Shown: positions 1-22,569 of the stretch, piece by piece | How positions within the stretch are numbered: position 1 is the first letter of the stretch | Layout: every line of letters begins with the position of its first letter | Virus record (IMG/VR): IMGVR_UViG_2778261128_000006 | Length of the DNA stretch: 22,569 bases | Direction: 5' to 3' (one strand) | DNA from: a virus | Taxonomy: Duplodnaviria; Heunggongvirae; Uroviricota; Caudoviricetes | The notes under the pieces: generated by a model | Databases searched by the model: none | The model's input: only the letters and a program-made list of their open reading frames with translations | What the model was told of the DNA's origin: nothing | Made by a program: the position numbers and the translations under genes

Positions 1-1095
1 TCACACTTCTAGCGTTGCGAGGGGGTTGAATCTCAGAGCCGTCTCAAGATGATCGGGTGCTAAATGGGCATAGCGCATAGTCATTTTTATATCGTGATGT
101 CCGAGGATTTTTTGCAAAGCAAGGATATTTCCACCCGACATCATGAAGTGCGCCGCAAACGTATGGCGCAGAACGTGTGTCAGTTGACCGCGAGGGAGCA
201 CGATAGACGTTTTTTCCATCACGGATAAAAATTGAAAATAGCAGTCTGTAAAGAAATTGAACCCATCAAGCGCCATGATCTCTTCGTAAAGCTCTTTACT
301 GATAGGGATGCTTCTGTTTTTCTTCCCCTTCGTTCTTACAAAGGTAATTCGGTATTTGGTCACTTGCGAGCGGGTAAGATTTATTGCTTCTCGCCAGCGT
401 GCGCCTGTGCTTAGGCATATCTTGACTACCAGTGCCAGAATTGGGTCCTGACGTTTGCAATCAGCCAGCAGTTCAACAATCTGCTCATGGGTAAGCCATG
501 CCATCTCTTTTTCTGCGATGGTGAATTTTCGCATGTTCTCCAGTGGGTTCGGATACGACCATTCGCCCAGGCGGGATAGTTCGCTAAAAACACTACTTAG
601 ATAGCTTTGCTCCAGGTTAATGGTGACCGGGCTTGCTCCTTTCTTCCATTTCTCGCTGAAGTAGATCTCACCTGTCAGGCGTTTATCTCGATAGTGGGCA
701 AACATTTTAGAGGTTAGATCAGTTGCAAGGGGATTGCCCAGAGCGTCAACCATCAACAGCAGTTTGTCATAGACATGCTGCCCAGCTGTCAGAGATTTAC
801 CATGTAGTTTGAACCATAGCTCAATCACGTCTTTCAATGTCCGACGATCCACTGATTCGCCCAGCCAGGGCTTTGCTTCGGTTTCTTCCATCGTGTGACG
901 CTCAAAAGCCAGAGCTTCGCCTTTGGTGGCGAATTGTTTACGCACACGACGTCCACTACGTCCGGCGGGGTAACATTCGCAAAGCCATTTTCCTGTGGTG
1001 AGTTTTCGTACTGCCATAAAAAATGCCCTCCAGTAGAGAGCATTTTTACTGTATGTATAACCAGTGTCAATGTATGAAATCCTGCGACCATACAT
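1..1095 (-). CDS. int: Tyrosine site-specific integrase (phage integrase family)
   Basis: 364-aa ORF on minus strand; C-terminal catalytic region with conserved R...HxxR...Y-type residues (HTFAAHFMMSGG, RYAHL); sits at prophage edge next to the repressor as in P2/186. Stop codon at bases 1-3. Confidence 0.9.
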   Translation of the reverse strand: MYGRRISYIDTGYTYSKNALYWRAFFMAVRKLTTGKWLCECYPAGRSGRRVRKQFATKGEALAFERHTMEETEAKPWLGESVDRRTLKDVIELWFKLHGKSLTAGQHVYDKLLLMVDALGNPLATDLTSKMFAHYRDKRLTGEIYFSEKWKKGASPVTINLEQSYLSSVFSELSRLGEWSYPNPLENMRKFTIAEKEMAWLTHEQIVELLADCKRQDPILALVVKICLSTGARWREAINLTRSQVTKYRITFVRTKGKKNRSIPISKELYEEIMALDGFNFFTDCYFQFLSVMEKTSIVLPRGQLTHVLRHTFAAHFMMSGGNILALQKILGHHDIKMTMRYAHLAPDHLETALRFNPLATLEV

Positions 1096-1203
1096 CTCAC
1101 TGAAGCCATAATGAAGTTAGCTATTTTTTGCTATGTGAGTATGTGACTTTTGCGGTTAGCCTGCGGCTCATTGTTATATTAGGCGCAGATATAAAAGCAA
1201 AAT

Positions 1204-1395
1204 TTATCGCGAGTTTTTAGTACAGATTTTTTTTGATTTACTAATAGTTCCATCATTGCAAACGAACTTTCCATCGGAGGTACAGTGAGAGACACCTCCC
1301 TTTTTCCCAGAACAAGGATAATTTTTAGCATAGGTAGTTAGTGGGTTTAATAACAAAGAGCATGATAAAACCACAAAAAATACCTTACCAAGCAT
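1204..1395 (-). CDS. Small secreted protein, hypothetical (signal peptide plus about 40-aa basic mature peptide with 4 Cys)
   Basis: 63-aa ORF; hydrophobic N-terminus [16 protein letters not shown]...TYA then [37 protein letters not shown]; lies between int and cI in same orientation. Real-gene status not proven. Confidence 0.5.
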
Positions 1396-1410
1396 AGTTT
1401 CCTCCCGGTA

Positions 1411-1986
1411 TTACCTAACGTACTTAATTGTTAAACTTATAATTTTCCCAATTATTTCAACATCTTCTATCTTGCACTCGAAGGCTCTATTTCCACCCTC
1501 GACGAAGATTCTTCCACCGGGTAAACGAGTAATGTCACGGATCGTTATTTCGCCATCAATACTTATTACCCATTTACCATCACGTATATCATCAAATTCC
1601 TTATCACAAATAAATTCAGAATTATTATCTGTGATTACAAAAAGATTCTTGAATGCCGACGGTAGAAATTCTCTATCGAAAATATAAAAACCGTCTTCAC
1701 ACAAGGCCCCATCAGATAATACATATTTAGCAACTTCCATAGTATTTGTATTACCTGAAGTTTGCTTTGAACCATGCCCGGTTGTGAGCCAATTAAGCGA
1801 GGTGCCTGTTTCAAGGGCGCACTGGATTACCCATTCTGCTGGGAATGAGTCACGCATGTAGCGTGTGGCGAGTGTACTTTTAGAGATTCCTAAATGATCG
1901 CACAACGCCTGTCGAGTCTTGAATCCATAAGCTTCTACCATGCGCTCTATAGCGCCTCGTCCGCCTTTCTCCAAATTCATGGTCAC
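1411..1986 (-). CDS. cI: Phage 186-type CI immunity repressor (N-terminal HTH, C-terminal oligomerisation domain)
   Basis: 191 aa, about the length of 186 CI as I recall it; motifs EAYGF, CALETG..L.WLTTG, RLPGG...V.GG..FEC resemble 186 CI from memory; divergent from rightward early operon. Confidence 0.85.
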   Translation of the reverse strand: MTMNLEKGGRGAIERMVEAYGFKTRQALCDHLGISKSTLATRYMRDSFPAEWVIQCALETGTSLNWLTTGHGSKQTSGNTNTMEVAKYVLSDGALCEDGFYIFDREFLPSAFKNLFVITDNNSEFICDKEFDDIRDGKWVISIDGEITIRDITRLPGGRIFVEGGNRAFECKIEDVEIIGKIISLTIKYVR

Positions 1987-2004
1987 TCCAAGTGAACTTT
2001 TATC

Positions 2005-2033
2005 TTGACGATTTCACTGTGCGATCGTATGTT
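2005..2033 (+). promoter_or_regulatory. Candidate rightward early promoter (pR-like): -35 TTGACG, 17-bp spacer, -10 TATGTT
   Basis: TTGACG at 2005-2010 and TATGTT at 2028-2033 in the cI / apl divergent intergenic region; flanking inverted repeat GTGAA...TTCAC could be operator. Confidence 0.4.
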
Positions 2034-2105
2034 TATGGTGTTCACAAAATACAAACGATCCGTATTCGTCCTGATTAATCATCATTAAACGAGGAATGTT
2101 GCATC

Positions 2106-2327
2106 ATGAGACCTAACATTTCAATCACTCTTACCACCCCTCATGTGACTATTGAACGCTATAGCGAGCTGACAGGGCTATCCATCGATACCATCAATGA
2201 CATGTTGGCTGATGGACGCCTTATCCGTCACCGACTGCGCAAAGATAAAAAACGCGAAAAAGTGATGATCAACATAGCAGCAATGACCGTTGATGCGCTT
2301 TCAGAATGCAATCTAAACCTTAATTAG
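2106..2327 (+). CDS. Apl/Cox-like small early regulator (putative excisionase / Cro-like HTH protein)
   Basis: 73-aa ORF first in the rightward operon, position equivalent to 186 apl / P2 cox; assignment is positional, not motif-based. Confidence 0.5.
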
Positions 2328-2359
2328 TTCGATTCTGAAATACATCAGAGGCATTGACC

Positions 2360-2869
2360 ATGTTTGATTACCAAGTTTCCAAACATCCACATTTTGATGA
2401 AGCCTGTCGTGCATTCGCATTGCGCCACAACCTGGTGCAACTGGCAGAACGTGCTGGCATGAATGTGCAGATTCTGCGGAACAAGTTGAACCCAGCGCAA
2501 CCTCATTTATTAACCGCACCAGAAATCTGGCTGCTTACCGATCTGACTGAAGATTCAACGCTGGTAGATGGTTTTCTGGCTCAGATTCACTGCCTGCCAT
2601 GCGTACCGATTAATGAGGTGGCAAAAGAGAAACTGCCACATTACGTCATGAGTGCAACCGCAGAGATCGGGCGTGTTGCTGCAGGTGCGGTATCTGGCGA
2701 TGTAAAAACCAGTGCAGGTCGTCGTGATGCTATCAGCAGCATTAACTCTGTAACACGACTGATGGCGTTGGCTGCTGTTTCATTGCAGGCCCGTTTACAG
2801 GCTAACCCTGCGATGGCGAGTGCAGTTGATACCGTGACTGGCCTCGGTGCTTCATTCGGTTTGCTGTGA
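2360..2869 (+). CDS. cII: CII-like phage regulatory protein
   Basis: 169 aa from ATG at 2360 (the track ORF starts earlier at a TTG), about the length of 186 CII as I recall it; position after apl; RBS-like AGAGG upstream. Confidence 0.7.
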
Positions 2870-2876
2870 GGTGCTT

Positions 2877-3077
2877 ATGCTGACGAAAGAACCATCATTT
2901 GCATCGCTGCTGGTAAAGCAAAGCCCGGCAATGCACTACGGTCACGGCTGGATCATGGGTGAGGATGGAAAACGCTGGCATCCGTGCCGTTCACAAGATG
3001 AATTGCTGGCAGAACTATCTACGAAAAAACGGGGGAACAAATGGCTATTGAAGGCGCTGCGGCGACTGTTCCATTAA
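2877..3077 (+). CDS. Hypothetical small early protein
   Basis: ATG at 2877 inside track ORF 2847-3077; tightly packed in early operon. Confidence 0.45.
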   Translation: MLTKEPSFASLLVKQSPAMHYGHGWIMGEDGKRWHPCRSQDELLAELSTKKRGNKWLLKALRRLFH

Positions 3078-3382
3078 GACCCGGTGAACGCCTGAATGGA
3101 CTTAATCATATTGCGGAGTTAAGGGCGAAAGTTTTTGGTTTGAATATTGAGTCAGAGCTTGAGCGGTTTATTAAAGATATGCGTGATCCACGGGATATCA
3201 ATAATGAACAAAATAAACGGGCACTGGCTGCCATATTCTTTATGGCAAAAATTCCAGCTGAACGTCATAGCATCAGCATTAATGAGCTGACCACTGACGA
3301 AAAGCGGGAGTTGATTAAAGCAATGAATCATTTTCGTGCAGTGGTGAGCTTATTTCCCAGACGGCTAACCATGCCGAATTAA
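3041..3382 (+). CDS. Hypothetical early protein (113 aa)
   Basis: ORF in early operon; overlaps previous gene end as is typical for phage operons. Confidence 0.5.
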   Translation: MAIEGAAATVPLRPGERLNGLNHIAELRAKVFGLNIESELERFIKDMRDPRDINNEQNKRALAAIFFMAKIPAERHSISINELTTDEKRELIKAMNHFRAVVSLFPRRLTMPN

Positions 3383-3449
3383 CCAACTAATGAAATTAAT
3401 GGCGTAAACCCGCCGGGCATCCCTTTATCTAAATTCAGGAGAATTGCTT

Positions 3450-3683
3450 ATGCGTAATATTGAAACCCTCACGACCAAAACCGGACCGGATGATGCAGGT
3501 CTTAATCTTTTACTGACAGAGGCTCGTCTGGAAGAACGCCGGGCAAGGGCTGAAGCAATGGCTGCTCGCCTCGATAGCCTGGCGTGTCATATCACCTCCC
3601 GCCAGCTAAACCACGTCGAAGCGGCAGAACTGCTGCGTGTGACTGCTGAAGCAATCCAGAACGAAGCGCAGGAGATCCACTGA
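3450..3683 (+). CDS. Hypothetical small early protein (about 77 aa)
   Basis: ATG at 3450 preceded by GGAG; stop overlaps start of next gene (ATGA at 3680-3686). Confidence 0.5.
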   Translation: MRNIETLTTKTGPDDAGLNLLLTEARLEERRARAEAMAARLDSLACHITSRQLNHVEAAELLRVTAEAIQNEAQEIH

Positions 3684-3910
3684 TGGCTGATGCAATGGAT
3701 CTCGTACAGCAGCGCGTTGAAGAAGAACGCCAACGCCATATCCGTGCTGCCCGTGCCAAAACGCCGGGCGTGTCCCGCGTGCTTTGCGTTGAGTGTGAAG
3801 CGCCAATTCCGCCAGCACGCCGCCGTGCCATTCCTGGAGTGCAGCTTTGCATTACCTGCCAGGAAATCGCAGAGCTGAAAGGCAAACATTACAACGGAGG
3901 TGCTGTATGA
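3683..3910 (+). CDS. TraR/DksA-family C4 zinc-finger protein
   Basis: 75 aa with CxxC...CxxC (CVECEAP...CITCQE), typical of phage TraR-like zinc finger proteins found upstream of gene A in P2-like phages. Confidence 0.65.
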   Translation: MADAMDLVQQRVEEERQRHIRAARAKTPGVSRVLCVECEAPIPPARRRAIPGVQLCITCQEIAELKGKHYNGGAV

Positions 3911-4764
3911 GCACCATCCTGAAATGGGCGGGTAATAAAACCGCCATTATGTCCGAACTGAAAAAATACCTTCCTGCTGGCCCGCGACTGGTTGAACCTT
4001 TCGCGGGTTCTTGTGCTGTGATGATGGCGACGGATTACCCCAGCTATCTGGTTGCGGATATTAATCCTGATTTAATCAACCTCTATAAAAAGATTGCCGC
4101 TGATTGCGAAGCGTTTATATCTCGTGCCAAAGTTTTATTTGAGGAAGCAAACAGTGAGCTGGCTTATTACAACATAAGACAGGAGTTTAATTACTCAACT
4201 GAAATTACTGATTTCATGAAGGCGATATATTTCCTGTATCTCAATCGTCACGGTTACCGTGGTTTATGTCGCTATAACAAGAGCGGGTATTTCAACATTC
4301 CCTACGGTAATTATAAAAATCCGTATTTCCCTGAAAAAGAAATTCGCGCATTTGCAGAGAAAGCCCAGCGGGCAACGTTTATCTGCGCGAGCTTTGATGA
4401 AACGCTGGCGATGCTGCAGGTGGGGGATGTGGTGTATTGCGATCCGCCGTATGACGGTACGTTTTCCGGCTATCACACTGATGGTTTCACTGAAGATGAC
4501 CAGTATCACCTGGCATCCATTCTTGAACATCGGTCATCAGAAGGACATCCGGTCATTGTTTCTAACAATGACACATCCCTGATTCGTTCGCTGTATCGCA
4601 ATTTTACTCACCACTATATCAAGGCAAAACGCAGCATCGGCGTGTCAGCTGGCGAGGGTAAATCTGCAACAGAAATCATTGCTGTTTCCGGGCCGAGCTG
4701 CTGGTTGGGATTTGATCCTTCGCGTGGCGTGGATAGTTCTGCCGTGTACGGAGTGTGTGTATGA
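3907..4764 (+). CDS. dam: DNA N6-adenine methyltransferase (Dam-like, D12 class)
   Basis: N-terminal KWAGNK...FAGS AdoMet-binding motif and catalytic DPPY motif ([10 protein letters not shown]); ATG at 3907 after GGAGG. Confidence 0.85.
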
Positions 4765-7175
4765 GTCATGACGATATGAACTATTGCAGCGGCTTTAACG
4801 AGGCCGCCGCAGCATTTTCATGGAACGGCTCGAAAAAGGCCATTAACCCTTATCTGGACCCGGCGGAAGTTGCGCCGGAGTCTGCACTTTCAAACCTGAT
4901 CACTCTGTACGCTGCCGATAACGAGCAGGAACAACTGCGCCGCGAGGCACTGAGTGAGCAGGTCTGGGAGCGTTATTTCTTTAATGAATCCCGTGATCCT
5001 GTCCAGCGCGAAATGGAGCAGGATAAGCTCATTAGCCGGGCAAAGCTGGCGCATGAGCAGCAGCGTTTTAATCCGGACATGGTCATTCTGGCGGACGTAA
5101 ACGCCCAGCCTTCCCATATCAGCAAGCCGCTGATGCAACGTATTGAATACTTCAGCAGCCTGGGCAGGCCAAAGGCTTATTCCCGCTATTTGCGTGAGAC
5201 GATTAAGCCATGTCTGGAGCGACTGGATTGTGTACGTGACAGTCAGCTATCTGTTTCTTTCCGTTTTATGGCAAGCCATCAAGGGCTGGAGGGTCTGCTG
5301 ATCCTGCCTGAAATGAGCCAGGATCAGGTGAAACGCCTGTCCACCCTGGTAGCAGCGCATATGAGCATGTGTCTTGAGGACGCTTGTGGTGATTTGTATG
5401 CCACCGATGACGTTAAGCCAGAAGAAATCCGCAAGACATGGGAAAAGGTGGCAGCGGAAACCCTGCGTCTGGATGTTATCCCGCCTGCGTTTGAGAAACT
5501 TCGTCGGAAAATAAACCGCCGCAAACCAGTGCTCTATGAACTCATCCCGGGTTCGCTGGCGCGTATGTTGTGTGCCGACTGGTGGTATCGGAAATTATGG
5601 AAGATGCGTTGCGAATGGCGGGAAGAGCAGTTGCGTGCTGTCTGCCTGGTCAGCAAAAAAGCATCCCCCTATGTCAGCTATGAAGCCGTGATGCATAAAC
5701 GTGAGCAGCGCCGTAAGTCGCTGGAGTTTTTTCGTTCTCATGAACTGGTGAACGAAGACGGCGACACGCTGGATATGGAAGATGTGGTAAACGCCAGCAG
5801 CAGCAACCCGGCGCATCGCCGCAATGAGATGATGGCCTGTGTTAAAGGTCTGGAGCTTATCGCGGAAATGCGCAGTGACTGTGCCGTTTTCTACACTATC
5901 ACCTGTCCGTCGCGTTTCCATTCCACGCTCAATAACGGCAGACCAAACCCGACCTGGACAAACGCGACGGTAAGACAAAGTAGCGATTATCTGGTCGGCA
6001 TGTTTGCTGCATTTCGTAAGGCTATGCATAAAGCCGAGTTGCGCTGGTATGGCGTGCGGGTAGCTGAGCCGCATCATGACGGTACTGTGCACTGGCATCT
6101 CATGTGTTTCATGCGTAAAAAAGACCGCCGCGCCATCACTGCATTACTGCGTAAGTTTGCCATCCGTGAAGACCGCGAGGAGCTGGGCAATAACACGGGA
6201 CCACGCTTTAAGTCTGAGCTGATAAACCCGCGCAAAGGTACGCCAACAAGCTATATCGCGAAATACATCAGTAAGAACATTGACGGGCGTGGTCTGGCTG
6301 GGGAGATCAGCAAGGAAACGGGTAAATCCCTGCGTGATAACGCTGAATACGTTAATGCCTGGGCGTCTCTGCATCGTGTTCAGCAATTCCGCTTCTTTGG
6401 CATTCCGGGGCGTCAGGCTTACCGTGAACTGCGATTGCTGGCTGGTCAGGCGGCAAGGCAACAGGGTGACAAAAAAGCAGGTGCGCCGGTACTGGATAAC
6501 CCGCGTCTTGATGCAATCCTGGCTGCTGCTGATGCTGGTTGTTTTGCCACCTACATCATGAAGCAGGGCGGCGTACTGGTTCCCCGCAAATATCACCTCA
6601 TCAGAACTGCTTATGAAATCAACGAAGAACCGACCGCATATGGCGATCACGGTATTCGTATTTATGGCATCTGGTCACCCATTGCAGAGGGCAAGATCTG
6701 CACTCATGCGGTGAAGTGGAAAATGGTTCGTAAGGCCGTTGACGTTCAGGAGGCGGCAGCCGACCAGGGCGCTTGCGCCCCTTGGACTCGTGGCAATAAC
6801 TGTCCCCTTGCTGAAAATTTGAACCAACAAGGGAAAGACAAATCAGCTGATGGGGACTCCAGAACGGATATTACCCGTATGAATGACAAGGAGTTGCACA
6901 ATTACCTGCACAGTATGAGCAAAAAAGAGCGCCGGGAACTGGCTGCAAGGTTACGCCAGGTGAAACCGAAACGGCGTAAAGACTACAAACAGCGAATTAC
7001 AGACCATCAGCGACAGCAGCTCGTCTATGAACTGAAGTCCAGGGGATTTGATGGCAGCGAGAAAGAAGTCGATTTGCTCCTTCGCGGCGGCAGTATTCCG
7101 TCAGGAGCAGGCCTGCGTATCTTCTATCGGAACCAGCGTCTGAAGGAAGATGATAAGTGGCGGAACCTGTATTAA
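4755..7175 (+). CDS. A: P2 gpA-type replication initiation endonuclease
   Basis: About 800-aa ORF at the position of gene A in P2/186; rolling-circle initiator-like region around [10 protein letters not shown] with downstream tyrosines (YIAKYISK); start may be ATG 4755 or 4761. Confidence 0.85.
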
Positions 7176-7267
7176 TTACGCGGGTTGACAATTCGTGCTC
7201 TTAATAATACCAGGCATATCAGGCCGATGAACGTAAAAAAACGTTTTACATCAGTAAGATTATTATA

Positions 7268-7287
7268 TACTGTAAATATAAACAGTG
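7268..7287. promoter_or_regulatory. LexA SOS box (CTGT-N8-ACAG)
   Basis: TACTGTAAATATAAACAGTG: CTGT at 7270-7273, 8-nt AT-rich spacer, ACAG at 7282-7285; a second partial half-site (GTATACAG) follows; just upstream of strong RBS AGGAGG and ATG 7328. Confidence 0.6.
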
Positions 7288-7327
7288 GTTATGTATACAG
7301 TATTGTTTTGGTGTCATAGGAGGAAAG

Positions 7328-7516
7328 ATGCAGGACTATTTTTTGGAGTCTTTGAAGCTCCAGCGCATTGATTTTTTTCTTAAGCTTGTAGCGGCTAGTG
7401 AGTGTAGTGATGAAGAGAAGGGGCTGGCTCTGCAGTGGGTTTCTGAATTGACTGATGAACTCATGGCAAAAATCAGAAGCCACGAATACAACCGCTCAAT
7501 GGATGTCATCAGCTGA
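7328..7516 (+). CDS. Small protein downstream of LexA box; possible N-terminal part of a Tum-like antirepressor
   Basis: 62-aa ORF with strong RBS (TAGGAGGAAAG ATG); overlaps in another frame with the upstream extension of the DinI-like ORF. Confidence 0.4.
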   Translation: MQDYFLESLKLQRIDFFLKLVAASECSDEEKGLALQWVSELTDELMAKIRSHEYNRSMDVIS

Positions 7517-7526
7517 GGTGACTTTT

Positions 7527-7760
7527 ATGCGCATTGAAATAATGATCGATAAAGAGCAGAAGATTAGCCAGTCTACCCTGGACGCCCTTGAATCCGAGCT
7601 TTACCGCAATCTGCGCCCCCTGTATCCCAAAACGGTAATTCGCATTCGCAAAGGTAGCTCTAACGGTGTGGAACTAACCGGACTGCAACTGGATGAAGAA
7701 AGAAAACAAGTGATGAAAATTATGCAGAAGGTGTGGGAGGACGACAGCTGGCTGCATTAA
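7527..7760 (+). CDS. DinI-like protein (DNA-damage-inducible protein I family)
   Basis: 77 aa starting MRIEIMIDKEQ...; resembles DinI (MRIEVTIAK... with C-terminal W-E-D-W acidic tail) from memory; under LexA box. Confidence 0.7.
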   Translation: MRIEIMIDKEQKISQSTLDALESELYRNLRPLYPKTVIRIRKGSSNGVELTGLQLDEERKQVMKIMQKVWEDDSWLH

Positions 7761-7952
7761 GAAATGTTGCCCCCAGGAGGATTCATTCTGATGGGGGCTA
7801 GTTTGGGCAATGAGTGAAATAAGGCGTAAGGTGGGCGGTTATTTTGATAAGTGATCGTCCGCTTTGTGTCAGAAGCAGAAGTGGGAGTGTCTGAGACTCT
7901 CTAAAAGTTGATGATTCACTTACAAAACCATTTTCCTGATGGATGCTTACAC

Positions 7953-8288
7953 TTACGAATGATCATTCTGTTTAGTCTTCATGAGAAAATCCCGAATCTT
8001 TGCCAAGTTTGAATTTTCGGGGATTGAATCCATGTACGGATCACGCTCAAACACTAATTGCTCAGATTCAACGAAAGCCTGCCACTCTACTGGGTCTAGC
8101 TCAAATCCCATTGCTGTCATATCACTTTCATCTTCCCCCTCGATCCAGTGGACTAAATAAAACAATTCATCATCAGGAGAATCATCCTCACCATCAACAA
8201 TATCAACATCGGTTACAGTGATACGTAGGGTGGGATCGATTTTTGAGACATAAATTCCTAACTGTGGTATAGGGGGAATATTGTTCAT
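7953..8288 (-). CDS. Highly acidic hypothetical protein (111 aa)
   Basis: Minus-strand ORF with AAGGAG RBS 7 nt upstream of ATG; D/E-rich (stretches DGEDDSPDDE, EGEDESD); divergent from retron operon. Confidence 0.6.
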   Translation of the reverse strand: MNNIPPIPQLGIYVSKIDPTLRITVTDVDIVDGEDDSPDDELFYLVHWIEGEDESDMTAMGFELDPVEWQAFVESEQLVFERDPYMDSIPENSNLAKIRDFLMKTKQNDHS

Positions 8289-8760
8289 GGAAACTCCTTT
8301 TATTGGTGTTTGCTATTTGAATAAAAATACGCCAAACAGAGTGTTAACTGTGAATATGGAAAGAATCGTTGTAAGTACCCCGCTTAGGTGTCCCATTCTA
8401 TTTTAGAGGTTCTCGTGCATATGGATTATGTTATCTGAAAGTTAACTTCCGCTTCCCGTTCACAGCGAACATTCATCTTTGTAAACCCGTATGATCCGTT
8501 TTTCAAGTGGCCATTCAGATACGGATTTTCACTTCCTTGACAGTGCATGACTATGCTGCATGAAATCGCATGATCGATTGAGGATCGTCTTTGCTCAGAT
8601 CCGCCAGAACTGGCGGGCTTTTGCTCATGTTATGCATGTGCATGAAAACCACTGCATAAAGCGGGCAGGCGTGGCGGGGATACGAGCGCGCGCCATGTGG
8701 TATGGAGATTGGATCTATTCATAACTTGATGTATAAAGTAGAAAAAAAAGCGGGGAGATT

Positions 8761-9684
8761 ATGAATAAAAAATTTACCGATGAGCAGCAACAACAGCTTA
8801 TAGGACATCTCACAAAGAAAGGCTTCTATCGAGGAGCTAATATTAAAATAACCATTTTTCTATGTGGTGGTGACGTTGCTAATCATCAATCTTGGCGTCA
8901 TCAATTATCACAATTTTTAGCAAAGTTCAGTGATGTTGATATATTTTATCCAGAAGATCTATTTGATGATCTTTTGGCTGGTCAAGGGCAGCATAGCCTT
9001 TTAAGTTTAGAAAATATTCTGGCTGAAGCTGTCGATGTAATAATTTTATTTCCTGAAAGTCCGGGGTCTTTCACAGAGCTTGGTGCGTTCTCTAATAATG
9101 AAAACTTAAGGAGAAAGTTGATTTGCATTCAAGATGCAAAATTTAAATCAAAACGTAGCTTTATTAACTATGGTCCTGTTCGCCTGTTGCGTAAGTTTAA
9201 TTCAAAATCTGTTTTGCGTTGTAGTTCAAATGAACTAAAAGAAATGTGTGATTCATCTATTGATGTTGCCAGAAAATTACGATTATATAAAAAATTAATG
9301 GCATCTATTAAGAAGGTTAGGAAAGAAAATAAAGTATCAAAAGATATTGGAAATATATTATACGCAGAGCGGTTTCTATTGCCTTGTATCTATTTACTGG
9401 ATAGTGTCAACTACCGCACACTGTGTGAACTAGCTTTTAAAGCGATAAAGCAAGATGATGTTTTATCTAAAATTATTGTTAGATCCGTTGTTTCTCGTCT
9501 AATAAATGAACGAAAAATACTTCAAATGACTGATGGTTATCAGGTCACTGCTTTGGGGGCTAGCTATGTTAGGAGCGTCTTTGATAGAAAGACACTTGAC
9601 CGATTGCGGCTTGAGATTATGAATTTTGAAAACCGTAGAAAATCAACATTTAACTATGATAAGATTCCGTATGCGCACCCTTAG
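8761..9684 (+). CDS. Retron effector, nucleoside 2-deoxyribosyltransferase-like (NDT) protein with C-terminal basic domain
   Basis: 307-aa AT-rich ORF directly upstream of msr-msd and RT; Rossmann-like N-terminal region (KITIFLCGG ... VIILFPESPGSFTELG); its 3' end overlaps the a1 repeat; matches the Retron-Eco1 effector as I recall it. Confidence 0.8.
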   Translation: MNKKFTDEQQQQLIGHLTKKGFYRGANIKITIFLCGGDVANHQSWRHQLSQFLAKFSDVDIFYPEDLFDDLLAGQGQHSLLSLENILAEAVDVIILFPESPGSFTELGAFSNNENLRRKLICIQDAKFKSKRSFINYGPVRLLRKFNSKSVLRCSSNELKEMCDSSIDVARKLRLYKKLMASIKKVRKENKVSKDIGNILYAERFLLPCIYLLDSVNYRTLCELAFKAIKQDDVLSKIIVRSVVSRLINERKILQMTDGYQVTALGASYVRSVFDRKTLDRLRLEIMNFENRRKSTFNYDKIPYAHP

Positions 9685-9840
9685 CGAGAGGTTTATCATT
9701 AAGGTCAACCTCTGGATGTTGTTTCGGCATCCTGCATTGAATCTGAGTTACTGTCTGTTTTCCTTGTTGGAACGGAGAGCATCGCCTGATGCTCTCCGAG
9801 CCAACCAGGAAACCCGTTTTTTCTGACGTAAGGGTGCGCA
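9672..9840 (+). ncRNA. msr-msd: Retron msr-msd non-coding RNA (Ec86/Eco1-type) flanked by a1/a2 inverted repeats
   Basis: a1 TGCGCACCCTTA at 9672-9683 and a2 TAAGGGTGCGCA at 9829-9840 are perfect inverted repeats; long msd hairpin 9760-9811 (24-bp arms around GCCT loop); sequence matches the Ec86 ncRNA as I remember it from retron editing constructs. Confidence 0.85.
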
Positions 9841-9846
9841 ACTTTC

Positions 9847-10809
9847 ATGAAATCCGCTGAATATTTGAACACTTTTAGATTGAGAAATCTCGGCCTACCT
9901 GTCATGAACAATTTGCATGACATGTCTAAGGCGACTCGCATATCTGTTGAAACACTTCGGTTGTTAATCTATACAGCTGATTTTCGCTATAGGATCTACA
10001 CTGTAGAAAAGAAAGGCCCAGAGAAGAGAATGAGAACCATTTACCAACCTTCTCGAGAACTTAAAGCCTTACAAGGATGGGTTCTACGTAACATTTTAGA
10101 TAAACTGTCGTCATCTCCTTTTTCTATTGGATTTGAAAAGCACCAATCTATTTTGAATAATGCTACCCCGCATATTGGGGCAAACTTTATACTGAATATT
10201 GATTTGGAGGATTTTTTCCCAAGTTTAACTGCTAACAAAGTTTTTGGAGTGTTCCATTCTCTTGGTTATAATCGACTAATATCTTCAGTTTTGACAAAAA
10301 TATGTTGTTATAAAAATCTGCTACCACAAGGTGCTCCATCATCACCTAAATTAGCTAATCTAATATGTTCTAAACTTGATTATCGTATTCAGGGTTATGC
10401 AGGTAGTCGGGGCTTGATATATACGAGATATGCCGATGATCTCACCTTATCTGCACAGTCTATGAAAAAGGTTGTTAAAGCACGTGATTTTTTATTTTCT
10501 ATAATCCCAAGTGAAGGATTGGTTATTAACTCAAAAAAAACTTGTATTAGTGGGCCTCGTAGTCAGAGGAAAGTTACAGGTTTAGTTATTTCACAAGAGA
10601 AAGTTGGGATAGGTAGAGAAAAATATAAAGAAATTAGAGCAAAGATACATCATATATTTTGCGGTAAGTCTTCTGAGATAGAACACGTTAGGGGATGGTT
10701 GTCATTTATTTTAAGTGTGGATTCAAAAAGCCATAGGAGATTAATAACTTATATTAGCAAATTAGAAAAAAAATATGGAAAGAACCCTTTAAATAAAGCG
10801 AAGACCTAA
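9847..10809 (+). CDS. ret: Retron reverse transcriptase (Ec86/Eco1-type, 320 aa)
   Basis: RT motifs including YADD (RYADDLTLS) and retron-specific VTG (RKVTGLVI); length and sequence match Ec86 RT from memory. Confidence 0.95.
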   Translation: MKSAEYLNTFRLRNLGLPVMNNLHDMSKATRISVETLRLLIYTADFRYRIYTVEKKGPEKRMRTIYQPSRELKALQGWVLRNILDKLSSSPFSIGFEKHQSILNNATPHIGANFILNIDLEDFFPSLTANKVFGVFHSLGYNRLISSVLTKICCYKNLLPQGAPSSPKLANLICSKLDYRIQGYAGSRGLIYTRYADDLTLSAQSMKKVVKARDFLFSIIPSEGLVINSKKTCISGPRSQRKVTGLVISQEKVGIGREKYKEIRAKIHHIFCGKSSEIEHVRGWLSFILSVDSKSHRRLITYISKLEKKYGKNPLNKAKT

Positions 10810-10822
10810 TGGTCTTCGTTTT
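10799..10822. terminator. Bidirectional hairpin terminator between retron RT and portal gene Q
   Basis: CGAAGACC / TAAT / GGTCTTCG perfect 8-bp stem spanning the RT stop codon, followed by TTTT on plus strand and T-rich run on the minus strand. Confidence 0.5.
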
Positions 10823-10826
10823 AAAA

Positions 10827-11855
10827 CTAAAGCTCATAGGTTGAAAAATTGAGCACTTCTTCGTCCAACCAGTTATTTAGTTCCTGCAATCGTTTCTGCA
10901 GGGGCATCAATTCGTTTCTTACGAATACCTTGCTAGCCTTCTCCACATCCCCAAACCCCCCGACATTATTAGGCATAATTCCCATCATTTGCGGCGGCAC
11001 GCGGTGTGCCGCCATCATGTCATCACGGCTCACGTTCTTGATATTCAGAAACTCATCCTTCGCTGTGACTTCTGACAACGGGATAATCTGAAGTCCGTCT
11101 TTTTTACCATTAGGCGAGTACATAAACAGGTTGCGGAAGTTGCCAGGGCCTTTGGCACTTTTCATCGCATTGCGGAGGTTGTTCACATCTTCCTGGTTCT
11201 GCGCGGCATCGGTCATGTACATGATGAAGCCTGCATGACTACCGTTAATGTAATACTTTCGGCGGAACAGCGTGGCGGACTCGTTGAGCAGGGCGGATGG
11301 GATGGCAGAAAGATAGCCGGGCAGGCCGTAGATCTCCTGGTTGATGTCCGGTTCCATCAGATGAAAAATGCTGCCTTTCGTGAACTGATACGGCTGCGTG
11401 GTCATGCCGTATTGCACAAACCAGTAGGTATCTAGGTCTAATCCGCGTCGGGTGTATTTTGCCAGCGCAGGCTCAAGGGCGATAACTTCACCGAATCGGT
11501 TCGTGCGTTTCTCCAGGTAGGCGTTACCAAAAACCAGATAGTCCTGCACAAAACGTGAAAACGCCTGCTGGCTGAGCAGCGGGTGAGGGATGTAGGTGCT
11601 GGTCAGAATGTTGCACTTTACTGCAATCGGTGAACTGTGGTGTACGGCGGCGCGGAATGTTCGCGCCAGTCCGTCAAAACTTACGGGTGGCTCATACCAG
11701 CGGTCCATCTTTACGCATTCCACATAGTCCAGTAATTCGCGGCGGTCCAGAACAGGAACGGGATCACCGAAGCTGAATGCTTCGGCTGAAGTTTGGTTTT
11801 TATGCTGGATCTGGTTCGTCGCCGCAGCGCGGTTTTTCTTACTCTTTCCCATCAA
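10827..11855 (-). CDS. Q: Phage portal protein (P2 gpQ-like)
   Basis: 342 aa, minus strand, directly downstream of terminase gene in a P-Q operon; size and order as in P2. Confidence 0.8.
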   Translation of the reverse strand: MMGKSKKNRAAATNQIQHKNQTSAEAFSFGDPVPVLDRRELLDYVECVKMDRWYEPPVSFDGLARTFRAAVHHSSPIAVKCNILTSTYIPHPLLSQQAFSRFVQDYLVFGNAYLEKRTNRFGEVIALEPALAKYTRRGLDLDTYWFVQYGMTTQPYQFTKGSIFHLMEPDINQEIYGLPGYLSAIPSALLNESATLFRRKYYINGSHAGFIMYMTDAAQNQEDVNNLRNAMKSAKGPGNFRNLFMYSPNGKKDGLQIIPLSEVTAKDEFLNIKNVSRDDMMAAHRVPPQMMGIMPNNVGGFGDVEKASKVFVRNELMPLQKRLQELNNWLDEEVLNFSTYEL

Positions 11856-13618
11856 AAAATCTCCACAATATTGCTGGTATTGGCGGACTCGCCCTGCAGC
11901 GGTTCGTTAAACAGTGCGTGCATTGTTGCCCAGGCCAGATCGGCATGGCTGGCTTCTTCGCTGCGGCTGGCTTCATAGGTTGGGCGGTTGCCGCTGGCGG
12001 TGGTGGCGCGACGGATTGCCATAAATGACTGCGCTATGTCGGTGTGTCCGGCGTCAAACTCCAGACGACGGTGACTGATAATGTCGTAGGCCTTGAGTAC
12101 CAGGGCGTTTTTAACGTTGGGGTTGTAGACAAACTCCCGGACGGCTGGAAAAAACGCTTTCACGTTCTCGTAAACCCCGTGGCCGACACCTGTCGAGTCG
12201 ATGCCGATGTAGGTCACGTTGTACTGCTCGGTCAGTTTTTTGATGGCGTCAGCCTGGGCGCGGAAGTCCATCCCGCGCCACTGGTGACGCTCAAGAATGC
12301 GGAACTTACCACCCGGCACGGCTGGCGGTGCCACCACCACGCATCCGGCACTGTCGCCGTTCTGCGTACCTTTTGCCGGGTCATAACCGATCCACACTTC
12401 GCGCCAGCCAAACGGGCGCAGGGCCAGTGCATGAAAGTCGGTCCAGATTTCCCAACTGTCCACCATGCACGCTTGCAGCTCGCTGAGCGGGAACACGGAC
12501 GCGAGATCGTCCACGAACTCGCACATCAGCAGGTTCTGGTATTCGTCCGGGCTGTACTCCATGCGTAGCTGGTCGAGGTCGAACAGGTTACAGCCGCCGC
12601 GCACCGCATCTTCCACGGTGACTATCTGGCGGTATTGCCCGTCTGTGCACAGCAGGCCGGGGGCCAGATTGCTGTGGGACAGGTCGATGTCCACCTTGTC
12701 GGCTTTGTTGCGCCCACGGTTGAACAGCGCACCGGACCAGAACGGATAAGCACTGTGTGTCAGGCTGGATGGCGTGGAAAAATAGGTTTGTCGCCATTTT
12801 TTGTGAATAGCCATACCGGAAGCCACTTTGCGCAGCTCTTGGAATTTCGGTATCCAGAAATATTCATCCAGATACAGGTTGCCGTGGTAACTCTGGGCCG
12901 TGCGGGCATTGGTGCCGAGGAAGTACAGCGTGGCCCCGTTAGGAAGCACTATCGGATCGCCTTTCAGCTCCACCTCCACTTCTTTGGCGAAGTCGATGAT
13001 GTACTGCTTAAAGACGTGGGCCTGTGCCTTGCTGGCGGAAAGGAAAATCTGGTTACGCCCGGTTAGCAGGGCGTCAATCAGGGCTTCACGGGCAAAATAG
13101 AAGGTCGCGCCGATCTGGCGTGACTTCAGCAGGTTGCGGATGCGGTTGGTTTTTCCGGCTTCCCACCAGTGGCGCTGGTAGTTGAACATGGAGGAATGGA
13201 AGATTTCTTCCAGCTTCTCAATCTGTTCATCGGTGAAAACGTTCTTTTCCGGCTGACGACGCGGGCCTTTGTTGCGGTTGGCGACGTTAGGGTTTAAGTC
13301 GGCTTCGTTGCCGCCATTGTTAAACTTGCCGATCCGCGCATGGCGCTCCGACTGGCGCGCCAGCAGGTCAATCTCTTTGAAATCTTTCCCTTCTTTGTGC
13401 TCCTTCATAATGAGCTGGCAGTAGCGTGCGGCGGTGGTGAGCTGCATCTGATCCAGCGGCCCATAGTCACCCCACTTGTCGCGTTTTTTCCAGCTGTGAA
13501 CGGTTGCAACTTTCTCGCCCAGCATTTCAGCAATGCGGGCTACGCGGTATCCCTGAAAGTACAGCAGCATGGCCTGCCGACGGGGATCGAGATCTGCGGG
13601 TGTCAGTGTGGTGTTCAT
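11852..13618 (-). CDS. P: Terminase large (ATPase) subunit (P2 gpP-like)
   Basis: 588 aa, divergent from scaffold gene O; size and position match P2 gpP. Confidence 0.85.
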   Translation of the reverse strand: MNTTLTPADLDPRRQAMLLYFQGYRVARIAEMLGEKVATVHSWKKRDKWGDYGPLDQMQLTTAARYCQLIMKEHKEGKDFKEIDLLARQSERHARIGKFNNGGNEADLNPNVANRNKGPRRQPEKNVFTDEQIEKLEEIFHSSMFNYQRHWWEAGKTNRIRNLLKSRQIGATFYFAREALIDALLTGRNQIFLSASKAQAHVFKQYIIDFAKEVEVELKGDPIVLPNGATLYFLGTNARTAQSYHGNLYLDEYFWIPKFQELRKVASGMAIHKKWRQTYFSTPSSLTHSAYPFWSGALFNRGRNKADKVDIDLSHSNLAPGLLCTDGQYRQIVTVEDAVRGGCNLFDLDQLRMEYSPDEYQNLLMCEFVDDLASVFPLSELQACMVDSWEIWTDFHALALRPFGWREVWIGYDPAKGTQNGDSAGCVVVAPPAVPGGKFRILERHQWRGMDFRAQADAIKKLTEQYNVTYIGIDSTGVGHGVYENVKAFFPAVREFVYNPNVKNALVLKAYDIISHRRLEFDAGHTDIAQSFMAIRRATTASGNRPTYEASRSEEASHADLAWATMHALFNEPLQGESANTSNIVEIF

Positions 13619-13664
13619 GGCACAAACCTACAGCCTTGAATGAAGGCTTTCCCCGCCTGCGGTT

Positions 13665-13682
13665 TGTGTGGTTGTCGGTACA
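13665..13682 (+). promoter_or_regulatory. Ogr-type late-promoter activator site (TGT-N12-ACA dyad) upstream of gene O
   Basis: TGT at 13665-13667, 12-nt spacer, ACA at 13680-13682, roughly 55 nt upstream of the expected O transcript start; P2 late promoters carry this dyad. Confidence 0.5.
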
Positions 13683-13760
13683 AATACCGCGCATTGTTTC
13701 ACTACCCCCATCACCGCAACCATAAGGCTCCAGTAAGTTTTTTTTAACGGAGCACGGCTC

Positions 13761-14513
13761 ATGACAGTGAAAGCAAAGCGTTTTCGCATCGGGGTGGAAG
13801 GTGCCACCACCGACGGACGCGAAATCCAGCGTGAATGGCTGGAACAGATGGCAGCCAGCTACAACCCGGCGGTGTATACCGCGCTGATTAACCTTGAGCA
13901 CATCAAGTCTTATCTGCCGGACAGCACCTTTAACCGCTACGGCAAGGTGACGGCGCTGTTTGCTGAGGAAATCACGGAAGGTCCGCTGGCAGGCAAGATG
14001 GCGCTGTATGCCGACGTTGAGCCAACGGAGTCCCTGGTGGAACTGGTGAAAAAAGGCCAGAAATTATTCACCTCTATGGAAGTCAGCCCGAAGTTCGCTG
14101 ATACGGGCAAAGCCTACCTGGTCGGCCTGGCTGCCACTGATGACCCTGCCAGTCTGGGCACTGAAATGCTGACATTCAGCGCCAGTGCAGCCCATAACCC
14201 GCTGGCAAACCGCAAGCAGAATCCTGCCAATCTCTTTACCGCTGCAGAGGAAACGGTGATCGAACTGGAGGAAGTCCAGGACGACAAACCGTCCCTGTTT
14301 TCCCGCGTCACGGCGCTGTTCACCAAAAAAGAGCAGTCCGATGACGCCCGGTTCTCTGATGTGCATAAGGCCGTGGAGCTGGTCGCCACTGAGCAGCAAA
14401 ACCTGAGCGCGCGAACCGAAAAATCTCTGTCTGAGCAGGAAGAACGCCTGTCTGAACTGGAGTCTGCTCTGCAGAAGCAGCAACGGGCAATGCCTGTAGT
14501 TCCACACTGGTGA
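13761..14513 (+). CDS. O: Capsid scaffold protein (P2 gpO-like), C-terminally truncated by deletion
   Basis: N-terminal 220 aa resemble P2 gpO (FRIGVEG...INLEH...YLVGLAATDDPASLGTE); ORF ends abruptly and is followed in another frame by an endolysin C-terminus. Confidence 0.75.
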   Translation: MTVKAKRFRIGVEGATTDGREIQREWLEQMAASYNPAVYTALINLEHIKSYLPDSTFNRYGKVTALFAEEITEGPLAGKMALYADVEPTESLVELVKKGQKLFTSMEVSPKFADTGKAYLVGLAATDDPASLGTEMLTFSASAAHNPLANRKQNPANLFTAAEETVIELEEVQDDKPSLFSRVTALFTKKEQSDDARFSDVHKAVELVATEQQNLSARTEKSLSEQEERLSELESALQKQQRAMPVVPHW

Positions 14514-14653
14514 AATTGCTCAATCAGCGGCGCTGGGCAGATGCGTGCCGACAGTTGCCGCGCTGGGTTTATGTAAAAGGTGTGTTTAATCAGGGGCTGG
14601 ATAACCGCCGTGCGCGGGAGATGGCCTGGTGCCTTAAAGGAGCTGGACTATGA
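14510..14653 (+). pseudogene. Remnant C-terminus of phage endolysin (P2 gpK / lambda R-like lysozyme), no start codon
   Basis: Frame translation ...KLLNQRRWADACRQLPRWVYVKGVFNQGLDNRRAREMAWCLKGAGL-stop, overlapping lysB start in ATGA; genes N, M, L, X, Y and most of K absent. Confidence 0.6.
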
Positions 14654-15078
14654 CGCGTGCGCTGGCAGTAGTGGTGGCGCTGGCACTCGTTGCGCTGGGC
14701 TGGCAGTCGTGGCGGCTTAACAGCGCCAGCCACACCATCGAAACGCAGCGCGCGGCGCTGAAAAGTAAAGCGCAGGAACTGACGAAGAAAAACAGCCAGC
14801 TTATCAGCCTGTCCATTCTGACTGAAACCAATAACCGGGAGCAGGCGCGGCTCTATGCCGAAGCAGAACAGACCAGTGCACTGCTGAGACAACGACAACA
14901 CCGGATCGAGGAACTGAAACGTGAGAACGAGGATTTACGCCGCTGGGCTGATACTCCTTTGCCTGCTGACATTATCCGGCTGCGGGAACGTCCGGCACTC
15001 ACCGGAGGTACAGCTTACCGTCAGTGGTTGTCCGCGAGTGACGCCGTGTCGGCTGGATCAGGCAACGCCGCGCACTAA
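14650..15078 (+). CDS. lysB: LysB / Rz-like i-spanin
   Basis: 142 aa, N-terminal TM helix then coiled-coil rich in R/E/Q; position after endolysin remnant. Confidence 0.75.
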   Translation: MTRALAVVVALALVALGWQSWRLNSASHTIETQRAALKSKAQELTKKNSQLISLSILTETNNREQARLYAEAEQTSALLRQRQHRIEELKRENEDLRRWADTPLPADIIRLRERPALTGGTAYRQWLSASDAVSAGSGNAAH

Positions 15079-15211
15079 CGGTGATCTGAACGCGTTGCTG
15101 GATGAAACGGAGGCCGCCTGGGCGGTCTGTGCAGACAAAGTGGACATGATTATTGCGTGTCAGGAGCGAAACAGTGAACAAACCACAATCCCTGCGCCAC
15201 GCCCTCAATAA
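14921..15211 (+). CDS. lysC: LysC / Rz1-like o-spanin lipoprotein (overlapping frame)
   Basis: Signal peptide with lipobox LTLSGC, proline-rich; overlaps lysB 3' end in alternate frame as in P2. Confidence 0.65.
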   Translation: MRTRIYAAGLILLCLLTLSGCGNVRHSPEVQLTVSGCPRVTPCRLDQATPRTNGDLNALLDETEAAWAVCADKVDMIIACQERNSEQTTIPAPRPQ

Positions 15212-15605
15212 AGCGGTGCCTTATGTCCGCAATAACCCGGACAAACTGCATCTGTTTGTGGATAACGGTTCGCTGGTTGCCACGGGGGCCAGCTCCATGT
15301 CGTGGGAGTACCGTTACACCCTGAACGCGGTGATTGAGGATTTCAGCGGCGACCAGAATCTGCTGATGGCCCCGGTTTTGCTGTGGCTGCGGGATAACCA
15401 GCCCGATGCCATCAATAACCCGGCGTTACGGGAAAAACTATTTACCTTTGAGGTGGATATTCTGCGCAACGATGTCTGTGATATCAGCCTTAACCTGCAT
15501 CTGACGGAACGTGTGCTGGTCAGCACTGACGGCAGTGTGTCGAGCGTTGAAGCTGTAGCAGAACCCGATGAACCTGAAGAAATGTGGACGGTGAAACGTG
15601 GCTGA
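15174..15605 (+). CDS. R: Tail completion protein (P2 gpR-like)
   Basis: GTG start at 15174 after AGGAGC RBS; about 143 aa; resembles P2 R (…FVDNGS…RYTLN…DF.GD…L…PVL.WLR.NQPD). Confidence 0.75.
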   Translation: MNKPQSLRHALNKAVPYVRNNPDKLHLFVDNGSLVATGASSMSWEYRYTLNAVIEDFSGDQNLLMAPVLLWLRDNQPDAINNPALREKLFTFEVDILRNDVCDISLNLHLTERVLVSTDGSVSSVEAVAEPDEPEEMWTVKRG

Positions 15606-16044
15606 ACTGCAGAAGGTGGACGACTGGCTTAGTGCCTTACTGGCGAATCTGGAACCAGTCGCAAGAAGCCGCATGATGCGCCAGCTGGCGCAGGAACTGC
15701 GCCGGACACAGCAGCAGAATATCAGGATGCAGCGCAATCCAGATGGCAGCAGTTATGAACCGCGCAAGGTCACGGCGCGCAGTAAAAAAGGCCGCATCAA
15801 ACGTCAGATGTTTGCAAAGCTGCGCACCACCAAATACCTGAAAACCGCCGCCAGCGCCGACTCTGCCAGCGTACAGTTTGAAAGTAAGGTGCAGCGCATT
15901 GCCCGCGTTCACCATTATGGCCTGCGCGATCGCGTCAGCCGCAAAGGACCGGAAGTGCGTTACGCAGAGCGTCGTTTGTTGGGTCTTAATGGTGAGTCTT
16001 ACGTTCTAACTCGTGATATATTGAATAGATTCCTTCTGTCTTGA
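15598..16044 (+). CDS. S: Tail completion / virion morphogenesis protein (P2 gpS-like), C-terminal end runs into AT-rich foreign DNA
   Basis: GTG start overlapping R stop; sequence composition changes near 15990, so last about 18 codons are probably not native. Confidence 0.65.
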   Translation: MAELQKVDDWLSALLANLEPVARSRMMRQLAQELRRTQQQNIRMQRNPDGSSYEPRKVTARSKKGRIKRQMFAKLRTTKYLKTAASADSASVQFESKVQRIARVHHYGLRDRVSRKGPEVRYAERRLLGLNGESYVLTRDILNRFLLS

Positions 16045-16792
16045 ATTCACCATATGCCCAATGAATTGCATTTTTTTGTTCAGTCAGAATATATTTCCTA
16101 ACTTTTTTAGAATAGTGAATGGTCAGTATAAAACCCAAAGAAATCCATAATAGAATAAATATGGTTGTTGGGGCAAAGGAATAGATAAAGAATTTGTCTT
16201 TAACGAAATTCTTGACTTCTTCATCAATGTAAGTATTCCCTTCATCAGTGGTTAGTAGTTTACAAAGAATTTCTTTATGTTCGATAGTTAATGATTTGTA
16301 CTTCTCTGTACTGGCAGAGGATGACTCTTCGCAATCATCTTTTGATATTTCCCAATCAGGAGTGGTTAATATTGTAGCTGCAGTCGCCAGTTTTTTTGAC
16401 ATATAAAATGATTCACCGGACTTTATCCAATAAAGCAATGTGCTATTTGGTGGGGTTCTAATGGCTTGGATGAAAACTGGACCAAAAATATAAATTGCAC
16501 ACAAAAAAAGAAGTGAAAAGAGAACCGTGATTGATTTTTCAGCCCATGTGATAGTAGGCAGCCTTTTTAATGATATTCGTATAAGAAAAAAATTTAATAT
16601 AAACGCAGGTATTCCTGATTTTTTCAAAATTACATCATGAGATTTTCTATATTTGAATAGTGCTCTTATAACTATCGTCACCAAAGTTATAACAGCTCCA
16701 ATAATGGAAATCCATGCGGCAAGTGCCGCTGCCGGGGTGTTTAAAAATTCAGCATTAAATATATTAGAACTTATTGGATTCATAACACTCAT
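15986..16792 (-). CDS. Multi-pass membrane protein, hypothetical (AT-rich insertion)
   Basis: 268-aa ORF in a very AT-rich block; at least 4 hydrophobic helices (e.g. AALAAWISIIGAVITLVTIVI, ITVLFSLLFLCAIYIFGPVFI, TTIFILLWISLGFILTI); no recognisable enzymatic motif. Confidence 0.6.
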   Translation of the reverse strand: MSVMNPISSNIFNAEFLNTPAAALAAWISIIGAVITLVTIVIRALFKYRKSHDVILKKSGIPAFILNFFLIRISLKRLPTITWAEKSITVLFSLLFLCAIYIFGPVFIQAIRTPPNSTLLYWIKSGESFYMSKKLATAATILTTPDWEISKDDCEESSSASTEKYKSLTIEHKEILCKLLTTDEGNTYIDEEVKNFVKDKFFIYSFAPTTIFILLWISLGFILTIHYSKKVRKYILTEQKNAIHWAYGEFKTEGIYSIYHELERKTHH

Positions 16793-16895
16793 TTATCCAC
16801 CTATTGGTTGTTTTTTATCCTTTTATCAATTTGTACCATCGATACCACAATTTGCAAGAAGTTATAAACAAGTTTTCAGCTGTCATCATATATCT

Positions 16896-17621
16896 ATGAA
16901 CGCACAACTAACCGAAATCATGCGCCTTATCACCAATCTGATCCGCATAGGTGTAGTCACCGAAGTGGACCGGGAAAACTGGCTTTGTCGGGTGAAAACG
17001 GGCGACCTTGAAACCAACTGGATCAGCTGGCTGACGCTGCGCGCGGGTAATGCCCGCACATGGTGGCGACCATCGGAAGGTGAGCAGGTGGTGCTGCTGA
17101 GTCTGGGCGGCAATCTGGAGACTGCCTTTGCGCTGCCCGCTGTCTATTCGAATCAGTTCGCACCACCGTCGACGTCGGCGGACGCCTGCGTGACAGAACA
17201 TCCTGACGGTGGCTGGTTTGAATACGAACCCGCCACCGGGCGCTGGTATGTCAGGGGCATCAAATCAATGGTCATTGAGGCCGCTGATAACATCACCATG
17301 AAAACCAGTGAGTTTGTACTGGAGGCTGACCGCACGCGCATTAACAGCGAAGTGGTGATCAATGGTGGCGTTATTCCTTCACCCACGCATGAAGAACTTA
17401 TTGAAATTTCTGAGTCAAAAAGACAGCTATTAATTAATCAGGCCAACGAATACATGAACAGTAAACAATGGCCCGGTAAAGCCGCTATTGGTCGTCTGAA
17501 AGGCGAGGAACTGGCGCAATATAATTCGTGGCTGGATTATCTGGACGCACTGGAGCTGGTTGATACCTCCAGTGTGCCAGATATTGAATGGCCTACGCCT
17601 CCGGCAGTTCAGGCCAGATGA
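16896..17621 (+). pseudogene. Chimeric ORF: N-terminus of baseplate spike gpV fused to C-terminus of a tail fibre assembly protein (deletion junction)
   Basis: Starts MNAQLTEIMRLITNLIRIGVV...RTWW.PS.GEQV like P2 gpV; ends ...WLDYLDALELVDTSSVPDIEWPTPP like Tfa C-termini (compare the convergent Tfa at 17593-18195). Confidence 0.65.
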
Positions 17622-18195
17622 CATCCGGCGCGGTGCTGGTATCTGTTGCCGTCACCGCGTCAATGTAATCCAGCACAATGTTAAGTCGGGTGGTTTCTGC
17701 CTGCATCAGCTTCCGCCCGGCCTGCAATTTCAGCTGAATCAGACTAATGGAAGCCATTGCTGCATCAATCAGTGACTGGCGTTGTGCTTCTGCCACTTCT
17801 ACTGCGGCACCGTGTTGTGCCTCAGTATCTGTCACCCATTTCTCACCATCCCATTTATCGTATGGCGTTAACGGTGCGATAGTGGTTGTATTTTCAGGGT
17901 AATCACCCGGAGCTGTGATTTCTTTGGCATCTCCCGTTTCGGTGTTATAGACGATTTCACCGCGATGATCTGGCACATATTCCCATGAGTTAAAATCTGT
18001 AGAACGGCAGATTGCATAATCAGCCTTATGTGTGCCAGGGGCATCTAAACAGGAACATGCCGGAATGCCGACACCAACGGAAAGATATTCATTTGAAGTG
18101 GAAATATATTCCCGTGTTTCACCATCATAGTTATAGACAGGAATATTTCCCGCCTTCGTGGCAATAAGCTCGCTATTTAATACAGCGTTATCCAT
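17593..18195 (-). CDS. tfa: Tail fibre assembly protein (Tfa / gpG / U-prime type)
   Basis: 200 aa; C-terminus LDYIDAVTATDTSTAPDVIWPELP typical of Tfa chaperones; convergent and overlapping with the other Tfa C-terminus as in invertible G/C/P segments. Confidence 0.75.
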   Translation of the reverse strand: MDNAVLNSELIATKAGNIPVYNYDGETREYISTSNEYLSVGVGIPACSCLDAPGTHKADYAICRSTDFNSWEYVPDHRGEIVYNTETGDAKEITAPGDYPENTTTIAPLTPYDKWDGEKWVTDTEAQHGAAVEVAEAQRQSLIDAAMASISLIQLKLQAGRKLMQAETTRLNIVLDYIDAVTATDTSTAPDVIWPELPEA

Positions 18196-18737
18196 TATGC
18201 AGCCCTCACGATATAGTTAAATGCAATATTCCGTGGGCGGGTTTCATTTACCCCATATGCTGTTGTTCTCTGATTCCCGACAAAATATCCATTTGGATTA
18301 GAGGATACAGAATAATCATCAAAATCAAGTGGGCTATCAGCACCCGGCGTCAGGCTTGCAATATATCCTCTTCCCATAACTTCTGATGCTGGTATTTCTT
18401 TTGTACGATAATCACTGACTCTGAAGAGCTGTCCCTGGTGGGTGTGTGATTCCACTCCTCCATTCTGAAGACTTAGCAAGGCACGTCCAGCATCAATACC
18501 ACGCCCATCATCCCAGCCACGAATAAACTCACCACGTAAATCAGGCAATTTATTTGTCGGATAAGCCTTTGCCAGTTCCGGGTATTCTTCAGCAGAAAAA
18601 GCTGCACCATTGCATTTCAGCCAGCCTGTAGGCGGAGTGGCTGAAGGCCACGGAACAGGCACCCCAACAGGTAATGCAGAGTCTTCTCCCAAACCAACGT
18701 TTAAGAAAATGCAGCGATTACGACTAACTGGCATCAT
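18195..18737 (-). CDS. Tail fibre variable C-terminal segment (Sv-prime-like) of an invertible tail-fibre cassette; lacks constant N-terminal part
   Basis: 180 aa; begins inside a Din-type crossover site; resembles variable tail-fibre tips of Mu / P1 / e14 type cassettes. Confidence 0.65.
   Translation of the reverse strand: MMPVSRNRCIFLNVGLGEDSALPVGVPVPWPSATPPTGWLKCNGAAFSAEEYPELAKAYPTNKLPDLRGEFIRGWDDGRGIDAGRALLSLQNGGVESHTHQGQLFRVSDYRTKEIPASEVMGRGYIASLTPGADSPLDFDDYSVSSNPNGYFVGNQRTTAYGVNETRPRNIAFNYIVRAA
18684..18707. other. Din-family invertase crossover site (gix/hix/pix-like), orphan copy
   Basis: TTCTCCCAAACC AA CGTTTAAGAA: two imperfect 11-bp inverted half-sites around a central AA, matching the TTATC-AAACC-WW-GGTTT-GATAA pattern; located at the 5' end of the Sv-prime ORF, adjacent to the invertase gene. 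Confidence 0.55.
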
Positions 18738-18758
18738 CCCCGATTTTTATTCAAGGAG

Positions 18759-19040
18759 ATGATCATGCTTATTGGCTATGTACGCGTGTCAACAAATGAC
18801 CAGAACACCGATTTGCAACGTAGTGCGCTGAACTGCGCGGGATGTGAGCGGATTTTTGAGGATAAAATCAGCGGCACTAAGTCCGACAGACCGGGGCTGA
18901 AAAAACTGCTCAGGACACTATCGGCAGGAGACACGCTGGTTGTCTGGAAGCTGGACAGGTTGGGGCGCAGTATGCGGCATCTTGTTACGCTGATAGAAGA
19001 GTTACCCGCGAACCTGCGAAGAAAGAAAGCACCACGGTGA
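18759..19040 (+). pseudogene. Serine DNA invertase (Hin/Gin/Pin/Cin family), truncated after about 80 aa
   Basis: N-terminus MLIGYVRVSTNDQNTDLQR...LVVWKLDRLGRSMRHLV is the resolvase catalytic domain with Ser in VRVST; ORF ends prematurely and runs into a gpD fragment. Confidence 0.8.
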
Positions 19041-19405
19041 AGCGTAAGCGCAGAACTAAGAAGCAGAAGAAAGAGCCGGAAGCGAAGCAGGGCGATTACC
19101 TGGTGGGTACGGATGAAAACGTGCTGGTACTTAATCGCACTTATGCCAACCGGAGCAACGCCGAACGAGCGGCGAAAATGCAGTGGGAACGCCTGCAACG
19201 CGGCGTTGCGTCATTCTCGCTACAACTGGCGGAAGGGCGGGCAGATCTCTACACGGAAATGCCAGTGAAAGTCAGTGGCTTTAAACAGCCGATAGATGAT
19301 GCGGAATGGACTATTACCACCCTGACGCATACTGTCAGCCCGGATAACGGTTTTACGACCAGTCTGGAGCTTGAAGTGAAGATTGATGATTTCGAAATGG
19401 AATGA
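19037..19405 (+). pseudogene. C-terminal fragment of P2 gpD-like tail protein (late control gene D)
   Basis: No ATG (track start is GTG); C-terminal sequence ...LELEVKIDDFEME typical of gpD end; located immediately before ogr as in P2. Confidence 0.65.
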
Positions 19406-19495
19406 TTCTTCGCAATGGAGAACTTTTAAGTTCTCAAAATGGAATAATGCGGTATCATTATTGTGAATTTAGCAAAAATGGGGAGAACTCGAAAA

Positions 19496-19714
19496 ATGAT
19501 GATTTGCCCACTGTGTGGAAGTGCCGCCCATACTCGCAGCAGTTTTCAGGTATCTTCATTGACCAAAGAGCGTTACAACCAGTGCCAGAACATTAACTGC
19601 AGCCATACTTTTGTTACTCATGAAACTTTTGTTCGTTCGATTGCAACGCCAAAAGAGTCAAATCCGGTTCAGCCGCATCCAATGAAATCAGGACAGGTGG
19701 CGCTCTCTCTTTGA
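19496..19714 (+). CDS. ogr: Ogr/Delta-type zinc-finger late transcription activator
   Basis: 72 aa from ATG 19496 (GGGGAG RBS); CPLCG...C.NINCSHTF zinc-finger pattern as in P2 Ogr (CPLCQ...CQNVNCSATF). Confidence 0.8.
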   Translation: MMICPLCGSAAHTRSSFQVSSLTKERYNQCQNINCSHTFVTHETFVRSIATPKESNPVQPHPMKSGQVALSL

Positions 19715-19792
19715 CGCTGCCGCCATTTTGTCGCCATCGTTAAAAAACAGTGCTTCTAACATCATGATTTTAAAGAGCATAAATTTCAGGCA

Positions 19793-19837
19793 ACAAAAAA
19801 CCCATCAACCTTGAACCGAAATGGCGGGGTTGATGGG
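19793..19837 (-). terminator. Rho-independent terminator (minus strand), probably host ybjL terminator near the prophage right boundary
   Basis: CCCATCAACC ... GGTTGATGGG 10-bp stem, followed on the minus strand by TTTTTTGTTG. Confidence 0.45.
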
Positions 19838-19949
19838 CTCCACAAAATGGGGACATCAAAGAAAAGCAGTGGCACTAATTAAGACTGATGCCCTGCGGAA
19901 AAGTTCTGCGGTTGTGCAAAAAAATTTCATTTTCAGGGCAACTTCAGTT

Positions 19950-21635
19950 TTATCCTAATCCTGGCCATACCATGACGATGATTGTCCCTGCCAGCGTCAG
20001 CAGGACGTTGGCGATTGCATAGGTGCCCGCATAGCCCAGCGCCGGGATGTTACTGCGAGCTGTATCACTGATGATCTCCATTGCCGGCGCGCAGGTACGT
20101 GCGCCCATCATTGCGCCGAACAACAGCGCGCGGTTCATTCGCAATACATAAGCACCGAACAAGAAACAGATAACCACGGGCACCAGACTGACAATCAATC
20201 CGGCAATCAACATCTGACCGCCAATCGCGCCCAGGCCGTTATTAATACCGCTACCGGCGCTCAGACCAACGCCTGCCATAAACACCATCAAGCCGAACTC
20301 TTTCACCATGCTTAATGCACCCTGCGGAATGTAACCGAAGGTCGGGTGGTTAGCACGCATAAAGCCCAGCATAATTCCGGCGAATAACAACCCGGCAGCG
20401 TTCCCCATGCCGAAACTGAATGTGCTGAACTGGAAGGTGATCATCCCGATCATCAGCCCAATAACAAAGAAGGCGCAGAATGCCAGCAGGTCAGTGACCT
20501 GGCTGTGAATCGAGATAAAGCCGATGCGATCGGCGATGGTTTTTACGCGGCGGGCATCGCCGCTGACTTGTAAAACGTCACCTTTGTTAAGCACGACGTT
20601 GTCATCTATCGGCATCTCAATCTGGCTACGAATGACGCGGTTAAGGAAGCAACCGTGATCGGTCAACTTCAGTTGTGCGAGACGTTTACCTACAGCGTTA
20701 TGGTTTTTAACGACCACTTCTTCAGTGACGATACGCATGTCGAGAAGGTCACGATCGAAAACTTCTTTACCGTTACGGAAGCTGGGATCGAGTCGGGCAT
20801 GGGCGTCGGGATAGCCTACCAACGCTATTTCATCGCCCATTTGTAGCACGGCATCACCGTCTGGATTTGCCAGAATCCCGTTACGTCGAATACGTTCAAT
20901 GTAGCAGCCGGTTTGTCGATAAATACCCAGTTCACGCAGATTTTTGCCGTCGGTCCAGGCCACCAGTTCCGGGCCGACGCGATAGGCGCGGATCACCGGT
21001 AAATAAACCTTACGGTTGGCATCAGTGTCCAGGCCACGTTCGCGGGCGATTTGCTGGGCGCTGGTCTGTAAGTCCTGATGCTGCAATTTCGGCAAGTAAC
21101 GCGCACCAACAATCAAACTCACCAGACCGATTAAATAGGTTAAGGCATACCCGAGGCTCAGATTATCCAGTGCCAGTGAGAGCTGCCTGCTTTCCATGCC
21201 GGAATGACGCAGTGTATCGCCAGCACCGACCAGAACCGGTGTCGACGTCATAGAGCCTGCTAACATACCGGCCGTCAGGCCAATATCCCAGCCAAACAGC
21301 TTACCTAACCCTAAGGCGATCACCAGCGCACTGCCAACCATCACCAGTGCTAACATTAGGTAATTTTTCCCATCGCGAAAAAAAATGGAAAAAAAGTTCG
21401 GTCCGGCTTCGACCCCGACGCAGAAAATAAACAGCATAAAGCCAAGATTAAGCGCATCGGTGTTAATGCTGAAATGTTGTTGGCCTAATAACAGCGATAC
21501 GACTAAAACGCCAATGGAATTACCCAGTTGGATCGAACCAAGTCGTAACTTTCCGAGACATAGCCCAAGCGCGAGGACCACAAATAATAACAGAATGTAA
21601 TTCCCATTTAACAATTCGGCGACGTTTATATTCAC
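19950..21635 (-). CDS. ybjL: Putative transport protein YbjL (AspT/YidE/YbjL family)
   Basis: 561-aa membrane protein with duplicated transporter domains and central cytoplasmic region; neighbourhood with ybjM and grxA as in E. coli. Confidence 0.85.
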
Positions 21636-21904
21636 GGAGGCTAACTTCTTGTTTACTAGTAAGCTGTTGAAAGAAATGGTAATTTACGATAATGTTTTTT
21701 ACCAGAATTCAGGGCGCAGATTCATTCAGCGCACCTAAACGATAGTAAAGTAACAATATATTTTACTAGTGTAATCACATTAGGTATCAACGGCTATATG
21801 AATTGCGTTGGCCTATATTAGCATGGAATGCGAAGCGGCTTTATCTTACTGAACGCCACACTGGCGAAAAATGTGTTCGATAGACGCAGTGTCAGGAGGA
21901 ACGA

Positions 21905-22282
21905 GTGAAACATAAACAACGTTGGGCGGGGGCAATCTGCTGTTTTGTCCTCTTCATTGTGGTGTGCCTTTTTCTGGCGACGCACATGAAAGGCGCTTTT
22001 CGGGCTGCCGGGCATCCTGAAATCGGCTTGCTATTTTTCATTCTTCCTGGAGCAGTCGCCAGCTTCTTTTCACAGCGTAGAGAAGTCCTGAAACCTCTGT
22101 TTGGCGCAATGCTGGCGGCACCCTGTTCGATGCTCATTATGCGGCTGTTTTTTTCACCGACGCGCTCATTCTGGCAAGAGCTGGCATGGTTACTAAGCGC
22201 GGTGTTCTGGTGTGCGCTGGGGGCACTGTGTTTCTTATTTATCAGTAGTTTGTTTAAACCACAGCACAGAAAAAATCAGTAA
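21905..22282 (+). CDS. ybjM: Inner membrane protein YbjM
   Basis: 125-aa hydrophobic protein between ybjL and grxA, as in E. coli K-12 gene order. Confidence 0.75.
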   Translation: MKHKQRWAGAICCFVLFIVVCLFLATHMKGAFRAAGHPEIGLLFFILPGAVASFFSQRREVLKPLFGAMLAAPCSMLIMRLFFSPTRSFWQELAWLLSAVFWCALGALCFLFISSLFKPQHRKNQ

Positions 22283-22311
22283 AGCCCTCAACGCGAGGGC
22301 TTGTCAGACGA

Positions 22312-22569
22312 TCAGGCGTCCAGATTTTCTTTCACCCATGCAGCAAAATCGGTATAGCCGCCGATATGTTGCTGATCGACAAAAATCTGCGGCACGGTTT
22401 CTACGGGTTTACCTGCCTTTTGTTGTAGATCTTCTTTAGTGATCCCTTCCGCACGAATATCTACATACTGATACTGAAAATCATCGCGTTCATTGCTCAA
22501 TTTCTCAGCCAGATCTTTTGCACGCACACAGTAAGGGCAACCCGAACGACCAAAAATAACGGTTTGCAT
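22312..22569 (-). CDS. grxA: Glutaredoxin 1
   Basis: 85 aa with CPYC active site (GRSGCPYCVRAK); start codon is the last three bases of the window. Confidence 0.9.
   Translation of the reverse strand: MQTVIFGRSGCPYCVRAKDLAEKLSNERDDFQYQYVDIRAEGITKEDLQQKAGKPVETVPQIFVDQQHIGGYTDFAAWVKENLDA

Follow-up and report, generated by a model that had tools for sequence, protein, structure and literature searches.

Accessory genes that are expressed in lysogens include rexAB, bor and lom of phage lambda and old, tin and fun of P2, while envelope-level exclusion proteins are represented by Sp of T4, gp15 of HK97, Llp of T5 and Cor of phi80. In phage P2, int and the repressor gene C lie 69 bp apart and no gene is found between them. 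The hotspots described for P2 are located between gpA and gpQ and downstream of gpL; a minor class termed 'integrase-primase', which accounts for 8% of systems, covers the cI–int region, and YdcA is absent from the text of that study (PMC13586616). The chromosomal YdcA of Escherichia coli (b1419 type), whose gene lies between cybB and trg, consists of a Sec-type leader followed by a domain of about 35 residues with four cysteines (PCSGxKGG...FVCNDGxxSxSKKxC). Most literature matches to the name 'YdcA' referred to an unrelated Bacillus rhomboid protease or to gene lists and were set aside, as was a 'ydcA' of a gonococcal island. A further protein relevant here is Dis2 (Lpg0823) of Dot/Icm, a type IV secretion system (T4SS) from Legionella pneumophila; Dis2 was resolved by cryo-EM as a two-lobed periplasmic protein with five disulfides located near the outer membrane (PMC8486379) and is dispensable for assembly and function of the T4SS (PMC12716638). 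So far, Dis2 has been called species-specific.

We analyzed a stretch of 22,569 nucleotides from a virus of the class Caudoviricetes (IMG/VR record IMGVR_UViG_2778261128_000006), hereafter the window. The list of open reading frames contained a ydcA-like coding sequence on the minus strand (1204–1395) with an ATG start, 63 codons and a TAA stop. Its product is identical to WP_001321204.1, and RefSeq places a CDS at the same location in BL21(DE3). Upstream of this ORF, a 15-nt spacer (1396–1410, minus strand) carries the Shine–Dalgarno sequence GGGAGG at 1401–1406, 5 nt before the ATG, and is preceded by the gene of a 186-type CI repressor (1411–1986, minus strand; Pfam Phage_CI_repr, 2.8e-33, and Phage_CI_C, 8.7e-27), which is named 'phage repressor protein CI' in RefSeq with a start at 1980 and would be the first gene of the lysogenic operon. 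Downstream, a spacer of 186 nt (1018–1203, minus strand) with a structured RNA separates the ORF from the gene of a P2/186-family tyrosine integrase (int, 1–1017, minus strand; Pfam Int_N and Phage_integrase; 338 aa by the RefSeq start). Thus, cI, the ydcA-like ORF and int all reside on the minus strand. Divergent from them are a gene for a Cox/Apl-like excisionase-repressor (2106–2327, plus strand; PHROG 575, 6.1e-31), the first gene of the lytic operon, and a gene for a CII-like activator of the Phage_CP76 type (2354–2869, plus strand; Pfam PF06892, 3.4e-42). No T4SS or type VI secretion system (T6SS) genes are present in the window. An Rfam scan of the whole window returned the host sRNA RybB as its sole match and nothing near the ydcA-like ORF.

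The preliminary description of this DNA had proposed a gene between int and cI and had tentatively pointed to similarity to YdcA, suggesting a profile search as a check. This search was run, and the ORF product reached 116.1 bits on the NCBIfam model NF007463 (PRK10040 group; cut-off 93) over residues 5–63, as compared with 68 bits on the model of the K-12-type YdcA (NF007462). The similarity was borne out by further lines of evidence: the Pfam family PF27300 'YdcA' was precomputed on the cluster that holds the exact window protein, overall identity to the chromosomal K-12-type YdcA is 57%, and the RefSeq name, which is 'hypothetical protein' in BL21(DE3), reads 'YdcA family protein' in recent annotations. 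PHROG 6000 ('unknown function') was matched as well (4.6e-34). By these sequence measures, the window protein is a bona fide member of the YdcA family; both the gene and the family are already in databases and are not new as such. The prophage copy shares the leader and the four-cysteine domain with the chromosomal YdcA but falls into a curated subfamily of its own, has a longer and more basic C-terminal tail, and is encoded in the presumed lysogeny operon. A local Pfam scan of the ORF gave a GULLO2-like match at chance level (E 0.068); the Pfam copy that was scanned predates the YdcA model. The UniRef cluster name 'Conjugal transfer protein' was disregarded, as no conjugation context supports it.

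Positions 1000–2100 of the window are 100% identical to a P2-like prophage that lies beside rcdA in BL21 and REL606, both E. coli B strains, as well as in some other strains. In the BL21(DE3) copy of this prophage, cII and gene A are pseudogenes. At least part of this segment was matched in 852 of 5426 complete E. coli genomes, and the ydcA-like ORF itself was present in 654 of them (about 12%, or one in eight), while the cI type of the window was found in 648. The exact protein occurs on at least 1000 contigs, and its 90%-identity cluster comprises 355 member sequences. A tblastn search of a phage record collection found no enterobacterial phage record with the gene; matches arose from phages of Haemophilus, Moraxella, Acinetobacter and Pseudomonas. 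A search of plasmids returned YdcA-family members in Acinetobacter and Rhizobium replicons.

The N-terminus of the product (codons 1–23; 1327–1395, minus strand) is predicted to be a Sec signal peptide with cleavage by SPase I after A23. Rule-based features identified an n-region with K4, a hydrophobic core at residues 5–16 (best 9-mer Kyte–Doolittle mean 2.72) and T-Y-A at positions –3 to –1, and the AF2 model showed a helix at residues 3–14. A comparison with 35 homologues was in agreement with this anatomy. At a leader identity of 17–43%, all 34 intact homologues combined a basic N-terminus with a hydrophobic core and a small-x-small site, and the Ala at –1 was kept in at least 90% of the 35 sequences, the remaining leader being free to vary. 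The approximately 35 residues after the leader were nearly invariant. The signal peptide noticed in the preliminary description is hence supported, at the level of prediction, by a three-part Sec anatomy. The mature part (codons 24–63; 1207–1326, minus strand) is a peptide of 40 residues that represents the YdcA domain. It had been described as lysine-rich with four cysteines, and indeed it holds eight Lys, one Arg and two Asp (net charge +7, pI 9.64) as well as C28, C38, C46 and C58, all four of which are invariant in the homologues; a fifth cysteine (C12) lies inside the signal peptide. Invariant or near-invariant positions of the mature part were P, C, S, G, K, G, G, C, F, C, G, S, S, K and C. 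The core motif of the family, P-C-S-G-x-K-G-G-[VI]-x-x-C ... F-[VI]-C-x-[DN]-G-x-x-S-x-S-K-x-x-C, was taken from alignments of 35, 70 and 150 sequences, and every column is present in the window protein. From these features we infer that the product is a Sec-exported, disulfide-bonded basic mini-protein.

The mature peptide is under strong constraint. Identities of the window to prophages of Escherichia, Klebsiella, Hafnia, Yersinia and Haemophilus amount to 74–95% for the 34–40 residues of the mature part, whereas they reach only 35–70% for the adjacent cI and only 17–43% for the leader. Counts of synonymous and non-synonymous differences, obtained by the Nei–Gojobori method for the mature core only, were 8/0 and 3/0 against two E. 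coli alleles and 18/2 against a homologue type of 70% identity. As judged by this substitution pattern, the mature peptide was shown to be kept by purifying selection. The preliminary description had made its proposal depend on conservation of the ORF in related elements, and such conservation across genera was found. Together with the score above the curated family threshold, this conservation substantiates the gene between int and cI. Within the lysogeny module of a 186-like prophage, the ORF is most likely a functional gene.

The cI–int junction turned out to be variable among related elements. According to the preliminary description, P2 and 186 phages carry no gene at this position. This statement holds for P2 and for several 186-like records in which cI directly adjoins int, including a 186-like Yersinia phage where both genes overlap by 1 nt, but it does not hold for many 186-like prophages, which carry cargo there. 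Inspection of the junction in related prophages, as had been proposed, revealed the ORF in some of them, whereas P2 and several 186-like elements lacked it. The order cI–YdcA–int without extra cargo was observed in Yersinia and E. coli prophages; a KAP-family NTPase is inserted between YdcA and int in Escherichia and Klebsiella prophages, and a 347-aa protein occupies this place in a Hafnia prophage. Phages with near-identical Int (98.8–99.4% protein identity) contain different cargo at the junction: the Int of the window is 99.4% identical to that of Escherichia phage vB_EcoM-813R9, where the junction encodes a 558-aa ATPase, and Klebsiella phage 4LV2017, also with near-identical Int, encodes a 349-aa protein. 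Nucleotide homology to phages that share int but not cI/ydcA ends at about 1075–1077. The combination of near-identical Int with other cargo and a homology break at about 1077 indicates that the junction is a cargo site and that cI and ydcA form one exchangeable module. By comparison of these junctions, the ydcA-like ORF is a dispensable insertion that is absent from close relatives at this position, as is expected of a moron.

The gene was also encountered in more distant phages. The P2-like Haemophilus phages HP2 and S2 (Hpunavirus) contain a 60-aa YdcA homologue after cI and before int that is without annotation in the GenBank records. As in the window, it follows directly on the gene of a 191-aa CI at the same position and on the same strand, and it has a signal peptide and a mature part of 74% identity. 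It differs in that the start codon of the HP2 ORF overlaps the stop codon of cI by 1 nt, while the window has the 15-nt spacer, and in that HP2/S2 encode a further secreted protein of 254 aa (orf1(S)) between the YdcA homologue and int. A P2-like prophage of Aeromonas harbors a 209-aa YdcA-domain protein just upstream of int, and in siphophages of Moraxella and Acinetobacter the gene has head genes on one side and, on the other, large genes annotated as or presumed to be tail genes. These varied contexts point to repeated capture of the gene by different temperate phages.

In a scan of positions 900–2400, no terminator was predicted on the minus strand, including the interval from cI to the ORF, and neither an independent promoter of the ORF nor a cI or lysogenic promoter was found above chance level. 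Since the scan found no cI promoter, the operon structure rests on spacing and analogy; in the GenBank record of HP2, pL is annotated upstream of cI. The lack of a predicted terminator, the 15-nt spacing and the overlap in HP2 make co-transcription with cI the simplest reading, and it is plausible on these grounds that the ydcA-like ORF is part of the lysogenic transcript. No promoter and terminator of its own, the classical hallmark of a moron, flanked the ORF above chance, and its position 15 nt after cI gives it the appearance of an operon member, not of an autonomous unit. With regard to translation, TAAGGAG/TAAGGAA sites precede the homologues in three further loci (L007, L013 and L015). 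The RNA of the spacer between ydcA and int (1018–1203) folds with –56.1 kcal/mol (z = –3.76 versus shuffled sequences). A hairpin at 1018–1047 holds the ribosome-binding site of int and is followed by a U-run; this element may end or attenuate the transcript or limit expression of int, leaving ydcA unaffected. A promoter-like site at 1070–1042 in the same spacer was not above chance.

An exhaustive profile search with a limit of E ≤ 0.001 uncovered 462 clusters at the 50% identity level. Most of them consist of proteins of 55–140 aa with a leader and one YdcA domain, and some contain two or three domains in tandem. Among 150 representatives, second domains were Endonuclease_NS, the PBCV basic adaptor and DUF4124 (two representatives each) as well as SNase, PLDc_2, the periplasmic T6SS domain VasL and, weakly (E 6e-4), TerY_C (one each). 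Further fusions to Endonuclease_NS and SNase were recovered in a second search. The YdcA domain is found N-terminal to secreted nucleases of three unrelated folds. Moreover, a subfamily of 130–148 aa is encoded inside T6SS clusters of Enterobacterales in four locus types, with TssE, TssJ, VasL or PAAR/Tle3-Tli3 as neighbors. Its members resemble the window peptide in their N-terminal leader and YdcA domain (45–53% identity over about 90% of the peptide) but differ by a basic linker and a conserved C-terminal module, PTCAP-LYMA-KPGFTHLPIC.

Dis2 was the sole solved protein matched by the family profile and the top Foldseek match. The first PDB sequence match to Dis2 (E 3e-5) leaned on the signal peptide, and mature-only profiles against the PDB yielded E-values of 0.098 and 0.036, no better than those of LDL-receptor repeats and lysozyme. 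We retained the link because of a profile–profile comparison, in which hhalign aligned the mature-only YdcA profile with 31 Dis2 orthologues in the Cys-rich lobe (94% probability, E 1.4e-7). PF27300 matched three of 36 Dis2 orthologues, and one orthologue matched NF007463 (2e-7), with the aligned segment extending into its signal peptide. Dis2 (PDB 7MUC/7MUD) resembles YdcA in its signal peptide and in the Cys-rich lobe behind it, which contains the shared motif CC-x2-MGG[VI]-x-YC-x5-G-R-L-VCNNG-x2-S. By contrast, Dis2 is a member of the T4SS complex with two lobes, five disulfides and about 108 aa and shows no marked basicity in the aligned part, whereas the window protein comprises just one domain and four cysteines. 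Homology between the YdcA domain and Dis2 is therefore best regarded as probable, and the window protein can be considered no more than a relative of Dis2.

As the best explanation of these data we propose, tentatively and with slightly less than an even chance of being right, that the gene encodes a Sec-exported periplasmic docking mini-protein of lysogens with an envelope-level function in lysogenic conversion. According to this proposal, the lysogenic promoter would drive ydcA together with cI, and translation of ydcA would rely on a strong Shine–Dalgarno sequence of its own, so that the product would be made continuously in lysogens. Sec would export the precursor of 63 aa, cleavage would follow after Ala23, and in the periplasm the remaining 40-residue peptide with its charge of +7 would form two disulfides and adopt a compact YdcA domain. 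This domain would act as a small docking module near the outer membrane, with an envelope structure or another polyanion as its partner. Besides the chromosomal YdcA of E. coli, the contexts of YdcA domains are Dis2 near the outer membrane, in which the domain is probably present in duplicate, accessory proteins of T6SS and secreted nucleases; together they suggest a periplasmic docking or adaptor module. For the prophage, the benefit might lie in lysogenic conversion at the envelope, for example by hindering foreign DNA or injection machines from entering, or in better envelope fitness. The ydcA copy resembles the lysogen-expressed accessory genes mentioned at the outset in being non-essential, placed for expression in the lysogen and predicted to have an envelope-targeted product. 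It differs from them in having no independent promoter or terminator, and it has no sequence relationship to their products: PADLOC defence-system models gave no match to the peptide at E ≤ 10, and the only PHROG assignment is PHROG 6000. Points that weigh against the proposal are the dispensability of Dis2, the lack of T4SS and T6SS genes in the window, the lack of a defence-model match and the lack of a cI promoter in the scan. A bolder version, which we regard as quite unlikely, would see the YdcA domain as an unrecognised outer-membrane-proximal docking module common to Dis2, T6SS accessory proteins and secreted nucleases, of which P2/186/HP-type prophages captured a stand-alone copy and tied it to the repressor gene as an envelope barrier against DNA and contractile injection machines (superinfecting phages, tailocins, T6SS).

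A nucleic-acid-binding role would account for the nuclease fusions just as well. The peptide could be a periplasmic binder that traps superinfecting or transforming DNA and thereby mediates superinfection exclusion or protects the prophage from recombinational replacement. The N-terminal fusions to Endonuclease_NS, SNase and PLDc_2 make up four of the approximately ten representative clusters with a second Pfam domain, the domain co-occurs with the basic PBCV adaptor, and the net charge of +7 (family median, +4) would suit a nucleic-acid ligand. The phages of Haemophilus, Moraxella, Acinetobacter and Pseudomonas among the tblastn matches are likewise compatible with such a role, several of their hosts being naturally transformable. 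However, this explanation leaves the T6SS-cluster and VasL contexts unaccounted for, as well as Dis2, a protein-bound subunit near the outer membrane; the domain has no resemblance to known DNA-binding folds, and accessory domains of nucleases can equally serve localisation. We thus consider DNA trapping unlikely. A similarly low probability is assigned to a host-fitness factor that adds to or replaces the chromosomal ydcA in tolerance of envelope or acid/organic-acid stress and plays no role in conflicts between phages. The identity of 57% to a core-genome protein is in line with this idea, as are the sensitivity of an E. coli W ydcA deletion mutant to 300 mM 3-hydroxypropionate (PMC7642389) and the up-regulation of ydcA under YdcI at pH 5, as cited in the same study. 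Yet this is a single phenotype report whose authors call the role unclear (PMC7642389), E. coli already possesses ydcA, so that a second copy needs a reason, and the prophage type forms its own curated subfamily, as seen from the scores on NF007463 and the K-12-type model. Furthermore, the tight linkage to cI over large evolutionary distances argues for a role that serves the phage.

The small size, the predicted signal peptide and the location in the lysis–lysogeny module beside the repressor would also be compatible with a released signal, i.e., a communication peptide of the arbitrium kind, and a cationic, disulfide-stabilised peptide resembles many antimicrobials, so that a weapon (a cationic antimicrobial or bacteriocin-like peptide) could be envisaged. 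Both are very improbable. The peptide is 74–91% identical where cI is only 35% identical, and a near-identical domain is encoded by a core chromosomal gene; a near-identical mature peptide across different immunity is the opposite of the phage-specific variation needed for a communication peptide. In addition, no receptor, immunity or outer-membrane export gene accompanies the ORF in the prophage loci examined, and the YdcA domain forms a covalently attached module in other proteins. In some hosts, such as BL21(DE3), the prophage exists as a remnant, which raised the question of a chance or decaying ORF in a defective element, and V-L-S-C at residues 9–12 loosely resembles a lipobox, which would imply a lipoprotein processed at Cys12. 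We rate these readings as the least probable, with hardly any weight. A chance reading frame is excluded by the curated profile threshold passed, the synonymous excess and the cross-genus conservation, which count against decay as well, while Cys12 is absent from the homologues of Hafnia, Yersinia, Haemophilus and K-12 and is preceded by only 11 residues, too short for a lipoprotein leader. The periplasmic docking mini-protein thus remains our preferred, if tentative, explanation.

As a gene, the ydcA-like ORF is ordinary: it encodes a conserved hypothetical small secreted protein of a curated family. Its interest derives from the context, as the B/BL21 laboratory lineage and, overall, about one in eight complete E. 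coli genomes carry it. Conservation of the mature part far exceeds that of the preceding repressor gene, and the ORF marks the cI–int junction as a cargo site in 186-like prophages. Modest new points are the tight linkage to cI across genera, the unannotated copies in HP2/S2 and in Acinetobacter phages, the T6SS and nuclease contexts and the probable relationship to Dis2. The Dis2, T6SS, nuclease-fusion and repeated-capture contexts offer cheap and concrete hypotheses for the prophage gene as well as for the chromosomal ydcA.

Downstream of the prophage, host genes resume at window positions 19792-21635, namely the sRNA RybB (19792-19870; Rfam, 105 bits), followed by an Asp-Al_Ex/TrkA_C transporter of the ybjL type (19950-21635), which leaves under ~19.8 kb of the window for the prophage. 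This is far shorter than related P2/186-like phages (30-35 kb), and the element appears to be a remnant, shortened by deletion, whose insertion site lies between rcdA and rybB. In BL21(DE3) (L002, NC_012971.2), cII and the replication gene A were found as adjoining pseudogene fragments (5361-6806), and this arrangement therefore indicates that the BL21(DE3) prophage carries an internal deletion. Unlike in this copy of the same prophage, both genes are intact in the window, while the ydcA-like gene is 100% identical between the two. The cargo hotspot between gene A and the portal gene of the window holds a retron (8761-10809, plus strand), comprising a reverse transcriptase (9847-10809, plus strand; RVT_1, 2.9e-25) and, upstream of it, a 307-aa protein whose RefSeq name in BL21(DE3) is 'retron St85 family effector'. 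No msr/msd RNA was found in the Rfam search of the window at the gathering threshold.

The cI-int junction of 186-like prophages was observed to harbor variable cargo (comparison loci L007-L010, L013-L014 and L022; L011, L012 and L015), including a P-loop NTPase of the KAP family (443 aa), a 'chromosome segregation ATPase' of 558 aa, and hypothetical proteins of 349 and 347 aa. On the int side of the junction, the mechanical ORF (window 1-1095, minus strand) starts with an ATG at 1095 and encodes 364 aa; the RefSeq int starts at 1017 and encodes 338 aa. The shorter start has a GGAGG site and agrees with phage integrases. The spacer separating int from the ydcA-like gene (1018-1203, minus strand) corresponds to an unusually structured RNA (z = -3.76) and ends in a hairpin (1018-1047) in which the int Shine-Dalgarno sequence is buried; a U6 run comes after this hairpin. 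The spacer also contains a promoter-like TTGACA-17-AAAAAT sequence ahead of int (1070-1042). In other phages, homology of the int-linked segment reaches up to ~1077, and thereby includes both the hairpin and the promoter-like site.

Haemophilus phage HP2 (L001, NC_003315.1) encodes an unannotated 60-aa YdcA-family ORF (2920-3102, plus strand), as does phage S2. In both phages the ORF overlaps cI by one base, the final one of its stop codon, and the next gene is orf1(S), which encodes 254 aa and whose product has a likewise signal-peptide-like N-terminus. The siphophages Acinetobacter phage Ab11510-phi (L004; 3917-4102, plus strand, unannotated) and Moraxella phage Mcat17 (L003; 3938-4117) carry a YdcA-family gene as well, but here it lies away from the repressor, with the head genes on one side and, on the other, large genes that are annotated as tail genes or presumed to be such.

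Outside phages, T6SS clusters of Winslowiella, Salmonella arizonae, Enterobacter and others (L025-L032) encode a YdcA-domain subfamily of 130-148 aa with a conserved C-terminal PTCAP-LYMA-KPGFTHLPIC module. The neighboring genes encode either TssE/TssJ/VasL or PAAR/Tle3-Tli3, and the subfamily appears to represent a so far undescribed T6SS accessory protein. Dis2, a cap subunit of the Legionella Dot/Icm T4SS, was reported as species-specific and without structural relatives. Comparison of 31 Dis2 orthologues with the YdcA-family alignment yielded an hhalign probability of 94%, and Legionella Dis2 appears to consist of two YdcA domains that arose by tandem duplication.

Follow-up and report, generated by a model that had tools for sequence, protein, structure and literature searches.

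The stretch between positions 7268 and 7760 raises the question of whether it holds a LexA-controlled antirepressor gene of the phage 186 type that was broken in two by a frameshift, or whether a short gene followed by a DinI-like gene is what such a prophage normally carries. Two further questions concern what the products would do, and whether the neighbouring retron would answer to DNA damage as well. By the window we mean the whole stretch of DNA analysed, 22,569 nucleotides (22.6 kb) in length. The module is a near-identical copy of the split tum operon already described for Fels-2, and as such it is already known.

Genomic context of the module

The window matched E. coli B strains, REL606 and ATCC 11303 among them, at 100% identity. 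It is a defective Fels-2/186-like (Peduoviridae) prophage of E. coli B with the retron Ec86/Eco1. Its genes follow the order integrase, 186-type CI, CII, DUF5347, Dam methylase, replicase A, the tum module, a 111-aa minus-strand gene, a type II-A retron (NDT effector and RT), portal and terminase. The succession int, CI, CII, Dam, A, LexA boxes with tumA and tumB, cargo and portal matches that of Fels-2 and 186. Replication gene A precedes the module, the genome has a CI/CII switch of the 186 type, and the gene order is identical in Fels-2, PsP3 and 186. Capsid genes were missing from the E. coli B prophage, and within the window baseplate and tail-fibre genes were missing as well, so that production of particles by this prophage is impossible.

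Three phages served as the main points of comparison. Fels-2 (STM2728 and STM2727, tagged STM2726.1.Fels2 in the phage record) shares with the window the double LexA operator, a 10-nt spacer between the two genes and the position after gene A, and its module was ~97% identical to that of the window at the nucleotide level, promoter included. The two differ in host (Salmonella LT2 versus E. coli B) and in the downstream cargo, which is wholly different and in the window consists of the retron island; in addition, the E. coli B prophage is defective. In PsP3, too, the SOS operon follows gene A, is preceded by a LexA box and is split into two genes, tumA and tumB, but TumA belongs to another subfamily (phrog_1993, versus phrog_698 in the window), the LexA box is single, and the two genes lie in the same frame with TAG and 3 nt between them. 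Phage 186 resembles the window in its LexA-repressed promoter with the -10 TACTGT inside the box, in the same genomic position and in the CI/CII/Apl switch. It differs in having a fused Tum of 146 aa whose internal starts give rise to truncated, DinI-like products, a single LexA box, and orf97 as the next gene in the operon.

Promoter and operator

The near-consensus SOS box, the strong ribosome-binding site, the 62-aa ORF and the DinI-like ORF behind it were all found where the initial annotation had placed them. The elements of the promoter region are as follows.

7245-7250, plus strand: -35 hexamer TTTACA of a p95-like SOS promoter, read from the sequence and assigned by analogy with p95 of 186.
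7268-7287, plus strand: LexA (SOS) box 1, TACTGTAAATATAAACAGTG, with 17 of 20 consensus matches; its first six bases are the -10 hexamer TACTGT (7268-7273).
7283-7302, plus strand: LexA box 2, CAGTGGTTATGTATACAGTA, overlapping box 1, with a perfect right half and a degenerate left half (GTG for CTG).

Box 1 was the sole site in the 22.6-kb window with three mismatches or fewer from the 20-mer LexA consensus, while 100 shuffles gave none, and it was also the sole exact CTGT-N8-ACAG across the window. Its CTGT and ACAG were unchanged in all nine of the nine aligned promoters. The TTTACA of the -35 was kept in Fels-2, SEN8, ST437phi4.1, MLG42 and ESSI-2. The layout of -35, spacer and -10 within the LexA box copies p95 as annotated in the 186 record, where TTCACA and TACTGT are separated by 18 nt, versus 17 nt between TTTACA and TACTGT in the window. 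No sigma-70-like promoter was called by the consensus scan of 7100-8900, the -10 TACTGT being too weak, and it is by analogy with the annotated p95 of 186 that the promoter is assigned.

The second LexA box, overlapping the first, had been overlooked in the initial annotation. In a 16-mer reading the two boxes lie at 7270-7285 and 7285-7300 and have one base in common. Box 2 was kept in Fels-2, SEN8, ST437phi4.1 and MLG42 despite diverging flanks, and was absent from 186, PsP3 and ESSI-2, which carry a single box. A blastn search of plasmids with a 58-nt promoter query returned small mobilizable Col-type plasmids and the Yersinia plasmid pPCP1, with 85-87.5% identity over ~47 nt, and the matches sit directly 5' of the colicin R gene (cra) and the pesticin gene (pst). 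On pColR, the second box 5' of the colicin R gene matched box 2 at 19 of 20 positions, and its pesticin counterpart on pPCP1 came close; the base-for-base alignment pairs TACTGTACATAAAACCAGTGGTTATGTGTACAGTATT from pColR with TACTGTAAATATAAACAGTGGTTATGTATACAGTATT from the window. The locus has the layout of a colicin-type double SOS operator: two 16-mers share a single base, the left half of the second is degenerate, and both align with the cra and pst promoters. The overlapping boxes common to the window, pColR cra and pPCP1 pst can be written as CTGT-N8-(A/C)CAG-TGGTTAT-N-T-N-TACAG. Unlike the window, the plasmid operators serve bacteriocin genes on small plasmids, and their -35 spacing and flanks are unrelated. 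The likeness would fit shared ancestry as well as convergence under the constraint of LexA binding.

The double boxes of colicin genes are bound by two LexA dimers, and basal expression from them is undetectable (PMC2994835). By analogy, LexA would be expected to occupy both boxes at the tum operator too. A wider proposal is put forward tentatively and is, taken as a whole, rather doubtful: on the colicin-type double LexA operator that Fels-2-type tum promoters carry, occupation of both boxes would set derepression to the near-zero basal level reported for colicin SOS boxes (PMC2994835); the operator module may have passed between Col-type plasmids and P2-like phages at some time; and the intact module of E. 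coli B could still switch early genes (Dam methylase, A replicase) upon damage, or act in trans on other elements. The double operator may account for tight, all-or-none induction in Fels-2-type phages. As an observation, the colicin-like double SOS operator is a small addition to a known module.

Identity of the two gene products

The coding part of the module comprises two ORFs, each with its own ribosome-binding site.

7318-7323, plus strand: Shine-Dalgarno AGGAGG of tumA, read from the sequence, 4 nt before the ATG at 7328 and kept in all Fels-2-type relatives.
7328-7516, plus strand: tumA-like gene (ORF1), 62 aa, predicted antirepressor with a two-helix hairpin; 97% identity to Fels-2 STM2728; phrog_698.
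7515-7521, plus strand: Shine-Dalgarno GAGGTGA of tumB, read from the sequence, overlapping the tumA stop TGA (7514-7516).
7527-7760, plus strand: tumB, DinI-family gene, 77 aa; Pfam DinI PF06183 with E 6.6e-23.

The second product was readily placed. TumB scored 81.3 bits against Pfam DinI PF06183 (cut-off 24.2), covering profile positions 1-63 of 63, and was identical in 77 of 77 residues to the DinI-family protein of Fels-2, 78% identical to PsP3 TumB and 41% identical to residues 71-145 of 186 Tum, i.e., its C-terminal half. With E. coli DinI (PDB 1GHH) it aligned from end to end at E 2.7e-6, including the C-terminal W and the acidic segment. The likeness to E. coli DinI (PDB 1GHH, 7YWA) is only a distant one; TumB differs in being encoded by a phage, downstream of an antirepressor gene, and its binding to RecA is putative. 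The start of tumB is the ATG at 7527, the one used by the Fels-2 and BL21 annotations too.

The first product had to be placed by more sensitive comparisons. ORF1 was identical to Fels-2 STM2728 in 60 of 62 residues, and pairwise BLASTP of ORF1 with 186 Tum and with PsP3 TumA gave zero alignments. Searches of Pfam, PADLOC and PDB sequences with ORF1 returned nothing significant. When 27 diverse relatives of ORF1 were compared by hhalign with 17 relatives of the N-terminus of 186 Tum, the alignment of the two families covered residues 1-46 in each, initial methionine included, with a probability of 96.5% and E 7.9e-10. The same comparison of the ORF1 family with the single sequence of PsP3 TumA was weak (probability 7%) and was given no weight. 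In PHROG, ORF1 matched phrog_698 at E 5.9e-38 and phrog_1993 at E 0.002, the N-terminus of 186 Tum matched phrog_1993 at E 1.5e-23 and phrog_698 at E 5.9e-6, and PsP3 TumA matched phrog_1993 at E 2.7e-32. These cross-matches link ORF1, the N-terminus of 186 Tum and PsP3 TumA at the profile level, independently of hhalign. ORF1 is accordingly described here as a remote, profile-level homologue of the N-terminal (non-DinI) half of 186 Tum, on the basis of 46 profile columns in a small helical protein. An AlphaFold2 model of TumA (pLDDT 87.7) has helices at residues 2-23 and 28-61, with a conserved Cys26 in the turn.

The description of the region as a LexA-box-controlled Tum/DinI-like module was borne out by the p95-like promoter with its box, by the 41% identity of the DinI-like ORF to Tum and by the profile homology of ORF1. 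Likeness to 186 Tum had been suggested for both ORFs: the DinI-like ORF had it at the level of direct alignment (residues 71-145), while ORF1 failed to align by BLASTP and aligned by profiles.

The N-terminal half also occurs on its own. Many stand-alone homologues of the N-terminus of 186-type Tum, 63-78 aa long, are named "Tum protein". Cronobacter phage ESSI-2 has a LexA box and an unannotated TumA-like ORF, without a DinI gene, an arrangement which, as read from the genome, agrees with a central role of TumA in induction and an accessory one of TumB.

Proposed induction pathway and the CI repressor

With good confidence we read the region as an SOS operon in which a Fels-2/186-like prophage naturally keeps two separate genes, and we propose a sequence of events that runs from LexA over TumA and CI to TumB. 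The presumed target of TumA lies at the other end of the early region.

1411-1986, minus strand: 186-type CI immunity repressor, presumed TumA target; Pfam Phage_CI_repr E 2.8e-33 and Phage_CI_C E 8.7e-27; ORF intact, 191 aa; the target role is taken from 186 (PMC3121763).

In an undamaged cell, LexA would sit on the double colicin-type operator, over the p95-like promoter at its -10 hexamer and start region, and keep the operon silent. Upon DNA damage, RecA-stimulated self-cleavage of LexA would release a single transcript with tumA and tumB. TumA, as a 62-aa helical hairpin, would bind the 186-type CI of the prophage and block its binding to the operator, and inactivation of CI would derepress the early lytic operon (apl, cII and onwards to dam and A). 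TumB (77 aa) would bind RecA filaments and tune the SOS signal. In E. coli B the outcome would be derepression of early genes at most, with no production of phage, because the prophage has lost its capsid and tail genes. DNA-damaging treatment of E. coli B strains could nevertheless derepress early genes of this defective prophage.

Several steps of this pathway have been described for relatives. Tum of 186 is LexA-repressed and inhibits DNA binding by CI (186 record annotation; PMC3121763). In the PsP3 record, tumA is annotated as required for UV induction of the prophage, and STM2727 of Fels-2 was induced 5.5-14.8-fold by the mutagen MX (PMC2225428). Action of TumA on the CI of the prophage, and specifically on the CI N-terminal domain, is suggested here by analogy. 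In comparison with the CI of the window, Fels-2-type phages had 68-76% identity in the N-terminal domain, versus 39-48% for 186 and PsP3; in the C-terminal domain, identity was 27-33% for all phages compared. There is thus a hint that the N-terminal domain of CI tracks the type of TumA and might be the target domain, in a comparison of six phages that is confounded by phylogeny. A specific pairing of TumA with CI is not obvious, since between E. coli B and Fels-2 TumA is 97% identical but CI only 40% overall.

The same numbers bear on another reading of ORF1, as a conserved SOS-induced small protein with a role other than inactivating the CI of its own prophage, e.g., as a partner or regulator of TumB/RecA, or as an antirepressor directed in trans at other prophages. 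We regard this as unlikely. It would agree with the conservation of TumA at 84-97% among Fels-2-type phages, versus 40-47% for CI, and with the label 'unknown function' that all libraries give to the ORF1 family. Trans-acting antirepressors are also documented in Salmonella prophages, and the sole statement that a split TumA is an antirepressor is a personal communication on PsP3, cited second-hand, which concerns a different TumA subfamily (PMC3121763). However, ORF1 has profile homology to just the non-DinI half of 186 Tum and shares with tum both the genomic position and the LexA control. The retention of LexA box and TumA without DinI in ESSI-2 is what would be expected of an essential induction factor, and the N-terminal domain of CI is well kept where TumA is kept. 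Lemire et al., citing Bunny et al., call Fels-2 closely analogous to the antirepressor-regulated phage 186 (PMC3121763). We retain TumA as the predicted antirepressor of the CI of its own prophage.

The downstream region and the retron

The initial annotation had suggested that the retron neighbourhood might also be SOS-responsive. Immediately behind tumB there is one element that could affect transcription.

7769-7798, plus strand: G+C-rich hairpin (GCCCCCA...TGGGGGC) with TAGTTTGGG behind it, perhaps a partial terminator, at the position of t95a of 186; computed fold, weak assignment.

The hairpin is located where the 186 record annotates t95a. Its folding energy did not differ significantly from that of shuffles (z = -1.16), the T tract is weak, and it was passed over by the terminator scan. 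A convergent gene of 111 aa (7953-8288, minus strand) separates tumB from the retron, and a terminator-like site on the plus strand (8600-8617) stands before the retron effector gene. Scans of the window with the 20-mer consensus and with CTGT-N8-ACAG found no LexA box near the retron, and an Rfam gathering scan of 7100-11000 returned nothing, retron msr/msd included. The downstream cargo differs among relatives, and homology with Fels-2 stops at the tumB stop codon; the retron island is therefore seen as cargo that was exchanged separately.

Read-through from the tum promoter could in principle drive SOS-dependent expression of the retron Ec86/Eco1 island, which has its genes on the same strand, 1 kb downstream. 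The hairpin after tumB resembles a weak terminator, the p95 transcript of 186 partly passes t95a into orf97 (186 record), and in Fels-2 the next gene, STM2726, is grouped with STM2727 and STM2728 as one damage-responsive operon (PMC2225428). Such read-through is nonetheless improbable, given that the convergent gene and the plus-strand terminator-like site intervene, the retron has no LexA box nearby, and the island was exchanged independently of the module. The suggested SOS response of the retron neighbourhood is thus not upheld, with hairpin, convergent gene and terminator-like site lying between and the retron lacking a LexA box of its own, and the findings on the tum module raise no new question on retrons. 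As a side result, orf97 was dropped as a conserved member of the operon: STM2726 of Fels-2 is dissimilar to orf97 of 186, though both are 243 aa long.

Two genes or a frameshifted one

In the literature, tum has been described as split in Fels-2 and PsP3, with the upstream gene of PsP3 as the antirepressor (PMC3121763, Lemire et al. citing Bunny et al.). The reading frame of the DinI-like ORF was confirmed to be open upstream to an ATG at 7455 and to overlap ORF1 in the +1 frame. Three sets of comparisons bear on what this overlap means.

Firstly, the distance from the stop of the first ORF to the ATG of the second was compared across six relatives. It was 10 nt in the window and Fels-2, 11 nt in SEN8 and ST437phi4.1, 12 nt in MLG42 and 3 nt in PsP3, so that all three relative frames occur: the second gene is offset by +1 in the window and Fels-2, by +2 in SEN8 and ST437phi4.1, and by 0 (a stop lying in frame) in MLG42 and PsP3. 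A purine-rich equivalent of the Shine-Dalgarno sequence is present in the 10-12 nt spacer of the relatives. The open stretch of the DinI frame 5' of its ATG is 75 nt in the window, and 42, 12 and 3 nt in relatives.

Secondly, both ORFs gave dN/dS values of 0.06-0.11 against SEN8, ST437phi4.1 and MLG42 (0.07-0.11 for tumB in these three divergent comparisons, with zero amino-acid changes versus Fels-2). Such values mark strong purifying selection on both tum genes; the relaxed selection of pseudogene fragments was not observed. In the overlap, 7455-7513, 8-11 of 14-18 substitutions fell on third codon positions of ORF1, which are second positions in the DinI frame; this argues that 7455-7513 codes in the ORF1 frame only.

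Thirdly, when 1.84 billion representatives were searched exhaustively with HMMER, ORF1 had 67 relatives. Almost all of these were stand-alone proteins 52-77 aa long, and a C-terminal extension of DinI length was seen in none of the 67. A full-length homologue of ORF1 is encoded in 66 phage records. All relatives examined were split, none of the close ones having an uninterrupted ORF. The locus itself has two ORFs with separate ribosome-binding sites in place of one polypeptide of ~146 aa, and it therefore belongs to the split TumA/TumB form and not to the fused form of 186. Judged by these comparisons, the two-gene state is the conserved normal state and not a lesion.

Two ways of joining the frames were weighed against this. 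Programmed +1 ribosomal frameshifting in the overlap might add a fused TumA-TumB beside the two separate products; the frames do overlap by 62 nt in the window and Fels-2, and 186 shows that such a fusion can function. We consider it very improbable, as an offset of +1, +2 or 0 across the relatives leaves no single conserved recoding mechanism, no selection was visible on the DinI frame 5' of 7527, and no slippery motif was seen in the overlap in an unsystematic reading by eye. A conserved programmed frameshift was thus rejected on the varying spacers and frames and on the evolution of the overlap in the ORF1 frame only.

The weakest explanation is that of the initial annotation, a frameshifted antirepressor, in which a one-base frameshift in 7455-7516 turned a once-fused 186-type tum (~145 aa) into a pseudogene or two accidental fragments. 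The joining itself works on paper, for a 1-nt shift within 7455-7516 would give a protein of ~143-144 aa, close to the ~145 that had been proposed; the real start of tumB is, however, the ATG at 7527. In its favour are the single 146-aa Tum of 186 with both halves, the 75 nt of open DinI frame overlapping ORF1, and some fused, partial Tum-DinI proteins in databases (P0216, P0230). It is hardly credible and was rejected, as the identical split occurs in the viable, inducible Fels-2 and PsP3 and in at least 60 other phage records, one base restores no common ancestral frame among spacers of 10, 11, 12 and 3 nt, the open DinI frame 5' of the ATG is down to 42, 12 and 3 nt in the relatives, both ORFs are under purifying selection with the overlap evolving in the ORF1 frame only, tumB has a Shine-Dalgarno sequence and ATG of its own, and fused members are absent among the 67 representatives of the ORF1 family.

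The two-gene operon also recurs in the host species. The module was present in 1083 of 5426 complete E. coli genomes (~20%), and the two-gene annotation was found in 11 of 11 full-length E. coli matches among the matches listed. This corrects a misreading at the level of annotation: the 62-aa "hypothetical protein" that stands beside a "DinI-like family protein" in ~20% of complete E. coli genomes, BL21 and REL606 included, is the TumA half of a split Tum antirepressor operon, and not a damaged gene.

Start codons and upstream elements of tumA homologues

Homologues of TumA, the 62-aa product encoded at 7328-7516 on the plus strand, are N-terminally extended to 84-106 aa in many public gene calls, as in the database protein P0001 and in the CDS of 97-98 aa in phages 500465-1 and ST437phi4.1. 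The starts of these extended calls are probably wrong, since the coding sequence would run across the promoter and the LexA boxes.

The region 1437-1700 of the Cronobacter phage ESSI-2 record also contains a TumA-like ORF, which is not annotated there. It has a GTG start at 1501 and 41% identity to TumA, and is preceded by TTTACA-17-TACTGT (-35 hexamer, spacer in nt, -10 hexamer) and by just one LexA box, TACTGTTTATATGTACAGTG; downstream of the ORF there is no DinI gene. On the 5' side of the -35 hexamer of p95, the LexA-repressed SOS promoter of phage 186, an element CATG(T/A)ACATACAG is conserved between 186 (4985-5000) and PsP3 (1205-1225), and its sequence resembles a LexA half-site.

The tumA/tumB junction

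At 7505-7522 a hairpin, GTCATCagctgaGGTGAC, covers the tumA stop codon and the Shine-Dalgarno sequence of the DinI-family gene tumB, and is directly followed by TTTT-ATG. Translation of tumB could thereby be coupled to termination of tumA. The hairpin is shared by Fels-2 and was not evident in SEN8 or MLG42.

In the phage 500465-1 record (4483-4720), TumA carries an internally frame-shifted stretch, ERGWLCSGVSEL replacing EKGLALQWVSEL, and 1 nt is deleted immediately 3' of the tumB ATG. These changes suggest that the 500465-1 sequence contains errors or has decayed here.

Prophage structure and cargo island

Comparison of genomes showed that the window retains a 3.36-kb early segment (2697-6053; cII 3' part, DUF5347, Dam methylase and gene A 5' part), which is lost from BL21(DE3), whereas it lacks, at 17372/17373, 3,759 bp present in both BL21(DE3) and REL606, with the baseplate V/W/J/I and tail-fibre H genes. 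This exact structure was found in no complete E. coli genome of the collection compared.

The tumB stop codon marks the exact start of a variable cargo island, which includes a type II-A retron, Ec86/Eco1:

7527-7760, plus strand, tumB
7761-10826, cargo island
within the island, minus strand, 111-aa cargo gene (phrog_17127, function label 'unknown')
8761-9684, NDT effector of the retron
9847-10809, RT of the retron

In Fels-2, phage 500465-1, SEN8 and ST437phi4.1 the position of the island is instead occupied by unrelated genes, the cargo of phage 500465-1 being a TIR protein.

Follow-up and report, generated by a model that had tools for sequence, protein, structure and literature searches.

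In phage P2, the interval between orf91/tum and cos is occupied by tin (762 bp) and old (1761 bp), which are transcribed leftward from ~150 bp left of cos, and phage 186 carries orf97 (732 bp) in the same slot, annotated "blocks 186 infection" when expressed. These genes are non-essential cargo that varies between otherwise near-identical prophages. The locus is known as the P2 "gpA-gpQ" hotspot adjoining cos (PMC9122126), and the reported defence hotspots include both of the P2 positions at which genes of the DUF8087 family occur (PMC13586616). Retron Ec86/Eco1 belongs to type II-A3, and systematic surveys give retrons of this type an NDT-like protein as their only partner (PMC7736814).

We analysed a stretch of 22,569 nucleotides (the window; IMG/VR record IMGVR_UViG_2778261128_000006), in which a first-pass annotation had singled out a strongly acidic ORF and a motif-rich gap beside a retron. 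The window represents the P2-like prophage that carries retron Ec86 in E. coli B. Positions 7200-10850 are 100% identical to genomes of the E. coli B lineage (BL21(DE3), REL606 and others), and the RefSeq gene order reads gpA replication endonuclease, 62-aa hypothetical protein, DinI-like protein and WP_001059831.1 (the acidic ORF) in its first half, followed by the retron St85-family effector, the retron RT, the phage portal protein and the terminase. The acidic gene lies in the same slot as P2 tin/old and 186 orf97, is non-essential and variable as they are, and has the strand and direction of old-tin, reading away from cos. The earlier view of a strongly acidic accessory gene is supported, the gene being cargo of the hotspot. 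Its product is only 111 aa long, shares no sequence or domain similarity with Tin, Old or Orf97, and has no ATPase or nuclease domain. The features of the region are as follows.

7771..8539, no strand: left-of-cos cargo module, the acidic gene with 251 bp of 5' flank; from homology breakpoints and the P2/186 slot occupants
7953..8288, minus strand: coding sequence of the acidic protein, 111 aa, ATG start (WP_001059831.1; PF26332/DUF8087; phrog_17127)
8294..8298, minus strand: Shine-Dalgarno AGGAG, 5 nt before the ATG; read from the sequence
8540..8693, no strand: predicted P2/186/P4-type cos packaging region, kept in all related prophages whatever cargo flanks it
8544..8573, plus strand: three TGCAT(G) repeats (motifs 1-3 of the first-pass annotation), common to the window, P2, 186, P4 and Fels-2
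8600..8617, plus strand: GC-rich palindrome (the hairpin described earlier) inside cos, TCCGCCAGAACTGGCGGG then CTTTTG; from a terminator pattern scan
8633..8667, plus strand: TGCATGTGCATGAAAACC...AAAGCGGGC (motifs 4-5), abutting the cohesive end on its left; from an alignment of five phages
8668..8686, plus strand: predicted 19-nt cohesive end GGCGTGGCGGGGATACGAG, aligned to the annotated P2 cohesive end GGCGAGGCGGGGAAAGCAC with 15/19 identical positions
8694..10826 (slot to ~10855), plus strand: right-of-cos cargo module, retron Ec86/Eco1; from PADLOC/NCBIfam matches and breakpoints

The gpA gene is intact in the window (806 aa, 4755-7175), as it is in the prophage copy of NCTC10537. In BL21(DE3) (NC_012971.2, 874858-876303), the cII-like gene and gpA are annotated as truncated pseudogenes, which points to a deletion in that prophage, the window copy being the undeleted form. 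The window would accordingly derive from a B-lineage strain, or a related one, whose prophage is undeleted. A consensus LexA box, CTGTAAATATAAACAG, is found at 7270-7285, 5' of the ORFs at 7328-7516 (62 aa, phrog_698) and 7527-7760 (DinI-like). Box and ORFs together look like the counterpart of the SOS-controlled p95-tum antirepressor module of 186, and this tum-like module consists of two ORFs in the window, as annotated for TumA/TumB of PSP3/Fels-2. Directly past the DinI stop, at the left edge of the cargo module, lies a GC-rich inverted repeat (GCCCCCAGGAGGAT / ATTCTGATGGGGGC, 7769-7798) that may correspond to terminator t95a of 186.

The predicted cos site in the intergenic gap

The acidic ORF is separated from the ATG of the retron effector (8761) by a gap of 472 bp, which had been described as a long, motif-rich divergent region shared by the two genes. 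We found that this gap is made up of the 251-bp 5' flank of the acidic gene (8289-8539), a 154-bp core (8540-8693) and a 67-bp retron leader (8694-8760), and that the core, rather than being regulatory, is a conserved, predicted cos site of the P2/186/P4 type. The sequence features described earlier were themselves confirmed, namely five GCATG(A/T) motifs within ~100 bp (8545-8645) and a GC-rich hairpin with a short T-run at 8600-8617. The motifs start at 8545, 8558, 8568, 8634 and 8640, all on the plus strand, and five in 101 bp against ~0.11 expected (Poisson ~1e-7) indicate a real cluster. The entire window holds 25 such motifs on both strands, and shuffled sequences contain more (mean 35.6).

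Comparison of positions 8542-8693 with the non-coding DNA of 80 P2-like phages, including Fels-2, SopEphi, RE2010 and phages of Klebsiella and Yersinia, revealed 86-90% identity. The cohesive end was placed by alignment to the annotated cos of P2 (NC_001895; cosR 33575-33593, cosL 1-19), and the Fels-2 locus shares the identical 19-mer, as do all of the related prophage loci that we examined. A pattern search with the P2/186 cohesive end allowing up to three mismatches gave no match, the window differing at four positions. Abutting the cohesive end, a TGCAT(G/T)AAAACC...AAAGCGGGC block is common to all five elements; motif 5 is kept with this block in all five phages, and motif 4, an extra GCATG copy at 8634, is not. 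An inverted repeat occupies the position of the hairpin in Fels-2, 186 and P4, with different arms in P4, and is absent from P2. The region thereby resembles the cos sites of P2, 186 and P4 (Ziermann and Calendar 1990, as cited in PMC9122126) in its aligned cohesive end, its TGCAT repeats, its AAAACC block and its position relative to the A side and Q: a homologous 19-nt end lies at the A-side/Q-side junction, and the flanking signal is shared even by the satellite P4. It differs from P2 in what follows on the right: the retron cargo lies directly beside cos in the window, whereas no more than 167 bp, including the tQ terminator, separate cos from the portal gene in P2.

Taken together, these alignments identify the hairpin and all GCATG motifs but one as putative elements of the cos packaging signal, and we infer that the terminase may recognise the TGCAT repeats. 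As cos elements, neither the repeats nor the hairpin would regulate the retron or the acidic gene. To take the acidic gene for a part of retron Ec86 is a tempting misreading that is corrected here, and the repeats belong to the phage packaging site. The hairpin passes the terminator pattern scan, with a weak T-run (CTTTTG), and sits inside cos; the annotated 186 terminator t95b is a separate element located further to the left than the hairpin position. A 54-aa ORF at 8560-8724 was rejected as spurious, as it spans cos and a module breakpoint.

Two cargo slots flanking cos

Homology breakpoints bound cos on both sides, at 8540-8544 on the left and 8691-8696 on the right. E. coli W and E2348/69 carry an identical acidic gene, and they match the window from 7200 as far as 8691-8693, where homology ends, GmrSD and a DprA-like gene replacing the retron in the right slot. 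The reverse arrangement occurs in two natural E. coli isolates, JNE082640 and FDAARGOS_433, which possess the same retron (98.6-99.2% identity) without the acidic gene; in these, the match to the window starts no earlier than 8540/8544, and different genes stand left of cos in place of the acidic gene. Among retron prophages without the acidic gene, left-hand homology ends past 7770 in one (L041), and another (L042) shows no left-hand match. As judged from these sequence comparisons, the acidic gene assorts independently of the Ec86 cassette, and the cassette of the gene. We are highly confident of the cos site, of two independently swapping slots and of the independence of the acidic gene from the retron. 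The P2 "A-to-Q hotspot" is then really two cargo slots that flank cos and recombine independently, and their boundaries help to delimit defence cassettes, since only 67 bp 5' of the effector belong to the Ec86 module. With cos between the slots, packaged DNA would have the retron at its portal-gene (Q) end and the acidic gene at the opposite end.

The Ec86 module comprises the 67-bp leader, an NDT-like effector (8761-9684), the msr-msd and the RT (9847-10809). PADLOC matches (NDT_II-A, 2.7e-94; RT_II-A, 7e-128) and NCBIfam St85-family matches identify it as a type II-A retron. It begins 8 bp past the cohesive end, and the RT stop lies 17 bp from the portal stop. An Rfam search of 7000-11000 at E≤1 found nothing, including no family for the Ec86 msr-msd (9685-9846).

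The first-pass annotation had also suggested that the acidic protein could be a regulator of the retron. As a retron accessory or regulator, it would modulate the Ec86 effector, RT or msDNA via the divergent intergenic region. The two genes are adjacent in E. coli B, and among complete E. coli genomes, where the acidic gene is found in 214 (~4%) and the retron in 48, 46 carry both. Nearly all of these 46, however, are clonal laboratory B derivatives, and a wider view of the hotspot reveals a different pattern. The order DinI, acidic gene, cos, cargo, portal is shared by 27 P2-like contigs from IMG/VR, whose cos-to-portal intervals fall into 19 sequence types; the intervals range from an essentially empty 183 bp up to 2.5 kb, and Ec86 accounts for just two of them. 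The identical acidic protein adjoins at least eight cargo types (Ec86; two GmrSD variants; RTs of 646, 586 and 447 aa; an RT with an SMC-like ATPase; an AAA_21 protein; a DprA-like gene), and, overall, the acidic gene stands beside at least 19 other cargoes or none. The consistent co-occurrence with RT, ncRNA and effector that marks a component of a type II-A3 retron is therefore not seen for the acidic gene. Given this distribution, together with the occurrence of the retron without the gene, the intervening cos, the 67-bp limit of the retron module and the sole NDT-like partner given in the surveys of type II-A3 (PMC7736814), a retron accessory or regulatory role is effectively refuted, and we assign it almost no probability.

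Three P2-like contigs from IMG/VR (L067-L069) contain an extra ~1.2 kb between the DUF8087 gene and DinI, indicating room for more than a single cargo gene in the left slot.

The acidic gene and the DUF8087 family

From sequence comparison, the minus-strand 111-aa ORF at 7953-8288 is a genuine conserved gene carried as cargo by P2-like prophages, because full-length homologues with 50-98% identity occur across Enterobacterales and pairwise dN/dS among them is 0.07-0.30, indicative of purifying selection. Conservation among relatives, on which the first-pass annotation had made its case depend, is thus clear. The good ribosome-binding site that it had described is also borne out, with AGGAG 5 nt from the ATG, and AAGGA 5' of the ATG is kept in every genomic context aligned. 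The same applies to the Asp/Glu-rich composition with few basic residues: the protein contains 15 D and 11 E (26 residues, 23%) against 4 K and 3 R (7 residues), as well as 2 H, and has a net charge of ~ -19 and a pI of 4.05. The gene has a GC content of 40%, compared with 48% for the window. A sigma-70 scan combined with cross-context alignment detected no promoter at consensus threshold upstream of the acidic gene, whose own promoter presumably lies within the 251-bp 5' flank.

DUF8087 is a small family, mainly from Enterobacterales. All 61 homologues, including a 98%-identical cluster representative, carry a precomputed PF26332 match, placing the acidic protein in DUF8087 over its full length; consistent with this, the identical protein is named 'DUF8087 domain-containing protein' in recent PGAP annotation. 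The protein also matches phrog_17127 (2e-70). No match was obtained against Pfam-A (in a copy without the DUF8087 model, E≤1), and so none to an Ocr or ArdA model; NCBIfam gave no match, PADLOC-DB 2.0 gave 0 defence families at E≤1, and profile searches of PDB sequences yielded nothing credible. Pfam searches with 43 relatives returned scattered noise only, with no Pfam-A match at E≤1 reported for the comparison with Ocr and ArdA. An exhaustive HMMER search of 1.8 billion representatives retrieved only 34 relatives, all small (70-130 aa) and acidic and matching the beta-rich core (residues 5-80), and no link from DUF8087 to a known family. Confident homology to a housekeeping phage protein, which would have spoken against the first-pass annotation, was accordingly not found, nor was similarity to any characterised family. 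A literature search for DUF8087, WP_001059831, phrog_17127 and PF26332 found no papers, and the P2 hotspot table of Rousset et al. enters WP_001059831 as 'hypothetical', outside their tested set.

Acidity is present in every family member collected, with a median pI of 4.05 across all collected relatives and a net charge of -8 to -19 in the distant relatives listed. Short relatives can dispense with the most acidic loop (residues 31-41), and the conserved positions are P8, G11, Y13 and an ELDPxEW motif. The protein has no signal peptide and no membrane segment. An AlphaFold2 model built with 40 sequences (pLDDT 78, pTM 0.64) contains five strands and two helices (66-76 and, at the C-terminus, 94-108), and the predicted fold is a small SH3/Tudor-like beta-barrel that bears two acidic loops as well as the C-terminal helix. 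The top structural matches to the predicted core (~11-82), weak and generic, were DUF1653 (PDB 3be3), FeoA, EF-P domain I and the CarD N-terminus, which are SH3/Tudor-like small beta-barrels, as the core is predicted to be. A BFVD fold search with the predicted structure returned nothing below E=0.01.

Ocr (T7 gp0.3) and ArdA are likewise small, cytoplasmic, very acidic (pI ~4) and encoded by mobile elements. Ocr is built entirely of helices and forms a dimer, and ArdA has three domains. The acidic protein shows no HMM match to either, is a beta-barrel by prediction, and retrieved neither of them among its fold-search matches, so that on the model it would not share their fold. The Ocr/ArdA-like profile proposed earlier consequently stands for charge but not for sequence or predicted fold. 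The distribution of the gene also differs from theirs: tblastn of 50,697 deposited phage genomes gave no DUF8087 match, and among 72,556 plasmids the gene was found on one, a non-mobilizable 45-kb record, and on no conjugative plasmid.

DUF8087 genes occupy several other kinds of site. In Klebsiella and two more divergent lineages, the gene resides in P2-like prophages between an HTH repressor and the integrase, directly 3' of a Flk_N-like gene (phrog_5825) and with all genes on one strand. The Flk_N-like protein, ~210 aa long with a hydrophobic C-terminal tail (L010 5343-5990, L030 4341-4970, L029 506-1135), may be a functional partner of DUF8087. In E. coli (NZ_CP099754.1, 2899857-2936537), a 90%-identical variant belongs to an island at ychF that is bounded by an integrase; this island also holds a 1590-aa DEAD/DEAH helicase, a 1727-aa NACHT protein, an AAA ATPase, RadC and several IS elements, and looks like a defence island. 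Further copies occur in a Providencia island, next to the remains of a filamentous phage in Xenorhabdus, within a small gpA/integrase element of Nitrosospira and at one end of another prophage. Lone intact copies adjoin pgsA-uvrC in Pantoea and relatives (L031-L034, L039-L040; 5001-5294 / 6001-6309), and comparison of the two Pantoea types gives a dN/dS of 0.19. In Klebsiella, P2-like prophages have inserted beside the same pgsA-uvrC genes, and the lone copies suggest a DUF8087 gene retained after prophage loss. Across unrelated contexts, only ~120-170 bp upstream and ~50 bp downstream travel with the gene.

Possible roles of the acidic protein

Our best overall explanation, to which we give somewhat better than even chances, is a P2-like prophage with cos between two slots and an acidic gene that encodes a binding protein expressed in the lysogen. 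The gene would be a stand-alone accessory gene expressed from the prophage, because its slot and orientation match those of old-tin and because of its repressor-integrase operon position in other phages. Since catalytic, membrane and DNA-binding features are absent, the protein would most likely bind, stoichiometrically, a positively charged and probably nucleic-acid-binding target protein, although an acidic composition alone is no proof of binding to a basic target. Such binding might serve lysogenic conversion in conflicts among phages or mobile elements, such as the exclusion of another phage or satellite by sequestering its protein or a host factor that it needs. This role in conversion or exclusion is a tentative proposal, with a probability well under one half. 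We favour it because the gene is restricted to integrated elements, occurs in lysogeny operons and known defence hotspots, and persists as a lone host copy in Pantoea; by likelihood it is followed by a counter-defence mimic and then by a prophage or host regulator. A counter-defence or other conflict role is possible, and nothing shown here is evidence for the gene as a new mechanism.

A bolder and rather doubtful proposal is that DUF8087 constitutes a new single-gene conflict family, an SH3-like, highly acidic decoy or nucleic-acid mimic that P2-like prophages and islands would express to neutralise a DNA/RNA-binding protein of a competing phage, satellite or host defence. If this is true, the DUF8087 fold and family would be new among DNA mimics and exclusion factors, and present in BL21. 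The gene sits in every BL21/REL606 culture used in phage and retron work, and, should it influence phage growth, those experiments would contain a hidden variable.

The extreme, family-wide negative charge, the small size and the absence of catalytic motifs are also compatible with a counter-defence DNA mimic that, functioning like Ocr or ArdA, would block host restriction or another DNA-targeting defence on entry. CarS of Myxococcus is an SH3-like acidic DNA mimic, and the predicted SH3-like fold of the acidic protein would be compatible with mimicry. Moreover, several kinds of mobile element carry DUF8087, and the Providencia copy lies ~4 kb from a cluster of Antirestrict (PF03230) and DUF932. 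We consider this reading unlikely.

Still less probable is a regulator of the prophage or host, working either with the tail-anchored Flk_N-like protein or as an SOS/repressor modulator near Tum/DinI, that would tune induction or host physiology. The repeated pairing of Flk_N-like and DUF8087 genes, which three divergent lineages have between repressor and integrase, the hydrophobic tail of the Flk_N-like protein, and the weak fold likeness to Tudor/SH3 domains that bind RNA polymerase or proteins, the CarD N-terminus among them, would fit this reading, and in the window the gene adjoins the LexA-boxed tum/DinI module. However, the acidic gene is convergent with the tum/DinI operon and forms no part of it, and the Flk_N-like gene is absent from the window and from the island contexts, so the protein must be able to act alone.

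Finally, it is very improbable that the ORF is a functionless hitch-hiker, as the lack of a known domain and of a detected promoter might suggest, given dN/dS values of 0.07-0.30 across lineages, the retention of the core residues P8, G11, Y13 and W69, a strong ribosome-binding site, and intact copies in several genera and contexts.

What the first reader, a model, noticed from the sequence alone, without database searches (positions are those of the whole stretch)
8761..10826. Complete Retron-Eco1 (Ec86)-type retron in the A-to-Q accessory slot of the prophage
An NDT-like effector (8761-9684), an msr-msd ncRNA with perfect 12-bp a1/a2 inverted repeats (9672-9683, 9829-9840) and a long msd hairpin, and a 320-aa RT with YADD and VTG motifs form a compact operon closed by a hairpin terminator. 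The block is much more AT-rich than the flanking phage genes. It sits where P2 carries old/tin, a position known to hold varied anti-phage cargo. From memory this is the well-studied Ec86 retron, so it is a known defence system rather than a new one.
Basis: partly seen in the sequence, partly recalled or inferred. Interest (0 to 1): 0.7.

Follow-up and report, generated by a model that had tools for sequence, protein, structure and literature searches.

The report
Known retron Ec86 in B-strain prophage
This stretch is an exact copy of Retron-Eco1 (Ec86), the well-studied anti-phage retron of E. coli B and BL21 strains, sitting in a decayed P2/186-like prophage, so it is real but already fully described.

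Summary
The 307-aa ORF (8761-9684) and the 320-aa ORF (9847-10809) are 100% identical, end to end, to the Retron Ec86 effector and reverse transcriptase in solved structures (7v9x_C, 7v9u_A). PADLOC models call them NDT_II-A (2.7e-94) and RT_II-A (7e-128).

The perfect 12-bp a1/a2 repeats (9672-9683, 9829-9840) and the long msd hairpin (9759-9812) are present. The 173-nt RNA folds far better than shuffles (z = -8.7). The DNA from 8700 to 10830 is 100% identical to 48 of 5,426 complete E. coli genomes; those listed are mostly E. coli B derivatives (BL21, REL606).

Three refinements:
- The cassette lies between the prophage cos site (8668-8686) and the portal gene. That is the other side of cos from P2 tin/old, and this placement was published by Dodd and Egan in 1996.
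- The closing hairpin scores as the terminator of the portal operon on the minus strand. It is weaker on the retron strand.
- The last base of the effector's stop codon is the msr branching G.

The mechanism comes from the literature. RT-msDNA holds an N-glycosidase effector in filaments, and phage Dcm methylation of the msDNA releases NAD(P)+ hydrolysis. Verdict: already known, low interest.

The parts
8668..8686 (.). Prophage cos-site homologue (GGCGTGGCGGGGATACGAG). It marks the left boundary of the retron cassette. Homology to phage 186 ends about 9 bp to its right, near 8695.
   Evidence: The phage 186 cos junction aligns to 8629-8695 (53/67 identical, E 8e-12). The P2 junction aligns to 8630-8693 (48/64, E 9e-8). 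cos is annotated at bases 1-19 of the P2 and 186 records. The flank 8450-8693 is conserved in a related prophage and 8542-8693 in 80 P2-like phage records.
8709..8737 (+). Candidate sigma-70 promoter for the operon (TTGGAT, 17 nt, TATAAA), followed by the Shine-Dalgarno sequence GGGGAG. This is inference only.
   Evidence: Read by eye from the sequence. The scan did not call it, because the second hexamer ends in A.
8761..9684 (+). Retron effector of 307 aa: an N-terminal nucleoside-deoxyribosyltransferase-like N-glycosidase with a C-terminal winged-helix DNA-binding lobe.
   Evidence: ORF. 100% identical over residues 1-307 to PDB 7v9x_C, 'Retron Ec86 putative ribosyltransferase/DNA-binding protein'. 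PADLOC NDT_II-A, 2.7e-94. No Pfam family. Domain description from PMC12746101.
9672..9683 (+). a1 inverted repeat. It overlaps the last codons of the effector ORF.
   Evidence: Pairs perfectly over 12 bp with 9829-9840.
9684..9684 (+). Branching (priming) guanosine directly 3' of a1. It is also the last base of the effector stop codon TAG.
   Evidence: The sequence shows G after a1. Its role is assigned from the general retron architecture and the Eco1 figure description in PMC6868368. It was not tested here.
9687..9732 (+). Two msr stem-loops. The second, 9714-9732, is an 8-bp stem with a UUU loop and is the RT recognition hairpin.
   Evidence: Predicted fold. The review reports that RT-Eco1 region Y binds an 8-bp stem with a UUU loop (PMC6868368).
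9742..9827 (+). msd template of 86 nt, copied right to left by the RT starting at C9827. It holds the long hairpin 9759-9812 and one CCWGG (Dcm) site at 9805-9809.
   Evidence: Hairpin arms, fold, 86-nt reverse complement printed. The end points come from my memory of the published msDNA-Ec86 sequence. Structures report 85 nt (PMC12673091).
9829..9840 (+). a2 inverted repeat.
9847..10809 (+). Retron reverse transcriptase RT-Eco1 of 320 aa, with NATPH, YADD and VTG motifs.
   Evidence: 100% identical over residues 1-320 to PDB 7v9u_A. PADLOC RT_II-A, 7.1e-128. Pfam RVT_1, 2.9e-25. Motif positions.
10799..10818 (.). Hairpin of 8 bp (5 G-C pairs) between the convergent RT and portal genes. It is flanked by an A-run and a T-run and is probably a bidirectional terminator.
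   Evidence: Called terminator-like on the minus strand, just after the portal stop codon at 10827. The plus-strand tail is TTTTAAAA. P2 and 186 have tQ/tW annotated at the equivalent place.

Best explanation
This is Retron-Eco1 (Ec86), a type II-A retron anti-phage system, intact and identical in sequence to the copy in E. coli B, BL21 and REL606.

Shown here:
- A three-part operon on the plus strand: effector, msr-msd ncRNA, RT.
- It sits between the cos site and the portal gene of a defective P2/186-like prophage integrated next to rybB/ybjL.

Taken from the literature on the identical molecules:
- The ncRNA folds with a1/a2 paired. The RT binds the msr hairpin (8-bp stem, UUU loop).
- The RT primes from the 2'-OH of the G after a1 and copies the msd region into an 85-86-nt hairpin DNA, joined 2'-5' to the msr RNA. 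This product is the msDNA.
- RT-msDNA binds the N-glycosidase (NDT-like) effector and assembles into filaments that keep the effector in check.
- On infection, a phage-encoded Dcm methylase methylates the msDNA.
- The effector then hydrolyses NAD(P)+ and may ADP-ribosylate DNA, stopping the infected cell (abortive infection).

Inferred here:
- The single CCWGG site at 9805-9809 in the msd stem is the Dcm target.
- The promoter lies in 8696-8760.
For: - Protein identity: both proteins are 100% identical over full length to the Ec86 chains in PDB entries 7v9u, 7v9x, 7xjg, 8qbk-m and 9jm0.
- Family models: PADLOC RT_II-A at 7e-128 and NDT_II-A at 2.7e-94 are the top hits.
- ncRNA: a1/a2 and the msd hairpin are present, with fold z = -8.66.
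- RT motifs: NAxxH, YADD and VTG are present. The review names NAXXH and VTG as retron-RT hallmarks (PMC6868368).
- DNA identity: 8700-10830 is 100% identical to 48 complete E. coli genomes; the 25 listed are mostly laboratory B derivatives. RefSeq annotates 'retron St85 family effector / RNA-directed DNA polymerase' at this place.
- Mechanism: PMC12673091 describes filaments, NAD(P)+ hydrolysis, the Dcm trigger and an 85-nt msdDNA. PMC12746101 gives type II-A3, the effector bound to RT and msDNA, and loss of defence when the RT active site or the branching G is mutated.
- Location: cos lies at 8668-8686. Cargo varies in related prophages. This matches the published hotspot (PMC9122126) and the title of Dodd and Egan 1996.
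Against: - Nothing in the sequence argues against it.
- Rfam has no family that matches the ncRNA. That reflects the library, not the RNA.
- No msDNA or phage assay can be run here, so activity in the source strain rests on sequence identity.
- The primary mechanism papers (Carabias 2024, Wang 2024) are not held, so the mechanism is quoted second-hand. The quoting paper itself says the detailed mechanism remains unclear.
- The msd end points come from my memory of the published msDNA. Two literature searches for the sequence found nothing.
Confidence: 0.97

Rival explanations
1. The RT belongs to another class of bacterial reverse transcriptase (group II intron maturase, diversity-generating retroelement, Abi/UG/DRT), and the flanking repeats are coincidental.
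For: Pfam sees only the generic RVT_1 domain. Distant PDB hits include group II intron RTs at E 1e-4 to 1e-5.
Against: The RT is 100% identical to the Ec86 retron RT. The top 25 PADLOC hits are all retron RT models. The retron-specific NAxxH and VTG motifs are present. The a1/a2 repeats, the G after a1 and the msd hairpin sit in the canonical arrangement.
Confidence: 0.005
2. The retron is a dead passenger of a decaying prophage: the sequence is present but no longer expressed or functional in this host.
For: The prophage is heavily deleted. Compared with an intact relative, it lacks the major capsid gene through most lysis genes and the sheath, tube and tape-measure genes. The window also lacks another 3.76 kb. 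No promoter was called upstream of the effector by the scan.
Against: Both ORFs are intact and identical to proteins that were purified with msDNA and shown to be active. The ncRNA region is 100% identical to BL21. Ec86 msDNA was originally found in E. coli B carrying this same defective prophage (Lim and Maas 1989, cited).
Confidence: 0.02

Closest known systems
Retron-Eco1 (Ec86) of E. coli B / BL21 (type II-A3)
   Same: Everything that could be tested matches. RT is 320/320 identical, effector 307/307 identical. DNA 8700-10830 is 100% identical. Gene order and prophage context are the same.
   Different: Nothing within the retron. Outside it, the window differs from BL21(DE3), which lacks window 2697-6053. 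It also differs from every complete genome searched, all of which have 3,758 bp more at window 17372/17373.
Retron-Sen2 (St85) and other type II-A retrons
   Same: RefSeq names both genes 'retron St85 family'. Other PADLOC RT_II-A and NDT_II-A models also match, at 2.9e-70 and 2.2e-38. The design is the same: an NDT-like effector plus RT plus ncRNA.
   Different: They differ in sequence, msDNA and host. No direct comparison with St85 was made here.
Retron-Eco2 (Ec67) in a 186-related prophage
   Same: It occupies the same genetic site in other E. coli strains (PMC6868368; title of Dodd and Egan 1996). Its RT is a relative, at E 4.5e-34.
   Different: Ec67 is a type I-C RT-Toprim fusion of 596 aa with no separate NDT effector.
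P2 old/tin and the P2 gpA-gpQ defence hotspot
   Same: It is the same variable, cos-proximal region between the replication gene A and the portal gene Q. That region is known to hold retrons and other defence genes (PMC9122126). Related prophages here carry an ATPase plus SIR2 and a GTP pyrophosphokinase, or a TIGR02391 protein.
   Different: old/tin lie on the A side of cos and are read on the opposite strand. The retron lies on the Q side of cos. The proteins and mechanism are unrelated.

Membership tests
Retron (general) | Reverse transcriptase with the catalytic YxDD box plus the retron-specific NAxxH (region X) and VTG (region Y) motifs | tested here: met
   NATPH at aa 105-109, YADD at 195-198, VTG at 243-245. 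The motif definitions come from PMC6868368. Pfam RVT_1, 2.9e-25.
Retron (general) | ncRNA next to the RT, bounded by inverted repeats a1/a2, with a guanosine directly 3' of a1 as the priming residue | tested here: met
   Perfect 12-bp repeats at 9672-9683 and 9829-9840. G at 9684. a2 ends 6 nt before the RT start codon.
Retron (general) | Structured msr hairpins and an msd stem-loop within the ncRNA | tested here: met
   Fold z = -8.66, with two msr hairpins and a 54-nt msd hairpin. Arms of 25 nt, 88% complementary.
Retron (general) | Production of branched RNA-DNA msDNA | not testable with these tools
   Established experimentally for the identical sequence in E. coli B and in the solved structures.
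Type II-A retron (NDT-like effector) | Separate effector with a nucleoside-deoxyribosyltransferase-like domain plus a DNA-binding lobe, encoded in the same operon as the ncRNA and RT | tested here: met
   PADLOC NDT_II-A, 2.7e-94, covering residues 8-293. Identical to PDB 7v9x_C. Same strand, with the effector stop codon overlapping a1. Classified as type II-A3 in PMC12746101.
Retron-Eco1 (Ec86) itself | Sequence identity of the RT, the effector and the ncRNA region to the E. coli B element | tested here: met
   320/320 and 307/307 residues identical. 2,131 of 2,131 bases identical to BL21(DE3) and REL606.
Retron-Eco1 (Ec86) itself | Anti-phage activity through an NAD(P)+-hydrolysing filament triggered by phage Dcm | not testable with these tools
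   Literature only (PMC12673091). A CCWGG site is present in the msd at 9805-9809 (read).
P2-like prophage cos-proximal defence hotspot | Located between replication gene A and portal gene Q, with content that varies among related prophages | tested here: met
   A is at 4755-7175 and the portal gene at 10827-11855. Homology to a related intact prophage breaks at 7876 and resumes at 10888, apart from the cos flank. Other cargo is seen. The hotspot definition is in PMC9122126.
P2 tin/old position (strict sense) | Cargo between gene A/orf91 and cos, on the right arm of the phage genome | tested here: not met
   cos is at 8668-8686 and the retron starts at 8761, so it is on the portal side. P2 old/tin are upstream of cosR. 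The strict tin/old-equivalent slot (7877 to about 8450) holds only a 111-aa ORF of unknown function.

The most novel reading that the evidence does not exclude
The retron itself offers nothing new. The most novel reading still open concerns two other AT-rich, unannotated cargo genes of the same prophage. One is the 111-aa ORF at 7953-8288 (-), in the true tin/old-equivalent slot between the DinI-like gene and cos. The other is the DUF6216 ORF at 15986-16792 (-), in the P2 orf30 slot. Either could be an undescribed anti-phage or anti-defence gene, possibly working alongside Eco1.
Probability: 0.07. Interest if true: 0.35.

Novelty: already known. Interest (0 to 1): 0.07.

Why it matters
It matters only as annotation. 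The scan correctly picked out a complete defence system from raw sequence, and the call can be trusted. Retron-Eco1 was the first retron found in E. coli. It has several cryo-EM structures, a described trigger and effector chemistry, and wide use as a genome-editing tool. Finding it again in a B-lineage chromosome teaches nothing new. The exact placement between cos and the portal gene was published in 1996.

Tried and rejected
- Rfam at gathering threshold over the whole window, and at E up to 10 over 9600-9900, found no retron or msr family. The only hits were chance miRNA and leader matches.
- Megablast of the retron against the phage collection found no match. The element is known only from the defective prophage, not from a sequenced free phage in that set.
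- The P2 cos 19-mer with up to 3 mismatches gave no hit. cos was found instead by aligning the P2 and 186 end junctions. It differs from P2 at 5 of 19 positions and from 186 at 4 of 19.
- My first 186 junction script had a slicing bug and aligned only the portal gene. It was redone.
- Full-text searches for the msr and msd sequences found no paper.
- The primary mechanism papers (Mol Cell 2024, Cell Rep 2024) are not held.
- One literature search and one paper look-up failed on term syntax. Two family scans failed on an off-by-one coordinate.
- I considered an internal promoter for the ncRNA near 9655-9660 (TATGAT). There is no acceptable -35 element, so I do not claim it.
- Full-length identity to solved structures makes them pointless.

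Full report
**Observation.** Between them, the inverted-repeat search returns a perfect 12-nt pair, TGCGCACCCTTA at 9672-9683 and TAAGGGTGCGCA at 9829-9840. It also returns a 25-nt hairpin, 88% complementary, at 9759-9783 and 9788-9812.

Folded as RNA, 9670-9842 gives the canonical retron ncRNA shape. There is an a1/a2 closing stem, three unpaired bases beginning with G9684, two msr hairpins and a long msd hairpin. The second msr hairpin is an 8-bp stem with a UUU loop at 9714-9732. The energy is -81.1 kcal/mol against -45.8 +/- 4.1 for dinucleotide shuffles (z = -8.66, 0 of 200 shuffles as good).

The RT carries NATPH (aa 105-109), YADD (195-198) and VTG (243-245). The block has GC 0.355, against 0.526 for gene A and 0.548 for the portal and terminase genes.

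**Identity.** The 320-aa protein is identical at every residue to PDB 7v9u_A, 'RNA-directed DNA polymerase from retron EC86' (E 4.5e-214, residues 1-320 on 1-320). The next retron RTs, Ec67 and Kva2, are far behind at about 1e-34. The 307-aa protein is identical at every residue to 7v9x_C, 'Retron Ec86 putative ribosyltransferase/DNA-binding protein'.

PADLOC's best models are RT_II-A (7.1e-128) and NDT_II-A (2.7e-94). Pfam sees only RVT_1 in the RT and nothing in the effector.

The DNA from 8700 to 10830 is 100% identical to 48 of 5,426 complete E. coli genomes. The 25 listed are mostly laboratory E. coli B derivatives: BL21, BL21(DE3), REL606, C41/C43, NEB Express and T7 Express lines. RefSeq annotates 'retron St85 family effector protein' and 'retron St85 family RNA-directed DNA polymerase' there. 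The sequenced-phage collection has no match. Rfam has no family for the ncRNA.

This is therefore Retron-Eco1 (Ec86) itself. It is type II-A3 and was the first retron found in E. coli, in strain B (PMC12746101; PMC6868368).

**Anatomical details.**
- a1 lies inside the last codons of the effector gene. The G of its TAG stop codon (9684) is the base directly 3' of a1, which is the position of the priming guanosine (role).
- The reverse complement of 9742-9827 is 86 nt and starts with G, templated by C9827. This fits the name Ec86 and the review's note that reverse transcription starts at a cytosine. The end points rest on my memory of the published msDNA. Structures report 85 nt (PMC12673091).
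- The msd holds one CCWGG site, at 9805-9809.
- RefSeq starts the RT at Met26 (window 9922, 295 aa). The deposited structures use the 320-aa form, which starts 6 nt after a2.

**Context.** The window begins at the integrase gene of a P2/186-like prophage and ends in grxA. The gene order is int, CI, cII through A (4755-7175), a 62-aa ORF, a DinI-like gene (7527-7760, Pfam DinI 6.6e-23), a 111-aa ORF on the minus strand, the retron, then portal and terminase on the minus strand, followed by remnants of the late genes, ogr, rybB and ybjL.

An intact relative at the same chromosomal site is 95% identical up to window 7876 and again from 10888. In between, only 8450-8693 is shared. That shared piece is the cos region. 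The end junction of phage 186 aligns to 8629-8695 (53/67, E 8e-12), with its 19-nt cohesive end on 8668-8686. The P2 junction aligns to the same place.

So the retron fills the space between cos and the portal gene. In P2 and 186 that space is about 140 bp and ends in the terminator tQ/tW. P2's old and tin lie on the other side of cos. This is what the title of Dodd and Egan (Virology 1996) states for Ec67 and Ec86 (cited in PMC6868368 and PMC5694545).

It also falls within the gpA-gpQ hotspot of Rousset et al., which they report holds retrons among many defence systems (PMC9122126). The slot is variable here too. The intact relative carries an ATPase plus SIR2 pair on the A side of cos and a GTP pyrophosphokinase on the portal side. 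Another relative carries a TIGR02391 protein.

**Terminator.** The hairpin 10799-10818 (8 bp, 5 G-C pairs) overlaps the RT's last codons. The scan called it only on the minus strand, right after the portal stop codon at 10827. On the plus strand it is followed by TTTT, then A's. With an A-run on one side and a T-run on the other, it is best read as a bidirectional terminator shared by the convergent portal and retron transcripts.

**Mechanism.**
- *Shown here:* the parts, their order, the RNA fold, and identity to the studied molecules.
- *From the literature on those molecules:* RT region Y binds the 8-bp, UUU-loop msr hairpin. The RT primes on the branching G and makes the msDNA. Mutating the RT active site or the branching G abolishes defence. 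RT-msDNA binds the N-glycosidase effector and forms filaments. Phage-encoded Dcm methylates the msdDNA. The effector then hydrolyses NAD(P)+ and may ADP-ribosylate DNA, although the quoting paper says details remain unclear (PMC12673091).
- *Inferred by me:* the CCWGG at 9805-9809 is the methylation site, and a promoter (TTGGAT, 17 nt, TATAAA at 8709-8737) drives the operon from just right of cos. The scan did not call that promoter.

**Rivals.** A non-retron RT is excluded. A dead passenger in a decayed prophage is unlikely. The ORFs and the ncRNA are identical to the active system, and Ec86 msDNA was discovered in E. coli B carrying this same defective prophage.

**Verdict.** The system is already known in full, so interest is low.

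Noticed in passing
window 17372-17373: The window lacks 3,758 bp that BL21(DE3) and the best-matching complete genome (NZ_CP029371.1) carry. The deleted stretch runs from the middle of baseplate gene V through W, J, I and H into the tail-fibre assembly gene. The junction shows a 2-bp microhomology (TA). No complete E. coli genome in the collection holds the junction in one piece, so it is either a strain-specific deletion or an assembly or extraction artefact.
   Followed up: partly
window 2697-6053: The window has the intact cII, fil, Dam-methylase and A (replication endonuclease) region, which BL21(DE3) has lost. BL21(DE3) annotates cII and A as truncated pseudogenes. The window therefore does not come from BL21(DE3) itself but from a B-lineage genome with the fuller early region.
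   Followed up: partly
window 19792-19870 (-): RybB sRNA, full length, 105 bits in Rfam. It lies just past the ogr end of the prophage, next to ybjL. The prophage is therefore inserted beside rybB.
   Followed up: no
window 7953-8288 (-): A 111-aa acidic ORF with no Pfam or PADLOC match. It is the only gene in the variable stretch between the DinI-like gene and cos, which is the slot strictly equivalent to P2 tin/old. Related prophages carry an ATPase plus SIR2 pair there. Its function is unknown.
   Followed up: partly
window 15986-16792 (-): An AT-rich (GC 0.33) 268-aa ORF on the opposite strand, between the virion-morphogenesis gene and baseplate gene V. By my recollection this is the position of P2 orf30. 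It matches Pfam DUF6216 (1.5e-11) and has no PADLOC hit. A related prophage has a different hypothetical gene at the same spot (L003 21400-22251), so this looks like a second variable cargo slot.
   Followed up: partly
window 13761-14700 approx.: The capsid scaffold gene O is fused to a fragment of the lysozyme gene. The major capsid gene, small terminase, head completion, tail X and holin genes are missing compared with the intact relative L003. Sheath, tube, tape measure and most of D are also absent. The prophage cannot make particles.
   Followed up: partly
window 8450-8693: The A-side flank of cos is conserved at 87-90% in 80 P2-like phage records from Klebsiella, Yersinia, Salmonella and Escherichia. 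It contains a terminator-like hairpin at 8600-8617 (+), equivalent in position to 186's t95b.
   Followed up: partly
window 9922: RefSeq/PGAP starts the retron RT at Met26 (295 aa, WP_226347323.1). The experimentally used and structurally solved protein is the 320-aa form starting at 9847. This is an annotation discrepancy, not a biological one.
   Followed up: yes

Follow-up and report, generated by a model that had tools for sequence, protein, structure and literature searches.

Background

Rybb*B is the name given to the defective P2-like prophage at the rybB site of Escherichia coli REL606 and BL21, which carries retron Ec86, in PMC3032704, which cites the 2009 B-genome papers. It is classed as P2-like, within Peduoviridae (Elveevirus/Fels-2-like), and it is the carrier of retron Ec86/Eco1. 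A layout with cargo between cos and the portal gene was published earlier by Dodd & Egan 1996, according to the summary in PMC6868368. The same layout is found in Rousset 2022 (PMC9122126), where P2-like hotspots are known as reservoirs of defence systems. The window analysed here is a whole stretch of 22,569 bp. How much of such a prophage does it hold, and do the remaining genes bear any mark of selection?

Identity of the element

Apart from a single 3,760-bp deletion, the window matches REL606 at 100% identity over its 22,569 bp. It shares with Rybb*B of REL606 and BL21 the locus, the sequence, two deletion junctions (J1 and J3, see below), the retron and the insertion into rybB. Because of this match, its sequence identifies the window as the known defective P2-like rybB-site prophage of laboratory E. 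coli B, in its OP50 version. The element is thus already known, and the OP50 copy adds one private deletion; the DNA that it lacks compared with REL606 and BL21, from the V C-terminus through W, J, I and H to the tfa N-terminus, is present in every complete B-lineage genome. The attribution to OP50 is based on one NCBI protein name and on Logan contigs of identical sequence; no complete genome record of OP50 underlies it.

Gene order also supports membership of the P2-like group. The late order of P2 is Q, P / O N M L X Y K lysB lysC R S / V W J I H G / FI FII E T U D / ogr; the window keeps Q, P, O', 'K, lysB, lysC, R, S, V', 'D and ogr, in the same order as P2 and complete relatives. The portal and large terminase genes diverge from the O operon, and the right end holds an activator of the ogr/delta type. 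As in phage 186, there is a module of 186-type CI, cII, fil and Tum/DinI. However, alignment to P2 and 186, which had been proposed for mapping the breakpoints, gives only ~67-72% DNA identity in patches, and the breakpoints came from the prophage of strain 20A24 and from REL606 instead. In P2 old and tin are on the other side of cos, while the cargo of the window is between cos and the portal gene; unlike P2 and 186, the window also has an extra Pin/Hin-type invertible fibre cassette, now a remnant.

Escherichia phage Cartapus (Peduoviridae, Elveevirus) and Fels-2/SopEPhi-type phages share ~95% DNA identity with the window over common late genes. Two apparently complete rybB-site prophages, in 20A24 (NZ_CP147044.1) and UMNK88 (NC_017641.1), have the same att site and gene order. 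The 20A24 prophage has an identical retron, and its late genes are 100% identical across the junction flanks, but its immunity region differs. In UMNK88, int, cI and cII are under the same protein accessions as in REL606, but the retron is replaced by other hotspot cargo (a GmrSD-domain gene and others). In contrast to the window, neither has lost any of the genes for head, lysis, baseplate, fibre, sheath, tube and tape measure, and the invertase of both has its full 188 aa.

The genes int, cI, cII, A and ogr and the retron had been called intact, and all of them are indeed full length, including the retron effector, msr-msd and reverse transcriptase (Table 1). The integrase has Int_N and a Phage_integrase domain matched through profile position 170 of 172, as for a tyrosine integrase. 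It aligns over 336/350 aa of the 20A24 allele, its tail being different because of a 481-bp cargo segment adjoining attL. The 23-bp att core is present at both ends, and rybB is complete at attR.

Table 1. Features of the window (percentages are identities to the 20A24 prophage; L001 is the REL606 segment)
Feature	Coordinates	Strand	Remarks
Integrase	1..1017	-	338 aa; WP_000290930.1, common to REL606 and the complete UMNK88 prophage
186-type CI repressor	1411..1980	-	full length; WP_001047321.1, also in the complete UMNK88 prophage
cII	2360..2869	+	full length, 169 aa; 99.4% over aa 1-169
Replication endonuclease A	4761..7175	+	full length, 804 aa; 96.6% over aa 1-804
cos core	8668..8686	+	GGCGTGGCGGGGATACGAG
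Retron Ec86 (Eco1) effector, NDT-like	8761..9684	+	PADLOC NDT_II-A E=2.7e-94, full profile
Retron Ec86 msr-msd ncRNA gene	9672..9840	+	exact 169-nt match; a1/a2 inverted repeats at its end
Retron reverse transcriptase	9847..10809	+	320 aa; RT_II-A E=7e-128, residues 9-315; RVT_1
Portal Q	10827..11852	-	full length, 99.7%
Large terminase P	11852..13618	-	full length, 99.8%
Truncated scaffold/protease O	13761..14513	+	aa 1-241 of 277, then 9 out-of-frame foreign codons
J1	14482/14483		3,148-bp deletion; 'AA' microhomology
Lysozyme K C-terminal fragment	14483..14653	+	aa 116-171, out of frame with O
lysB, lysC, R, S	14650..16044	+	intact late genes, full length, 100%
DUF6216 cargo gene	15986..16792	-	low GC; at P2 orf30 position
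V::tail-fibre assembly fusion	16896..17621	+	V aa 1-159 of 192 in frame with tfa aa 64-145; 241-aa ORF
J2	17372/17373		3,760-bp deletion; 'TA' microhomology
Silent-orientation tail-fibre cassette	17593..18737	-	tfaE 17593-18195; alternative fibre C-terminus 18195-18737
gix/hix-like crossover site	18685..18709		sole survivor in window; right arm of REL606 pair
Truncated Pin/Hin-family serine invertase	18765..19040	+	aa 1-80 of 188, then out-of-frame codons
J3	19003-19005		6,906-bp deletion; 'TAC' microhomology
gpD C-terminal fragment	19004..19405	+	aa 234-366
ogr late-gene activator	19496..19714	+	intact, 72 aa; 100%
attR core	19715..19737		23 bp, repeated at attL outside window (L001 1003-1025 = L001 24975-24997)
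rybB sRNA gene, integration target	19792..19870	-	Rfam RF00110, 105 bits, model positions 1-79 of 79

Three deletion junctions

The original prediction described three deletion junctions in the morphogenesis region, and all three lie where it had placed them. At J1, the window up to 14483 corresponds to the 20A24 prophage (L005) up to 16700, and from 14482 onward to L005 from 19847; the O C-terminus, N, M, L, X, Y and aa 1-115 of K are lost. A scaffold O that ends prematurely and is followed out of frame by an endolysin C-terminus is just what is found: the O remnant matches positions 2-236 of 268 of the Pfam profile Phage_GPO, and the K fragment positions 81-125 of 125 of Phage_lysozyme. In a gene-by-gene comparison with the complete 20A24 prophage, N, M, L, X and Y had no match in the window, in line with the expected absence of capsid (N), small terminase (M), holin (Y) and most of lysin K.

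At J3, the window up to 19005 corresponds to L005 up to 28026, and from 19003 onward to L005 from 34930. The losses are the invertase C-terminus, FI, FII, E, E', T, U and aa 1-233 of D. The Hin-family invertase is cut after ~80 aa and followed by a gpD C-terminal fragment, as had been read from the sequence; the remnant covers positions 2-89 of 145 of the Pfam Resolvase profile, and its DNA is 90.7% identical to a match annotated pinE (H176). By the same comparison with 20A24, FI, FII, E, E', T and U had no match in the window, which agrees with the claimed absence of the sheath, tube and tape measure genes (FI, FII, T).

J2 was located against REL606: window 1-17373 equals L001 1501-18873, and window 17372-22569 equals L001 22632-27829. 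Here the baseplate V N-terminus is joined in frame to a tail-fibre-assembly C-terminus, also as foreseen, and the fusion matches both Phage_base_V and Caudo_TAP of Pfam. W, J and I had no match in the window, and H is also removed, which accounts for the predicted lack of W, J, I and the constant tail-fibre part.

The last two junctions also concern the fibre switch. REL606 has an inverted pair of crossover sites (L001 21856-21880 and 23945-23969), of which only the right one maps into the window; the left one sat in H and was removed by J2. A Din-family (Hin/Gin/Pin) switch has a full-length serine invertase with a C-terminal DNA-binding domain and two inverted crossover sites, and what the window holds of these is aa 1-80/188 and the right site.

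Might the junctions have arisen in assembly, or might the ORFs be complete genes of a phage that is unusual but intact? J1 is contiguous in 44 complete genomes, the 44 listed being all laboratory strains of the B lineage, and J3 is contiguous in 44 complete genomes at full identity; these identical junctions come from independent assemblies. J2 occurs in 0 of the 5,426 complete genomes searched, and REL606 and BL21 have V-W-J-I-H-tfa intact; the exact V::tfa fusion protein occurs in OP50 assemblies at NCBI as well as 6 Logan contigs, it is named in NCBI as a protein of E. coli OP50, and Logan contig L003 is 100% identical across the junction. On these comparisons J2 is taken to be private to the OP50 lineage. 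As to an intact phage, every fragment aligns to part only of a full-length orthologue in complete prophages, and the Pfam profiles are matched only in part. The NCBI PGAP annotation of REL606 independently flags what is left of K, the invertase and D as partial pseudogenes. Nothing was found in favour of artefacts or an intact phage, a reading already refuted by the alignments, and its probability is practically nil.

The cos site and the cargo

The spacing of 17 bp between the stop codons of RT (10809) and Q (10827), with no cos-like sequence in between, had been taken as a further sign of erosion. The spacing is right and no cos lies within the 17-bp gap, but erosion is not the explanation, for the apparently complete prophages 20A24 and JNE082640 have the same gap and cos is found elsewhere, 2.1 kb upstream of it on the other side of the retron. 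This cos is of the P2/186 type and lies beside the packaging genes. With its flanks it is 79% identical to the cos of phage 186 over 67 bp, the core matching at 13/19 positions and the flanks being conserved; the core is identical in 20A24, in JNE082640 and in the isolated phage Cartapus, where it is annotated as cos, and the left flank is conserved in Fels-2/SopEPhi-type phages. The order cos, cargo, portal is found in Cartapus and in apparently complete prophages. In Cartapus (33.4-kb genome) the cargo gene ends 8 bp from the portal stop, although it is a DUF4145 gene and not a retron. The retron sits in the hotspot that natively holds cargo, between cos and the portal gene, so the tight spacing of RT and Q belongs to the original design and is no sign of damage.

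The retron itself is of type II-A (Retron-Eco1/Ec86), with an RT, an adjacent msr-msd with a1/a2 repeats and an NDT-like effector. The exact msr-msd, the 320-aa RT and the effector, with full-length profile matches, leave no detected difference from Retron-Eco1, and the window holds the canonical copy; the msr-msd was compared with what we take to be the Ec86 reference of the retron literature. The effector is 100% identical to the 20A24 copy. All the B-lineage annotations that were looked at (REL606, BLR(DE3), OP50 contig) keep the retron, a point against the reading of neutral decay given below. The second cargo gene, DUF6216, is present in 20A24 and JNE082640 and absent in UMNK88.

Evolution of the late region

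Judged from gene content, the element cannot make heads, tails or a lysis apparatus, and the expectation that no particles can form agrees with this. N, M, L, X, Y, W, J, I, FI, FII, E, E', T and U have no match, H is gone, and truncated forms are all that is left of O, K, V, D and the invertase, with most of K and D missing; sheath, tube and tape measure are among the losses.

How did this state arise? A progenitor of ~34 kb lost 13.8 kb of late genes through three separate deletions. The O to K deletion (3,148 bp) and the invertase to D deletion (6,906 bp) became fixed before divergence of the sequenced B strains, and the V to tfa deletion (3,760 bp) came later, only on the branch to OP50. 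Three independent events thus stand as claimed, but not a single history, with J1 and J3 common to B strains and J2 private to OP50. The branch to BL21 underwent a separate loss of 3,369 bp from cII to A, a deletion that lies between 12-bp direct repeats. The proposed search for short repeats at the three junctions of the window gave only 2-3 bp of microhomology each (AA, TA, TAC). Each deletion may then be an illegitimate-recombination event with such a joint; the mechanism was probably slippage during replication or illegitimate recombination. Compared with 20A24, the flanks of the junctions show 100% identity over 2,892 bp and 99.97% over 3,567 bp. Since flanks are 100% identical to a complete relative, there was no time for decay, and the deletions are too recent for point mutations to have accumulated.

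Then why are late genes lost while the retron and the lysogeny genes remain? The original prediction saw in this a domestication that retains defence cargo. On this view, selection on the host favoured the removal of particle and lysis functions, while the retron, immunity, integration and regulation were kept for the sake of a useful defence cargo. All three deletions of the window do fall within late genes, and the holin and most of the endolysin are lost, a loss that could have been favoured. Retron, ncRNA and effector have all stayed intact, and their type is one with a known role in phage defence; defence-system reservoirs are known in P2-like hotspots (PMC9122126). However, Q, P, lysB, lysC, R, S and tfaE, useless without a capsid, are as intact as the lysogeny genes, and V-W-J-I-H-tfa of REL606, likewise useless, is also intact. 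BL21 has lost cII-A, exactly the class claimed to be kept, and the strain in which J2 arose serves as food in the laboratory, a setting of doubtful phage pressure. When three deletions were placed at random on the reconstructed progenitor, in which the late region is 66% of the target, the listed genes were spared with p ~0.22. The dN/dS ratio is not computable because flanks 100% identical to the complete relative offer no substitutions from which selection could be read. Neither purifying selection nor retention above chance (p = 0.22) was found in these comparisons. Domestication therefore goes beyond the data, and we consider it unlikely.

One might also suppose a helper-dependent, satellite-like element, for which a P2-like phage, co-resident or superinfecting, could provide packaging and transfer. 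The window keeps cos with the core of a viable phage, the portal and large terminase genes, the replication genes, full-length int, A and ogr, and the att cores. But no capsid-size redirection or other satellite-specific genes were seen in the window, and what it contains is throughout ordinary P2-like prophage DNA, in the same order as in complete relatives. The OP50 element is ~20.2 kb, roughly 60% of the 33.6-kb P2 genome, and a monomer of this size may package poorly in a P2-size head. We regard this reading as very improbable.

The reading that we hold with high confidence is that of the Rybb*B prophage in the OP50 sub-lineage, with three recent late-gene deletions and with survivors that are genes not yet hit. 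The remaining genes would be merely those that no deletion has reached, and the deletions were probably neutral. They represent ordinary recent decay and not a demonstrated domestication.

At the same locus, the wild isolate WWCOL-315 has lost tail and lysis blocks in parallel and independently, which speaks for domestication; such repeated loss could reflect either selection or a deletion-prone region. In this independent natural isolate, a different deletion lies within the same invertase to D interval, and another extends from K to tfa.

Identity and site of the prophage

The window was searched by megablast against 5,426 complete E. coli genomes and matched the E. coli B strains, REL606, B, ATCC 11303 and NCTC10537 among them, with 100% identity and 100% coverage. 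The match to a B genome was always split in two, so that the 22,569 bp of the window extended over 26,329 bp of the record. Direct alignment to the REL606 locus places window 1-17373 at 1501-18873 and window 17372-22569 at 22632-27829. From this two-piece collinear alignment it follows that the window is the sequence of REL606 with 3,760 bp removed. In REL606 a P2-like prophage is annotated between rcdA and ybjL, the ends of the element share a repeated 23-bp core, and a complete gene for the small RNA rybB was found by Rfam. The element is known in the literature as Rybb*B, a P2-type prophage at rybB with retron Ec86 (PMC3032704). This defective prophage and its retron are thus already known. 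The prophage also encodes a DNA adenine methylase.

Features of the prophage, in window positions
Feature	Position	Strand	Remark
DNA adenine methylase	3907-4764		
111-aa gene near cos	7953-8288	-	phrog_17127; DUF8087 in precomputed Pfam hits
cos-like region	8629-8695		79% identity to phage 186 over 67 bp
cos core	8668-8686		GGCGTGGCGGGGATACGAG
msr-msd	9672-9840		
RT ORF, from ATG	9847-10809		320-aa Ec86 RT
Lysozyme fragment	starts 14483		residues 116-171; different frame from O
DUF6216 gene	15986-16792	-	about 34% GC
241-aa fusion ORF	16896-17621		V residues 1-159 of 192 in frame with tail-fibre assembly residues 64-145
Tail-fibre variable cassette	17593-18737		25730-26970 in 20A24
Right crossover site	18685-18709		
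rybB, complete	19792-19870	-	Rfam

The three deletions

Three deletions in the morphogenesis region had been predicted, and their breakpoints could be mapped against REL606 and E. coli 20A24, whose prophage at this site appears complete and has an identical retron (20A24 positions are those of its prophage locus). At the first junction (J1, scaffold O to lysozyme K), the window corresponds to 20A24 up to 14483 (20A24 16700) and again from 14482 (20A24 19847), a 3,148-bp deletion whose ends have only 'AA' in common. Residues 1-241 of 277 remain of O, followed by 9 foreign codons and a stop at 14513. The lysozyme piece was independently tagged 'missing N-terminus' by PGAP, and N, M, L, X and Y gave no tblastn match in the window. 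At the third junction (J3, invertase to gpD), the alignment to 20A24 runs up to window 19005 (20A24 28026) and resumes from window 19003 (20A24 34930), which makes a 6,906-bp deletion with the microhomology 'TAC'. Here residues 1-80 of 188 of a serine invertase remain (Resolvase profile positions 2-89 of 145), together with residues 234-366 of gpD, and no match in the window was found for sheath FI, tube FII, E, E', tape measure T or U. The second junction (J2, V to the tail-fibre assembly gene) has its joint at 17372/17373 with the microhomology 'TA', and both Phage_base_V and Caudo_TAP are matched by the fusion ORF. With all these genes unmatched and with O, K, V, D and the invertase cut, the element would be defective through the three deletions, as predicted. 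The proposed check for short direct repeats at the junctions gave overlaps of 2-3 bp only; neither long direct repeats nor IS scars were found at J1-J3.

Judged from its sequence, the invertase is of the Pin/Hin/Gin kind, and a genome match annotated pinE (H176) has 90.7% DNA identity to it. As expected for an invertase of this kind, REL606 has inverted crossover sites of 25 nt, TTCTCGCATACCTTGGTTTGGGAGA and TCTCCCAAACCAACGTTTAAGAAAA. Only the right one survives in the window, because the left one was removed by J2. The tail-fibre variable cassette is in opposite orientation in 20A24 and in UMNK88, which has another apparently complete prophage at rybB, with only 86-94% identity. This would fit a shuffled, invertible fibre segment that is frozen in one state in B.

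Order of the deletions among B strains

Do the three deletions belong to one history? The probes for J1 and J3 each matched 44 complete genomes without a break and at full identity; a 45th record for the J3 probe, the wastewater isolate WWCOL-315, has a different joint. The 44 genomes with J1 are REL606, B, ATCC 11303, NCTC10537, AS19, BL21 and many commercial derivatives, plus one record labelled 'strain C' (cow's milk), whose whole-window match is exactly like those of the named B strains. A 300-bp probe across J2, on the other hand, was contiguous in 0 of the 5,426 complete genomes, and V, W, J, I, H and the assembly gene are annotated intact in REL606 and BLR(DE3). From their distribution, J1 and J3 were already in place when the sequenced B strains parted, and J2 was added afterwards on a single branch, that of OP50, so that a single history does not hold. 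NCBI assemblies, including one with the name E. coli OP50, contain the exact J2 fusion protein, as do 6 Logan contigs; one of these contigs (run SRR6003517) agrees with the window at 100% identity across 15,674 bp including the joint. J2 is therefore real, and within E. coli B it is confined to the OP50 sub-lineage. OP50 is a uracil-requiring derivative of E. coli B that is used as food for C. elegans. Literature searches found no description of its 3.76-kb deletion, which is apparently the sole detail here that seems undescribed. When reads of this standard food strain are mapped to REL606, a private 3.76-kb prophage deletion should be expected.

The BL21 branch has a deletion of its own, 3,369 bp from cII into A, between 12-bp direct repeats (BLR(DE3) locus 3138-3196 versus REL606 locus 4196-7554). 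Such a repeat occurs only at this deletion, in contrast to the 2-3 bp joints at the other three. On the best reading the decay went stepwise, by illegitimate recombination, and each step has its place in the laboratory pedigree of E. coli B. Four independent deletions in a single prophage, of which two are ancestral and BL21 and OP50 have one each, thus form a clean and dated series within the B family, all with mapped joints.

The cos site

Between the RT stop (10809) and the portal stop (10827) lie 17 bp, and this gap contains no cos-like sequence. So far the original prediction stands, but the gap is no sign of a lost cos. A direct search for the P2 cos 19-mer, allowing up to 3 mismatches, gave no match; cos was located only by aligning the end regions of phage 186 and P2 to the window. 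The last six bases of the local core differ from those of P2 and 186, and the core is identical in 20A24 and JNE082640, whose apparently complete prophages also have the 17-bp spacing. The isolated phage Cartapus (Peduoviridae, Elveevirus) has an annotated left-end cos identical to the window core and the following CGCGCGC, and a cargo gene between cos and the portal gene that ends 8 bp from the portal stop. Fels-2, SopEPhi and many P2-like phages of Klebsiella and Yersinia share the left flank of cos, and the homology ends just past cos, at the start of the cargo. This arrangement matches the cos-proximal defence hotspot of P2-like phages between gpA and gpQ (PMC9122126), and the placement of retrons between cos and the portal gene is already documented. 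Given the 17-bp gap in apparently complete prophages, the core shared with Cartapus and the hotspot layout, the tight spacing is native and cos was not lost. On the opposite side of cos from the retron, a 111-aa gene lies between a DinI/Tum-like gene and cos; PADLOC, PHROGs and Pfam gave no function for it.

Intact genes and cargo

The claim that int, cI, cII, A, ogr and the retron are intact was confirmed. The first three have the same protein accessions in REL606 and in the complete UMNK88 prophage, and A (804 aa), ogr (72 aa), the retron effector (307 aa) and the RT align to 20A24 over their full length. The full PADLOC profiles were matched as well (NDT_II-A, E=2.7e-94; RT_II-A, E=7e-128, the latter from residue 9 of the RT ORF). 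The msr-msd is an exact match to the Ec86 sequence of the retron literature. Rfam at its gathering threshold found no retron msr family, only RybB. In PGAP the RT is 295 aa long in REL606 and 20A24 and 301 aa in BLR(DE3).

Is int damaged? The 20A24 allele exceeds it by 14 residues, and its last 14 codons are replaced by a 481-bp low-GC segment with a 110-aa ORF (REL606 locus 1030-1510). This segment is found at the left edge of the window, with 4 bp between it and the attL core. Damage was rejected, since the same int accession occurs in the complete UMNK88 prophage and the segment was found in 71 complete genomes, UMNK88 among them, whereas J1 was found in 27 fewer. It is therefore natural cargo and a natural int allele. 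The 110-aa ORF had no known family or function from PADLOC, PHROGs or Pfam. Between S and V, in the position of P2 orf30, lies a DUF6216 gene which is present in 20A24 and JNE082640 and absent from UMNK88. It had no match in PADLOC or PHROGs and Pfam gave no function; its locus may be a second cargo slot.

Decay or domestication

There is a further question, whether the pattern of losses reflects selective domestication that retained defence cargo, as originally proposed. The surviving late genes Q, P, lysB, lysC, R, S and tfaE, and in REL606 the entire V-W-J-I-H-tfa block, are no less intact than the lysogeny genes, with 99.7-100% protein identity over full length. Intactness therefore does not mark out 'useful' genes. 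Around the junctions, DNA identity to 20A24 is 100% over 2,892 bp and 99.97% over 3,567 bp; the deletions are very recent, with no substitutions for reading selection. The late region makes up 65.8% of the reconstructed 34,026-bp progenitor. If three deletions of the observed sizes are placed at random, int, cI, cII, A, the retron and ogr are all missed with probability 0.22; if the BL21 event is counted, the probability of at least 3 of 4 deletions in the late region is 0.49. The BL21 deletion took exactly those regulatory and replication genes that were claimed as retained. On these grounds selective domestication is not demonstrated, and the best reading is ordinary and recent decay through illegitimate recombination, probably neutral. 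If the deletions are recent and the late genes form two thirds of the target, the survival of lysogeny and defence genes beside deleted structural genes should not be taken as proof of domestication. The consequence for biology at large is little, prophage decay by deletion being a well-known process.

A parallel case is found in WWCOL-315 (NZ_CP155523.1, positions 7335-10151 of its prophage locus), whose prophage at rybB has two independent deletions with breakpoints different from those in B. One joins the invertase at about residue 125 to gpD, with FI-U gone (the alignment jumps from 28161 to 34463 of 20A24), and the other joins the lysozyme to a tail-fibre assembly gene. As in B with J3, the invertase-to-gpD block is lost, and each lineage also lacks a lysis/structural block. 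The repeated loss could be random decay that simply had a large target. It could also be selection against tail and lysis genes, a reading to which the independent losses in WWCOL-315 lend some weight. That P2-like prophages at rybB were repeatedly selected into immobile or helper-mobilisable defence islands seems, even with this recurrence, quite improbable. Cos, portal, large terminase and ogr remain in both B and WWCOL-315, the latter compared over its late half; in the B lineage the immunity genes, the replication genes and the hotspot cargo remain as well.

What the first reader, a model, noticed from the sequence alone, without database searches (positions are those of the whole stretch)
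15986..16895. AT-rich insertion encoding a 268-aa multi-pass membrane protein between tail genes S and V
Base composition drops sharply near 15990 and recovers near 16895. The insert carries one minus-strand gene with at least four transmembrane helices and a hydrophilic central segment, overlapping the 3' end of S. No P2 gene maps here, so it looks like horizontally acquired cargo. Single membrane proteins carried by prophages often act in superinfection exclusion or abortive infection.
Basis: partly seen in the sequence, partly recalled or inferred. Interest (0 to 1): 0.6.

Follow-up and report, generated by a model that had tools for sequence, protein, structure and literature searches.

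The report
P2 orf30-site membrane protein cargo gene
The AT-rich stretch is a real, mobile one-gene cassette at a known variable site of P2-like phages; it encodes a three-pass inner-membrane protein of unknown function (DUF6216, a likely distant relative of P2 Orf30) that bacteria keep intact after the rest of the prophage has decayed.

Summary
Positions 15986-16895 have 32.6% GC against about 56% in the flanks. They carry one intact minus-strand gene (15986-16792, 268 aa) whose 3' end overlaps S by 59 bp.

P2 does have a gene at this site: the nonessential Orf30, on the same strand, AT-rich and of similar size. The literature already lists orf30 as one of three horizontally exchanged P2 loci. 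Formal analysis gives three transmembrane helices, not four or more.

The window is the defective P2-like prophage of E. coli B (BL21/REL606). RefSeq already annotates the protein as a "DUF6216 family protein".

New points from this work:
- The cassette has moved as a unit between diverged phage backbones.
- Orf30 is probably a remote DUF6216 relative (hhalign 78%; same order of secondary-structure elements; same invariant cysteine pair).
- The periplasmic domain is hypervariable.
- A conserved promoter-like element overlaps the Ogr box of the V promoter.
- The gene survives intact in heavily decayed prophage remnants in several genera.

Function is untested. My best guess is an envelope-level protective protein expressed in the lysogen, of the superinfection-exclusion type. 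No known defence or exclusion family matches it. Interest is moderate.

The parts
15980..16895 (.). AT-rich exchangeable cassette: S 3' end, the DUF6216 gene, and the divergent promoter region up to the V start codon
   Evidence: GC 0.326 against about 0.56 in the flanks. Identity to E. coli locus L004 is 95-100% across 15980-16939 but 73-90% in the flanks. No bracketing direct or inverted repeats.
15986..16792 (-). CDS of the 268-aa DUF6216-family inner-membrane protein (WP_000115390.1 in BL21(DE3); one NCBI record names a close (same 90% cluster) variant ybl42)
   Evidence: ORF. Pfam PF19723 E=1.5e-11. RefSeq annotation. Cluster names. dN/dS 0.15-0.34.
16655..16729 (-). TM1 (residues about 22-46), preceded by a short uncharged N-terminal tail predicted to be periplasmic
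   Evidence: Hydropathy peak 2.58. AF2 helix 20-47. The following loop 44-60 has 5 K/R, consistent with a cytoplasmic location.
16463..16537 (-). TM2 (residues about 86-110)
   Evidence: Hydropathy peak 2.55. AF2 helix 83-112.
16187..16462 (-). Predicted periplasmic domain (residues about 111-202): four beta-strands and two helices. It holds the only residues invariant across the wider family, Cys154 (16331-16333) and Cys177 (16262-16264). This is the hypervariable part.
   Evidence: AF2 secondary structure. C154 and C177 are the only invariant columns in 43 diverse members. DNA identity to L019 falls to 37-58% here while the flanks stay at 80-90%.
16112..16186 (-). TM3 (residues about 203-227), continuing as a long helix into the conserved basic cytoplasmic tail (228-268)
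   Evidence: Hydropathy peak 2.07. AF2 helix 183-246. The tail has 8 K/R. Conserved RKYILTEQK...GEFK.EGIY motif.
15986..16044 (.). 59-bp convergent overlap: the last 19 codons of the DUF6216 gene lie antisense to the last codons of S. The cassette supplies its own variant of the S C-terminus.
   Evidence: ORF coordinates. The S C-terminus diverges from the empty-site relative from about 15975. The same overlap is present in L004, L005 and L042.
15598..16044 (+). Tail completion / virion morphogenesis gene S (left anchor)
   Evidence: Pfam Phage_tail_S in syntenic loci. RefSeq annotation.
16796..16802 (-). Shine-Dalgarno-like AGGTGGA, 3 nt upstream of the DUF6216 ATG (4th base downstream)
   Evidence: Sequence. 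The GG core is conserved in all 11 upstream regions aligned.
16830..16857 (-). Predicted sigma-70 promoter of the DUF6216 gene: -35 TTGCAA (16852-16857), 16-nt spacer, extended -10 TGgTACAAA (16830-16838)
   Evidence: Phylogenetic footprint: TCTTG.AA...TGGTACAA.TT is invariant in 11 loci, including remnants that have lost V (L016, L017). It was not picked up by the simple consensus scan, so it remains a prediction.
16832..16849 (+). Ogr/Delta-type activator box TGT-N12-ACA of the late promoter P_V, centred 55 nt upstream of the V ATG. It overlaps the spacer and extended -10 element of the predicted DUF6216 promoter.
   Evidence: Pattern match. Same geometry as the annotated P2 activator site. 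TTGT-N12-ACA is conserved in four of the six other S-V variants aligned (empty site, Cartapus, UC4316, IAL7254); P2 and DG341 did not align to it. In the decayed remnants L016-L018 the half-site is mutated TGT to TAT while the -35 and -10 elements persist.
16896..17372 (+). 5' part of baseplate gene V (right anchor). In this window it is truncated and fused to a tail-fibre-assembly C-terminus.
   Evidence: Alignment to 500465-1 V. The chimeric ORF ends at 17621. Junction at 17372/17373 relative to BL21.

Best explanation
The stretch is the 'orf30-locus' cargo cassette of a P2/186-like prophage, here the defective prophage between rcdA and ybjL of E. coli B.

Shown:
- It carries one gene for a 268-aa DUF6216 protein.
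- The cassette moves between diverged P2-like backbones by recombination within S and at the V start.
- The gene is under purifying selection.
- The gene outlives the prophage in several genera.

Predicted (not measured):
- The protein is an inner-membrane protein with an N-out, three-TM topology.
- It has a cytoplasmic loop, a roughly 90-residue periplasmic beta/alpha domain held by a conserved cysteine pair, and a conserved basic cytoplasmic tail.

Inferred:
- It is a distant homologue of P2 Orf30.
- It is transcribed in the lysogen from its own sigma-70 promoter. Ogr would occlude that promoter when it activates the divergent V promoter late in lytic growth.
- It benefits the host at the envelope. 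The most likely mechanism is superinfection exclusion: the variable periplasmic domain engages the DNA-delivery apparatus of an incoming phage, or masks the inner-membrane component that apparatus needs, so that genome entry fails. P22 SieA and HK97 gp15 work this way.

My confidence is about 0.9 for the identity, mobility and cargo status, and about 0.35 for the exclusion mechanism.
For: Identity and position:
- Pfam DUF6216 hit above cut-off; RefSeq name.
- P2 Orf30 is at the same site and strand and is annotated nonessential.
- The literature lists orf30 as a locus where non-P2 genes are commonly found, predicted to be horizontally acquired, and R18C carries a different ORF there.

Mobility:
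- Cassette identity is 95-100% against 73-90% in the flanks when compared with L004.
- dS is 0.044 for the gene, against 0.90 (S), 0.61 (V) and 0.54 (W).
- Some 109 of 5426 complete E. coli genomes carry it. Most of the other sampled matches have the 1191-bp empty S-V arrangement.

Synteny: members down to 18-20% identity still lie between or next to S and V.

Orf30 homology:
- hhalign gives 77.6% probability, E=1.9e-5, over 144 colinear columns.
- DUF6216 is the commonest sub-threshold Pfam hit among Orf30 relatives (5 of 24).
- Both AF2 models have the same order of elements: TM1, cytoplasmic helices, TM2, four beta-strands, a short helix with 'DC', a helix with the second Cys, and a long TM3 helix.
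- The cysteine pair is invariant in both families.

Host benefit:
- In C. sedlakii the intact gene is the only prophage DNA left between ybjL and rcdA.
- C. youngae, Scandinavium and an Enterobacteriaceae MAG keep it among fragments of V, S, R, ogr and CI.
- Serratia and K. aerogenes remnants also keep it.
- dN/dS is 0.15-0.34.
- The promoter footprint persists where V is gone.

Envelope-level specificity: the variable centre corresponds to the periplasmic domain with TM2 and TM3, while both termini are conserved.

Cargo habit:
- A 33%-identical member sits in the Q-to-holin moron slot of a lambdoid prophage.
- Another sits next to an OLD-like AAA_21+DUF4435 gene.
- A retron occupies the other hotspot of this same prophage.

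Functional analogue: P22 SieA is a 3-TM inner-membrane protein, sufficient on its own, with sequence types less than 30% identical to each other.
Against: - There are no functional data.
- There is no match in PADLOC and no PHROG superinfection-exclusion family.
- The Orf30 link is below the usual 90-95% hhalign standard, and TM composition inflates such scores.
- Foldseek of the model against BFVD did not list P2 Orf30 among the 50 hits shown.
- The promoter is only a footprint, and it overlaps the Ogr box, which could explain part of its conservation. The simple promoter scan missed it.
- Remnant loci were found by searching for intact homologues, so 'last gene standing' carries ascertainment bias.
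- The C-terminal and N-terminal conservation may be partly imposed by the overlapping S codons and the V promoter.
- A hypervariable periplasmic domain would also fit non-phage partners.
Confidence: 0.5

Rival explanations
1. Abortive-infection or toxic membrane effector. The protein stays inert in the inner membrane until a phage cue makes it depolarise or permeabilise the membrane, killing the infected cell (RexB-like or SLATT-like logic).
For: It is a single multi-pass membrane protein carried as AT-rich prophage cargo. UniRef labels one Orf30-like relative as a 'SMODS and SLOG-associating 2TM effector' protein. One distant member lies beside an OLD-like ATPase/DUF4435 gene and another mobile-element gene set. 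AT-rich cargo of this kind is a typical H-NS target according to a 2026 preprint abstract.
Against: No SLATT Pfam or NCBIfam model hits any of 67 family members scanned. There is no partner sensor gene in the cassette. The variable part is periplasmic rather than cytoplasmic, where most Abi triggers are sensed. There is no PADLOC hit. Long-term retention in chromosomes without an antitoxin-like neighbour argues against strong toxicity.
Confidence: 0.15
2. A lysogenic-conversion factor unrelated to phages. In this reading it is an envelope protein that helps the host against other stresses, such as bacteriocins, contact-dependent or T6SS toxins, host factors or envelope stress, or one that alters a host membrane process.
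For: The gene is kept intact in several genera after prophage decay. It has a disulfide-type periplasmic domain with high variability. No anti-phage family matches. One distant member is a stand-alone chromosomal gene between tynA and feaB homologues.
Against: Nearly every sampled member is tied to phage genomes, at recognised moron slots. There is no similarity to known immunity or virulence families in Pfam or NCBIfam.
Confidence: 0.2
3. A phage-serving accessory function in the lytic cycle, for example lysis timing (holin/antiholin-like), or protection of progeny from adsorbing to lysed cells, rather than a lysogen-expressed function.
For: TM1 gives a weak hit to the HP1-family holin model (E=0.037) and to a PHROG holin (E=0.26). 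The gene sits next to a late promoter whose palindromic Ogr box could in principle work in both directions.
Against: The holin hits are far below cut-off and cover a single TM helix. The gene lies outside the lysis cassette. It is absent from closely related deposited phage genomes, and Orf30 is annotated nonessential. Intact retention in remnants that cannot make phage, and loss of the Ogr half-site there while the -35 and -10 elements persist, argue for expression independent of the lytic programme.
Confidence: 0.1
4. Selectively neutral hitch-hiker. In this reading the ORF persists only because it is wedged between, and overlaps, elements that are themselves constrained (the S 3' end and the V promoter).
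For: The 59-bp overlap with S and the shared promoter region. dN/dS of 0.69 in the closest pair (L004) suggests weak recent constraint.
Against: dN/dS is 0.15-0.34 at larger divergence. Full-length ORFs remain where S and V are destroyed or gone (L015-L018). An invariant cysteine pair and conserved motifs hold across 43 members at 15-93% identity.
Confidence: 0.05

Closest known systems
Bacteriophage P2 Orf30 (NP_046770.1), the nonessential ORF between S and V
   Same: Same slot, same strand (divergent from V, convergent with S), same AT-richness (34% against 33% GC) and similar length (261 against 268 aa). Both have three hydropathy peaks in matching order, the same order of predicted secondary-structure elements, and an invariant 'DC ... 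C' pair before TM3. Function is unknown in both.
   Different: Pairwise identity is only 23% (E=0.043). P2 Orf30 itself is not hit by Pfam DUF6216. Its cytoplasmic loop is longer and more charged. P2 has a predicted terminator between S and orf30 rather than a gene overlap. Homology is probable (hhalign 78%) but not proven.
Pfam PF19723 (DUF6216), an uncharacterised proteobacterial membrane-protein family
   Same: The window protein scores above the gathering threshold. Of 43 collected relatives, 41 match at E<=1, best 1e-80. RefSeq already uses this name.
   Different: The Pfam entry says nothing about function, phage association or topology. The S/V synteny, the cysteine pair and the Orf30 link are additions from this analysis.
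P22 SieA (superinfection exclusion; PMC10883804)
   Same: Both are prophage-borne single genes. [quoted passage not shown] SieA alone blocks DNA injection. This is the working model proposed here.
   Different: There is no detectable sequence similarity (no PHROG or Pfam link). SieA is about 100 residues shorter (162-164 aa). The phage family and genome position differ, and no exclusion phenotype is known for DUF6216.
P2 cargo hotspots: the TO region (tin/old; Rousset et al. 2022, PMC9122126) and the Z/fun region
   Same: All are small AT-rich loci between conserved anchor genes with high turnover of unrelated genes. The S/V site shows at least six unrelated single-gene alleles plus an empty state in this analysis, a different ORF reported in phage R18C, and a HigB-like toxin/HTH pair in one locus.
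   Different: Rousset et al. analysed the cos-adjacent hotspot only. A term search of their main text found no mention of baseplate, gpV or gpS, and orf30 does not occur in it. None of the S/V alleles tested matches a PADLOC model. Cargo here is a single gene, always on the strand opposite to S and V in the loci examined here.

Membership tests
Pfam DUF6216 (PF19723) | Whole-protein score at or above the curated gathering threshold (27.3 bits) | tested here: met
   44.5 bits, E=1.5e-11, residues 72-237 against profile positions 114-265 of 270.
Pfam DUF6216 (PF19723) | Family-wide architecture: about 230-300 aa, three hydrophobic spans, and a central domain with two invariant cysteines | tested here: met
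   Hydropathy and AF2 model. C154 and C177 are the only invariant columns in 43 members.
P2 Orf30 family / orf30 locus | Located between tail gene S and baseplate gene V, on the opposite strand, AT-rich, dispensable | tested here: met
   Absent from close relatives.
P2 Orf30 family / orf30 locus | Significant sequence homology to P2 Orf30 | tested here: inconclusive
   BLASTP 23% identity, E=0.043. hhalign rose from 0.3% to 34.5% to 77.6% probability as the profiles deepened, reaching E=1.9e-5 over 144 columns. Five of 24 Orf30 relatives give sub-threshold DUF6216 hits. P2 Orf30 itself has no Pfam hit.
P2 Orf30 family / orf30 locus | Same predicted fold topology | tested here: met
   The two AF2 models (pLDDT 75 and 72) have the same order of elements, with the cysteines in equivalent elements. 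No direct superposition could be run.
Superinfection-exclusion inner-membrane proteins (P22 SieA, HK97 gp15, T4 Imm type) | Sequence or profile similarity to a known Sie family | tested here: not met
   PHROGs gave no hit better than E=0.15 and none to a Sie family. BFVD Foldseek found nothing at E<=0.001.
Superinfection-exclusion inner-membrane proteins (P22 SieA, HK97 gp15, T4 Imm type) | Inner-membrane location | tested here: inconclusive
   Prediction only: three TM helices, positive-inside distribution, no signal peptide.
Superinfection-exclusion inner-membrane proteins (P22 SieA, HK97 gp15, T4 Imm type) | Expressed from the prophage, and necessary and sufficient to block genome entry of a superinfecting phage | not testable with these tools
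   Only a conserved promoter-like footprint is available. Plaque and DNA-entry assays are needed.
Known anti-phage defence systems (PADLOC-DB v2) | Match to any defence-protein model | tested here: not met
   No families at E<=1 for the window protein. None at E<=0.1 for five other S/V-site alleles, including P2 Orf30.
SLATT (SMODS and SLOG-associating 2TM effector) domain | Match to a SLATT Pfam or NCBIfam model | tested here: not met
   No SLATT family among the hits for 43 DUF6216 members or 24 Orf30-family members, or for P0091, the protein that UniRef so names.
Phage holins (HP1 family, PF16080) | Score above cut-off and location in the lysis cassette | tested here: not met
   14.5 bits against a cut-off of 28.8, covering one TM helix only. 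The true holin of this phage type lies upstream of the lysozyme gene.
Transposon, IS or integron-type insertion | Terminal inverted repeats, target-site duplication or a recombinase | tested here: not met
   No bracketing repeats. The boundaries fall inside S and at the V start, consistent with homologous exchange.

The most novel reading that the evidence does not exclude
The S/V (orf30) slot is a third, overlooked single-gene immunity hotspot of P2-like phages. In this reading the DUF6216/Orf30 superfamily is a new family of envelope-level anti-phage proteins. Its disulfide-bonded, hypervariable periplasmic domain would set which incoming phages are blocked. The gene would be switched off by Ogr during the phage's own late development, and Enterobacteriaceae have repeatedly domesticated it at the ybjL-rcdA locus, including in BL21 and REL606.
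Probability: 0.3. Interest if true: 0.65.

Novelty: new member of a known kind. Interest (0 to 1): 0.42.

Why it matters
P2 Orf30 has been listed as 'unknown, nonessential' in every source I could open. This gene is probably its distant relative, and it sits in BL21(DE3) and REL606, two of the most widely used E. coli strains, so deletion and expression tests are easy.

If the protein blocks phage entry, three things follow. It would add a new family of single-gene exclusion proteins. It would establish the S/V slot as a mineable hotspot anchored by two highly conserved genes. It would also explain why this gene is the piece of the prophage that chromosomes keep.

If it has no phage phenotype, the retention pattern still points to an unknown envelope function worth finding.

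As it stands the finding is an already annotated DUF gene at an already recognised variable locus, so the surprise is moderate.

Tried and rejected
- PADLOC, PHROGs and NCBIfam scans of the protein and of five other S/V-site alleles gave nothing informative.
- A PDB sequence search with the family profile gave no hit.
- tblastn of the protein against 50,697 deposited phage genomes found no match. The family is seen in prophages and IMG/VR contigs rather than in deposited phage records.
- The SLATT lead from a UniRef name is not supported by any model.
- The holin idea was rejected: the hit is sub-threshold, covers one helix, and the gene is in the wrong location.
- The transposon or insertion idea was rejected: there are no flanking repeats.
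- The simple promoter/terminator scan found no site upstream of the gene and no terminator between S and the gene. The promoter proposal rests on the phylogenetic footprint only.
The narrower A2 was used instead.
- The bioRxiv preprint 10.64898/2026.09.05.749240 mentions 'DUF6216 gene' once and BL21 29 times. It could not be opened under any identifier, and phrase probing did not recover the context.
- The first hhalign runs with shallow profiles were negative (0.3%) or weak (34.5%). Only the deepened Orf30 profile reached 78%.
Full report
**1. The observation**

Sliding-window composition shows GC falling from about 0.56 to 0.30-0.35 between roughly 15990 and 16900 and then recovering. Measured exactly, 15986-16895 is 32.6% GC, against 56.7% and 55.6% in the flanks. 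It is the lowest-GC 910-bp stretch in the window.

The ORF list gives a single long ORF there: 15986-16792, minus strand, 268 aa, ATG start. It overlaps the S gene (15598-16044) by 59 nt. V begins at 16896.

Kyte-Doolittle analysis gives three strong hydrophobic spans (about 22-46, 86-110 and 203-227). The shorter hydrophobic patch at 61-75 does not reach threshold. An AlphaFold2 model built on 21 homologues (mean pLDDT 75) has three long helices at those positions. Between TM2 and TM3 it has a small domain of four beta-strands and two helices. 'At least four' TM helices is therefore an overcount.

The distribution of charges fits an N-out, C-in topology with a periplasmic central domain. The N-tail has no K/R. 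The loop after TM1 has five K/R. The central domain is acidic. The C-tail has eight K/R.

**2. Where the window comes from**

The region is 100% identical to E. coli B-lineage genomes, including BL21(DE3), REL606, C41/C43 and an isolate labelled 'strain C'. The gene is already annotated there as 'DUF6216 family protein', WP_000115390.1, locus ECD_RS04470 in BL21(DE3). One NCBI record calls a close variant in the same 90%-identity cluster ybl42.

The element is a defective P2/186-like prophage between rcdA and ybjL. It retains integrase, CI, CII, replication gene A, a retron in the A/Q hotspot, Q, P, O, lysB/C, R, S, the DUF6216 gene, tail genes and ogr. It has lost the capsid and most lysis genes.

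**3. 'No P2 gene maps here' is wrong**

The P2 reference genome has Orf30 (NP_046770.1, 261 aa, annotated 'nonessential') on the minus strand between S and V. The activator site of the V promoter lies just upstream of it. It is 34% GC against 55-60% in the flanks, and it also has three hydrophobic spans in the same order.

PMC3091744 states that the TO region, the Z region and orf30 are the three P2 loci where genes not found in P2 commonly occur in other P2-like phages, and that they are predicted to be horizontally acquired. PMC6823313 describes a different ORF at this site in phage R18C.

**4. The site is polymorphic**

Besides the empty state (a 68-bp spacer in phage 500465-1 and many Klebsiella and E. 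coli phages), I found these single-gene alleles:
- P2 Orf30;
- the DUF6216 gene;
- a 176-aa soluble protein in phage Cartapus;
- genes of 219 aa (two TM), 288 aa and 384 aa in three E. coli genomes.

All are on the minus strand and about 33% GC. None matches PADLOC. In one distant P2-like prophage the slot holds a HigB-like toxin plus an HTH protein, and the DUF6216 gene lies between W and J instead.

Every variant I could align keeps a TGT-N12-ACA Ogr-type box at a fixed distance from the V start. In the window this box is at 16832-16849, centred 55 nt upstream of the V ATG, which matches the P2 geometry.

**5. The cassette moves as a unit**

Compared with the E. coli prophage L004, DNA identity is 95-100% across 15980-16939 but only 73-90% in R, S and V. 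Synonymous divergence is 0.044 in the cargo gene, against 0.90 in S, 0.61 in V and 0.54 in W. A nearly identical cassette therefore sits in two well-diverged phage backbones.

The left breakpoint lies inside S, so the cassette brings its own version of the last roughly 20 S codons. The right breakpoint is at the V start. No direct or inverted repeats flank it. This is allelic replacement by recombination in the conserved anchors, not insertion by a mobile-element mechanism.

About 109 of 5426 complete E. coli genomes carry this cassette.

**6. The protein family**

An exhaustive profile search of 1.84 billion cluster representatives found only 50 relatives. Of 43 aligned, 41 match Pfam DUF6216 at E<=1. 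In that alignment (15-93% identity to the query) the only invariant residues are Cys154 and Cys177. Phe129 and Trp147 are nearly invariant. All four lie in the predicted periplasmic domain, which suggests a disulfide-stabilised fold.

Among the closer 268-aa subfamily, the N-terminal 20 residues, the loop after TM1 and the C-terminal tail (RKYILTEQK..AIH...GEFK.EGIY.IY.EL) are highly conserved. The stretch containing TM2, the periplasmic domain and TM3 is much more variable. Against L019 the flanking phage genes are 80-90% identical while the centre of the gene falls to 37-58%.

**7. Synteny over deep divergence**

In 30 further loci holding the 268-aa subfamily, the gene almost always lies between S (convergent and overlapping) and V (divergent).

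Members with only 18-20% identity still lie between S and V, or beside S, in P2-like prophages (P0065 and P0073). Other members occupy different positions. One sits in the moron slot between the Q antiterminator and the holin of a lambdoid prophage. One lies next to an OLD-like AAA_21+DUF4435 gene with a resolvase and RadC. One is a stand-alone chromosomal gene.

**8. Relation to P2 Orf30**

Pairwise BLASTP is marginal (23% identity over 172 residues, E=0.043). Profile-profile comparison improved steadily as the profiles were deepened:
- 0.3% probability with shallow alignments;
- 34.5% with the broad DUF6216 alignment;
- 77.6% (E=1.9e-5, 144 colinear columns covering TM2, the periplasmic domain, both cysteines, TM3 and the tail) after the Orf30 family was expanded to 24 sequences.

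DUF6216 is the most frequent sub-threshold Pfam hit among Orf30 relatives (5 of 24, best E=0.003).

An AF2 model of an Orf30 relative (pLDDT 72) has the same element order as the DUF6216 model: TM1, cytoplasmic helices, TM2, four beta-strands, a short helix carrying the invariant 'DC', a helix carrying the second invariant Cys, and one long helix forming TM3 and the tail.

Taken together with the identical position and strand, I judge homology probable (about 0.8) but not proven.

**9. Selection and retention**

dN/dS for the gene is 0.15-0.34 at moderate to high divergence. This is purifying selection, though looser than for S, V and W (0.05-0.24). In the very close L004 pair it is 0.69, based on few changes.

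Four of the five species-representative genomes that hold a homologue have it in a decayed remnant at the same ybjL-rcdA locus as the window:
- In Citrobacter sedlakii the intact gene is the only recognisable prophage DNA left between ybjL and rcdA.
- In C. youngae it lies among fragments of V, S and R.
- In Scandinavium it lies among fragments of V, CI, CII and int.
- In an Enterobacteriaceae MAG it lies next to ogr.

Serratia and Klebsiella aerogenes keep it in remnants at another site. The window's own prophage is also defective.

There is a caveat. These loci were found by searching for the gene, so disrupted copies would have been missed.

**10. Expression signals**

Eleven upstream regions were aligned, and they share an invariant TCTTG.AA...TGGTACAA.TT. 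This reads as a -35 TTGCAA (16852-16857), a 16-nt spacer and an extended -10 TGgTACAAA (16830-16838) on the minus strand. A GG-rich Shine-Dalgarno sequence follows, ending 3 nt before the ATG.

The element overlaps the Ogr box of the V promoter. In the three most decayed remnants the Ogr half-site has changed from TGT to TAT while the -35 and -10 hexamers persist. This suggests that the hexamers are maintained for the cargo gene itself.

I infer, without measurement, constitutive or H-NS-modulated transcription in the lysogen, and occlusion by Ogr late in lytic growth. The generic promoter scan did not find this element, and no terminator was found.

**11. What it does**

No database gives a function:
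- Pfam says DUF.
- PHROGs, PADLOC and NCBIfam are negative.
- A UniRef 'SLATT' label on one Orf30-like protein is not reproduced by any model.

The anatomy and evolution point to a lysogen-expressed inner-membrane protein acting at the envelope for the host's benefit. The relevant features are:
- a single self-contained gene;
- phage moron slots;
- AT-rich DNA;
- its own promoter;
- a variable periplasmic domain on a conserved membrane and cytoplasmic scaffold;
- retention after prophage death.

The best-documented proteins with that profile are superinfection-exclusion proteins. One example is P22 SieA, which has three predicted TM segments, sits in the inner membrane, is sufficient alone, blocks DNA injection, and has sequence types less than 30% identical. 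I therefore commit to an entry-block mechanism as most likely (about 0.35). The alternatives are a non-phage envelope fitness role (0.2), an abortive-infection membrane effector (0.15), a lytic-cycle accessory role (0.1) and a neutral passenger (0.05).

**12. Novelty and verdict**

The gene, its family name and the variability of the orf30 locus are already on record, so this is not a new kind of feature.

I could not find the following described in the papers I was able to open:
- the probable Orf30-DUF6216 relationship;
- the cassette-exchange evidence;
- the invariant cysteine pair with a hypervariable periplasmic domain;
- the promoter overlap with the Ogr box;
- the 'last gene standing' pattern.

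A September 2026 preprint on H-NS silencing of immunity loci mentions 'DUF6216 gene' once and BL21 29 times. I could not open it, and it must be checked first. I score interest at 0.42: an ordinary class of feature, but a tractable unknown in a workhorse strain.

Noticed in passing
window 16896-17621 (junction at 17372/17373): V is truncated after about 159 codons and fused in frame to the C-terminal part of a tail-fibre-assembly (G-like) gene. Relative to BL21(DE3) and REL606 the window lacks 3760 bp (V 3' end, W, J, I, H, G 5' end). No complete E. coli genome in the collection spans this junction.
   Followed up: partly
window 8761-9684 and 9922-10809: A retron (St85-family effector protein plus reverse transcriptase, as annotated in the identical RefSeq record) occupies the A/Q ('TO') hotspot of the same prophage. 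The prophage therefore carries cargo at two of the three classical P2 variable loci.
   Followed up: partly
window 13761-14653: The capsid scaffold gene O runs directly into a C-terminal fragment of the lysozyme gene. The major capsid, small terminase, head completion, tail X and holin genes are deleted, so the prophage cannot form particles.
   Followed up: partly
window 19792-19870 (-): [quoted passage not shown] It may mark the attachment site used by this phage lineage.
   Followed up: no
window 13607-13624 and 13665-13682: Two further TGT-N12-ACA Ogr-type boxes lie in the divergent P/O intergenic region, as expected for the P2 late promoters. The total count of this pattern in the window is not above chance; only the positions are meaningful.
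   Followed up: partly
window 17593-19405: An inverted tail-fibre module (tail-fibre assembly gene 17593-18195 and tail-fibre C-terminus 18195-18737, both minus strand) is followed by a truncated recombinase and a D (VgrG-like) fragment. These are remains of an invertible host-range segment.
   Followed up: no
L046 5001-7613: In a distant P2-like prophage the S/V slot holds a HigB-like toxin and an HTH protein, while the DUF6216 homologue (22% identity) lies between W and J. The family is therefore not strictly bound to one slot, and the S/V slot can also carry toxin-antitoxin cargo.
   Followed up: no
L017 5438-6978 (Citrobacter sedlakii), also L015, L016, L018: At the ybjL-rcdA locus of other genera, the DUF6216 gene is the only intact survivor of a P2-like prophage. 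In C. sedlakii nothing else of the phage is recognisable.
   Followed up: yes
P0091 (Enterobacter Orf30-like protein): UniRef names it 'SMODS and SLOG-associating 2TM effector domain-containing protein'. No SLATT Pfam or NCBIfam model hits it or any relative in my scans, so the label looks unsupported, though it is a lead for an abortive-infection reading.
   Followed up: yes
bioRxiv 10.64898/2026.09.05.749240: The preprint 'H-NS silences antiviral immunity through 3D chromatin compaction' contains 'DUF6216 gene' once, 'BL21' 29 times and 'P2-like' 4 times. It could not be opened, and it may already report on this locus.
   Followed up: partly

Follow-up and report, generated by a model that had tools for sequence, protein, structure and literature searches.

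Probable non-functional remnant of a Din-family invertible tail-fibre segment in the P2/186-like prophage of Escherichia coli B

The window analysed here, a whole stretch of 22,569 nucleotides, lies in the known defective P2/186-like prophage that E. coli B carries between rcdA and ybjL. Pfam searches and the annotation of the identical REL606 and BL21 sequence identify the P2-type hallmark genes (int, CI, CII, A, portal Q, terminase P, scaffold O, the lysis genes, R, S, V ... D and ogr), which makes the element a P2/186-like (Peduoviridae) prophage, and it is defective because stretches have been lost at several places inside it (capsid N to K, FI to D'). Phage P2 Hy dis presumably arose from this E. 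coli B prophage. Direct comparison shows that the window is identical to REL606 (NC_012967.1, 881132-907460) at 100% over 22.6 kb, minus REL606 positions 898505-902264, and the same 3760-bp gap appears when the window is set against BL21(DE3). What we read as the remnant of a Pin/Gin-type invertible tail-fibre segment spans positions 17372-19040 (Table 1). A literature search for a published description of this tail-fibre cassette turned up only the E. coli B version of the prophage, named 'Rybb*B', which carries retron Ec86 (PMC3032704).

Table 1. Features of the tail-fibre region, in window coordinates
Feature	Position	Strand	Basis
V'-'Tfa fusion ORF, 241 aa	16896..17621	+	gpV codons 1-159 and Tfa codons ~64-145, in frame; Phage_base_V and Caudo_TAP (Pfam)
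Deletion junction	17372..17373	none	2-bp 'TA' microhomology in both parental flanks; mapped against BL21 and REL606
Tfa chaperone, C-terminal ~82 codons (of 145 aa)	17372..17621	+	Caudo_TAP; matches REL606 tfa (L011 20944-21381) at 100% from nucleotide 191 on
Intact tfaE-like tail-fibre assembly gene, 200 aa	17593..18195	-	Full-profile Caudo_TAP; 89% identical to K-12 TfaE; tfaE in B-genome annotation
Alternative fibre C-terminus (Sv'/StfE-type), 180-aa ORF	18195..18737	-	Pfam Collar; alignment to e14 StfE
Surviving right-hand 26-bp crossover site, TTCTCCCAAACC-AA-CGTTTAAGAAAA	18684..18709	none	26-mer scan; 25/26 against e14 and pro483 right sites
Serine invertase pseudogene, codons 1-80	18765..19004	+	Pfam Resolvase positions 2-89/145; RefSeq pseudogene in BL21 and REL606
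Fis-dependent recombinational enhancer, expected position	18795..18875	none	Inferred from Hin/Gin spacing and location in the invertase gene
gpD C-terminal fragment fused to the invertase stump, about residues 269-387/387, ~130 codons	19004..19405	+	C-terminal end of the Phage_GPD profile; comparison with pro483 D
ogr-like late activator, final prophage gene before ybjL	19496..19714	+	Pfam Ogr_Delta and annotation

The plus-strand Tfa fragment is the left remnant of the invertible segment, the chaperone of the formerly expressed fibre tip, and it converges with the tfaE-like gene such that their 3' ends overlap by 29 bp, an overlap found identically in e14, pro483 and REL606. The original prediction of two convergent Tfa C-termini is thus borne out as to the convergent genes, both of which carry Caudo_TAP, but not as to the minus-strand gene, which is complete. 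Similarly, the elements predicted to lie from 17593 rightwards are all there, although most of the plus-strand fragment falls to the left of that position. Next to tfaE, the predicted Sv-type fibre tip is present as an ORF whose first ~90 residues are near-identical to e14 StfE; its genuine coding part runs from ~18696, the crossover core, down to 18195, and the 13 upstream codons are a fortuitous extension outside the segment. One fibre-tip/chaperone set, Sv' with TfaE on the minus strand, is complete, whereas the other is reduced to the last 82 Tfa codons, its own fibre tip having been deleted. In all, 1325 bp of the original ~2088 bp are retained, the right ~63% of the segment. The tfaE/Sv' module is locked in the silent orientation. 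A consensus scan of 16700-19900 for promoters and terminators returned fewer promoter-like sites than shuffled controls and none reading leftward into the Sv' and tfaE ORFs, weak negative evidence that the module has no evident means of expression; probably nothing in the relic is expressed.

The left boundary of the remnant is a deletion junction. According to the REL606 annotation, the lost 3760 bp comprise the last 33 codons of baseplate gene V, W, J, I, the whole of H and the first 63 codons of tfa. Gene H (L011 19320-20942 in REL606), with a Phage_tail_fib N-terminus and a Gp53-like_C domain, supplies the constant N-terminal part of the fibre. In cassettes of the Mu G, P1 C or e14 P type this part and its promoter stand outside the segment, and reading enters it across a crossover site; here the gene lies wholly within the deleted block, which also carries the left crossover site inside H. 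Both the partner site and the constant fibre gene had been predicted to be deleted, and both are found in this block in REL606 and BL21. Because the flanks share only the 2-bp TA at 17372/17373, the deletion was an illegitimate one.

The surviving crossover site is where it had been predicted: the gix/hix-like sequence TTCTCCCAAACCAACGTTTAAGAA sits exactly at 18684-18707, and the full site extends two positions further, to 18709. Its counterpart in e14, the right repeat, is a site at which inversion was shown experimentally (PMC12529663). A search with the 24-mer at ≤3 mismatches gives one match in the window, with zero expected by chance. We found no second site in the window by this search, by inverted-repeat detection or by a 26-mer consensus scan at ≤9 mismatches, nor an intact invertase, the two features that had been named as arguing against a relic. 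The 26-mer scan is sensitive enough to recover both of the divergent Mu gix sites, which have 7 mismatches to its symmetric consensus (built around the inner half-site shared by pix sites), and it reports exactly two inverted sites in each of BL21, pro483, the plasmid-prophage CP019275, Mu, e14 and the phage of the O157:H43 strain T22. A Din-family inversion system requires two crossover sites flanking the segment; the window has one.

The parental arrangement can be read from BL21 and REL606, where both sites are present, as expected if the region derives from a switch of the Mu G, P1 C or e14 P type. The left site, TTCTCGCATACC-TT-GGTTTGGGAGAT, lies inside H at codon ~346 (BL21 position L001 11225-11250), and the right site, which adjoins the invertase gene, is the site seen in the window. 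Between them they bound a segment of ~2088 bp that holds Sv-tfa and, inverted, tfaE-Sv'. H reads ...AGLLAYLGLGD... across the left site and the minus-strand ORF reads ...FLNVGLGED... across the right one; the frames match, so an inversion would yield an in-frame fusion of the alternative tip to the constant part of H.

Adjacent to the site lies the predicted serine invertase gene, which is truncated as had been proposed. The ORF at 18765-19040 (91 aa, starting MLIGYVRVSTNDQ) encodes invertase residues 1-80, after which it runs out of frame into gpD and stops at 19040. Over these 80 residues it is 86% identical to the pro483 invertase, 88% to PinE and 76% to Gin, and it aligns to residues 1-80 of the 193 of Gin (PDB 4m6f, 3uj3). 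In the 3uj3 structure the position aligned to Ser9 is Ala. Din-family invertases are proteins of ~184-197 aa consisting of an N-terminal catalytic domain with the active-site Ser, helix E and a C-terminal HTH. The stump retains the catalytic Ser9 but not helix E or the C-terminal HTH domain, so it falls short of a full-length invertase; given what is established for serine recombinases, such a protein can neither bind a site nor dimerise there. The gpD fragment, which corresponds to about residues 269-382 of 387 in the D protein of pro483, is likewise annotated as a pseudogene in RefSeq. In pro483 coordinates, the invertase-gpD fusion is the scar of a ~6.3-kb deletion of FI-FII-E-T-U-D', and the truncation is common to all 44 complete B-lineage genomes. 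In the Hin system, the invertasome has to be assembled from a pair of 26-bp sites and an enhancer of 65 bp, which is bound by Fis and lies ~100 bp away from one of the sites (PMC3798978). The relic retains 240 bp from the 5' end of the invertase gene, a stretch whose DNA sequence is well conserved relative to pinE and gin, and by analogy with Hin and Gin it probably retains the enhancer as well.

The anatomy of the locus, with its two deletions, single site and truncated invertase, is best explained as the decayed and now inactive remainder of an invertible tail-fibre segment of the Din family (Pin/Gin/Cin type) in the P2/186-like prophage of E. coli B, a reading in which we have high confidence and which no observation contradicts. 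Taking pro483 as a model of the ancestor, a serine invertase encoded immediately to the right of the segment would have recombined two inverted 26-bp sites, one in H and one adjoining the invertase gene. With each inversion the constant N-terminal part of H would have been fused to one or the other of two C-termini, each with its own Tfa, and host range would have switched; such inversion probably did take place in the ancestor. The older of two illegitimate deletions, found in every B strain, then linked codon 80 of the invertase gene to the final ~130 codons of gpD. With it went the dimerisation helix and DNA-binding domain of the enzyme, as well as the genes for tail sheath, tube and tape measure. 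The younger 3760-bp deletion joined gpV codon 159 to tfa codon 64, with the loss of W, J, I, H and the left site. What this leaves is a tfaE/StfE-type module locked in its silent orientation beside an orphan site and an invertase stump. The relative age of the deletions follows from their distribution among the sequences compared: the V-tfa deletion is specific to the OP50-type strain, and the invertase-gpD deletion, shared by all B strains, is the older.

Several observations bear on when the switch stopped. In all 44 complete B-lineage genomes, which retain two sites and are consensus assemblies, the segment is found at one place per genome, at 100% identity and in the same orientation. About a third of e14-carrying E. 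coli genomes, by comparison, show an inverted P segment (PMC12529663). Intact relatives of the present prophage also show both orientations: relative to pro483, the tfaE/Sv' module of the T22 phage is turned round, so that it is in the expressed orientation and continues the constant part of H. The single orientation of the 44 two-site genomes therefore indicates that the switch was already frozen after the first deletion and before the second. The second deletion took away any chance of reactivation, and since the window has one site and no invertase, inversion at the locus cannot occur. The prediction that the segment is frozen in one orientation accordingly stands, with uniformity having set in while both sites were still present.

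It had also been suggested that the orphan site could serve as a target for an invertase supplied in trans by another prophage. On this view, PinR of the Rac prophage would use the orphan site together with a distant chromosomal site, producing rare large inversions or deletions. The idea is weakly tenable in that B strains have an intact pinR, a gene of 196 aa in the Rac remnant of BL21(DE3), and in that the beginning of the invertase gene, which in Hin and Gin harbours the enhancer, is kept. There is precedent as well, as K-12 PinQ (Qin), 38% identical to PinE, inverts the e14 segment in trans (PMC12529663). PinR is itself 38% identical to PinE, and PinQ is similarly distant. Against this activity stands the need for two sites, of which the window has only one. 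Din invertases such as Hin and Gin act within a topologically defined invertasome assembled from two sites in cis and an enhancer. A scan of 50 kb around BL21 pinR at ≤10 mismatches found no pix-like site, only matches at chance level. In K-12, deletion of either repeat abolished inversion by PinQ and PinE, even when PinQ was over-produced (PMC12529663). Moreover, the 44 B genomes have both sites and pinR, yet all are in one orientation; rare PinR-driven inversion in these two-site strains may occur below the resolution of consensus assemblies. Overall, we regard a live target for PinR as very unlikely.

We assign a similarly low probability to the broader notion that the relic is not wholly inert, either because PinR binds or recombines the orphan site and enhancer region or because an ORF born of the deletions has gained a function for the host, such as blocking a phage receptor. 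Were the former true, PinR acting with a cryptic site would cause rare, programmed-looking chromosomal rearrangements in OP50. Candidates for a host function are the V'-'Tfa fusion, the 91-aa invertase stump, and the StfE-like ORF with its TfaE chaperone. In K-12, StfE2 is said to block phage receptors.

Ordinary tail-fibre mosaicism, with the 'site' conserved merely because it encodes an ...LGLGE... fibre motif, would account for its position within coding sequence. Tail-fibre modules are notoriously mosaic, and the stf-tfa of HK97 is ~92% identical to the module in the window. However, homology to the two alternative fibre tips starts precisely at the site, and the site's outer half, CGTTTAAGAAAA, lies outside genuine fibre coding but is nevertheless conserved with e14 and pro483. 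In REL606/BL21, pro483, e14 and Mu alike, an inverted partner site exists and the site is ~55 bp from the invertase start codon. Mosaicism alone is thus an exceedingly improbable account of the locus.

An assembly artefact in a strain that is truly REL606-like is just as hard to credit. In its favour, none of the 5426 complete E. coli genomes searched by megablast has the V-tfa junction; the 44 B-lineage genomes match at 100%, but only rightwards from window position 17372. On the other side, the exact 241-aa V'-'Tfa protein has been deposited in NCBI from several independent assemblies, that of E. coli OP50 among them, and six Logan contigs carry it. One of these (SRR6003517) runs across the junction and agrees with the window at 100% over 11.7 kb, and the junction itself is a clean 2-bp microhomology with no repeat collapse. 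The presence of the junction protein in independent public records shows that the 3760-bp deletion is real and strain-specific, and on the same grounds we rejected an assembly artefact or engineered gap. The window most likely comes from OP50, which is derived from E. coli B.

The remnant of an invertible segment described here descends from the Pin/Gin/Cin class of invertible host-range cassettes and departs from a functional member in three respects: its invertase is not intact, it has one site in place of two, and it lacks the constant fibre gene. Both the type of system and the prophage have been known before, and the pseudogenes are already in RefSeq; the sole new detail is the OP50-type 3760-bp deletion with its in-frame fusion ORF. 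The locus offers a textbook case of prophage decay, in which a phase-variable host-range switch has been disabled stepwise by two illegitimate deletions. Its general biological weight is small and its practical value minor. The 3760-bp deletion and the V'-'Tfa ORF provide a clean genotypic marker that separates OP50-type strains from REL606, BL21 and other B strains, and the REL606/OP50 pair constitutes a natural two-site versus one-site control for trans-acting Pin recombinases (PinR, PinQ), of the kind recently studied with e14 in K-12.

Among the closest known systems, the cassettes of REL606 and BL21 are identical to the window in sequence, in the invertase-gpD fusion and in orientation; they keep V, W, J, I, H, the complete tfa and the left crossover site, whereas the window is without these 3760 bp. 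In a separate event, BL21(DE3) has lost 3.36 kb of early genes, which are still present in the window and in REL606. Peduovirus pro483 (NC_028943), a complete P2-like phage, has its segment at the equivalent place in a P2-type late operon, with the complete order V W J I H tfa / tfa' Sv' / invertase / FI, FII, E, T, U, D. It shares ~90% DNA identity with the window over tfaE, Sv' and the 5' end of the invertase gene, and its right site agrees at 25 of 26 positions. The pro483 system is intact, with a 197-aa invertase, two sites and all tail genes, in contrast to the 80-codon invertase stump of the window.

The e14 P segment of K-12, inverted by PinE, resembles the window in the order tfa / tfaE, stfE' / site / invertase, its full layout being stfP-tfaP / tfaE-stfE' / pinE. 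The two have in common TfaE (89% identity), invertase residues 1-80 (88%), the right site (25/26) and the 29-bp overlap of the tfa genes. In e14 neither site is missing, stfP supplies the constant fibre part, PinE is full-length and inversion takes place in vivo (PMC12529663). The window, by comparison, has lost one of the sites, its constant fibre part and 60% of the invertase gene, and its host element is P2/186-like instead. The G segment of Mu with its invertase Gin follows a like logic, with S/U set against S'/U' beside an adjacent invertase gene and with 26-bp sites that have an AAACC..GGTTT core. Mu differs from the window in its fibre modules and in the outer positions of its sites, and its system is intact.

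Comparison of E. coli B genomes carrying the same prophage places the source of the window within the B lineage. BL21(DE3) lacks a 3.36-kb stretch of early genes, and a 13-bp direct repeat is found at the corresponding deletion. This stretch is kept at 100% identity in REL606, ATCC 11303 and other non-BL21 B strains, and because the window likewise retains it, the strain from which the window derives falls on the REL606-like branch of the B lineage.

The annotation reveals a further internal deletion scar in the prophage, where a lysozyme fragment without its N-terminus directly follows the scaffold gene O; since O abuts this truncated fragment, capsid genes N, M, L, X and Y have been lost. 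The 3760-bp deletion running from the end of V to the start of tfa is in frame and is predicted to yield a V'-'Tfa chimera of 241 aa, and assemblies of E. coli OP50 carry an annotation for exactly this protein.

The prophage also carries additional cargo. A retron separates the early region from the portal gene, and the ORF of its effector has no Pfam match. Between tail genes S and V is a DUF6216 gene that is antisense to both and overlaps the end of S; gene-order comparison with the complete P2-like phage pro483 found no gene at this position, and the insert looks like a moron of unassigned function.

Features described in this section, with coordinates in the sequence named
Feature	Sequence	Position	Strand	Content
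Early-gene stretch missing in BL21(DE3)	window	2697-6053		CII C-terminus, fil, DUF5347, DUF2732, TraR/DksA-like gene, Dam-type D12 methyltransferase, N-terminal two-thirds of replication gene A
Retron	window	8761-10809		St85/Ec86-family effector, reverse transcriptase (RVT_1)
Capsid-gene deletion scar	window	14483-14653
DUF6216 gene	window	15986-16792	-	membrane-protein-like, 268 aa
V'-'Tfa chimera	window	16896-17621
Rac remnant with intact pinR	BL21(DE3), NC_012971.2	23436-24234 (L009)
T22 phage crossover sites	NC_041848.1	3170-3215 and 5041-5066 (L007)

In the Rac remnant of BL21(DE3), a fragment of a tail-fibre-assembly gene adjoins the intact pinR, and no recognisable pix-like site was found in the surrounding 50 kb. 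Judged from these surroundings, the predicted PinR invertase of BL21(DE3) has no evident substrate.

T22 phage, a P2-like phage of the O157:H43 strain T22, is an intact two-site relative whose invertase is annotated at only 164 aa. Both of its crossover sites contain the same outer half, GGTATGCGAGAA. At the site adjoining the invertase, GACC comes next and after it the usual right outer half, CGTTTATGAAAA, an arrangement that gives this site the appearance of a duplicated or composite one.
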